In this document: one piece after another, positions 1 to 27,463 of the stretch
Numbering within the stretch: position 1 is the stretch's first letter
Layout of the letters: each line of letters begins with the position of its first letter
Source: Thermoplasmatota archaeon
GTDB lineage: Archaea > Thermoplasmatota > E2 > JACPAO01 > JAHFTW01
Direction: 5' to 3'
Assembly: GCA_028289805.1 (NCBI GenBank)
Contig: JANQNI010000073.1
Location: forward strand, 1-27,463
DNA length: 27,463 nt
Position numbers and translations under genes: made by a program
The notes under the pieces: generated by a model
What the model was told of the DNA's origin: nothing
What the model saw: only the letters and a program-made list of their open reading frames with translations
Database searches by the model: none

Positions 1-1
1 G

Positions 2-157
2 GCCGGACGCTACGGGCCCTACGTCAAGCACGACAAGACCAACGCCAGCCTCCCCAAGGACATGGACCCCGAGTCCGTCACCCTGGAGGTTGCCGTCGAG
101 CTCATCGCCCAGAAGAAGGCCAAGGGCCCCGCCCGCCGCGGCCGCAAGCGCAGCTAG
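2..157 (+). CDS. topA: DNA topoisomerase I, C-terminal end (5'-truncated by window), bacterial-type Toprim C-terminal repeat
   Basis: Not in the ORF track. Frame 2 reads AGRYGPYVKHDKTNASLPKDMDPESVTLEVAVELIAQKKAKGPARRGRKRS* (TAG 155-157). GRYGPYV...NASLP...P..VTLE.A.EL plus a basic tail is the typical end of bacterial TopA. Confidence 0.85.
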   Translation, partial: AGRYGPYVKHDKTNASLPKDMDPESVTLEVAVELIAQKKAKGPARRGRKRS

Positions 158-242
158 GCTCCGCGCCGATGCCCCCGCCCGCGAAACGATCGCGCTTCTC
201 GACCAATCCCGTAAAAAGCCACGCGGGGAGTGTCGGTCCCGG

Positions 243-1310
243 TTGACCCTCAGCAAGCGGAAGCTCAGCCCCTGGTTCCTCTTCGGCCTCCTCCTGGTCA
301 TCGGGTGGGCGAGCCTCCGCATCGTGCGGGTCTTCCTCGACTACGCCCTCGTCGGCATCTTCCTCGCCTACCTCACCTACCCCGGCTACGCCTGGATGGT
401 CACCCGCGTCAAGCACCGACCCTCCGCGAGCTTCCTGATGCTCGGCCTCGTCGTCGCGGCCGTCGTCATCCCTGGAGCCTTCCTCGTCAGCGAACTGGTG
501 CGCGAGATCACTCAGCTCACCGCCACCCTCAGCGCCACCAACCTCGTCGCCATCCTCGACGAACTGCAACGGCAGGTCAACCAGTTCGTCGGCGGCGACC
601 CCGACACCGTCGTCGGCGACTACGACCTCGTCGAACTGGCCGTCCCCGCCGTGCGCACCTTCCTCACCGACCTCGTCGCCGACCTCCCCAGCCAACTCGC
701 CTTCGCCCTCGTCGGCATCTTCGTCCTCCTGTACGTCATGTACTACGTCTACATCGACGGCGCCCGCTTCGTCCGCTTCGTCCAGGAGCTGCTGCCGATG
801 CAGGAGGCCCACCGCGACCTCCTGTTCCACGAGACCGGCGTCGTCGTCAAGGCCGTCATGTACGGCCAGGTCCTCACCGCCCTCATCCAGGCCGTCATCG
901 CCGGCGTCGGCTTCGTCATCTTCGGCGTCCCGAGCGTCGTCCTGCTCTCCCTGGCCACCTTCGTCCTGGCCCTCCTGCCTGTCGTGGGCCCGCCGCTCAT
1001 CTGGGTCCCCGCCGGACTGATGCTGATCTTCGTCAAGGGCCAGACCTTCGCCGGGATAGGCCTCATCGTCTACTCCGTGGTGCTCGTCAGCAGCCTCGAC
1101 AACATCATCCGCCCCAAGCTCATCGGCTCCCGGGCGCGCGTCCACCCCGTCGTCGTGCTGCTGGGCGTCCTCGGCGGCATCGTCATCTTCGGCATGAGCG
1201 GCCTCATCCTTGGGCCCCTCGTCCTGTCCATCTTCGTGACCCTCCTGGAGGTCTACCGCAAGGAGTTCGCCCAGAAGATGGAGGACGACGGACCCTTCTG
1301 GCGGTCGTAG
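243..1310 (+). CDS. AI-2E family (PerM-like) transporter
   Basis: Polytopic membrane protein with YxxxDG, GQVLTALIQA, LLPVVGPPLIWVP and DNIIRPKLIG...VHP..VLLGVLGG...G.ILGP motifs. Start placed at the in-frame TTG 243 because the ORF-track start at 90 overlaps topA; the exact start is uncertain. Confidence 0.88.
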   Translation: MTLSKRKLSPWFLFGLLLVIGWASLRIVRVFLDYALVGIFLAYLTYPGYAWMVTRVKHRPSASFLMLGLVVAAVVIPGAFLVSELVREITQLTATLSATNLVAILDELQRQVNQFVGGDPDTVVGDYDLVELAVPAVRTFLTDLVADLPSQLAFALVGIFVLLYVMYYVYIDGARFVRFVQELLPMQEAHRDLLFHETGVVVKAVMYGQVLTALIQAVIAGVGFVIFGVPSVVLLSLATFVLALLPVVGPPLIWVPAGLMLIFVKGQTFAGIGLIVYSVVLVSSLDNIIRPKLIGSRARVHPVVVLLGVLGGIVIFGMSGLILGPLVLSIFVTLLEVYRKEFAQKMEDDGPFWRS

Positions 1311-1439
1311 GTTCCACAGGAAGGCGTCGGGTCAAACCATAGATTCTTGGGATGAATCTCAAACCCGTTTCCCGCCCATTGGACGGGGTCGGGGGGCAAG
1401 GGGGCGCACGCCGACGATGGCGGTGTGCGTGGTGAAGAG

Positions 1440-1510
1440 TGCAGGATACGGGATTTGAACCCGTGCTGGCGGCTTGGAAGGCCGAAGTCATACCCCTAGA
1501 CCAATCCTGC
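1440..1510 (-). tRNA. tRNA-Gly (anticodon TCC), CCA not encoded
   Basis: Reverse complement is GCAGGAT TG GTCTAGGGGTATGAC T TCGGC CTTCCAA GCCGC CAGC ACGGG TTCAAAT CCCGT ATCCTGC A. It has a 7-bp acceptor stem, a T-arm with TTCAAAT, loop CT-TCC-AA and a short variable loop. Confidence 0.95.
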
Positions 1511-1549
1511 ATGATGGGCGAGTGCAGGGCCGCCGACTGACCCCCACTT

Positions 1550-1555
1550 CTTAAC
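1550..1555 (-). promoter_or_regulatory. Candidate TATA-like box for tRNA-Gly
   Basis: GTTAAG on the minus strand about 40 nt upstream of the mature tRNA 5' end. The same TTAA core precedes other genes in this window. Confidence 0.35.
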
Positions 1556-1557
1556 CG

Positions 1558-2604
1558 CTACACTTCCCAGCGCGCCACCCGGAACGCCTCCCCCATCGCC
1601 GTCGGCAGCAGCAACTGCCGCAGCCGCAGGTACGCGGACGCCCCCTCCACCGTGGACCGGTCGATGCGGTTGAGGGCCTCCAACGCCCCGTGGCGCATCA
1701 GGAACGCCTCCTGGGACTCCTCGAACGCCAGCCGGAGCCCCGCCGCCTCCGCCCACGCCCGCGCCTGCGCGAAGTCGACGCTGGCCGTGATGTCCTGCTC
1801 CCCCGGCTCCAGCCAGGGATCCAGGCCGTGCCGGTGGCTGCGGAAGGTCCGCACGGTGCCGTCGCGGTCGCGGCGCCAGACGTGGTCTCCCCCGTAGTCC
1901 ACCACGAGCACGCCGCCGGCACGCAGTCGGGCGGCGACCGTCTCCAGCCACGCCTTCGCCGCGTGCATCACCGCGACGCGGCGGCCGGTGGGGACGCCGT
2001 CGGGGGCGAGGGCGGCCTCGTCCGGCGCCGGCCCACGCAGGAGCGCGAAGCCGCCGTCCTCCAGGCCGACGTGGAGTCCCCGCCAGCCGTCGTCGTGGCG
2101 TTCCAGCCACCAGAACGGCAGGGCGTCCAGGAACTCGTGGGCCACCACGAAGCCGGAGGTCCCCGCGGTCGGGAGTCCGTCCGTCCACGCGACGCGCTCG
2201 TCGGCGCCGGCCCGCTGGGCGTCCCGGTGCGTGGGGCTCGCCTCGACGTGCAGCCACCGCACCGCGGCGGCCAACTCCGGGTGGTCCTCGTCCAGGTGCG
2301 CCAGGGCGTCGCGGGCGAGGTCTCCCTCCCCGCCGCCGAACTCGTAGACGGGAAACGGCGCCGGGCGCCCGAGGCGCTCCCAGCACGCGGCCGCCTCCTC
2401 GGCGACGCAGTGGGCCAGGAACGGGTGCAGGGTGGGGCTGGTGGCGAAGTCGGCGTCGTCGCCGGGGCCGGTCTTGCGGCCGGGGCGCGTGTAGTACCCC
2501 CCGTCGGGGTCGTACAGGGCCGCCTCCATCCATGTGGGCCAGGGGAGGGGGCCCTCCCGTTCGATGCGGGCGCGGAGGCGGTCGGGGATGGCGGGGGCTG
2601 CCAC
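1558..2604 (-). CDS. Class I SAM-dependent methyltransferase, NDUFAF7/MidA (DUF185) family
   Basis: Family motifs in order: ALYDPDGGYY, DFATSP, EFGGGEG (SAM motif I), HEFLDALP, DYG, QDITASVDF, LLLPTAMGEAFRV. GTG start. Confidence 0.88.
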   Translation of the reverse strand: MAAPAIPDRLRARIEREGPLPWPTWMEAALYDPDGGYYTRPGRKTGPGDDADFATSPTLHPFLAHCVAEEAAACWERLGRPAPFPVYEFGGGEGDLARDALAHLDEDHPELAAAVRWLHVEASPTHRDAQRAGADERVAWTDGLPTAGTSGFVVAHEFLDALPFWWLERHDDGWRGLHVGLEDGGFALLRGPAPDEAALAPDGVPTGRRVAVMHAAKAWLETVAARLRAGGVLVVDYGGDHVWRRDRDGTVRTFRSHRHGLDPWLEPGEQDITASVDFAQARAWAEAAGLRLAFEESQEAFLMRHGALEALNRIDRSTVEGASAYLRLRQLLLPTAMGEAFRVARWEV

Positions 2605-2693
2605 AGGGTCTGCCAGGTTGGTGGCGTGATGAGCGTTTGCTCACCCCACAAGCGCGAGCGGTTTACAAACACTCTGATAGCCCCGAAATCTAC

Positions 2694-2737
2694 ATAGGGA
2701 TTTTTGCAAAAATAGCAATAGGGATTGTTGCAAAAAT
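2694..2737. promoter_or_regulatory. Tandem palindromic operator-like sites
   Basis: ATAGGGATT(T/G)TTGCAAAAAT occurs at 2694-2713 and 2718-2737 (19/20 identical). The core ATTTTTGCAAAAAT (2700-2713) is a perfect 14-bp palindrome; the second core (2724-2737) has one mismatch. Confidence 0.65.
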
Positions 2738-2777
2738 CATAGCGGTCGACTATATCGTAGCAATTTATTCCGCCTCC

Positions 2778-5700
2778 ATGGCCGAGGAGAAAATCCCCCG
2801 TTTGCTGGCATTCCGCGATTTGAGGGCCGGCGCTGCCGCTGCCATGTTCATCTTCCTCGCGTTCTCCGGGGTTGTCACCGCAGACGAACTGAATGGCTCA
2901 AACTACATCTACGGAGCAAATGATTATGTCTACATTTACTCCCAGGACCAAAGCAACGAGCATGCAATCGGCCAGAAGCTCAAGGTCGTGGATCACGGAT
3001 TCGACGTGGCCAAAGCCCATCACATCGCGCCTTTGATGTCGCGCACATCTTCTACCACCAGCGGCAACGTCTGCCTCGAGTTCGGTCAGCCCGGAAGCGT
3101 CCTCCAGAGCGAGTGTCGCCCCGTCACGGACGTCCCCACGTCTCCGGGCTGGCTCGACTTCTATTTCACGCCCCTCGTGAGCGTCACGCCGGGCGGTATC
3201 TACGAGTATTACGTCTACTATACCGGCACCTGCACAACCTGCGTGCGTGGGTATTATGCTACCACCAATGAGTACCTGCCTGGCGAGGGCAACAATGCCG
3301 TCCGACTCAGCAAGACCAGTCCCACCCAGGCCTACATCCACCCTGGCCAGGACTCCACGTTCCTGTTCTTCATCGCCCACTCTCCCATCACCGTCACCGA
3401 CTCGGCCACCAACATCGACCACGACAGTGCCACCCTGCGCGGCCGCAACACGGACGACGCGGACTACTACACGACCATCTACTTCGAATGGGGCACCACC
3501 AGCTCCTATGGCTCCACCACCGACTCCGTGCATTGCCCTGAGAGTACCACCGTTGCTTGCACGCGCAACATCTCGGGACTACAGTCCAGCACCACCTACC
3601 ACTACCGAATCTGCGGCAACAACGGCATAGGCACGCAGTGCGGGAGCAATCGGATGTTCACCACCGACCCCGCGCCCAACAACCCGCCCACTTCCATGTC
3701 TCCTGTCAGCCCCAGCGACGGGGCCACCGGGGTCTCCACCGGAACCTCAGTCTCCTGGGCCGGCGGCGACGACCCCGACGGTGTTACCTACGACGTCTTC
3801 ATACGGCCCGATGGCGGCAGCGACCGGCTTGCGTGCGACGGCACCGGTGCCAAAAGCTGTCCCAGCGCCGAACTGAACCTGCAACCCGGCACTACCTACA
3901 ACTGGTACGTGATTGCCCGCGACGGTCCCGGCGCGACCACGCGGGGTCCCTCCGGTAGCAACTATTGGAGCTTCACCACCAGCGGCTGTGATGCGTCCAA
4001 GGTCGTCCTGTGGCAGGCGGCCAACCAATCTGGTGGCTGCCGCTCCATCGACGCCGACGACGGGGACTTCCTCGGGGACACCTTCGACAACGGCGCCAGC
4101 CTCAACGACGCCGTCAGCTCCATCCAGGTGCCCTCAGGCCAAACCGCCATCCTATACGAACACAGCGCCTTCAGGGGCCAGTTGCATATCGTGGCCGCTT
4201 CCGATCCCAACTTGGACAACGACGGCTTCAACGACCGTGCCAGTAGCCTGCGCATCGTCCCGTGTGCTGGCGACGCCCCCGTCGTCCTGTTCTACGACCA
4301 CAACTACGAAGGCGGCTGCCTAGCGCTTCACGGGGACGACTCGGATTTCACCGACAACGTCTTCAGCAACGGCGCGGGCGTCAACGACGCCATCTCCAGC
4401 ATTTGGGTCCGTGACGGCTACCAGGCCACCCTGTTCCAGCACAACAACTACGGCGGCATCGCCCACACCACGTTGGGCAACGACAAGTCGCTCGTTGGCG
4501 AGGGCTTCAACGACCATGCATCAAGCATCCGCATCGAACTGCCCTCGCAGGCCCCTGCCAACGATCTGCACGCCCGCCCCGCCATCTTGGGTGAGGTGTA
4601 CGCGTACCATGCAGAGCAGTCCACTGTGGGTGCCACCACCCAGGGTGGCGAACAGACCGCCTGCAACAGTGCGACCCTCGGCGCTTCCGTCTGGTACAAG
4701 TTCACCGCCGTCACGAGCGGCACGGCCCGCATCACCACGTGGGGTTCCGACTTCGACACCGTCCTGGCGGCGTACGCTGGCACCGGCCTCGGTTCTACGC
4801 AGGTCGACTGCAACGACGACTCCGCAGGCACCACCCAGTCCGAACTCAATTTCCAGTGCGTCGCCGGCCAAGAGTACCGCATCCAGGTCGGTGGATACAA
4901 CGGGGCATCCGGCAACCTGGTCTTCCACATGACGGGTTGCATGGACTTCCGCGACGACCCCTTCGTCGCCACGCCGCGGCAGCCGTTTTGCGTCTCGAGC
5001 GACAACGAACCTCGCTTTGAGGTCGTCTACGCGTACGCCAACGATGCCCCGGACCTGTATGATCAACGCGTCGGTCGCATCCGCGAGATGATCCAAGAGG
5101 CCAATGGATTCTTGCACCAGGATGCCTCCACTCGAGATGGGCGCACCGTGGATTACCGCATCGGCTGCACCGGCGGTGTCATCGACGTCTTGAAGGTCGC
5201 CGTGGACATTCCCTCCAATGGCGACCTCCTCGGTGCTCTGCGCAACCACCCGAGTGGATTCAACGGCCCGAACGCCAAGTACTTGGTCTGGTTCGAGAAG
5301 AACCGAGAGTGTGGGTTCGGCTATGCCGAAACGGATCACGCGGGTAGCCCGTCGCCTGGGGATCTCCGAATGTTCTCTCCCGGCAATCCGTATGCCACCG
5401 CGCGTAGCTGGGCCGTCGTCGAATGCGACGACTCCTCTCACGGCGTCGCCGTGATGATGCACGAAGCCGGACATGCCATGGGTGCCGTCCACGACGATGC
5501 TCCCGACTCCGACGGTGCCGGTCACTGCACGGACAACCGAAGCATGCTGTGTGACAATGACAATCCCAACACAGGTGGATTCGCTTGCGCAGATCTGCAC
5601 TATGACTGCGGATTCGATTCGTACTTCGACCCCAACCCGGTACCTGATGAATGGCTCTTTGACAACTGGAATCAGGGCCACCCCTACAACGGATTCCTCC

Positions 5701-7829
5701 AATTCAACGCGGGCCCTGGCAACGACGCCTTCGACGCCCGTACGACCGTCTCGGCCCCCTACAGCCAGAGTCTGAGCACCCAGTTTGCCACGCACGAACA
5801 GGGCGAGCCCCAGCCCTCCTGCGCAAAACTGTCCAATACCGTCTGGTACCGGTTCACGCCCGATGCCAGCGGCACGGCGACGGTTTCCACAAGCGGGTCG
5901 AACTTCAACACGGTCGTCGCCGCTTACACGGGTTCCGGTATCGGGTCCTTGAGCCAGGTCGCCTGCGACGACGACGGCGGTTCGGGCACGACCAGTTCGA
6001 CCTCGTTCCCCGTGACTGCGGGGATTTCGTACGCTATCCAGGTCGGTGGTTTCGAAAACGCCCTCGGAGTCCTCCAGGTGCAGGTGTCGTGCAGCCCCCA
6101 CGATTGCAACACAGTCAACCAGGCACCCGACCAACCCTCCTTGTCCTGCACGCCCGACCCGAGCCAGGCCGGACAGACCGTAACGTGTACCTTCAAGAGC
6201 ATGGATGCTGACTCCAGCGGAGTTTACTACACCGTGAATTGGGGCGACGGCTCCTCCACCCGCGTACCGTCCAGCGGTACGGTAACCCCCAACACGGACC
6301 GGAGCGCGGACCATTCCTACTCGCTGGCTGGCACATACACGGTTTCGGTGACCGCCACGGACAACGGTGTCCCTGCCCAGACCTCGGCGGCAGCTACCCA
6401 CACCCAGGACGTGCAACTGGTCGTCAACCAGGCTCCCGGTGCCCCCAGCCTGTCATGCAGCCCCGACCCCAGCCTCACAGGCCAGATGGTCTCGTGCAGC
6501 TTCAGCAGCATGGACACGGACTCCACGGGCGTTTACTACGTCGTGGACTGGGGGGATGGCTCAGCCACGGCGCGCGTCCCATCTAGCGGCACCGCGATTC
6601 CCGGCACCAGTCGCTCCGCCAGCCACACCTACTCCACGGCCGGCGGATACACCATCAGCGTATATGCCACGGACAACGGTTCTCCCGCTGAGTCCTCTGC
6701 CGCCACCACGGAGGCCCAGACTGTCAACCAGGCCCCCGTCCCCATGCCGTACTCCATCGGATTCGACACGGGCAGTGCCACGGATTGGACCCTATCGGGC
6801 CTCTGGCACCCCACCACCTGCGTCAAGAACAGCCCGTCCTACAGCCTCGGCTACAACAAGGCCGGCTGTCCCACGGACTTCAACACCGGCTCCCGCACAA
6901 TGGGCGACGCGGTCACGCCACCCATCGTCCTTGGTTCCGGATCCACGCCGCACCTGACCTGGAACAGCTGGCACGAAACAGAGACTGGCGGCGCGTACGA
7001 CAAGAAAATCGTCTCCGTCTCCACCAACGACGGCGCCACGTGGACCCAGGTCTGGCAGGAGACTGGCACCCAGTCCACCTGGAACGCCCGCGACGTGGAC
7101 CTCTCCGCGTACGCCGGGCAGACCATCCGCGTCCGCTTCCAGTTCGACAGCATCGACTCCGCAATCAACACCGGTGACGGCTGGTACGTGGACGATGTAT
7201 CTGTCGCGAACCCGAGCTTCACGGTCCCGGACCCACCCCGCAACGTCGCCGCGGCGGCCGGCCCGGGCGTCGGGCAGATTCGCGTCACCTGGGATGCGCC
7301 CAGCAGCGACGGCGGCAGCGCCATCACCGGCTACAAGGTCTATGTCTCGACTTCGTCCGGCGGGCCGTTCTCCTTGGAGGCCACCGTTGGTTCGTCCACG
7401 TACTCCTACACGGACTCGAACCTTGGCAACGGTGCCACGCGCTATTACCAACTCAGTGCCGTCAACGCCGCCGGCGAAGGTACGAGGAGCAACACGGCCA
7501 GCGCCACCACGTGGACGACGCCCAGTGCTCCACGCCAGTTGGTGGCCGAGGCCGGTTCCGCCCTCGGCGAGGTGGACATCTCCTGGATGCAACCCTCCAG
7601 CACCGGCGGGACGACGCTCTCGTACTACCGCCTGTATCGGGCGACGGACTCCAGTGGGCCGTTCACGCACATCGCAAGTCCGTCCGGAACCTCGTACACG
7701 GACTCGGGTCGCACCTTGGCTACAGCATACTACTATCGCGCCATCGCAGTGAACGTGGTCGGTGCCGGGCCGGTTTCCAACACGGACTGCTCCATGCCCT
7801 ATCCGGAGCCGCCCCTCGGCGCTTGCTAG
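2778..7829 (+). CDS. Large secreted multidomain zinc metalloprotease/adhesin (1683 aa): signal peptide, FN3/Ig-like x2, beta-gamma-crystallin x2, PPC-like, metzincin-like catalytic domain, PPC-like, PKD x2, jelly-roll domain, FN3 x2
   Basis: ATG 2778 is followed by a basic/hydrophobic signal-like N-terminus ending VVTA|DEL. HEAGHAMGAVH at 5460-5492; four NDxxSS motifs; two WGDG PKD signatures; terminal FN3 repeats (W..PSS.GG..I..Y.VY). The ORF-track start at 2532 overlaps the divergent gene and was not used. Confidence 0.88.
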   Translation: MAEEKIPRLLAFRDLRAGAAAAMFIFLAFSGVVTADELNGSNYIYGANDYVYIYSQDQSNEHAIGQKLKVVDHGFDVAKAHHIAPLMSRTSSTTSGNVCLEFGQPGSVLQSECRPVTDVPTSPGWLDFYFTPLVSVTPGGIYEYYVYYTGTCTTCVRGYYATTNEYLPGEGNNAVRLSKTSPTQAYIHPGQDSTFLFFIAHSPITVTDSATNIDHDSATLRGRNTDDADYYTTIYFEWGTTSSYGSTTDSVHCPESTTVACTRNISGLQSSTTYHYRICGNNGIGTQCGSNRMFTTDPAPNNPPTSMSPVSPSDGATGVSTGTSVSWAGGDDPDGVTYDVFIRPDGGSDRLACDGTGAKSCPSAELNLQPGTTYNWYVIARDGPGATTRGPSGSNYWSFTTSGCDASKVVLWQAANQSGGCRSIDADDGDFLGDTFDNGASLNDAVSSIQVPSGQTAILYEHSAFRGQLHIVAASDPNLDNDGFNDRASSLRIVPCAGDAPVVLFYDHNYEGGCLALHGDDSDFTDNVFSNGAGVNDAISSIWVRDGYQATLFQHNNYGGIAHTTLGNDKSLVGEGFNDHASSIRIELPSQAPANDLHARPAILGEVYAYHAEQSTVGATTQGGEQTACNSATLGASVWYKFTAVTSGTARITTWGSDFDTVLAAYAGTGLGSTQVDCNDDSAGTTQSELNFQCVAGQEYRIQVGGYNGASGNLVFHMTGCMDFRDDPFVATPRQPFCVSSDNEPRFEVVYAYANDAPDLYDQRVGRIREMIQEANGFLHQDASTRDGRTVDYRIGCTGGVIDVLKVAVDIPSNGDLLGALRNHPSGFNGPNAKYLVWFEKNRECGFGYAETDHAGSPSPGDLRMFSPGNPYATARSWAVVECDDSSHGVAVMMHEAGHAMGAVHDDAPDSDGAGHCTDNRSMLCDNDNPNTGGFACADLHYDCGFDSYFDPNPVPDEWLFDNWNQGHPYNGFLQFNAGPGNDAFDARTTVSAPYSQSLSTQFATHEQGEPQPSCAKLSNTVWYRFTPDASGTATVSTSGSNFNTVVAAYTGSGIGSLSQVACDDDGGSGTTSSTSFPVTAGISYAIQVGGFENALGVLQVQVSCSPHDCNTVNQAPDQPSLSCTPDPSQAGQTVTCTFKSMDADSSGVYYTVNWGDGSSTRVPSSGTVTPNTDRSADHSYSLAGTYTVSVTATDNGVPAQTSAAATHTQDVQLVVNQAPGAPSLSCSPDPSLTGQMVSCSFSSMDTDSTGVYYVVDWGDGSATARVPSSGTAIPGTSRSASHTYSTAGGYTISVYATDNGSPAESSAATTEAQTVNQAPVPMPYSIGFDTGSATDWTLSGLWHPTTCVKNSPSYSLGYNKAGCPTDFNTGSRTMGDAVTPPIVLGSGSTPHLTWNSWHETETGGAYDKKIVSVSTNDGATWTQVWQETGTQSTWNARDVDLSAYAGQTIRVRFQFDSIDSAINTGDGWYVDDVSVANPSFTVPDPPRNVAAAAGPGVGQIRVTWDAPSSDGGSAITGYKVYVSTSSGGPFSLEATVGSSTYSYTDSNLGNGATRYYQLSAVNAAGEGTRSNTASATTWTTPSAPRQLVAEAGSALGEVDISWMQPSSTGGTTLSYYRLYRATDSSGPFTHIASPSGTSYTDSGRTLATAYYYRAIAVNVVGAGPVSNTDCSMPYPEPPLGAC

Positions 7830-7833
7830 CGGC

Positions 7834-7895
7834 CTTTCGTCCGTTTTTCCTTCCTCGGCACCTCCTTCTCCCCCTCGGTTCCTCCTTTGCCCCCC
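7834..7895 (+). terminator. Pyrimidine/T-rich terminator-like tract
   Basis: TTTCGTCCGTTTTTCCTTCCTC...CTCCTTCTCCCCTC immediately after the stop at 7829. Confidence 0.5.
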
Positions 7896-8017
7896 TTCGT
7901 CGAACCAGCCGTTGGATCCGTCCGACGCCGATGTCCATCCACTCGAACCGCCCCTCGCCTCATGGCAACGGATATATGTGGTCCCTTCTTGGGCGACCCT
8001 GGACCTGGGGTTTATAT

Positions 8018-8392
8018 ATGGTCTCCGTCGCTTCGGAATACGTCCCCTTGGCCATCTTGGGCGGGGTCTCCCTCCTGTTGGTCTTCGTCACGCTGCTGGG
8101 GAACCGCTTCATGGGTCCTCGCCGCGCCAGCGTCACCAAACTCACCAACTACGAGTGCGGTGAGAAGGCCACGCCTGGCGCCCGGGGCCCCATCGATGTC
8201 CAGTACTACATGTACATCCTGACGTTCCTCATCTTCGACGTCGAGGTGATGTTCCTGATCCCCTTCGCCATCAAGTTCCAGCACCTCGGTGTGGGCCCCA
8301 TCCTCGCCATCGCGTTCTTCGTGACGCTCATCCTGGTGGGCTACCTGTACGAGATCCGCAAGAAGCTCCTGAACTGGAGGTCCCTCGAATGA
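8018..8392 (+). CDS. nuoA: NADH-quinone oxidoreductase subunit A
   Basis: [11 protein letters not shown]..., [44 protein letters not shown] overlap with nuoB. Confidence 0.93.
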
Positions 8393-8976
8393 GCGACGAA
8401 CCGACCCCCGCCACCACCGTGGAGCAGGCGGACGCCGACATCCCGGAGTACGACCCCGAAGCGCACGCGGACGTGCCCAAGATCCCCATCGTCGTGGAGG
8501 AGCAGCAGGAGGGCATCGTCCTGACGGTCCTCTCCAAGGCCATCAACTGGGGCCGCAGCAACAGCCTCTGGCCCTTCGGCTTCGGCCTGGCCTGCTGCGC
8601 CATCGAGATGATCTCCACGGTGGCAACCCCCAACCACGACATGAGCCGCTTCGGCAGCGAGGTCATGCGCGCCTCGCCCCGGCAGTGCGACCTCATCATC
8701 GTCCCCGGCACCGTCACCAAGAAGATGGCGCCCCGCATCAAGAACCTCTGGGAGCAGATGGCGGAGCCGAAGTACGCCATCGCCATGGGTGCCTGCGCCA
8801 TCAACGGCGGCCCCTACCAGGACTCCTACTTCGTCGTCAAGGGCGTGGACAAGATCATCCCCGTCGACGTCTACATCCCCGGCTGCCCGCCGCGGCCCGA
8901 GGCGCTGCTGGACGGCCTCCAGAAGCTGCAGCAGAAGATCCGCGACCAGAACGACACCCTGGAGTTGGGCTTTTGA
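8389..8976 (+). CDS. nuoB: NADH-quinone oxidoreductase subunit B
   Basis: [47 protein letters not shown] (cluster N2 ligands). Confidence 0.97.
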
Positions 8977-9524
8977 GCGACGCTGAAGCCACGCTGGCAC
9001 CCACCGGCGACCACGCCGTCCTCGCCGAGGCGTGCCCCGACGAGGTCACCGGCTACGCCCAGACCGAGGACGGTCACGGCATCACCGAGGTCCGCCCAGA
9101 CGGCCTGTTCACCGTCGCCCGGCACGTGAAGAAGCTGGGCTACCGCATCCTGAGTTGCCTGTCCGCCTACGACACCAAGAAGATGGGCAGCGGCGTCTTC
9201 TACGCCTTCGTCAAGCCCGCCGCCTACCCCGAGGAGTTCGGGGACCTGCGGCTTCGCGTCCCCCTCACCTTCGAGGAAGAGGGCAAGGAGGTGCAGGTGC
9301 AGAGCCTCTGCGACGTCTTCCCGGCCGCCGGCTGGCACGAGCGCGAGATGTACGACATGTACGGCGTCCGGTTCGAGGGCAACCCCGACCCGCGCCGCAT
9401 CTTCCTGCCCGACGACTGGAAGGGCTTCCCCATGAGGTTGGACGACAAGCAGCCCGAGCAGTTCGTCGCCATGCGCGACGGCGAGGACGTGACCGTGCAG
9501 ACCCAAGAGGAGGGGTCGTGGTGA
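8973..9524 (+). CDS. nuoC: NADH-quinone oxidoreductase subunit C
   Basis: [43 protein letters not shown]. Start at TTG 8973, overlapping the nuoB stop (TTGA), with GGAG upstream. Confidence 0.92.
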
Positions 9525-9594
9525 GCGCAGCGAACCACGGCCTGGATTCCTGCATGAGCGGGAGCGAAATGCTGGAGGAGGGGTCCTGGTGAGC
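9507..9594 (+). repeat. Intercistronic element 1: 20-bp direct repeat (68-bp period) enclosing a 23-aa mini-ORF at 9521-9592
   Basis: GAGGAGGGGTC(G/C)TGGTGAGC at 9507-9526 and 9575-9594. Mini-[26 protein letters not shown] has GTGA overlaps with both nuoC and nuoD. Confidence 0.8.
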
Positions 9595-10797
9595 ATCGAC
9601 TACGCCGCCGCCGTCCCCCCCACCTACGACGCCCCCAGCGTCGTCGGGATGCACAAGGTCGACGACCGGCACCTGATGGAGCTCAACATGGGCCCCCAGC
9701 ACCCGTCGACCCACGGCGTGCTGCGCCTGAAGCTCCTGCTCGACGGCGAGATCGTCGAGAGCGTCGAGCCCATCATCGGCTACCTGCACCGCGGCAGCGA
9801 GAAGCTGGCCGAGGGCATGAACTGGACCAAGTTCATCCCGCTGACGGACCGCATGGACTACCTCTCGGCCATGAACAACAACCACGGCTACGTCCTGGCC
9901 GTGGAGGAACTCCTGGGCGGACCGGACGCGGGCGTCGTCTCCGAGCGCGGCGAACACCTGCGCGTCTTCGCCGCCGAGATGAGCCGCCTGGCCAGCCACC
10001 TCCTGTGGATGGGCACCTTCTTCATGGACCTGGGCGCCATCACGCCCATCTTCTACGCCCTGCGGGAGCGCGAGACGGTCCTCGGGTTCCTGGAGGAGCT
10101 GTGCGGCGCCCGGCTGACCTTCAACTACATGCGCATCGGGGGCGTCAAGTACGACCTGCCCGACGACCCCACGTACCTGCCCCGCGTGCGGGAGTTCATC
10201 AGCAACTTCCCGGCGCAGGTGGACGAGTTCGAGCGCCTGCTGAAGCAGAACGACATCATCGTCGCCCGCCTCAACGGCACCGGCCCCCTGAGCCGCCAGG
10301 ACGCCCTCGACTGGGGCGTCACCGGCCCCATGCTGCGCGCCACCGGCATCGCCCACGACCTGCGCAAGGTGTCCCCCTACAGCATCTACCCCAGCCTCGA
10401 CTTCGACGTGCCCACCACGACCCAGAGTGACTGCTACGGTCGCCTCATGGTCCGCTGGGCCGAGATGGTCCAGACCTGCCGCATCCTGGAGCAGGTCATC
10501 GACCGCCTCATGAACAAGCAGCTCGACGGCCTGCACCTCAACCCCGCCTACGCCGGCGGCAAGATGCTGCGCATCAAGGCCAAGGGCGAGGCCTACGCCC
10601 GCATCGAGCAGCCCAAGGGCGAGTACGGCGTCCACGTCATCGGCGACGGTGGCCTCAAGCCGGCCCGCGTGCACGTGCGCGCGCCCAGCTTCGCCAATTT
10701 GCAGGTCCTTCCCCTGATGGCGCGCGGCCAGAAAATCGCCGACTTGATCGCCAGCCTGGGAAGCATCGACATCGTCCTGGGGGACGTGGACCGCTAG
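9589..10797 (+). CDS. nuoD: NADH-quinone oxidoreductase subunit D
   Basis: LNMGPQHPSTHGVLRL, IGYLHRGSEK, DRMDYLS, RLASHLLW, GPMLRATG, ASLGSIDIVLGDVDR. Confidence 0.97.
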   Translation: MSIDYAAAVPPTYDAPSVVGMHKVDDRHLMELNMGPQHPSTHGVLRLKLLLDGEIVESVEPIIGYLHRGSEKLAEGMNWTKFIPLTDRMDYLSAMNNNHGYVLAVEELLGGPDAGVVSERGEHLRVFAAEMSRLASHLLWMGTFFMDLGAITPIFYALRERETVLGFLEELCGARLTFNYMRIGGVKYDLPDDPTYLPRVREFISNFPAQVDEFERLLKQNDIIVARLNGTGPLSRQDALDWGVTGPMLRATGIAHDLRKVSPYSIYPSLDFDVPTTTQSDCYGRLMVRWAEMVQTCRILEQVIDRLMNKQLDGLHLNPAYAGGKMLRIKAKGEAYARIEQPKGEYGVHVIGDGGLKPARVHVRAPSFANLQVLPLMARGQKIADLIASLGSIDIVLGDVDR

Positions 10798-10813
10798 GAG
10801 ACAGGAGGATTCC

Positions 10814-11866
10814 ATGGCTACACTCACCGACTTCTTCGACTCCGTCCTGCCCGGCACCCCCGGCTGGGTCGACAGCACCGTCGCCGCCCTCGTGGGCAGC
10901 CTCATCGTCTTCACGGTCGTGCTGTCCATCGGCGGCCTGTTCACCTTCGCCTTCCGGCGCATCTTCGCCCGCATGGGCCGCCGCCAGGGCCCCAACCGCG
11001 TCGGCCCCGCCGGCATCCTCCAGTTCGTCGCCGACGGCATCAAGCTGATCTCCAAGGAGGACATCCGGCCCGCCAAGGCCGACCGCCTCGCCTGGGGCCT
11101 CGCCGTCTACGTTGCCGTCACCTTCACGGTCCTCGCCTGGGCGCCCCTGCCCTGGAGCGACCAGATCTTCTTCAGCAACGTCGGCACCGGCGTCCTGTTC
11201 ATCCTCGCCGCCAGCGCCATCGCTCCCCTTGCGGAGATGATGGCCGGCTGGGGCAGCAACAACAAGTACAGCCTCTTCGGCGGCGTGCGCGCCGCGGCCC
11301 TGGACGTCAGCTACGAGATTCCGCTCATCTTCGCCGTGGCCAGCGTCATCCTGATGGTCGGCACCCTGGACACCCAGAGCATCGTCACCTCGCAGGCGGG
11401 CCTCTGGTTCATCGTGCCCCAGATCGTCGGCTTCGTCATCTTCTTCATCACCGGCCTGGCCAAGGCCGGCCTGGTCCCCACCGACCTGGCCGAGTCCGAG
11501 TCGGAACTGGTGGCCGGCTTCACGACGGAGTACTCCGGCATGCGCTTCGGGTTCTTCTTCGTCGTCATCTTCAGCAACGTCTTCTTCCTCGCCGCCCTGA
11601 TTACCATGCTGTACCTGGGCGGCTGGCAGGCACCCTTCGGCACGCTCGTCCCCGTCCTCCAGGGCTTCCTGGGGCCGTTCACGGGCGTCTTCTGGTTCCT
11701 GACCAAGGCGCTGCTGATGTGCTTCGTCATCTTCTGGATCTGGACCACGCTCCCGCGGGTCCGGGTGGACACCTACCTCAACGTCGCGTGGAAAGTCATG
11801 CTCCCCATCAGCATCCTGAACTTCGTTGGCACCGCCGTCCTCGTCAAGCTGGGGGTGGTGGGCTGA
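10814..11866 (+). CDS. nuoH: NADH-quinone oxidoreductase subunit H
   Basis: RRIFARMGRRQGPNRVGP.G.LQ..ADGIKL..KE, SYEIP, DLAESESELVAGFTTEYSG, PRVRVD. SD GGAGGA upstream. Confidence 0.96.
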   Translation: MATLTDFFDSVLPGTPGWVDSTVAALVGSLIVFTVVLSIGGLFTFAFRRIFARMGRRQGPNRVGPAGILQFVADGIKLISKEDIRPAKADRLAWGLAVYVAVTFTVLAWAPLPWSDQIFFSNVGTGVLFILAASAIAPLAEMMAGWGSNNKYSLFGGVRAAALDVSYEIPLIFAVASVILMVGTLDTQSIVTSQAGLWFIVPQIVGFVIFFITGLAKAGLVPTDLAESESELVAGFTTEYSGMRFGFFFVVIFSNVFFLAALITMLYLGGWQAPFGTLVPVLQGFLGPFTGVFWFLTKALLMCFVIFWIWTTLPRVRVDTYLNVAWKVMLPISILNFVGTAVLVKLGVVG

Positions 11867-12294
11867 TGAAGGTCCCCATCGCACCCATCCTGCAAGGCAT
11901 GGGCGTCACCCTCAGCAACTTCGTCAAGAAGCCGGTGACGGTCGCCTACCCCGAGCAGAAGCAACCGGTGGCCGACCGCTTCCGCGGCCGCATCTACCTC
12001 AAGCTGGAGACCTGCATCGGCTGCACCCTCTGCGCCCAGGCCTGCCCCAACGGCTCGTGCTACATGGTCGACTACGACCCCGGCTTCGAGACGCCGCAGA
12101 ACAAGCGCCAGAAATTCCCCGCCGTCGAGATCAGCAAGTGCATGTACTGCTCGCTGTGCGAGGAGGCGTGCCCCACCGACAGCATCCGCATGGGCAAGGA
12201 GTACGAGACCGGCGCCTACGTCCGGGACTTCGACTACAAGCCCGACCGCCTGAGCCAGAACGAGGCCGCACTCGGAAGGGGGCCGTACAAGTGA
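11866..12294 (+). CDS. nuoI: NADH-quinone oxidoreductase subunit I (2x[4Fe-4S])
   Basis: TVAYPEQK...RFRGRI, CIGCTLCAQACP and CMYCSLCEEACP. TGATG overlap with nuoH. Confidence 0.96.
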   Translation: MKVPIAPILQGMGVTLSNFVKKPVTVAYPEQKQPVADRFRGRIYLKLETCIGCTLCAQACPNGSCYMVDYDPGFETPQNKRQKFPAVEISKCMYCSLCEEACPTDSIRMGKEYETGAYVRDFDYKPDRLSQNEAALGRGPYK

Positions 12295-12554
12295 TCGGAG
12301 ACCAGATCGCCTTCGCCATCATCTCGTTGATGATCCTCGCCGGCGGCCTGTTCGCCGTCACCGCCAAGCGCACCTTCCACAGCGCCATGGGCCTCGGCCT
12401 CGCCCTCGTGGGCGTCGCCGCCGTGTTCATCCAGCTGGGCAGCCCCCTCGTGGGTGTCCTGCAGGTGCTCGTGTACGTGGGCGGCATCCTGACCCTGTTC
12501 GTCTTCGCCGTGATGTTCGTGGCCGGGGACGAGGAAGACGTGGAGGTGTTCTGA
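12291..12554 (+). CDS. nuoJ: NADH-quinone oxidoreductase subunit J, N-terminal part (J1)
   Basis: FHSAMGLGLAL...LQVLVYVGGILTLFVFAVM. GTG start overlapping the nuoI stop; 87 aa. Confidence 0.9.
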   Translation: MIGDQIAFAIISLMILAGGLFAVTAKRTFHSAMGLGLALVGVAAVFIQLGSPLVGVLQVLVYVGGILTLFVFAVMFVAGDEEDVEVF

Positions 12555-12637
12555 TGAGCGAAACGCGAAGCAGAACGCCTGAGCGAAGCGAGGGACCCTC
12601 CGGGGCTCCCCGAGCCCCGGACGGGGAGGTGTTCTGA
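12542..12637 (+). repeat. Intercistronic element 2: 13-bp direct repeat (83-bp period) enclosing a 27-aa mini-ORF at 12554-12637 and a 10-bp GC hairpin
   Basis: GGAGGTGTTCTGA at 12542-12554 and 12625-12637. Mini-ORF MSETRSRTPERSEGPSGAPRAPDGEVF*. Stem TCCGGGGCTC-CCC-GAGCCCCGGA at 12599-12621. Confidence 0.82.
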
Positions 12638-13006
12638 ATGGACAAGCGCATCGCGGCCGCCGTCGCCTTCGTCGCCTTCGGCACCATCGCCATCGCCGTC
12701 ACCCAGACCGCCCCCTGGTACGAGGAGGGCGTCGGCGGCGCCGAGACCTACGACGCCATCGTCCAGGACCTCTTCACCGACCACGTCATCGCCCTCGAGG
12801 TGCTCGGCGTCCTGCTGACGGCCGCCATGATCGGCGCCCTCGTCGTCGCCCGCCCCCTCACCGGCGGCGCCGACACCGCCAACTACCCCAAGGCGGACGA
12901 CGAGGACCTGGAGAAGGCCCGCGGCGTCAGCGACGTGGCCGCCACCCTGGGCGCGCCCGTGCCCGTCAGCCAACTGCTCCCGCCCGCGGAGGACGAGGAG
13001 GAATAG
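12638..13006 (+). CDS. nuoJ: NADH-quinone oxidoreductase subunit J, C-terminal part (J2)
   Basis: LFTDHVIALEVLGVLLTAAMIGALVVAR matches the NuoJ C-terminal LF..Y...FE...LLL.AMIGA motif. SD GGAGGTG upstream. Confidence 0.88.
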   Translation: MDKRIAAAVAFVAFGTIAIAVTQTAPWYEEGVGGAETYDAIVQDLFTDHVIALEVLGVLLTAAMIGALVVARPLTGGADTANYPKADDEDLEKARGVSDVAATLGAPVPVSQLLPPAEDEEE

Positions 13007-13008
13007 CC

Positions 13009-13311
13009 ATGCTCCCGGTAAGCTACTACGTCATGCTCGCGGGCGCCCTGTTCGCCCTCGGCCTCTACGGCCTCCTGACCCAGCGCAGCGCGCTGCGGCT
13101 CCTGATCAGCGTCGAACTGATCCTGAACGCCGCGAACATCAACTTCGTTGCCTTCGCCAACCACCTCGGCCAGAGCGACGGCCTGGCGTTCACCCTGTTC
13201 GTGATCGCCTTGGCCGCCGCCGAGGCCGCCGTCGGCCTGGGCATCTTCCTGCACCTGTACCGCCACGTCCGCACCGTGGACGTCGAGAAGACCGCGGCCC
13301 TGAGGTGGTAA
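13009..13311 (+). CDS. nuoK: NADH-quinone oxidoreductase subunit K
   Basis: LISVELILNAANINFV, ALAAAEAAVGLGI. Confidence 0.96.
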   Translation: MLPVSYYVMLAGALFALGLYGLLTQRSALRLLISVELILNAANINFVAFANHLGQSDGLAFTLFVIALAAAEAAVGLGIFLHLYRHVRTVDVEKTAALRW

Positions 13312-13312
13312 C

Positions 13313-15316
13313 TTGGCCGAAACGCACGCAACCGGACTCGAACAGCTTGCCGGCGTCGACCTCGCCGCCGCCATCCTCATCGTCGCCCTGCCCCTGGTCG
13401 CCAGCCTCGGCATCTTCCTCTGGGGCAAGACCAAGTGGCGCGGCGGCGGCGCCGTCGCCGTGGCCGCCACGGGCGCCGCCATCGTGCCCGCCCTGTGGTT
13501 CTTCGTCCGCATGCTCCAGGGTGGTGCGCCCACCGGCTGGAGCATCGAGTGGTTCACCGTCGGCGAGTACACCTTCACCGTCGGCTTCCTGCTGGACAAC
13601 CTCAGCGTCTGGCTCACCACCCTCGTGACGGTGCTGGTCTTCCTCATCACGCTCTTCTCGACGCACTACATGCACGAGGAGCCCAACGAGAAGCTGCGCC
13701 GGTACTACGCCGCCAAGATGCTCTTCGCCACGGGCATGCTCGGCACGGTGCTGATGGACAACTACCTCCTGATGTTCATCTTCTGGGAGATCATGGGCCT
13801 GTGCTCGTACCTCCTGATCGGGTACTGGTACCACAAGGACAGCGCCGCCACCGCCGCCAAGAAGGCGTTCCTGACCACGCGCCTGGGCGACATCCTGCTG
13901 ATGGTGGGCATCATCATCCTGCTGGTGACCTTCAAGACGCTCAGCTACCGCGAGATCTGGCACCACCCCGAGTTCACCGCCGACAACCCGGCGCTGTTCT
14001 GGGCCGCCCTGCTGATCTTCGGCGGCGCCGTGGGCAAGAGCGCCCAGTTCCCCCTGGACATCTGGCTGCCCGACGCCATGGAGGGCCCCACCACCGTCTC
14101 GGCGCTCATCCACGCCGCGACGATGGTCAAGGCCGGCGTGTTCCTGGTGGCGCGCAGTTTCCCGCTGTTCGTCCTCAACCCGGACACCTTCCTCGTCGTG
14201 GGCATCATCGGCGGCGTCACCGCGCTCTACACCGCCAGCATGGCGCTGGTGGCCCTGGACATCAAGCGCGTCCTGGCGTTCTCCACGCTCTCGCAGTTGG
14301 GCTACATGTTCCTGGCCCTGGGCGCCGGCGGCATCGTCTACGTCCAGGCCCAGAACGGCATCGGATTCACCGCCGCCATGCTGCACCTGATGAACCACGC
14401 CTTCTTCAAGGCCCTCCTGTTCCTTGGAAGCGCGTCGGTCATCCTCGGCATGCACCACCACCAGGACCTGCGCGAGATGGGCGGCCTGCGCCACAAGATG
14501 CCCAAGACGTACTGGACCATGATGGTCGGCACCCTCGCCATCGCCGGCATCATCCCCTTCAGCGGCTTCTGGTCCAAGGACGAGGTGCTCGCCACCGCCT
14601 TCAAGGCCGGCAGCTACGCGGGCGTCTTCACCCTCCTGTGGGTCATGGGCCTCCTGACGGCCCTGATGACGGCGTTCTACATGTTCCGCATGATGTACCT
14701 CGCCTTCCACGGCGAGGCGCGCACCAAGCACGCGGAGCACGCCCACGAGAGCCCCGGCGTCATGACCGGCCCCCTCGTCGTGCTGGCCGTCTTCGCCGCC
14801 GTCGCCGGCCTCTGGCTCGTCACGCCCATGGCCGGCGGCTTCGAGGCCGTCATCACCTACCCGTACAGCGAGGACCTGGGCCACCCCCACCACGAGGAGC
14901 CCTTCGCGCTGCTGGTGAAGATCCTCACCGAGCCCAAGACGTACCTCAGCCTCGGCGTCGCCGTCGCCGGCATCGCCCTGGCCAACAAGTACCGCAAGGG
15001 CCTGCCCGCCAAGGAGGCCGAGGAACCCACCAGCGGCTTCCGCGGCCTGCTCTACAACCGCTACCACGTCACCCGGGCCGTCTACGAGCCCCTGGGCAAC
15101 GTCGTCGGCGTGGGCCTCGCCAAGCTCAGCGACCTCTTCGACCGCAAGGCCATCGACGGCGCCGTCAACGGCGTCGCCCGCGTCACCTGGTGGAAGGGCG
15201 GCTGGCTCCGCCGCTGGCAGGACGGCCGCGTCACCACCTACGTCGCCACGCTCGTCGTGGGCCTCACCCTGCTCTTCGCCCTCATGACCGCCCTCGTCCC
15301 CTCCATCCGGTGGTGA
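13313..15316 (+). CDS. nuoL: NADH-quinone oxidoreductase subunit L
   Basis: FWEIMGLCSYLLIGYW, KKAFLTTRLGD, GKSAQFPL..WLPDAMEGPTTVSALIHAATMVKAG, HAFFKALLFL. TTG start with SD GAGGTG. Confidence 0.96.
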   Translation: MAETHATGLEQLAGVDLAAAILIVALPLVASLGIFLWGKTKWRGGGAVAVAATGAAIVPALWFFVRMLQGGAPTGWSIEWFTVGEYTFTVGFLLDNLSVWLTTLVTVLVFLITLFSTHYMHEEPNEKLRRYYAAKMLFATGMLGTVLMDNYLLMFIFWEIMGLCSYLLIGYWYHKDSAATAAKKAFLTTRLGDILLMVGIIILLVTFKTLSYREIWHHPEFTADNPALFWAALLIFGGAVGKSAQFPLDIWLPDAMEGPTTVSALIHAATMVKAGVFLVARSFPLFVLNPDTFLVVGIIGGVTALYTASMALVALDIKRVLAFSTLSQLGYMFLALGAGGIVYVQAQNGIGFTAAMLHLMNHAFFKALLFLGSASVILGMHHHQDLREMGGLRHKMPKTYWTMMVGTLAIAGIIPFSGFWSKDEVLATAFKAGSYAGVFTLLWVMGLLTALMTAFYMFRMMYLAFHGEARTKHAEHAHESPGVMTGPLVVLAVFAAVAGLWLVTPMAGGFEAVITYPYSEDLGHPHHEEPFALLVKILTEPKTYLSLGVAVAGIALANKYRKGLPAKEAEEPTSGFRGLLYNRYHVTRAVYEPLGNVVGVGLAKLSDLFDRKAIDGAVNGVARVTWWKGGWLRRWQDGRVTTYVATLVVGLTLLFALMTALVPSIRW

Positions 15317-15321
15317 ACTGA

Positions 15322-16821
15322 ATGGCCACGCTCGAACTCCCCGGACTCATCCCCTACACGCTGCTTGCGACCCTCGTCGCCGGCTTCCTGGCGTGGCGGG
15401 CGCCCAGCGCCAACGCCGCGCGCCGCATCGCCCTGGTCGGCTCCCTGCCCGCCGCCTTCGTCACCACGCTCATGTTCGCCCGCGTCGGCGTCACGAGCGG
15501 CGGCGACTACCAGTTCGTCACCGACTGGACCTGGGTCGAGGGCCTCGGCATCAGCCTCAGCTTCGGCGTCGACGGCCTGTCGGCGTCCCTGGCGTGGCTG
15601 ACGGCCATCCTGACGCCCCTCGTCATCCTCTACTCCTGGAAGGAGAGCCACCGGCCGCAGTTGTTCTTCGGCCTGCTGATGCTCCTGAACACGGCCGTCA
15701 TCGGCGTCTTCACCGCCCTCGACCTGTTCCTGTTCTACATCTTCTGGGAGTTCGTCCTGATCCCGATGTACTTCCTCATCGCGATCTGGGGCGGGTCCAA
15801 CCGCCGCTACGCGAGCATGAAGTTCGTCGTCTACACCGGCGGCGCCAGCCTCGTGATGCTGCTCGGGTTCATGGCCGCCTACTTCGGCGCCGGCCTCGGC
15901 ACCTTCCACATCCCGACCCTGACGGCCGTCGGCAGCCAACTCGGCTGGGCCCGCGACTTCGGCATGGTCGTCTTCGGCGTGCTGGCCTTCGGCTTCCTCG
16001 TCAAGCTGCCCGCCGTGCCCTTCCACACCTGGCTCCCCGACGCCCACGTCCAGGCCCCCACGGCCGGCTCCGTGATGCTGGCGGGCGTCCTGCTGAAGAT
16101 GGGCAGCTACGGCCTCATGCGCATCGCCTTCCCGCTGTTTCCTGAGGCGGCCATGGCCTACCAGTGGTTCCTCTTCGTCCTCGGCACGGTGGCGGTGCTC
16201 TACGGTGCCTTCCTGTGCCTCGCCCAGGACGACCTGAAGAGCCTCATCGCGTACTCGTCCGTGTCGCACATGGGCATGATCACCATCGCCCTGGCGACCT
16301 TCAACGACCTCGGCTGGGCCGGCGCCGCCTACATGAACGTCGCCCACGGCATCATCAGCGCGGGCATGTTCATGGCCGCCGGCAGCCTCCAGCACAGCAC
16401 CGGCACCCGCCTCATCAGCCGCCTCGGCGGCGTGGGCGTCAAGACGCCCAAGCTCGCCGCGCTCACCGCCGCGCTCTTCCTGGGGTCCCTGGGCCTGCCC
16501 GGCATGATGGGCTTCATCGCCGAGTTCAACATCTTCGCCGCCGTCTGGGAGGCCTTCGGCTGGTGGATCATGCTGCCCGTCTGGTCGGTGCTGGTCACCG
16601 CCGGGTACTACCTCTGGGCCCTCCAGCGCGCCTACTACGGCAGCGAGCGCCGCCACAGCGAGGTCGACTGGGACCGCATCCACGACGTCACCCCCGAGGA
16701 GCAGGCCCCCATGGTCGCCATGGTGCTCCTGGCCATCCTCTTCGGCGTCCTCCCGGCCCTGCTGCTGGGACAGATGAACGACTGGACCGGAACGGTCCTC
16801 GCCCTCATGGGAGGCAACTAA
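15322..16821 (+). CDS. nuoM: NADH-quinone oxidoreductase subunit M
   Basis: FYIFWEFVLIPMYFLIAIWG, VKLPAVPFHTWLPDAHVQAPTAGS..LAGVLLKMG, IAYSSVSHMG. Confidence 0.96.
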   Translation: MATLELPGLIPYTLLATLVAGFLAWRAPSANAARRIALVGSLPAAFVTTLMFARVGVTSGGDYQFVTDWTWVEGLGISLSFGVDGLSASLAWLTAILTPLVILYSWKESHRPQLFFGLLMLLNTAVIGVFTALDLFLFYIFWEFVLIPMYFLIAIWGGSNRRYASMKFVVYTGGASLVMLLGFMAAYFGAGLGTFHIPTLTAVGSQLGWARDFGMVVFGVLAFGFLVKLPAVPFHTWLPDAHVQAPTAGSVMLAGVLLKMGSYGLMRIAFPLFPEAAMAYQWFLFVLGTVAVLYGAFLCLAQDDLKSLIAYSSVSHMGMITIALATFNDLGWAGAAYMNVAHGIISAGMFMAAGSLQHSTGTRLISRLGGVGVKTPKLAALTAALFLGSLGLPGMMGFIAEFNIFAAVWEAFGWWIMLPVWSVLVTAGYYLWALQRAYYGSERRHSEVDWDRIHDVTPEEQAPMVAMVLLAILFGVLPALLLGQMNDWTGTVLALMGGN

Positions 16822-16822
16822 C

Positions 16823-18391
16823 ATGGTCAGCTTCAACGACGTCCTGCGGTGGATCACGCCCCCCCAGGACTGGCAGGTCCTCACGCCCGACTTCGTCGTG
16901 CTCCTGTTCGCCCTCCTGGCGCCCCTGCTGGCGCTGTGGGACACGGACCGCCGCGGGATGCAGCAGTTCACCCTCATCGGCCTCGGCGGCGCCTTCCTGC
17001 TGACCCTCGGGAGCCTCCTCGGGTGGAACCAGGGCATCTTCAGCCTCGACTACATCGCCTGGAGCGCCCAGAGCGCCGCCGCCGGGCACTACGTCACGGA
17101 CGCCTTCCGCGTCACCGAGATGAGCCAGACGCTGAAGCTCCTCTTCCTCGGCGTCGCCTTCCTGGCCGTCCTGGGCGCCGGTCGCCCCCTCAAGCAGAAG
17201 GGCATCTCCGGCCGCGCCGAGGAGGACCACGGCGAGTTCCACAGCCTCATCCTCTTCGCCACGCTGGGGATGATGATCGTCGCCTCCGCGCAGGAACTGA
17301 TCGTGCTCCTGCTCGGCATCGAGGTCGCCTCCATGAGCAGCTACCTCCTGGCCGCCTTCCGCCGCGACCGCGACGGCGCCGAGGCCAGCATGAAGTACTT
17401 CCTCGTGGGCGCCGCCAGCAGCGCGTTCACCATCTTCGGCATCAGCCTCGTCTACGGCATGGCCGGCACGACGCACATCCCCACCCTCGGCGCCACCCTC
17501 GTCACCGGCGGCGCCTTCGACGCCGTCAGCTTCGTCGCCATCCTCCTCGTGGGCGCCGGCCTAGCCTTCAAGGTCAGCAGCGTGCCCTTCCAGATGTGGG
17601 CCCCCGACGTCTACTACGGCGCCCCCGTGCCCGTGGCCGGCATGCTCGCCAGCGCCTCCAAGGCGATGGGCTTCGTGGCGGTCTTCAACGTCTTCCTGGT
17701 CGGCTTCTTCGGCCTGAAGGCCAACTGGGAGCTGGCGCTGGCCGCCATCGCCGTCGCGACCATGTTCGTCGGCAACCTCGTGGCGCTCCAGCAGGACAGC
17801 ATCCGCCGCATGCTCGCCTACAGCAGCATCGCCCAGGCCGGCTACCTGCTCATCGCCGTCGTGGTGGGCACCCAGTACGCCGTCGGCGGCGGCATCCTGC
17901 ACCTGCTGACCAACGCCGCCATGAAGCTCGGCGCATTCCTCATCGTGGGCGCCCTGATCTACAGCGGCGTCCCCGACCGCGTCGACGGCTGGAAGGGCCT
18001 CGGCAAGCGCAACGGCTTCCTCGCCCTGGCCATGACCATCTTCCTGCTGAGCATGGCCGGCCTCCCGCCCCTGGGTGGCTTCACGAGCAAGTTCGTCCTG
18101 TTCAGCAGCGCCGTCGACGTCGGCATCGTGCAGAAGCTCGGCTGGCTCGTGTGGCTGGCGGTCTTCGCCGTGGTGAACTCGGCCATCTCCCTGTTCTACT
18201 ACTTCCGCGTCATCCGTGCCATGTACGTGGAGGAGGGCAGCGAGACCGAGCGCGTGCTGGTTGGCCCCGGCGTCCGCGTGGCCGTCGGCGCCTGCGCCGC
18301 GCTCGTGCTGCTGGTCGGGTTCTACCCCGCCTGGTTCGTCGACGCCGCCATGGCGGCGGCCGGCGACCTGCTGAGCTTCCGGGCGCCGTAG
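16823..18391 (+). CDS. nuoN: NADH-quinone oxidoreductase subunit N
   Basis: EASMKYFLVGA, AFKVSSVPFQMWAPDVY.GAP, RRMLAYSSIAQAGY, AGLPPLGGFTSK, SLFYYFRV. Confidence 0.96.
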   Translation: MVSFNDVLRWITPPQDWQVLTPDFVVLLFALLAPLLALWDTDRRGMQQFTLIGLGGAFLLTLGSLLGWNQGIFSLDYIAWSAQSAAAGHYVTDAFRVTEMSQTLKLLFLGVAFLAVLGAGRPLKQKGISGRAEEDHGEFHSLILFATLGMMIVASAQELIVLLLGIEVASMSSYLLAAFRRDRDGAEASMKYFLVGAASSAFTIFGISLVYGMAGTTHIPTLGATLVTGGAFDAVSFVAILLVGAGLAFKVSSVPFQMWAPDVYYGAPVPVAGMLASASKAMGFVAVFNVFLVGFFGLKANWELALAAIAVATMFVGNLVALQQDSIRRMLAYSSIAQAGYLLIAVVVGTQYAVGGGILHLLTNAAMKLGAFLIVGALIYSGVPDRVDGWKGLGKRNGFLALAMTIFLLSMAGLPPLGGFTSKFVLFSSAVDVGIVQKLGWLVWLAVFAVVNSAISLFYYFRVIRAMYVEEGSETERVLVGPGVRVAVGACAALVLLVGFYPAWFVDAAMAAAGDLLSFRAP

Positions 18392-18400
18392 GACGGGCCG

Positions 18401-18435
18401 CCCCTTCCTTTCCCTCTCCTTCCATCCCTCCCCTC
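18401..18435 (+). terminator. Pyrimidine tract after nuoN, putative operon terminator
   Basis: CCCCTTCCTTTCCCTCTCCTTCC (23 uninterrupted pyrimidines) starting 10 nt after the stop. Confidence 0.45.
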
Positions 18436-18463
18436 GCGCCCTCGGCGGCCCGCTCCGGCAACC

Positions 18464-18469
18464 CTTAAG
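18464..18469 (+). promoter_or_regulatory. TATA-like box, probably leaderless nfu promoter
   Basis: CTTAAG ends 24 nt upstream of the GTG at 18493, the archaeal leaderless spacing, within otherwise very GC-rich DNA. Confidence 0.55.
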
Positions 18470-18492
18470 CCCGGAAACCCCCACCCCTCACT

Positions 18493-18801
18493 GTGACCGA
18501 GACCGCCGCCCCCACCCCGGCCCCCACCGAGGCCGGCGACGACGTGGAGTCCCGCATCCAGGCCGCCCTGGACGAGATCCGCCCCGCGCTGCAGTTCGAC
18601 GGCGGCGACATGGAGTTCCTGGACTTCAGCCCCGACACCGGCATCCTGCGCATCCAGATGGTCGGTGCCTGCCACGGCTGCTCCATGAGCGAGGTCACGC
18701 TCGTTTCGGGCGTGGAGCGCATCGTCAAGGAGCGCGTCCCCGAGGTCAAGGCGCTCGTCAACATCCCCCCGGACTACGCGCCGACCAACCCGAAGTATTA
18801 A
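18493..18801 (+). CDS. NifU C-terminal/Nfu-type Fe-S cluster carrier
   Basis: IRPALQFDGGDMEF...GACHGCSMSEVTLVSGVERIVKERVPEV with the CxxC motif. Confidence 0.92.
   Translation: MTETAAPTPAPTEAGDDVESRIQAALDEIRPALQFDGGDMEFLDFSPDTGILRIQMVGACHGCSMSEVTLVSGVERIVKERVPEVKALVNIPPDYAPTNPKY
18796..18801 (+). promoter_or_regulatory. TATA-like box overlapping the nfu stop
   Basis: TATTAA (last Tyr codon plus TAA) preceded by CGAAG, ending 24 nt before the GTG at 18825. Confidence 0.45.
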
Positions 18802-18824
18802 CGCGCCCCCTCTGTGGCCACGCC

Positions 18825-20069
18825 GTGGACGGCTCCCGCGGTCTCACGCGCATCGCCCTCGTCGGCGCCGGCTTCGGCGCCCTGTTCCTGGTCCTCGGCC
18901 TCCTCGACGTGGGCGGCTTTGGCTGGTTCCAGGCCCACGGCCGCGTGCTGCTGGGCGGCTTCCTGCTGCCGCTGCTGATGGCGGCCCACGCCGTCACCCT
19001 CGCCCGCCTCGCGCGCGCGCCCCTGGACGCGGCCAAGCTGCACCTCGCGGGCGGCGGCGTCCTGGCCGGCTCCCTCCTGTTCGCTCTGGGGTGGTTGTTC
19101 CAGCCGAGTCCCCTGCTGTCGGTCGTCGGCGTCGCCGGCCTCGTCCTGGTGGCCGCCGCCGGCATCGTCTACGCCGTCCACGTCATGAAGACGGCGCCCA
19201 AGGGCGGCCTCACCACGCCGGACGACCCCCTGACGAAGGGCGACGACGCCTGCCTGAAGCACGTCCACTTCAGCCACCGCTTCCTCGCCCTCGGCCTGCT
19301 GCTGCAGGTCGTCGCCGCCGCGCTGGCCTTCGTCAGCCCCGACGTGTGGCAACTGCGCGTCCACGTCGCCGCCCAGCACGTCCTGCTCGTCGGCTTCGGC
19401 CTGTTGAGCCTGTACGGCATCGGCCACTTCTGGGTGCCTCGCTTCAGTGGCGTCCCCGCCATCGCCGCCGGCGCCATCAAGGGCGAACTGCACACCACCC
19501 TCCTCGGCCTCGCGGGCCTCCTGCTCGGCTTCCTCCTCGACCAGCCCGGCCTGACGCTGGGCCTCGGCTTCTTCGTCTTTGTCGGCTTCTTCACCTACAT
19601 GGGCGTCCTGGGTGCCAACATCATGAAGAACAAGAGCAAGACGCAGCGCGTCACGCCCGAGTTCACGTACATCCCCTGGACCTTCACCGGCATCTTCTGG
19701 CTCATCAGCGCCGTCCTGCTCGGCCTGTTCCTCAACGCCGTGCCCGACGTGCTCTCCGAGCGCGCCGCCGCCCTCCGCTTCACCCACGTCCACGTCGCGT
19801 TGCTGGGCGGTGCCGTGCAGCTCCTGATGAGCTGGGCCATCCCCGCCCGCGCCGACGCCCTGGGGGTCCGGCCGCCGCGCTTCGACGGCCGCATGAAGGG
19901 CAGCTTCTACGCCTTCAACGCCGCCGTGACCCTGGCGGTGTGGGCCCGCTTCGCCGACGCCGCCGCGACCTGGTGGTACGCCGCCCTCGGGTTGCTGGCG
20001 CTGAGCCTCGTCCTCTACACCGCCACCGTCGGAGGACTCAAGCGTCCCGCCCCCCTGGCGACCGCATGA
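18825..20069 (+). CDS. His-rich polytopic membrane protein (about 12 TM), NnrS-like / heme-copper oxidase subunit I-related fold (tentative)
   Basis: Three similar helices with His before LLxGF/LLGG (AHGRVLLGGF, AQHVLLVGF...GHFWVPRF, THVHVALLGG). The gene is real; the family call is tentative. Confidence 0.55.
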   Translation: MDGSRGLTRIALVGAGFGALFLVLGLLDVGGFGWFQAHGRVLLGGFLLPLLMAAHAVTLARLARAPLDAAKLHLAGGGVLAGSLLFALGWLFQPSPLLSVVGVAGLVLVAAAGIVYAVHVMKTAPKGGLTTPDDPLTKGDDACLKHVHFSHRFLALGLLLQVVAAALAFVSPDVWQLRVHVAAQHVLLVGFGLLSLYGIGHFWVPRFSGVPAIAAGAIKGELHTTLLGLAGLLLGFLLDQPGLTLGLGFFVFVGFFTYMGVLGANIMKNKSKTQRVTPEFTYIPWTFTGIFWLISAVLLGLFLNAVPDVLSERAAALRFTHVHVALLGGAVQLLMSWAIPARADALGVRPPRFDGRMKGSFYAFNAAVTLAVWARFADAAATWWYAALGLLALSLVLYTATVGGLKRPAPLATA

Positions 20070-20611
20070 AGCTGGACTGGATGGCCGTCGAGACCCGCCT
20101 CGGACGCTTCCTCGTCGTCGCCCACGACGGCACGATTGTCCACGTCGGACTCCCCGCCCACGACGAGACCACCATCCTGGCCCGCGTCCACAAGGCGTTC
20201 CCGGTCGCCGAACTGGCCAGCGGCACCCAGCCCGTCCTGCTGGAGGCCGCCACCCAGTTCCAGGAGTACGCCGAGGGACTGCGCACCGAGTTCCGGCTCC
20301 CGCTGGCACCCGAGGGCACCGAGTTCCAGAAGGCCGTCTGGGACGTCCTCGCGGCCATCCCCTACGGAGAGACGTGCAGCTACGGCGACGTGGCCGCGAC
20401 CCTCGGCAAGCCCGGCGCCGCCCGCGCCGTCGGCCAGGCCAACCACGCCAACCCGATCCCGGTCATCATCCCCTGCCACCGCGTCCTGACCTCCACCGGC
20501 AGCGTCGGCGGGTACATGGGCGAGTGGGGGGAGGGCGGGGGCATCCTGTTCAAGCAGCGGTTGCTTGAGTTGGAGAAGAAGGGGAAGGTGGCGTTGGAGC
20601 AGACGGCCTGA
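20066..20611 (+). CDS. ogt: Methylated-DNA--protein-cysteine methyltransferase (O6-alkylguanine alkyltransferase)
   Basis: GTEFQKAVW...IPYGET.SY, ARAVGQA...NPIPVIIPCHRV. ATG at 20066 in ATGA overlap with the upstream gene. Confidence 0.95.
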   Translation: MKLDWMAVETRLGRFLVVAHDGTIVHVGLPAHDETTILARVHKAFPVAELASGTQPVLLEAATQFQEYAEGLRTEFRLPLAPEGTEFQKAVWDVLAAIPYGETCSYGDVAATLGKPGAARAVGQANHANPIPVIIPCHRVLTSTGSVGGYMGEWGEGGGILFKQRLLELEKKGKVALEQTA

Positions 20612-20632
20612 GCCGCTGCGCGCCTCGCGTGC

Positions 20633-21886
20633 TTACGCGACCAGTCCCCTCAACTCCACGACTTCGGCCACCCGCGCCACGCTGACCATGTACGCGGCCA
20701 TGCGCATGTCGCAGCGGCTGCGCTTGTGGCGGTCCCAGACGGCGTGGTAGGCGGCGGTCATCTTCTCGTCCAGCTTCTCGTGGACCTCGGACTCCTTCCA
20801 GTAGTAGCCGTAGGTGTTCTGGACCCACTCGAAGTAGCTCACGGTCACGCCGCCGGCGTTGGCGAGGAAGTCGGGGATGACGTGGATCTTGTTCTTGTAC
20901 AGGATGGCGTCGGCGCCCGGCGTCGTGGGGCCGTTGGCCAGTTCCAGGACGATCTTGGCTTGGACCTTGTCGGCGTTCTTGCTCGTGATGGCGTTCTCGA
21001 TGCCGGCGGGGATGAGGATGTCCACGTCCAGCTTCAGCAGCGCCTCGTTGGTGAGGTTCTTGGTGCCCTTGAGGCCCTGCACCGTGCCGCTGGCCTGCTT
21101 CTCGGCCAGGGCGGCCTCGAAGTCGATGCCGTCCTTGCTGTGGATGGCGCCGCGGGAGTCGCTGATGGCGACGACCTTGCACCCGAACAGTTCGGTGACG
21201 AGCCGGTGGGCGTGCTGGCCGGCGTTGCCGAAGCCCTGGATGGCCACCGTGGCGCCCTCCAGCTCGACGCCGAGCTTGTCGGCGGCCTCGCGCAGGCAGT
21301 ACATGCCGCCGCGGGCGGTGGCGTCGCCGCGGCCGGCGGAGCCGCCCAGGGGCAGGGGCTTGCCGGTGATGAAGCCGGGCGTGTTGTAGCCGCGGATGAC
21401 CGAGAGCTCGTCCGTCATCCACGCCATGATCTGCGGCGTCGTGTAGACGTCGGGGGCGGGAACGTCCTTCTCGGGGCCGACGATCTGGTGCACGGCGCGC
21501 ACCCAGCCGCGGCTGAGGCGCTCCAGTTCGCCCTGGCTCATCTCCTTGGGGTTGCAGATGACGCCGCCCTTGCCGCCGCCCAGGGGGATGTCGACGACGG
21601 CGGTCTTCCACGTCATCCACGCGGCCAGGGCCTTGACGGTGTCCTCCGTCTCCTCGGGGTGGAAGCGGATGCCGCCCTTGGTGGGGCCGCGGGCGTCGTT
21701 GTACTGGCAACGGAATCCGGTGAAGGTTTGCGTTTGTCCGTTGTCCATGCGCACGGGGATGCGGACCTGGAGGAATCGCTGCGGTTCCCGCAGGTATTCG
21801 TGCATGGATTTCTTCAGGCGCATCTTCTTCGCCGCGGCGTCGAGTTGGGCCTGGGCGATCTTGAACGGGTTGAGTTCCTCCACCAT
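20633..21886 (-). CDS. gdhA: Glutamate dehydrogenase (Glu/Leu/Phe/Val dehydrogenase family)
   Basis: RGPTKGGIRFHP, WMTWK, GGGKGG, DVPAPDV, ITGKP, IQGFGNAG, ELANGPT, PDFLANAGGVTVSYFEWVQN. ATG 21886 with SD GGTGG. Confidence 0.95.
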   Translation of the reverse strand: MVEELNPFKIAQAQLDAAAKKMRLKKSMHEYLREPQRFLQVRIPVRMDNGQTQTFTGFRCQYNDARGPTKGGIRFHPEETEDTVKALAAWMTWKTAVVDIPLGGGKGGVICNPKEMSQGELERLSRGWVRAVHQIVGPEKDVPAPDVYTTPQIMAWMTDELSVIRGYNTPGFITGKPLPLGGSAGRGDATARGGMYCLREAADKLGVELEGATVAIQGFGNAGQHAHRLVTELFGCKVVAISDSRGAIHSKDGIDFEAALAEKQASGTVQGLKGTKNLTNEALLKLDVDILIPAGIENAITSKNADKVQAKIVLELANGPTTPGADAILYKNKIHVIPDFLANAGGVTVSYFEWVQNTYGYYWKESEVHEKLDEKMTAAYHAVWDRHKRSRCDMRMAAYMVSVARVAEVVELRGLVA

Positions 21887-21954
21887 GGTTCCACCGAAGG
21901 GTGGGCGGGGACCGGGGGTGGTGGACTTGAGGGGTTCGCTTGGCGCGGGCGCGC

Positions 21955-22905
21955 TCACAGCCGACCGAAGAGGTCTGCCGCCAGCAACGGCAGCAGCACC
22001 GTGGCGTCGCCTTCGACCGTCTGCCACGCCGCGTCCTCCTTCACCTTGCCCCAGCTCACGGCCTCTCGGACGCGGGCGCCGGACAGGCTGCCGTCGTGCT
22101 CGGGGGCGGTGGTGAGGTAGACGACGGTGTCGAGGCCGTCGCGGAACTGGCTCCACCAGATGACGTGGTGCTTGCTGATGCCGCCGCCGATCATCAGGCT
22201 CCCGAGCTTGGGGGCGGAGTGGACGAGTTCGTCGAGGTCCTGCTCGTCGCGCAGGAGGTCGAAGCGGATCTTGCGGTTGTTCTGGTACGTCATCCACACC
22301 TGGGCGCCGACGGACCCGTCGGTGGGGCCGGGGACGAAGACGGGAATGTCGTTCTTGGCGGCCCAGTAGAGGAGGCTCTCCTCGCGGTTCTCCTCCTCGC
22401 CGGCCCATTCGCCCAGCTTCCGGCACAGGTCGCGGGTGCTCCAGTCCGTCGTCTCCTCCGCCCACGCCGCGAGCCGGGGGCGCAGCTTGTGCTCCAGGAT
22501 CTCGCCGTAGCTGCTGTTGGGGACGAGGACGTTGCCGAGGCGGTTGACGCCGTGCTGGTGCAGTTCGCGGTCGTCCAGGTCGAAGCGGCCCGCGTAGTAG
22601 GGCTCCCACAGGCGGGCGAGGTCGTGGTCGAGGGTGCCGCAGGTGGTGATGATGGCGTCCACCAGCTTGTGCTTGACCAGGTCGCGCAGGACGCCGCGGG
22701 TGCCGGTGGCCATGATGCAGGCGGGGAAGCTCAGGATCACCTTCTGCTCGTCGTCCACGACCATGCGGTGCAGCAGGTCGCCGGCGGTGGCGAGCTTCTT
22801 GGCCGTGAAGCCGCCGCCGTCCTTCCACATCCGCATCAGGTCGGCGACCGTGGGGTTCTGGGTGACGTCCAGGTCGAAGACCTCGGGGAGGTTCTCGTAG
22901 TCCAT
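21955..22905 (-). CDS. dys: Deoxyhypusine synthase
   Basis: GGFTAKKL, TTCGTLDHD, NRLGNVLVPN, IGGGISKHH, DGSLSGARVREAVSWGKV (active-site Lys), EGDAT. ATG 22905. Confidence 0.95.
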   Translation of the reverse strand: MDYENLPEVFDLDVTQNPTVADLMRMWKDGGGFTAKKLATAGDLLHRMVVDDEQKVILSFPACIMATGTRGVLRDLVKHKLVDAIITTCGTLDHDLARLWEPYYAGRFDLDDRELHQHGVNRLGNVLVPNSSYGEILEHKLRPRLAAWAEETTDWSTRDLCRKLGEWAGEEENREESLLYWAAKNDIPVFVPGPTDGSVGAQVWMTYQNNRKIRFDLLRDEQDLDELVHSAPKLGSLMIGGGISKHHVIWWSQFRDGLDTVVYLTTAPEHDGSLSGARVREAVSWGKVKEDAAWQTVEGDATVLLPLLAADLFGRL

Positions 22906-23133
22906 GCGGCCGCCAGCCGGGTGGGGGTCTTCAGGGCAGCGGCCGGGCGGGGTCGGACCTCCTGCGGTCGGATTCACTGAACCAAAGGATGCACCATGCC
23001 CGACCCACAATGGAAAAAGAACATCAAAAGGTTTAGCTGGTTCTTCACTATCGGCCCAAATTATCCATAATCATCATAATCGGCCCCCATTTTCCCCGTT
23101 GTACGGCTTCCCATGGAAGTCGGAGGAATCCCC

Positions 23134-24882
23134 ATGAGAACGCAGACATTCGCCCTCCTCGTTGTGGCGCTGCTTGCCACCGCGACCGCCACCACGCCGG
23201 ACGCCCCCGTCGACGACGTCCATCAAAGCGTACTCGACGTGGTCGAGGATCCGGTGCACCTCGACGTGGTCCCCGACGGCGGCCACCGCGTGGACCATCC
23301 CGGCACCTACGTGGTTGGCCTGAGCGCGCTCGACCGCGACGCCTCGGCCGGCGACACGTTCCACGGCGAACGGGTCGTCAACGTCAACCACGCCATCCGC
23401 TTCATCGTCGTCGACGTCACCGACCCCGAGTCCTTCTCGGACCGCATCGACGCCGACGCCAACGTCCTCTACGTCCACGCGGACGGCCTCGACTTCCAAG
23501 CCACCTTCACGCCCAGCGAGCAATACTACGGCTGCTGCCAGTGGGGCATCCAGGACGTCAACGTCGACATCGCATGGGATACCACCCTCGGCTCCAGCAG
23601 CGTGACCCTGGCCATCCTCGACTCCGGCCTGCGCAAGAGCCACGAGGACATTGGCAACTACCTGCAAGGCTACGACTTCGTCTTCAACGACAACGACCCC
23701 AACGACCCCAACGGCCACGGCACACACGTCGCCAGCACGGCCGCCGGCCTGACCAACAACGGCCTCGGCGTCGCGGGCATGGCCCAGGCGACGATCCTGC
23801 CCGTGCGCGTCCTCGACGGCGCCGGCAGCGGCACCCCCAGCCAGATCGCCAACGGCATCACGTACGCCGCCGACCAGGACGCCGATATCATCAGCATGAG
23901 CCTGCGCTCCACCGTCAGCAGCCCGACGATCCTCAACGCCGTCAACTACGCCTGGAACAGCGGTGCCCTCCTCATCGCGGCCACCGGCAACGACAACGGT
24001 CCCGTCGGCTACCCCGCCGCCTACAGCAACGTCGTGGCCGTGGGCGCCTACGACCAAAACCACAACCGCGCCGGCTTCAGCAACTTCGGCCCCGAGACCG
24101 AGATGAGTGCCCCCGGCGTGCAGATCGCCGCCGCCTACAACCGCAACGACGCCGACTACGTCTACCTGGACGGCACCAGCATGGCCACGCCCATCGTCAG
24201 CGGCGCCGCCGCCCTCGCGCTCTCGGTCGACGGCACCCTCACCAACACCGAGTTGCGCCAGATGCTGCGCGACACCGCCGTCGACTATGGCAGCGCCGGC
24301 TGGGACAGCAGCTTCGGCTACGGTGGCGTCGACGCCGCCGCCCTCGTCGCGACCGCCCAGTCCGGCGGTGGCGGTGGCGGCAACCCCGTGACCGTCCTCG
24401 ACGACGACTTCGAGGGCACCACCAGCTTCGTCAAGAGCAGCGGCACCAGCGACCTCTGGCGCGTCAGCAGCGGCTGCCTCGGCGGCAACCCCACCACCAG
24501 CCTGCAGTTCAACGAGGCCGGCGACTGCCAGTACGGCACCGGCAGCCAGGTCACCGGGTGGGCTCGCGCCGAGGTCGACCTCGGCGGCGCCACCGCGGCC
24601 ACGCTCACCTTCGACCACAAGTGGGACACCGAGAGCTACGCCGGCGGCGCCTACGACCTCATGCGCGTGCAGGTCAGCGGCGACGCCAGCAGCTGGACGA
24701 CGCTGGAGCAGTGGGACAGCACCGACCCCAACCAGGGCAGTTGGGGCGGCGAGACCTACGACCTGAGCGCCTGGGCCGGCGACAGCACCGCCTACGTGCG
24801 CTTCTTCTTCGACAGCGTCGACGGTTCGTTCAACGACCACGGCGGCTGGGCCGTGGACAACGTCGTGGTCACCAAGCAGTGA
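23134..24882 (+). CDS. Secreted subtilisin-like S8 serine protease with C-terminal jelly-roll domain
   Basis: Signal peptide MRTQTFALLVVALLATATA and propeptide. Triad AILDSG / NGHGTHVAS / GTSMATP. ATG 23134 preceded by SD GGAGG (23122-23126). Confidence 0.93.
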   Translation: MRTQTFALLVVALLATATATTPDAPVDDVHQSVLDVVEDPVHLDVVPDGGHRVDHPGTYVVGLSALDRDASAGDTFHGERVVNVNHAIRFIVVDVTDPESFSDRIDADANVLYVHADGLDFQATFTPSEQYYGCCQWGIQDVNVDIAWDTTLGSSSVTLAILDSGLRKSHEDIGNYLQGYDFVFNDNDPNDPNGHGTHVASTAAGLTNNGLGVAGMAQATILPVRVLDGAGSGTPSQIANGITYAADQDADIISMSLRSTVSSPTILNAVNYAWNSGALLIAATGNDNGPVGYPAAYSNVVAVGAYDQNHNRAGFSNFGPETEMSAPGVQIAAAYNRNDADYVYLDGTSMATPIVSGAAALALSVDGTLTNTELRQMLRDTAVDYGSAGWDSSFGYGGVDAAALVATAQSGGGGGGNPVTVLDDDFEGTTSFVKSSGTSDLWRVSSGCLGGNPTTSLQFNEAGDCQYGTGSQVTGWARAEVDLGGATAATLTFDHKWDTESYAGGAYDLMRVQVSGDASSWTTLEQWDSTDPNQGSWGGETYDLSAWAGDSTAYVRFFFDSVDGSFNDHGGWAVDNVVVTKQ

Positions 24883-24898
24883 CGTGCCCGATCGGACG

Positions 24899-24924
24899 CT
24901 TCTCCCCTCTCCCTCCTCCCCCTT
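24899..24924 (+). terminator. Pyrimidine tract after the S8 protease
   Basis: 26 uninterrupted pyrimidines, CTTCTCCCCTCTCCCTCCTCCCCCTT, starting 17 nt after the stop. Confidence 0.45.
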
Positions 24925-25089
24925 GGCCCCTGTGGCACTCGCCCGTCGGACGGGTGGCCTCGCGGGATGTGGCTGCATGCCCCTCGCATGGCGTGTGTTG
25001 GCGTGGCAATGGACCGTCTGCCGGCGGGCCGGGGTGCAGGGTCCGAAAACGGGGCCAGGGTGGGGTGGGGGGTGGCGGGCGTGTGCGCG

Positions 25090-25638
25090 TCACTCGGGGA
25101 TGGGGACGTACCCAACGCCCAATCCGCACATGTAGTTGTCCGGCGCGTGGGCGGCCCCGGTCAGGAAGGCGATGTGGTGGTCGGCGGGGGCGTCGAACTC
25201 GTAGGCGTCCAGGGCGCCGAAGCCCTGGGGTTCCCCGGTGTCGAGCAGGATCTCGCCGCCCATGCCGACGAAGACGACGCGGGCGATGTAGATGCCGTGG
25301 CTGGCGCCGGCGTTGTAGTCGCCCCAGTAGACCTTCAGCTTGGTGATGAAGCGGTTGACCTCGACGGACGTCTGGTTGCCGCCGGTGCCCCCGTGCTGGA
25401 GGGTCTCCGTCTTCTCGCCCCACTGCTGTCCGTAGCTCACCGCGATGCCGTCGACGAGCCAGCCGTGGTTGGCGGTGAGGTGCGTGATGCGCGTGTTGGT
25501 CGGGATGGGGCCGAGCTTCTCGTTGAGCAGGTCGACGTCGTTGAACGGCGTGGCTCCCTTGCCCGCGTCGCGGCCGGCGGTTCCCTGGAAGAGGACGTTG
25601 AGGGGCAGGTATCCTTTGATGAGTTGTGTTCCTGGCAT
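25090..25638 (-). CDS. Jacalin-like (beta-prism I) lectin domain protein, no signal peptide
   Basis: PFND, RITHL..NHGWLVDGIAVSYG, HGGTGG, FITKLKVYWG, C-terminal I.FL.G...Y..GLG.GY pattern. ATG 25638 with SD GGGGAGG. Confidence 0.72.
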   Translation of the reverse strand: MPGTQLIKGYLPLNVLFQGTAGRDAGKGATPFNDVDLLNEKLGPIPTNTRITHLTANHGWLVDGIAVSYGQQWGEKTETLQHGGTGGNQTSVEVNRFITKLKVYWGDYNAGASHGIYIARVVFVGMGGEILLDTGEPQGFGALDAYEFDAPADHHIAFLTGAAHAPDNYMCGLGVGYVPIPE

Positions 25639-25738
25639 GGGCCTCCCCACGCCATTTGCATGCATCATTTCATTGTTGCGCAGGAGCTGGGCCCAAAAGA
25701 ATCGCAAGTAGATAGGATTATCGAAACCGCGCGGATTT

Positions 25739-27292
25739 CTAATTCAAGCGAATCCGGTGCGCCTCCCGCACGTGCTCCAGCCCCCGCAGCCCGTCCCGGG
25801 CCTGCCGGGGCACGCCGCCGTCGACGCGCACCACGGCCACCGCCGCCCCCGCGCCGTTGCGGGCGAGGCTGAGGTCGGCGACGTTGACGCCGGCGTCGGC
25901 CAGGATGCGCGTGATGCCGGCCAGGACGCCGGGCACGTCGTCGTGGCGCGTGAAGAGGAAGCGGCCGCGGGGGCGGAACTCCACGTCGTAGTGGTCGATG
26001 CGCGTCACGCGGGCGCCGTAGTGGGGCGTGTACGTCCCCTCCAACCGGATGCCGCCCCCGTCGCCGCGCACCTCGACGCAGACGTAGTCCGCCTGGTCGG
26101 GCGTGCCCCGGCCCGCCACCGTCCAGCCCTTCTCGTCGGCCATGCCGGGGGCGTTGATGGCGTTGACCGGCTCGTCGGTGCCGGCGCGCAGGGCGCCCAC
26201 GAGGGCGTGGATGCGCAGGGCGTCGGCGTCCAGGTCGGGGCCCGCCGACACCACGACCTCGGAGAGGGGGCCGTCGACGGCCTGGGCGCCGAAGGCGGCC
26301 AACTGCTCGGCGAGGCCCACCCAGGGGCGCATCGGTTCGGGGACGCGCACCTGGGCGTTGACGGCGTTGCCCGCGTCGCCGGAGTCCAGGAAATCGCACA
26401 CGCGCTCGACGGCCTGCACGGCCGCCTTGACCTGCGCCTCGTGCGTGGAGGCGCCCAGGTGGGGAGCGGCGACGACGCGGGGATGCTTGGCGAGCGACCA
26501 GTCGGTGGGGGGTTCCTCGCTCCACACGTCGACGCCCGCCGCCGCGACGCGGCCCGACGTCAGTCCCTCCAGCAGGGCGGGCTCGTCGAGCAGGCCGCCG
26601 CGCGCGGCGTTGACCACGATGCAGCCCTCCTTCAGCATCGCCACGCGCTCGGCGTCCAGCAGGTCGCGGGTCTTGGACGTCAGGGGGGTGTGGAACGTCA
26701 CCACGTCGGCGCGGCGGAACCCGTCCTCCAACTCCACCTTCTCGACGCCGAAGCCGGCGGCCGCCTCCGCCGTCACGAAGGGGTCGAAGCCGAGGCACGT
26801 CATCTCGAAGGCCTGCGCGCGCCGGGCCATCATGCGCCCGATGCGGCCCAACCCCACGATGAAGAGGGTCTTGCCGGCCAGCTCGACGCCCTTGAGGCGC
26901 TTGCGGGCCCAGTCCCCCTCCTTCATGGCCGCGTCGGCCTCCGGGACGCGGCGCGCGGCGGCGAGCATCAGCGCCCACGCCTGCTCCGCCGCCGACGTGA
27001 TGTTGCCGGTGGGGCTGTTGAAGACGGCGACGCCGGCGGCGGTGGCCGCCTCCAGGTCGACGTTGTCCACGCCCACGCCCGCCCGGCCCACCGCCCGCAG
27101 CCGCGGCGCCGCAGCCATCTCGTCGGGCCCGAGGCGGGTGCCGCTGCGGACGATCCACGCCTCCGCCTGCGCCACGGCGGCGGCGCGCGCGTCCCCGTCC
27201 AGGCCCGTGACGTCCACGGGGTCGTGACCGCGTTCCCGCAGCAGGGCGTATCCTTCTTCGGCGAGGGGGTCGGAGACGACGACGCGGGCCAT
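25739..27292 (-). CDS. serA: D-3-phosphoglycerate dehydrogenase (long form with C-terminal ACT domain)
   Basis: IVRSGT, GRAGVGVDNVD, NSPTGN..SAAE, GLGRIG, HTPLT, VNAARGG, PHLGASTHEAQ, HDDVPGVLAGIT. ATG 27292. Confidence 0.95.
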   Translation of the reverse strand: MARVVVSDPLAEEGYALLRERGHDPVDVTGLDGDARAAAVAQAEAWIVRSGTRLGPDEMAAAPRLRAVGRAGVGVDNVDLEAATAAGVAVFNSPTGNITSAAEQAWALMLAAARRVPEADAAMKEGDWARKRLKGVELAGKTLFIVGLGRIGRMMARRAQAFEMTCLGFDPFVTAEAAAGFGVEKVELEDGFRRADVVTFHTPLTSKTRDLLDAERVAMLKEGCIVVNAARGGLLDEPALLEGLTSGRVAAAGVDVWSEEPPTDWSLAKHPRVVAAPHLGASTHEAQVKAAVQAVERVCDFLDSGDAGNAVNAQVRVPEPMRPWVGLAEQLAAFGAQAVDGPLSEVVVSAGPDLDADALRIHALVGALRAGTDEPVNAINAPGMADEKGWTVAGRGTPDQADYVCVEVRGDGGGIRLEGTYTPHYGARVTRIDHYDVEFRPRGRFLFTRHDDVPGVLAGITRILADAGVNVADLSLARNGAGAAVAVVRVDGGVPRQARDGLRGLEHVREAHRIRLN

Positions 27293-27319
27293 GGACGGCC
27301 TGGGACGCGGGGGCTCTTG

Positions 27320-27326
27320 CTTAAAC
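27320..27326. promoter_or_regulatory. TATA-like box, possibly bidirectional
   Basis: CTTAAAC on + lies about 23-29 nt before the GTG at 27349. TTTAAG on - lies 28-33 nt before the serA ATG. Confidence 0.45.
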
Positions 27327-27348
27327 CGATGGCTCCGGCTCTGCGTCC

Positions 27349-27463
27349 GTGGCCAGCCAAGCCGCCCAGGCGTGGGCGCCCCCCGCCGCCGCGCTGCCGT
27401 TCGCCGTCCTCGCCGTCGCACTCGGCGACCCCACCGGAGACAGCGTTCCGGTCCGCGTGGGCG
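27349..27463 (+). CDS. Possible 5' end of a hypothetical protein (truncated by window)
   Basis: Open frame from GTG 27349: MASQAAQAWAPPAAALPFAVLAVALGDPTGDSVPVRVG. Host-like C/G-ending codons and a TATA-like box at leaderless spacing; too short to identify. Confidence 0.3.
   Translation, partial: MASQAAQAWAPPAAALPFAVLAVALGDPTGDSVPVRVG

Follow-up and report, generated by a model that had tools for sequence, protein, structure and literature searches.

The locus considered here raises the question of what kind of protease, if any, lies in the middle of a very large protein, predicted to be secreted, from a Thermoplasmatota archaeon associated with coral, and what the many modules around it are for. 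Within the window, that is, the whole stretch of 27,463 nucleotides that was analysed, the protein is encoded by an intact open reading frame of 1683 aa at 2778-7829 (+). The best overall explanation, to which we give a probability of about 0.7, is that it is a Sec-exported, disulfide-rich modular zinc endopeptidase that acts on insoluble or surface-bound substrates and is encoded by an accessory gene.

The gene and its predicted product

The longest open frame runs from 2532 to 7829 (+), and it is the ATG at 2778 that yields the 1683-aa protein, headed by a plausible Sec signal. A start at 2532 was rejected: the 82 residues that it would add are Gly/Arg-rich junk lying over a divergent methyltransferase gene and an AT-rich promoter, and the homologues align from 2778. 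That a frame stays open for 5 kb in DNA of 65% GC, with homologues 47-57% identical, goes far beyond what chance would produce. The initial annotation had placed the gene at these same coordinates, and all the domains that it listed were recovered at about the positions it gave, with boundaries that differ by a few residues at most from those that we re-derived.

The product is acidic (pI ~4.4), has a mass of ~174 kDa and contains 38 Cys. Its signal peptide (aa 1-35, 2778..2882, on the + strand like all other features of the gene), which was read from the sequence by eye, shows a basic n-region, a hydrophobic core (aa 17-33) and then VTA|DE, with cleavage predicted after VTA. This is the sole hydrophobic stretch of the protein, which, along with the 38 Cys, agrees with its earlier description as secreted and suggests that it is exported. 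Downstream of the signal peptide, neither a PGF-CTERM signal (PGF motif, hydrophobic helix and basic residues) nor a transmembrane segment is present, so that the protein would be released or held non-covalently. The genome encodes archaeosortase A (ArtA) and a PGF-CTERM-like ORF elsewhere. The C-terminus reads ...PYPEPPLGAC, and the Cys-bounded tail to which it belongs, CSMPYPEPPLGAC, occupies 7788..7829 together with the stop codon. This tail was considered as a shared sorting signal and discarded, as no other ORF of the genome has such an end.

Modules surrounding the protease

The mature protein would begin with a lineage-specific N-domain (aa 36-205, 2883..3392), which models as a beta-sandwich with the look of a lectin or a carbohydrate-binding module. 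The initial annotation had left it without a name, and indeed no Pfam family matches aa 36-205 at E<=10, a search of aa 30-300 against 5.8 billion proteins returned FN3 matches only, and the leads obtained in the ESM Atlas (DUF4082, Lectin_like and PHR) all fall below 0.9. A generic beta-sandwich, as predicted by the model, is all that can be claimed for it. Two FN3-like domains follow (aa ~205-403, 3393..3986), which were recognised in Pfam, NCBIfam and PDB sequence searches the first one belonging to the PhoD_N / purple-acid-phosphatase-N type. We then find two beta-gamma-crystallin domains (aa 404-590, 3987..4547). When excised as aa 400-595, the pair scores 54.3 bits with PF03995 (Inhibitor_I36) and 48.8 bits with PF00030 (Crystall), and its PDB sequence matches include Protein S and clostrillin. 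Each of these Greek-key domains carries two Ca2+-binding motifs of the N/D-N/D-x-x-S/T-S type (NDAVSS at aa 443, NDRASS at 485, NDAISS at 536 and NDHASS at 578), and the suggestion that the protein is stabilised by Ca2+ finds support in these four motifs.

The protease is bracketed by two PPC-type beta-sandwiches. The first one (aa 591-722, 4548..4943) was assigned through weak matches to PF04151 and PF23759, and the second one (aa 976-1110, 5703..6107) through its identity to the first and to homologous domains. Their PF04151 scores are 19.2 and 9.8 bits, respectively, for a cut-off of 25.9; they are 46% identical to each other and 35-50% identical to domains that elsewhere bear PF04151 or PF23759. 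A location N-terminal to the protease, as for the first copy, is atypical for a PPC. Further downstream, two PKD domains (aa 1111-1320, 6108..6737) match Pfam at 61.9 bits (cut-off 23.5). They had been described as duplicated and joined by VNQAP linkers, and this is borne out: the copies share 68% of their residues and 73% of their nucleotides, and the pair arose by a recent tandem duplication. A MAM-like / choice-of-anchor-J jelly roll (aa 1321-1479, 6738..7214) comes next, which matches NF038128 (32.1 bits, cut-off 30) and, as an excised piece, PF20773 (31.6 bits, cut-off 26.9). It precedes two last FN3 domains (aa 1480-1670, 7215..7787), recognised by Pfam fn3 (46.7 bits, cut-off 25) and by PDB sequence matches.

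PKD, FN3, PPC and MAM-like modules are the usual set of accessory modules in secreted proteases. In particular, the M6 InhA/PrtV and M4 vibriolysin-type enzymes are also secreted zinc proteases to which beta-sandwich modules of the PKD, PPC or MAM-like kind are joined, and the MAM-like domain of the present protein matches an InhA-type model. These enzymes differ, however, in that their PPC is found only after the catalytic domain, whereas one PPC is found here on each side, and in their catalytic families, which are gluzincins or M6.

The catalytic domain and its predicted metal site

For the catalytic domain (aa 723-975, 4944..5702), a structure model was obtained (pLDDT 89, pTM 0.89) that is confident through the active-site helix, placed at aa 887-900. 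In this model it adopts the three-dimensional fold of metzincins (clan MA(M)), and the HExxH region, which had been put forward as a zincin subject to its folding as one, does so.

Textbook metzincins bind zinc through HExxHxxGxxH/D, in which the third ligand comes three residues after the Gly. At first sight, the present protein conforms, since its HEAGH (aa 895-899, 5460-5474) is part of HEAGHAMGAVH (aa 895-905), and the initial annotation had read it as HExxHxxGxxH. Only part of this reading stands. In an alignment of 90 members of the family, H895, E896, H899, G902, H916 and C917 are invariant (90/90), so that HExxH and the Gly of the active-site helix are kept, but the last His (His905, 5490-5492) is not part of the family's motif: column 905 holds Q in 69/90 and H in 2/90, and is occupied by N and K in the two closest relatives. 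The family motif is rather HExxHxxGAVQ, followed by 10 residues and then HCxDGxDxMCY. As the column of His905 is mostly Q and His916 is invariant (His916-Cys917, 5523-5528), it is more likely that His916, located 11 residues beyond the last His of HExxHxxGxxH, serves as the third zinc ligand. The Met-turn column (924) holds Met in 84/90 members (...DVMCY) and Leu in 6/90; in the present protein it is occupied by Leu924, which Met923 adjoins. The six Cys conserved in the family are all kept, and the domain has one extra pair. The Cys counts are even in the first PPC (4), in the catalytic domain (8) and in the second PPC (4), which is consistent with disulfides.

The family comprises 1975 clusters at E<1e-3, mostly unnamed and lying at the edge of the Pfam reprolysin-like models, and its named members include proteins from Actinomycetota MAGs. 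With a cut-off of 27, Reprolysin_5 gives 23.1 bits for the entire protein and 27.7 bits when the domain is excised, the match spanning only ~40 residues around HExxH, and weak matches to reprolysin models were found in 40 of the 90 relatives. The adamalysins/reprolysins themselves (MEROPS M12B; Reprolysin_2 to Reprolysin_5) are at most 17% identical to the present catalytic domain. Their signature His-Asp is not conserved in this family, and their prodomain and disintegrin domain are absent here: we found no prodomain family that could bring a cysteine switch, and a PPC directly precedes the catalytic domain. Among NCBIfam models, only far-sub-threshold matches to CpaA, Mep72 and snapalysin were obtained; a profile of the domain run against PDB sequences reached at best E 0.05, with snake-venom proteases, and nothing specific was found in the literature on a named family. 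We are thus left with ~2000 clusters with a confidently predicted metzincin fold but without the textbook third His, and essentially unnamed in Pfam and NCBIfam, so that one characterised member would annotate them all and add a case of relocated zinc ligand.

Closest relatives and architecture

The domain order had been presented as unusual, with the reserve that it might already be common. We found only two partial relatives, both from Thermoplasmatota MAGs and named 'trimeric autotransporter adhesin' and 'hypothetical', with which the protein has in common a core of N-domain, FN3, PPC, protease and PPC; the full string is found in none. The order is thus rare, but the strangeness should not be overstated, as a modular secreted metalloprotease with PKD, FN3 and PPC is of a familiar kind.

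The first relative, MEA3200562.1 (P0003; Thermoplasmata MAG, 1515 aa), is 47% identical over aa 30-1110 and has the same order of N-domain, two FN3, two crystallins, PPC, protease and PPC, as well as the terminal FN3 pair (57% identical) and the conserved Cys-bounded tail. It differs in having extra FN3 repeats in place of the PKD pair and the MAM-like domain, an Asn at the canonical third-His position and another genomic context. Its name, 'trimeric autotransporter adhesin', looks wrong, since Pfam finds no autotransporter domain in it. The second one, HUR63291.1 (P0122; Thermoplasmatota MAG, 823 aa, 'hypothetical protein'), is reduced to the minimal core and is 48% identical over the PPC-protease-PPC part; it lacks the second FN3, the crystallins and the C-terminal extension, and where the canonical third His would be, it carries a Lys and an insert of 5 residues.

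The wider HExxHxxGAVQ...HCxDGxDxMCY family matches the full length of the catalytic domain at 30-39% identity and has the invariant His, Glu, Gly and Cys in common with it. In nearly all of these proteins, however, the domain is N-terminal, directly after the signal peptide (~aa 60-330), with PKD, Calx-beta or Ig modules downstream of it, whereas it lies mid-chain here. A tree of 162 catalytic domains groups the three proteins (SH-aLRT 99) into a single long-branched clade, for which it gives no informative sister. This clade departs from the family near the metal site: the wider family keeps Q905, D922, M924 and Y926, which are changed in the clade to H/N/K, S, L and D, respectively. With such changes and such a branch, specificity may have been altered or activity lost.

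Proposed function and alternative readings

According to the endopeptidase reading that we favour, zinc would be coordinated by His895 and His899 together with the family-invariant His916, and Glu896 would act as general base. In keeping with this, the best structural match of the catalytic-domain model, the Akkermansia O-glycopeptidase AMUC_1438, also has its third zinc His away from the canonical motif, on a loop (PMC9513282). The protease would be surrounded by a lectin-like N-domain, four FN3, two crystallins, two PPC, two PKD and a MAM-like jelly roll, which would stabilise it outside the cell and tether it to protein or glycoprotein that is insoluble or bound to surfaces, for instance that of detritus, mucus or other cells. 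As a whole, the design is a familiar one, and no long-standing question is opened by it.

It could be argued that adhesion, or a part in the surface matrix, is the main role of the protein, and that its metzincin domain is a degenerate pseudo-protease kept for binding. Indeed, 11 of its 12 domains are binding or spacer modules, the long-branched clade has lost D922, Y926 and the Met of column 924, and NCBI labels the nearest relative an 'adhesin'. We nevertheless consider this unlikely, since HExxH, G902, H916-C917 and the six conserved Cys are all retained, the model stays confident through the active-site helix, Leu at the Met-turn column is not limited to this protein, and in other metzincins a substituted Met-turn lowers stability and is not known to abolish activity.

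A bolder version of the protease reading, which seems to us no better than speculative, would place the domain in a metzincin family not characterised so far, in which the third ligand was shifted 11 residues downstream to an inserted loop (HExxHxxGAVQ-x10-HC); in this clade, the domain would have been captured between two PPCs and re-tuned beside the metal site (S922, L924, D926), giving a coral-associated archaeon a protease for host mucus or glycoproteins. A related idea, also improbable and perhaps more so, is that of a mucinase-like O-glycopeptidase of such an archaeon, with host mucus or the glycosylated proteins of cell surfaces as its substrate. The DNA does come from a coral metagenome, and the N-domain is predicted to be lectin- or CBM-like. 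Of the metzincin-like Akkermansia O-glycopeptidases, OgpA is described as not classified in MEROPS, whereas for AMUC_1438 no MEROPS hits were returned (PMC9513282). However, only the core metzincin fold aligns with AMUC_1438 / OgpA (183/374 residues, 9-13% identity), the beta-sandwich that forms their glycan-recognising pocket is not part of the present domain, and the structural Z gap that separates these matches from ordinary metzincins is small. Moreover, sand samples, and not hosts, are the source of this genome's close relatives.

Finally, the crystallin pair might act as a built-in inhibitor of the SMPI type (Inhibitor_I36; Streptomyces metalloproteinase inhibitor), with the protease remaining latent up to its processing, but this is highly improbable: the PF03995 match (54 bits) and the failure to find a prodomain or an unpaired Cys for a cysteine switch speak for it, and so does the short P0122, whose lack of crystallins makes them an add-on, whereas PF03995 mostly picks up the beta-gamma-crystallin fold of microbes in general, SMPI is an inhibitor of thermolysin-like M4 enzymes and is not known to inhibit metzincins, the four intact Ca2+ motifs suggest the usual Ca-binding structural role, and an entire PPC domain stands between the pair and the protease.

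Locus and upstream region

The gene, with its own promoter and terminator regions, forms a 5.36-kb block (2586..7944) that was delimited by blastn collinearity and tblastn synteny. This block is missing from the syntenic MidA-nuoA spacer of a same-genus genome (G138), which is 65 bp long (blastn, tblastn), and the GC3 of the gene is 0.81, against 0.88-0.98 for its clearly coding neighbours. Being absent from the same-genus locus and lower in GC3, the gene is accessory, and it probably reached this genome by transfer from a different lineage of Thermoplasmatota. No convincing direct repeats or traces of mobile elements were seen at the borders of the indel, and no synteny was found with the loci of the two relatives. 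To an uncultured, coral-associated lineage of Thermoplasmatota, the gene adds a putative extracellular factor for protein degradation or attachment, which is strain-variable and was probably acquired. In the AT-rich region 5' of the start codon, there are two 20-nt direct repeats, ATAGGGATT(T/G)TTGCAAAAAT (2694..2737, + strand), each with a TTGCAA-centred palindrome, which are possibly the site of a regulator or a promoter element.

Domain organisation

The 1683-aa protein encoded at 2778-7829 (+) is most likely (with a probability of about 0.7) a secreted metzincin stabilised by Ca2+ and disulfides, whose accessory modules would hold the enzyme on protein or glycoprotein that is particulate or bound to a surface. 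The initial annotation had read it as a Ca2+-stabilised extracellular protease/adhesin, which is reasonable, though unproven, and needs correction at the zinc motif. The open frame spans 2532-7829 (+), and translation from the ATG at 2778, where the alignment of homologues also starts, gives a predicted signal peptide with a basic n-region, a hydrophobic core and an end at VTA|DE. The 82 codons 5' of 2778 are Gly/Arg-rich and overlap both the divergent gene and the AT-rich promoter region. The mature protein has a mass of about 174 kDa and a pI of about 4.4; the protease contains 38 Cys, and its signal peptide is the sole hydrophobic segment.

Searches of Pfam, NCBIfam and PDB sequences recovered almost to the residue the domain list first drawn from the sequence. 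The N-domain (aa 36-205) matches no sequence family in Pfam or in a large protein-sequence search, and its AlphaFold model, built from three sequences, is an all-beta sandwich of only moderate confidence (pLDDT 69.5). It is followed by two FN3-like domains (aa 206-403; Pfam, NCBIfam and PDB sequences) and two beta-gamma-crystallin domains (aa 404-590; Inhibitor_I36 54 bits, Crystall 49 bits; Protein S and clostrillin in the PDB). The HExxH catalytic domain (aa 723-975) lies between two PPC-type sandwiches: the first (aa 591-722) falls under the Pfam cut-off in this protein and shares 35-50% identity with PF04151/PF23759 domains in hundreds of proteins, and the second (aa 976-1110) is 46% identical to the first. 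Then come two PKD domains with VNQAP linkers (aa 1111-1320), which share 68% identity and whose duplication is visible at the DNA level too, a MAM-like/choice-of-anchor-J jelly roll (aa 1321-1479; Pfam, NCBIfam) and two FN3 domains (aa 1480-1670; Pfam, PDB sequences).

The catalytic domain and its zinc site

The catalytic domain belongs to a large family: a HMMER search with aa 715-985 against 1.8 billion cluster representatives returned 1975 matches at E<1e-3, of which 849 were below 1e-10; they span the whole domain at 30-39% identity. This family is barely captured by sequence models. Reprolysin_5 scores 27.7 bits on the excised domain, just over its cut-off of 27, and weakly matches 40 of 90 aligned family members; no other Pfam model matches these 90, there is no NCBIfam model for the family, and against PDB sequences the family profile reaches at best E 0.05, with snake-venom proteases. 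The structural model built from the 90-sequence alignment is confident (pLDDT 89.2, pTM 0.89), and Foldseek relates it in the PDB to OgpA, ADAMTS-4/5, fragilysin, archaemetzincin, adamalysin II and ADAMs, and in the AFDB clusters to proteins with automatic M43 or M12B-like names (TM about 0.7). Given this model and these matches, the region is predicted to fold as a zincin, as had been supposed.

The zinc motif was first given as HEAGHAMGAVH. Its HExxH is conserved in the family, and its final His is not: the family motif is HExxHxxGAVQ, 10 residues, then HCxDGxDxMCY, and position 905, the canonical third His, is Q in 69/90 members and H in 2/90 (H here, and N and K in the relatives P0003 and P0122). 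By contrast with this position, His916 and Cys917 are each present in 90/90 and Asp919 in 87/90, and all are kept in the clade formed by these three proteins. His916, on a loop 11 residues past the canonical position, is the conserved candidate for the third zinc ligand. A precedent comes from the best structural match, AMUC_1438, whose third His (H233) lies on a loop above the Met-turn, 'outside the canonical metallopeptidase motif' (PMC9513282).

The catalytic Glu and the two His of the helix are retained, as are His916 and the six conserved Cys, so we would expect an active enzyme, and an adhesin carrying a pseudo-protease domain seems unlikely. Some positions do change: 922 (D in 87/90) is S and 926 (Y in 82/90) is D in all three clade members, and 924, the Met-turn column (M in 84/90, L in 6/90), is L here with Met923 adjacent. 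Together with the long branch of the clade, these changes leave room for altered specificity and, less likely, for inactivity. A glycoprotein-specific mucinase-like enzyme is slightly less probable again than the adhesin, and overlaps with the preferred reading of a module-held metzincin. That the crystallin pair is a built-in inhibitor is very improbable; all four of its Greek-key motifs carry the N/D-N/D-x-x-S/T-S calcium motif, which supports the proposed stabilisation by Ca2+.

Relatives and rarity of the architecture

Secreted zinc proteases combined with PKD, PPC, FN3 and MAM sandwiches are a well-known design, and the atypical detail is the PPC domain N-terminal to the protease. Among the best 150 family representatives the catalytic domain begins at about residue 60-140, with the sole exceptions of this protein (715) and P0122 (HUR63291.1, 823 aa, start 427), and in a length-matched search with aa 590-1110 only P0003 (MEA3200562.1) covered the whole PPC-protease-PPC unit. 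From these searches, the exact domain string appears unique so far and its core confined to three MAG proteins, which form a single clade (SH-aLRT 99) on a long branch. P0003 (1515 aa, from a Thermoplasmata MAG) resembles our protein over the first 1110 residues (47% identity) and shares its terminal FN3 pair and tail, but has further FN3 repeats in place of the PKD and MAM-like part. Its name, 'trimeric autotransporter adhesin', has no Pfam support (only FN3, crystallin and PPC-like domains were seen) and is probably an automatic mis-annotation. P0122 is a minimal form, with N-domain, FN3, PPC, protease and PPC. Family members occur in 15 of 197 species genomes of the class, often in several copies, all in one order and at no more than 37% identity; the two same-genus genomes have none.

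Probable release or non-covalent retention

The genome encodes archaeosortase A (contig C342, 1012-1959 (-)), and a PGF-CTERM-like signal closes at least one of its ORFs (1632 aa, contig C105, ending ...PAGFVALVALAAAVLVRRRM), so lipid anchoring of surface proteins is available to it but unused by the protease. The protease ends instead in a Cys-bounded PYPEPPLGAC tail (7788-7826), which could form a small disulfide loop; the pattern C-x-x-PYP-x(0-2)-PLG-x-C is common to this protein and P0003 only, and no other ORF of the genome has the same tail. We infer that the protease is released, or retained non-covalently through its binding modules.

Genomic context

The window is a complete contig (C351) from a 1.73-Mb MAG of 379 contigs, about 80% complete, whose housekeeping genes have 'Thermoplasmatota archaeon' MAGs from sand samples as closest named relatives. 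Among public runs, the full protease gene is held by a single sequencing run, labelled coral metagenome; 12-15% of its words are present in two further runs of the same study, and no RNA run is on record.

The gene is preceded by genes for an AI-2E transporter and a divergent MidA/NDUFAF7-type methyltransferase (PF02636, 1558-2604 (-)), which adjoins the nuoA-N operon (8019-18391 (+)); in a relative only about 130 bp separate these two. A same-genus genome without the protease (G138; completeness 93%) keeps both flanks collinear and has 65 bp (its locus L021, 4243-4307) against 2586-7944 here, so that the gene as a whole is a 5.36-kb indel. Its GC3 is 0.81, against 0.88-0.98 in the clearly coding neighbours. 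The indel borders showed no mobile-element scars, and the P0003 and P0122 loci are unrelated to this one. This is an accessory single-gene block that was probably horizontally acquired. Between transporter and methyltransferase, the same-genus genome has about 1.5 kb extra (L021 1564-3069 against 1292-1439).

The block has its own putative AT-rich promoter region and a T-rich region downstream. The AT-rich spacer upstream of the gene holds two 20-nt direct repeats, ATAGGGATT(T/G)TTGCAAAAAT (2694-2737), spaced 24 nt apart and each containing a palindrome, which may be an operator for some regulator. A TATA-like CTATAT lies about 25 nt ahead of the ATG, a position that would suit a leaderless transcript. 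Elsewhere in G138 (C13:5915-11227, loci L022 and L023), two very large ORFs of 1618 and 1141 aa show weak beta-gamma-crystallin-like matches, and giant secreted crystallin-bearing proteins may be a habit of the lineage.

Follow-up and report, generated by a model that had tools for sequence, protein, structure and literature searches.

How does a short segment, bounded by two copies of a gene junction and carrying a small reading frame of its own, come to lie between two genes whose stop and start codons overlap in relatives, and how is it tolerated in an operon? The entry of MIRU-type repeats into coupled operons without breaking them is known from mycobacteria and is poorly understood. The junction between nuoC and nuoD in a Thermoplasmatota archaeon raises the same question in useful circumstances, since filled and empty sites are found within one genus and two junctions of an essential respiratory operon were struck independently.

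We analysed the whole 27,463-nt contig (JANQNI010000073.1 of assembly GCA_028289805.1), hereafter the window. It is contig C351 of a fragmented metagenome-assembled genome (MAG) of 1.73 Mb in 379 contigs, with 70.6% GC; we call this genome G000, its same-genus relatives G001 and G002, and its taxonomic family f1. Its nearest public relatives are entries for Thermoplasmatota archaeon, whose NuoD is 87-88% identical. The window holds an 11-gene complex I operon, nuoA-B-C-D-H-I-J1-J2-K-L-M-N, from which nuoEFG are absent. On the forward strand nuoC (30-kDa subunit, 8973-9524, start codon uncertain; Pfam Complex1_30kDa, E 2.6e-31) encodes a product ending in QTQEEGSW, with its TGA stop at 9522-9524, and nuoD (49-kDa subunit, 9589-10797; Pfam Complex1_49kDa, E 1.7e-88) has an N-terminus that aligns with those of relatives. 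The source run is a coral metagenome, and a Logan contig assembled independently from it matches positions 9000-12758 at 100% identity, spanning the insert, so errors of binning or assembly in the MAG do not account for it. At the contig level, the locus shows a single unit and no polymorphism.

The nuoC/nuoD junction is duplicated around an inverse copy of itself

The insert comprises 68 nt on the GTGA stop/start overlap of nuoC and nuoD and can be placed equally at 9527-9594 or 9507-9574, since its ends are repeated. An initial annotation, made from the letters of this DNA, had described a 20-nt repeat with a period of 68, and this is what we find: GAGGAGGGGTC(G/C)TGGTGAGC stands at 9507-9526 and again at 9575-9594, with 19 of 20 positions matching. 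The parts follow in the order target copy (R1), loop, inverse target copy (R'), loop, target copy (R2), and the 48 nt that separate the two repeats are unlike either flank. R1 (9507-9526, direct repeat D18) is the native junction, present as a single copy in relatives (loci L001, L002/L010, L030 and L031), and contains the Shine-Dalgarno (SD) sequence GAGGAGG, the last nuoC codons, the TGA stop and the former GTG start of nuoD. R2 (9575-9594) is the second copy of the junction found in relatives and brings the SD and the GTG start of nuoD (9589), together with the stop of the small reading frame. R' (9534-9555) is predicted to pair with R1 or with R2, depending on the fold.

The same annotation had pointed to two motifs of the form TGAGCG..AGCGAA, at 9522-9534 and 9555-9568, and to the lack of a strong hairpin. 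The motifs are there (two, where shuffled versions of the window give an expectation of 0.04), but the second statement was wrong, as both are loops of predicted hairpins, of nine and eight pairs respectively. Hairpin 1 has its 5' arm at 9514-9522, in the nuoC codons for G-S-W, its loop at 9523-9533 (GAGCGCAGCGA, an 11-mer with a GCGNAGC core inside GA..GA) and its 3' arm at 9534-9542, in R'; one of its nine pairs is G-T, and its stem joins the last 9 nt of nuoC to their inverse copy. The remainder of R' has diverged and also supplies the 5' arm of hairpin 2 (9548-9555). The loop of this second hairpin (9556-9567) is GAGCGGGAGCGA, of the GCGNNAGC form, and the identical 12-mer occupies the equivalent position in elements of contig C189; its 3' arm (9569-9576) reaches into the SD of R2, and one of the eight pairs is T-T. 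The single mismatch between the repeats lies at 9518, which is G in R1 and C in R2 and in relatives. The change is synonymous, and the G pairs with C at 9538 in R', a pattern that reads as compensatory and would keep hairpin 1 paired.

GCGNAGC and GCGNNAGC mini-hairpins, with any N, combine extreme stability with resistance to 3' exonucleases and a capacity to pause polymerases (Hirao and co-workers; PMC13037366). Both loop cores fit these published forms, with GCGCAGC at 9525-9531 and GCGGGAGC at 9558-9565, a sequence match rather than a folding result, as nearest-neighbour folding does not model mini-hairpins and standard parameters fail for them (PMC13037366). For the element as RNA, the centroid fold pairs R1 with R'. 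In the minimum free energy fold (-41.5 kcal/mol, z -2.3) the partner of R' is R2 instead, and the SD and the start of nuoD would be occluded.

A number of known structures were considered for these elements and set aside. There is no Rfam match at the window elements or at ten loci of relatives. The series TGATGA...CUGA in the element at the nuoJ1/nuoJ2 junction, which recalls a C/D box sRNA, is a coincidence of stop codons. By inspection, the loop has tandem GA and lacks the 3-nt bulge of a K-turn or K-loop for L7Ae. Removal of 68 nt restores the junction, as splicing of an archaeal bulge-helix-bulge intron would, but R1 and R2 have the same sequence and are not complements of each other, and the flanks of the exons, also by inspection, cannot pair. 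An intrinsic terminator would need a T-run, of which there is none in 9300-9800, and nuoD follows directly downstream. Lastly, a classical MITE derived from a DDE element is at odds with termini that are not shared among copies and with a duplication that varies from 13 to 25 nt instead of being fixed.

Empty sites and repeated insertion at nuo junctions

Comparison of nuoC/nuoD junctions across relatives, as the initial annotation had proposed, yields empty sites with one junction copy (...GAGGAGGGATCCTGGTGAGC...) in G001 (L002/L010), in G002 (L001) and in several other genera; in these loci, as in L030 and L031, the nuoC stop overlaps the GTG of nuoD. The single junction of relatives tells us that TGAGC, with which the loop begins, stood at the end of the native target before any insertion. 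A marine-metagenome contig of about 90% identity aligns continuously through the insert, and since G001 and G002 are empty, the insert is common to close relatives of G000 and not to the whole genus. In another genus, G021 has a nuoC/nuoD insert of its own, whose first parts are a variant of the loop, GAGCGACGCGA, and the G021 junction copied in inverse; the site is empty in G014, of the same genus as G021.

A sister element lies at the nuoJ1/nuoJ2 junction (12542-12637, forward strand). The likeness of design that the initial annotation saw between the two is real: a 13-nt junction is duplicated with a period of 83 and encloses loop, inverse copy and loop, here followed by an extra GC hairpin, with a reading frame of 27 codons running through the element. 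This element folds strongly (z -4.85). The corresponding site of G001 (L002/L010) is empty and shows an ATGA overlap without insert, so nuoJ was split ancestrally and the element is not the cause of its division. Three distinct inserts are found at this junction, in the window, in G002 and in G009, and in each of them the duplicated junction and the inverse copy match the junction sequence of that very lineage. A single ancestral insert would require concerted change in three segments per lineage, and separate insertions that copy their target are far more economical. By these comparisons, the C/D and J1/J2 junctions were targeted independently in other genera. Both have empty counterparts in relatives, where the repeat is single, and among single units the length of the target duplication varies between 13 and 25 nt (20 nt at nuoC/nuoD).

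A family of hairpins with a constant loop and variable stems

The loop is far more widespread than the two nuo junctions. GAGCG-N(0-2)-AGCGA occurs 55 times in the genome, the loop form of the elements being GAGCG-N(1-2)-AGCGA, and TGAGCGNAGCGA has 18 copies genome-wide against 3 for a reversed control. At the 46 sites with one N, whose flanks give an unbiased test, a stem score of at least 7 is reached at 24 (52%), compared with 1.5% of 20,000 random positions (P ~4e-32). A generic census is not helpful here, as perfect 8-bp stems are not commoner than in a shuffled genome, and only the test anchored on the loop is informative. We also aligned 21 hairpins, picked for having stems. In this alignment 79.8% of stem cells are paired, against 53.8% after shuffling (none of 500 shuffles reached the observed value) and 35-46% with the partner shifted along; each of the ten stem pairs shows changes in both arms and covaries, and no stem position is conserved. 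The loop behaves in the opposite way: 10 of its 11 positions are invariant in the 21 hairpins, and GAGCGNAGCGA, with the GCGNAGC core, is invariant in about 30 hairpins of the genome whose stems all differ. The N at the one-N sites is C in 20, A in 16, G in 6 and T in 4, and varies even among adjacent units of one array. Around the loops no base exceeds about 50%, so that only the 11-12-nt loops are common to members. The GA..GA flanks could stack as tandem sheared pairs.

Chance tandem duplication by slippage, with the likeness to the nuoJ motif a coincidence, might be imagined for the nuoC/nuoD insert given that only 20 nt are repeated in a genome of 70.6% GC. It leaves the 48 intervening nucleotides without a source in either flank, and it is scarcely tenable in view of the motif statistics, of a family spread through the genome, of stems that covary and of insertions that recurred independently. 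The initial annotation had preferred a dispersed family to random duplication, and the excess of motif copies, the stems flanking them and the empty sites bear this out. It was also right about the shared core; what changes is the nature of the motif, which is a hairpin loop whose stems are copied from the target.

Members of the family are built on a common plan with variations. Many include a direct repeat of the gene end, and some loci are arrays of two to four units (C268, C189, L042, L043). The period of the element is 2 mod 3 in about 15 of 27 loci, a bias that is only moderate outside intercistronic cases. In a subset, the inverse copy is followed by a second module, made of GGGAGCGA, then the hairpin GCCGYGC-TTG-CGCGGC, then TGGCGAC. 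The sites of this module in G000 are C189:1226-1400, C216:680-800, C287:7286-7330 and 8683-8740, C114, C160 and C240; the module, with TGGCGAC(AGG) as its end, is also found with other mini-hairpin loops, for instance GCGCGAAGCGC after a TAA stop. Even at loci whose R1 and R2 do not differ, the inverse copy can be imperfect (8 of 10 pairs in L045). This imperfection does not date the insertion, since coding or SD requirements constrain R1 and R2 alike.

A covariance model of stem plus loop matches in 20 of 24 f1 genomes, with 2-17 matches each as lower bounds. The motif for which the initial annotation advised a scan stands above background in the genome. The model also matches one f3 genome and G033 of f6; no matches came from f2, f4, f5, f7 and f8 among the genomes searched. 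A plain count of the 11-mer over the phylum is uninformative, as the reversed control is just as frequent in high-GC genomes and some lineages have the 11-mer within other repeats or within coding repeats.

A relay frame that probably couples the genes on either side

The reading frame that runs through the nuoC/nuoD insert has 23 codons (9521-9592). As the initial annotation had it, the frame starts with GTG, shares a GTGA overlap with each neighbour (9521-9524 and 9589-9592) and ends in EEGSW exactly like NuoC: it opens at the old start in R1 (GTG at 9521) and closes with a TGA at 9590-9592, overlapping by 4 nt the nuoD start at 9589. Frames of this kind are a rule of the family between genes. 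In seven of seven independent intercistronic inserts (C/D and J1/J2 in the window, J1/J2 in G002 and G009, C/D in G021, L045 in G001 and L042 in G012, the last with two units), the old R1 start opens 22-34 codons that stop between -4 and +1 nt from the R2 start. The chance of such a frame in a random insert of 70% GC is ~0.215, or ~2e-5 for all seven. All that the relay peptides have in common is S-A-A-N or a similar start, the translation of the loop; beyond this they are unrelated.

It is conceivable that the 23 residues form a real micro-protein, either a small accessory subunit of complex I or the true N-terminus of NuoD, as the frame is open, preceded by an SD, and GC-rich at third positions in 20 of 23 codons, like the genes of this genome. 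Yet the frame is absent altogether from same-genus relatives, differs from the nuoD frame, and encodes a peptide that has in common with those of other sites nothing but its S-A-A-N start; relatives of NuoD, for their part, align from 9589. We regard a micro-protein as very unlikely; the refuting cases named in the initial annotation, a conserved subunit or a misplaced NuoD start, find no counterpart in relatives. Since a relay frame occurs in all seven intercistronic insertions, the 23-codon frame is most likely a coupling device and not a protein. Leaving aside how it arose, we consider it probable that the nuoC/nuoD insert is a 68-nt non-coding member of a lineage-specific hairpin family, through which translation is relayed.

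How the operon tolerates the insert can be put in similar terms, with somewhat less assurance but still as the likelier course. The duplicated junction would return an SD and a GTG to nuoD. With a period of 68 nt (2 mod 3), the old start would open the relay frame, to finish after 23 codons on the new GTGA. Ribosomes leaving nuoC, or initiating at R1, would translate through the structure, and in so doing would melt the R'-R2 pairing that may otherwise mask the nuoD start, and then re-initiate there. Whatever the mechanism, relay frames and duplicated starts will mislead gene callers, resulting in false small genes and misplaced starts.

This arrangement has a counterpart in bacteria. MIRU inserts contain a small frame that is coupled at both its start and its stop (-4 nt) with the neighbouring genes of an operon, and translation downstream is kept (PMC12548453). 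The nuoC/nuoD insert resembles them as a short operon insert with a 23-codon frame coupled to both neighbours by GTGA overlaps; the arrays of two to four units at other loci may also correspond to the tandem copy-number variation of MIRUs. MIRUs are bacterial units, conserved over their whole length and not described as copying their target into a hairpin stem. Here, in contrast, conservation does not extend over the full length: only the 11-12-nt loop is common to copies, and stem and flanking repeat come from the target.

Position of the hairpins and a possible signal function

With gene ends called by local frame tests, a stop of a protein gene on the sense strand lies within -20 to +5 of the loop at 16 sites, against none for antisense gene ends. 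In 10 of the 16 the stop is at exactly -1, where a T before the loop and the GA of the loop make a TGA. The 13 motif sites inside coding sequence are mostly stemless; both window sites are counted among them, since nuoD is directly downstream. A family hairpin also stands 0-5 nt past the 3' end of three tRNA genes of G000, for Lys-TTT, Gly-CCC and Leu-TAG (hairpins at C122:2082-2122 in L072, C371:7998-8038 and C108:2805-2845 in L081). There the 5' arm is the 3' strand of the acceptor and T arm, and the 3' arm its inverse copy; the loop of the tRNA-Leu copy, one of the three, is antisense. G001 has a matching tRNA-end hairpin at L047. At C311:617-657 of G000, a family hairpin lies just 5' of a gene start with the SD (TCCAGGAGG) in its 3' arm, and may occlude initiation.

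That the loop is invariant points to selection of some kind, and a factor may read it, as an RNA signal or as an undescribed nuclease. The hairpins could accordingly be functional RNA or single-stranded DNA signals in the first place, recognised as loop-closed stems by a lineage-specific factor, their loop being kept constant by selection and not by mobility. They would mark or protect transcript 3' ends at stops and tRNA ends, and the nuo copy would set a processing or stability boundary between nuoABC and nuoD-N. The strictly sense orientation at protein-gene ends (16 to 0) fits such a role; so do the covarying stems, the compensatory G at 9518, the resistance of mini-hairpins to 3' exonucleases (PMC13037366), and the fixation of ten loop positions while N varies between neighbours in an array, which looks like purifying selection. 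Several observations fit less well: one tRNA-end copy is antisense, and the competition of stems at these ends with acceptor and T arms looks like a burden more than an advantage; a T-run terminator and an Rfam family are both absent; and a target preference for TGAGC would give the same sense bias. Above all, selection alone cannot generate a 68-nt insert with target duplication, so a generating mechanism is required in any case. We see a signal function as a substantial possibility, though one we lean against as the primary account, and it is compatible with the membership in a hairpin family that we prefer. If a factor does read the loop, the family defines a cis-signal of a new kind for stop codons and tRNA ends in archaea.

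Origin of the insertions

The family could also consist of ordinary non-autonomous elements (MITE, REP or PATE-like) mobilised in trans by an enzyme that recognises the loop, such as an HUH or undescribed nuclease. HUH nick sites present a conserved loop on variable stems, and the constant loop on variable stems of this family resembles them. Native targets carry TGAGC or TGAGCGC (in the window and its relatives, L045, L042 and C116), suggesting a site preference, and insertion recurs at identical junctions. A mover of this kind, for which the initial annotation suggested searching, did not turn up: Y1_Tnp (HUH, PF01797) is in 0 of 24 f1 genomes, G000 included, and was detected only in the hairpin-free f4, with control genomes giving a signal; of the 24 f1 genomes one has RVT_1 and none has Cas1, TnpB and rve are in 0 of 5 genomes, and DDE_Tnp_1 is sporadic. 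These genomes are MAGs, in which a mobility gene could be unassembled or of an undescribed family. G006, 94% complete in 10 contigs, is without these mobility genes and yet has at least 14 hairpins. Moreover, conserved terminal inverted repeats are absent, the target duplication is long and variable (13-25 nt in single units), and the stems are derived from the target, a product that no transposase known to us yields. Mobilisation in trans thus appears unlikely.

REP elements provide the closest comparison of this kind, and their stems are conserved within a genome that also has a RAYT (Y1 HUH) gene. Like REPs and REPINs, the hairpins of f1 are short, extragenic and dispersed, often lie just past gene ends and sometimes form arrays; they differ in that their stems are all different under a constant loop and that Y1_Tnp was not found. 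The repetitive hairpins of organelles (double-hairpin elements, sponge RHE, yeast GC clusters) are mitochondrial, with conserved arms and no known mover. They are alike in being small GC-rich hairpin inserts in spacers and gene ends of compact genomes; we know of no report of target-derived stems among them.

A different precedent does without a mobility gene. Insertions with long target duplication (Furuta 2010) have variable repeats of more than 30 bp around a kilobase restriction-modification cargo, and their targets are often gene 3' ends or tRNA genes (PMC2853133). The f1 hairpins share with them the empty site with one copy, the variable length of the target repeats, the failure to find a mobility gene and the choice of gene ends and tRNA genes as targets. 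They differ in having a hairpin cargo of 48-120 nt and repeats of 13-25 nt, as well as an internal inverse copy of the target and a conserved loop, both of which are lacking in those cases.

The long and variable duplication without a mobility gene, the direct-inverse-direct layout, and the pausing and extension properties of mini-hairpins lead us to favour host replication or repair over a transposase as the maker of the insert, a tentative preference, to which we give less than even odds. In such an event, a 3' end bearing an ultra-stable mini-hairpin loop would snap back and copy the target in inverse, and the copying end would then switch back to the template upstream, leaving the junction duplicated. 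If so, genomes would have a route to de novo 3'-end hairpins and intercistronic structures. Mini-hairpins occur at single-strand replication origins, and a stable hairpin on a 3' overhang is extended by Pol theta (PMC13037366).

Transposase-free events in which a 3' end folds on a short hairpin include Pol theta end joining, tandem inversion duplication and origin-dependent inverted-repeat amplification. The snap-back insertions and inverted triplications they leave have the same direct-inverse-direct arrangement of local sequence. They use local quasi-palindromes and leave no family-wide conserved loop, whereas here the loop is conserved throughout the family. Archaea, as far as we are aware, lack Pol theta. 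Snap-back copying also leaves unexplained the source, at each new site, of the conserved 11-mer with its non-complementary GA..GA flanks, and the extra GC-rich hairpins and GGGAGCGA modules of many copies.

A more specific scheme, which we hold with slightly more doubt again, is the writing of hairpins without a transposase: a mini-hairpin would be joined to a DNA 3' end at TGA(GC), fold back, prime an inverse copy of the terminal 10-25 nt of the gene, and be resolved with target duplication. Were this true, each event, whether at a stop codon, at a tRNA end or in an operon, would give the constant loop a fresh stem particular to that site, and the family would be a new class of self-templating insertion. 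The mini-hairpin itself is a structural motif and not a genetic element, and in this family it bears additional GA..GA flanks, probably as tandem sheared pairs; the review of these structures (PMC13037366) does not describe it as the unvarying tip of hairpins that are dispersed and derive from their targets. It is this combination, a constant mini-hairpin loop with a target-copied stem, that makes the signature unusual.

Other features of the nuo operon and other hairpin repeats

Some further observations were made along the way. The nuoB/nuoC junction (window 8968-8985) is native, TTTTGAGCGACGC with a TTGA overlap, as in several relatives. It holds TGAGCGA and is nevertheless free of insert, so that TGAGCGA alone is insufficient for insertion. 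NuoC of genus g5 and its neighbours has a variable N-terminal extension of ~20-60 residues, rich in Ala, Pro and Lys, which genus g1 is without (the region lies at nuoB/nuoC in L013-L016, L018, L020, L021, L023, L024 and L031).

The nuo operon of genus g5 has also been repeatedly invaded, at the nuoC/D, nuoD/H and nuoI/J1 junctions, by a second and different family of hairpins (L015, L019, L020, L024, L033), with long conserved arms of CACGAA-like repeats (AACCACGAATTCCACGAA...) and an SD and ATG of their own. Finally, in f29, another family of Thermoplasmatota (L063, at G086:C100:1-1300, L065 and L066) the 11-mer lies inside a repeat with conserved flanks (..CCTGTCCTG / CCCGGGACGGGAC..), and two copies of this repeat enclose a 1.1-kb segment with open reading frames, possibly a different mobile element that uses the 11-mer loop.

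Follow-up and report, generated by a model that had tools for sequence, protein, structure and literature searches.

Alignment with related genomes shows that the junction between nuoJ1 and nuoJ2 in this Thermoplasmatota archaeon carries a lineage-specific insertion with duplication of its target, and the insertion into this once tightly coupled junction is probably recent. In our view the insert is probably a MIRU/REP-like modular hairpin element whose arms were written locally; this applies to the overall picture, and we are less sure of the details. The insert belongs to a family shown by genome comparison to be clade-wide, in which short conserved caps and bases sit on otherwise variable stems derived from the local gene end. 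What is new here is a MIRU-like element of Thermoplasmatota with locally templated stems.

The genome studied (G000) is a metagenome-assembled genome of 1.73 Mb in 379 contigs, with a G+C content of 70.6% and a completeness of ∼80%; a rough codon-based gene finder gave a coding share of 87%. The window, i.e. the whole stretch of 27,463 nt that was analysed, corresponds to contig C351, and all features described in it lie on the forward strand. Pfam profiles identified a complex I operon with NuoC (8973–9524), NuoD (9589–10797), NuoI, both NuoJ halves and NuoK. According to the same gene finder, the nuo junctions overlap or measure at most 16 nt, with the exception of nuoC/nuoD (64 nt) and nuoJ1/nuoJ2 (83 nt).

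Structure of the nuoJ1/nuoJ2 insert and its empty site

NuoJ is encoded in two halves. The product of nuoJ1 (12291–12554), which ends in ...EDVEVF*, covers positions 2–65 of the 146 positions of the Pfam Oxidored_q3 profile (E 7.8e-18), and that of nuoJ2 (12638–13006) covers positions 77–145 of the same profile, so that they represent the N-terminal and the C-terminal half, respectively. The 13-mer GGAGGTGTTCTGA is found at 12542–12554 and at 12625–12637, with a period of 83 and no third copy in the assembly, and the repeat reaches 18 nt, starting at 12537, if one mismatch is allowed. The first copy (A) comprises the Shine-Dalgarno sequence GGAGGTG, the last nuoJ1 codon and the TGA stop, and the second one provides an intact Shine-Dalgarno sequence for nuoJ2. 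The two copies enclose 70 new bases that contain a 27-codon open reading frame (ORF), two GCGAAGC mini-hairpins and a 10-bp hairpin. The ORF (12554–12637) begins with an ATG overlapping the nuoJ1 stop (TGATG) and finishes with a TGA, included in the second repeat copy, that abuts the nuoJ2 ATG at 12638. Its product, MSETRSRTPERSEGPSGAPRAPDGEVF, has the same C-terminus (EVF*) as NuoJ1 and no match in Pfam.

In order, the parts are A, loop 1, A', cap, hairpin and a second A. The loop of hairpin 1 (loop 1, 12555–12570) carries the mini-hairpin GCGAAACGC (12558–12566), the 3' end of which overlaps a GCGAAGC (12565–12571), and a variant of the cap, TGAGCGAAACGCGA, lies at 12555–12568. The following segment, A' (CAGAACGCC, 12571–12579), repeats the nuoJ1 end GGTGTTCTG (12545–12553) in inverted orientation, with one G-T wobble. 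Then come the family cap motif TGAGCGAAGCGA (12580–12591), in which a GCGAAGC mini-hairpin (12583–12589) stands between GA and GA, and a GC-rich hairpin (hairpin 3, 12599–12621) that is essentially unique in the genome and consists of a perfect 10-bp stem closed by a CCC loop (TCCGGGGCTC-CCC-GAGCCCCGGA). An earlier, sequence-only reading of the window had described the duplicated 13-mer, the 27-codon ORF, the cap, its variant and the 10-bp hairpin, and all of them were confirmed at the positions given here; A' had been missed.

In the predicted fold, 12544–12553 pairs with 12571–12580; hairpin 1 covers the first Shine-Dalgarno copy together with the nuoJ1 stop, and the second copy before nuoJ2 is unpaired. 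RNA folding of 12535–12645 gave −54.5 kcal/mol (z −4.85), a value reached by 0 of 200 shuffled sequences, and DNA folding of the same region was also better than that of shuffled sequences (z −4.23). The Rfam covariance models gave nothing near threshold at the insert, and 13 loci of the family matched tRNAs only.

Among the findings that would overturn its interpretation, the sequence-only reading had listed an origin by tandem duplication of the 3' end of nuoJ1 followed by decay, and the insert does end in the last 13 nt of nuoJ1 and in EVF*. However, an alignment of the 70 new bases with the 70 upstream bases scored −10, against −10.5 ± 4.4 for the null (z 0.11), and we regard this origin as refuted. 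The same holds for an assembly artefact, since the identical sequence is present in independent contigs of two runs. These Logan contigs belong to one coral-metagenome study and show the filled site with no differences; the contig of run X1, the probable source sample, has 3881 nt and covers 9300–12758, and that of run X2 has 187 nt and covers 12482–12668. None of the assembler contigs of the two runs skips the insert.

Exact 13-mer repeats spaced 20–150 nt apart form 310 pairs in the genome, as against ∼20 expected under a first-order Markov model. An exact repeat alone is thus not rare, and the decisive evidence for an insertion is comparative. In the congener G001, the nuoJ1/nuoJ2 site is empty, with a single GGGAGGTGCTTTCATGAAC junction at which the nuoJ1 stop overlaps the nuoJ2 start; this junction can also be written as GGAGGTGCTTTCATGA. 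The sequence-only reading had suggested looking in relatives for an empty site of this kind. Overlapping xTGA junctions are found at nuoJ1/nuoJ2 in most genomes of the archaeal family. A second congener, G002, has at the same junction a 17-nt repeat, GGAGGTGCTTTCGTGAA, around an insert of ∼62 nt, in which a near-cap (GAGCGCAaCGA) is accompanied by two hairpins and by the nuoJ1 end of G002 itself in inverted form. Moreover, G009, a member of another genus, carries an insert of ∼100 nt that opens with an inverted copy of its own nuoJ1 end. Pairwise comparison of the inserts of G000, G002 and G009 gave no significant alignment (z 1.0, 2.0 and 0.8), which indicates that they are either independent or very diverged; one ancestral insert, later lost in G001, would also be compatible with this result. 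Both A copies and the A' of G000 bear the derived junction sequence of G000 itself, which speaks for an insertion later than that change. Every part is present at both filled congener sites, and no intermediate states were seen.

The repeat family and its sister elements

The sequence-only reading had suggested a genome scan for GAGCG-N(1–2)-AGCGA and had expected a repeat family that targets gene junctions. A genome-wide family was indeed recovered: the cap GAGCGNAGCGA, which has a GAGCG-N-AGCGA core, is present in 46 copies in G000, as against 0–20 for twelve permuted controls, and a perfect flanking stem of at least 5 bp is associated with 15 of the copies and with ∼0 in the permuted controls. 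The proposed targeting of junctions was borne out in so far as 41 of 54 relaxed cap matches lie outside genes, in spite of the high coding share of the genome. However, the family is anchored on gene 3' ends generally, including those of terminal genes and tRNAs, and not on gene starts, where the repeat signal is at background only, apart from the junction cases.

Each locus has its own stems; what is conserved is the cap at the apex and, at the base, the motifs GGAGCGAG/CTGGCGAC. At 10 loci or more, the T before the motif and the GA of the motif form the TGA stop of the upstream gene; at these loci the 5' arm corresponds to the last codons of the gene and the 3' arm to their inverted copy. 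A direct repeat of the last 12 nt of a gene, with at most one mismatch, was found 15–220 nt downstream of 17 of 1428 gene ends, as against 2 in the upstream control. All 17 repeat-bearing gene ends fold in the same order, namely gene end, stop, mini-loop, inverted copy, one to four further hairpins and repeat, and the length of the direct repeat is 12–22 nt. A second module, in which a variable stem-loop is framed by GGAGCGAG and CTGGCGAC, has 15 strict copies, or 17 if the 3' motif is slightly relaxed. At least six different stems keep the pairing in this module (e.g. CCGCGC/GCGCGG, TCGGCC/GGCCGA, TCGGACC/GGTCCGA and CCCGC/GCGGG). In both modules a tandem G-A/A-G motif lies beside G-C pairs; a K-turn reading of these motifs was ruled out, as the 3-nt bulge is missing.

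The elements are oriented relative to the upstream gene. Caps are co-oriented with it in 29 cases and anti-oriented in 4, and the second module is co-oriented in 15 of 15 cases, 11 of which lie 15–38 nt past the stop. Downstream of genes, GNA and CTTG loops on stems of at least 6 bp were found 34 times in sense and 3 times in antisense. Stop-straddling hairpins with stems of at least 7 bp show a small general excess (4.2% versus 2.9–3.0%). The hairpin signal resides in the long and cap-bearing hairpins. Finally, G-T mismatches exceed A-C mismatches only slightly (42 versus 30), an excess too weak to demonstrate selection at the RNA level.

The cap exceeds its reversed control in 24 of 24 genomes of the archaeal family (e.g. 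39 versus 4, 16 versus 0 and 15 versus 0). Across the phylum the enrichment is patchy (e.g. 48 versus 3 and 16 versus 0), with none in some families. In other genera, the same cap is carried by variable stems, occurs after tRNAs and forms part of tandem arrays.

Several sister elements in G000 repeat the design of the nuoJ insert. The element at the nuoC/nuoD junction (9507–9594) is bounded by a 20-nt direct repeat, GAGGAGGGGTC[G/C]TGGTGAGC (9507–9526 and 9575–9594). It contains two caps, GAGCGCAGCGA (9523–9533) and GAGCGGGAGCGA (9556–9567), an A' (ACCACGGCC, 9534–9542, against GGTCGTGGT, 9514–9522) and a 23-codon mini-ORF that runs from a GTG at 9521 to a TGA at 9592. On contig C289, the alpha/beta junction of a 2-oxoacid:ferredoxin oxidoreductase has the same design, with a 17-nt repeat and a 22-codon ORF. 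Both junctions, as well as a gene end on contig C320, are empty in both congeners. Downstream of tRNA-Lys and tRNA-Gly, G000 carries arrays with inverted copies of the acceptor 3' strand, and in the tRNA-Lys array a repeat of the tRNA end stands before the native flank. These arrays are restricted to G000, the congeners having plain T-rich tails instead. At the C149 gene end, A' fits the divergent C-terminus of each genome, and A and A' change together between G000 and G001. One stem, CGAGAAAGGCC/GGTCTTTCTCG, is found at two unrelated loci, one on C371 of G000 and the other at the G001 orthologue of the C149 locus. Moreover, 20 nt of the nuoJ insert match a hairpin at the C216 gene end (AGAACGCCTGAGCGAAGCGA).

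We also considered, as a rather improbable origin, a locally selected regulatory RNA that would set the NuoJ1:NuoJ2 ratio or the stability of mRNA segments, either by an attenuator-like choice between A/A' and A'/A pairing or as a processing or stability site, and that would be neither mobile nor a mutational by-product. The inserts at this junction in three lineages, the ability of A' to pair with either A copy, the strongly non-random fold, the strict orientation relative to transcription and the joint divergence of A and A' at the C149 gene end would all suit such an RNA. However, this architecture is also found behind unrelated genes and behind tRNAs, and it is hard to see what pairing with the acceptor strand would bring there; the nuoJ insert is missing in the closest congener and in most of the family; and the three junction inserts have no sequence in common. 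Perfect duplications of 13–17 nt point instead to a one-step mutational origin.

Known repeat systems and the origin of the arms

MIRUs (mycobacterial interspersed repetitive units; Supply et al. 1997) are elements of 40–100 bp with filled and empty sites, flanking repeats and ORFs coupled to their neighbours (PMC3184786, PMC12548453), which contain the motifs A (TGACGAGGAGCGGCGCAGATGGCA) and B (GGCGCCGGTGACGATGCAGAGCGTAGCGA) (PMC6286618). The archaeal elements are likewise intercistronic in operons, oriented with the genes, 40–100 bp long and present at filled and empty sites with flanking direct repeats, with some tandem arrays, and they have a small ORF that is predicted to be coupled to the neighbouring stop and start. 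The MIRU core that the sequence-only reading had named proved to be real: motif B ends in GAGCGTAGCGA (PMC6286618), and the 11-nt core is identical to the archaeal cap GAGCGNAGCGA. The two systems also have a loosely similar GGAGCG-[GC hairpin]-GGYGAC module. Over the whole unit, however, the similarity was not significant (summed local alignment scores of 290 versus 263 ± 16 for shuffled MIRU).

A MIRU is a conserved unit of 46–101 bp, with motifs A and B, in ∼40–50 copies, whereas the archaeal copies have only modules in common, on stems that reproduce the local gene end in inverted form. Flanking repeats are 12–22 nt long in the archaeon and ∼4 nt (tetranucleotides) in MIRUs. The archaeal family sits on stop codons and on the 3' ends of RNA genes; for MIRUs, insertion at start codons has been described. 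Finally, the host is a Thermoplasmatota archaeon, whereas MIRUs are described as confined to mycobacteria. The archaeal element works like a MIRU and is not a member of the MIRU family.

Extragenic GC-rich hairpins that follow genes or lie between operon genes, are co-oriented and form mosaics are also typical of the REPs/BIMEs of proteobacteria. Moreover, many archaeal hairpins are located at most 15 nt from a stop, the position at which REPs are reported to stall ribosomes (PMC12306157). By analogy with REPs, a role as mRNA stabiliser is likely. However, REPs have conserved stems with a GTAG or CGTC tail and a link to RAYT transposases, whereas in the archaeal family the loop and base motifs are conserved and the stems vary. 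The archaeal family does not appear to be a REP/RAYT system.

The possibility that the insert is a classical non-autonomous transposon, either a MITE or a REP/REPIN moved by RAYT or another transposase, with a repeat that would be the ordinary target-site duplication of a staggered cut, appears unlikely to us, although several features speak for it: filled and empty sites with flanking direct repeats, conserved modules common to loci and genera, identical stems of one hairpin at two unrelated loci, and tandem arrays in some members. Against it, all-against-all BLAST of intergenic sequence detected only short module matches, with no full-length consensus and no shared termini. Unlike MITEs, the archaeal copies have neither conserved terminal inverted repeats nor a target duplication of fixed length, and the arm adjoining the target is complementary to that particular target. 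The Y1 transposase (RAYT; PF01797) was detected in 0 of 24 family genomes and not in G000, and the cap in all 24; conversely, the sister family f4 has Y1 and yet only 0–4 caps per genome, with none in 11 of 16 genomes. Mobilisation by RAYT or of the IS200 type was rejected, as no Y1 transposase was found in the clade, and a retro-element origin was ruled out with reverse transcriptase (RVT_1) in only 1 of 24 family genomes. Given that these metagenome-assembled genomes are 70–94% complete, an enzyme may have escaped detection. The non-autonomous repeat family put forward by the sequence-only reading exists as a family, the copies of which share short modules only, and the searches for Y1 transposase and reverse transcriptase gave no demonstration that a dedicated enzyme moves it.

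The reading that we prefer is that the arms were written by copy-choice during replication or repair, probably through template switches that started at the mini-hairpin GCGNAGC, which is very stable. For mini-hairpins of the type d(GCGNAGC) and d(GCGNNAGC), the melting temperature is 76.5 °C; the DNA form is stabler than the RNA form, resists nucleases and pauses polymerases (PMC13037366). The cap core matches them exactly, including the NN variant GCGGGAGC at 9558–9565; such mini-hairpins have, however, been described at the origins of phages and plasmids and in engineered oligonucleotides, and are not known as the apex of a genome-wide repeat family. A single template switch during replication is known to yield reverse-complement copies and perfect stems (PMC8794818). 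At a polymerase-pausing mini-hairpin on the coding strand, the nascent strand would be able to turn back on itself and read the gene end in the reverse direction, giving A'. The strand would then turn again and rejoin the template; a return upstream of the departure point would duplicate A, and the product would be A-A'-A. Within the insert, A' (12571–12579) is a reverse complement of nearby sequence; in the four-point template-switch model, one event makes a reverse-complement copy and multi-base 'compensatory' changes are allowed (PMC8794818, PMC10710096).

In that model, however, no foreign sequence is added, and a conserved cap, recurrence at gene ends and the formation of a family are not known there. 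For loop 1, the cap and hairpin 3, a search of 600 nt to each side of the insert revealed no template. A pure template switch would not account for these untemplated parts, and extra steps or a donor copy are needed. Caps and extra hairpins could come from short donor tracts or earlier copies, and whole hairpins could also be copied to new sites. The 20-nt match with C216 and the stem found at two unrelated loci suggest that hairpins copied in finished form contribute as well. The C216 match also led us to consider a Campbell-type integration, in which a small circle would enter by homology of the arm; we rejected it as a general rule because the 13–18-nt repeat holds target-specific sequence that is absent from the C216 arm.

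Predicted translational coupling and significance

As the sequence-only reading had proposed for the nuoJ junction, a relay ORF connects the neighbouring genes, and it is open in all operon inserts checked, i.e. three in G000, those of G002 and G009, and both units of G012, which form a 71-bp tandem array. These relay ORFs begin on the upstream stop and finish on or beside the downstream start. For a relay ORF to be open, the period must be 2 modulo 3 and no stop codon may intervene; we estimate the chance of this at ∼0.2 per insert. Such a period was seen at 5 of the 14 loci outside junctions, which corresponds to the chance level.

The duplication would give nuoJ2 a full ribosome-binding site and a start again, and the length of the insert would keep the 27-codon ORF open, so that ribosomes could pass from nuoJ1 to nuoJ2. 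The insert would be tolerated because ribosome-binding site, stop and start are rebuilt, and selection may retain only those inserts that rebuild the junction. Once transcribed, the hairpins could act like stop-proximal REPs, as barriers to 3'–5' decay. They might also brake nuoJ1 termination or mini-ORF initiation, because hairpin 1 is predicted to sequester the first Shine-Dalgarno copy and the nuoJ1 stop.

To our knowledge, the origin and spread of MIRUs have been an open question since 1997. The archaeal clade shows the MIRU design with the same 11-base core, and each element carries its own target both inverted and directly repeated, a feature that exposes the mechanism and makes the question of origin testable. 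A bolder and rather speculative extension is that MIRU-type repeats in GC-rich prokaryotes could be the footprint of enzyme-independent copy-choice and not transposons. The ultra-stable GA-GCGNAGC-GA mini-hairpin on the coding strand would fold the polymerase back at gene 3' ends and write first an inverted and then a direct copy, creating 3'-UTR and intercistronic hairpins de novo, and the cap common to Mycobacterium and Thermoplasmatota would reflect one physico-chemical mechanism in two domains.

For annotation, such inserts yield spurious small ORFs and apparent gene splits, and they may serve as variable-number markers for strain typing in uncultured archaea. Finally, essential and tightly coupled operons, such as those for complex I and 2-oxoacid oxidoreductase, can absorb insertions by rebuilding the junction and keeping a relay ORF open.

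Inserts at operon junctions

A sister insert with the design of the nuoJ insert is found in the window at the nuoC/nuoD junction (9507-9594). Its direct repeat is 20 nt long, it carries two caps, the short family motif with a GCGNAGC-type mini-hairpin core (GAGCGCAGCGA and GAGCGGGAGCGA), and it includes the end of nuoC as an inverted copy. The mini-ORF of this insert comprises 23 codons and is GTGA-coupled. In both congeners, G001 and G002, the site is empty and a GTGA overlap is found there instead. The third operon insert of the source genome lies at the alpha/beta junction of a 2-oxoacid:ferredoxin oxidoreductase (C289:3657-3740, corresponding to L042:758-841), between the genes for the alpha (POR_N/PFOR_II) and beta (TPP_enzyme_C) subunits. 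It shows a 17-nt repeat, GGAGGTGCACGCATGAG, with a period of 65, and its relay ORF has 22 codons; this site is also empty in the two congeners.

The nuoJ gene itself differs in structure within the family. At nuoJ loci L012, L014, L015, L024, L025 and L027, from several genera, the NuoJ1 frame continues for 216-304 codons. Those genera thus have nuoJ as one fused gene, whereas it is split in the genus of the source genome and in others.

Tandem and unrelated repeats

In genome G012, a tandem array with a period of 71 bp was located (L075, C6 about 25610-25770), each unit of which combines GGAGGTGAAGAGTGA and a cap with an inverted copy and a hairpin. Its mini-ORFs are GTGA-coupled one after another and all terminate in GGEE*, as does the upstream gene, which makes the array a chain of relay ORFs comparable to MIRU-VNTR.

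Other repeats were noted in the source genome. Contig C15 starts with a near-perfect tandem repeat of three 55-bp units (1-181), the first 30 nt of which are found again where contig C197 ends; this repeat is unrelated to the cap family. On C308 (about 6519-6601), the first codons of a gene (ATGCTGAAGGTC) are repeated perfectly over 12 nt, 71 nt upstream of the start, and this may be a start-side insert of a different kind.

tRNA-gene arrays and shared hairpin modules

Hairpin arrays of the source genome begin right at the 3' ends of tRNA-Lys(TTT) (C122 about 1990-2110, L043) and tRNA-Gly(CCC) (C371 about 7920-8030, L044). In both, the first stem consists of the acceptor 3' strand and an inverted copy of it; in the congeners, T-rich tails take the place of the arrays.

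A module formed by GGAGCGAG, a variable stem and CTGGCGAC, with a GNA, CTTG or cap loop, is present in 15-17 copies across the source genome (for example C189:1331-1360, C216:672-701 and C362:4182-4209), every copy being located 3' of a co-oriented gene. An additional module, GACGCC-hairpin-GGCCGAGG, occurs in several arrays and also in genome G018. Finally, one stem, CGAGAAAGGCC/GGTCTTTCTCG, whose hairpin is similar to the C149 gene end, was found at two unrelated loci of two genomes, C371:7923-7957 in the source genome and L098 in G001 (C4 about 34150-34200). Finished hairpins therefore seem able to disperse.
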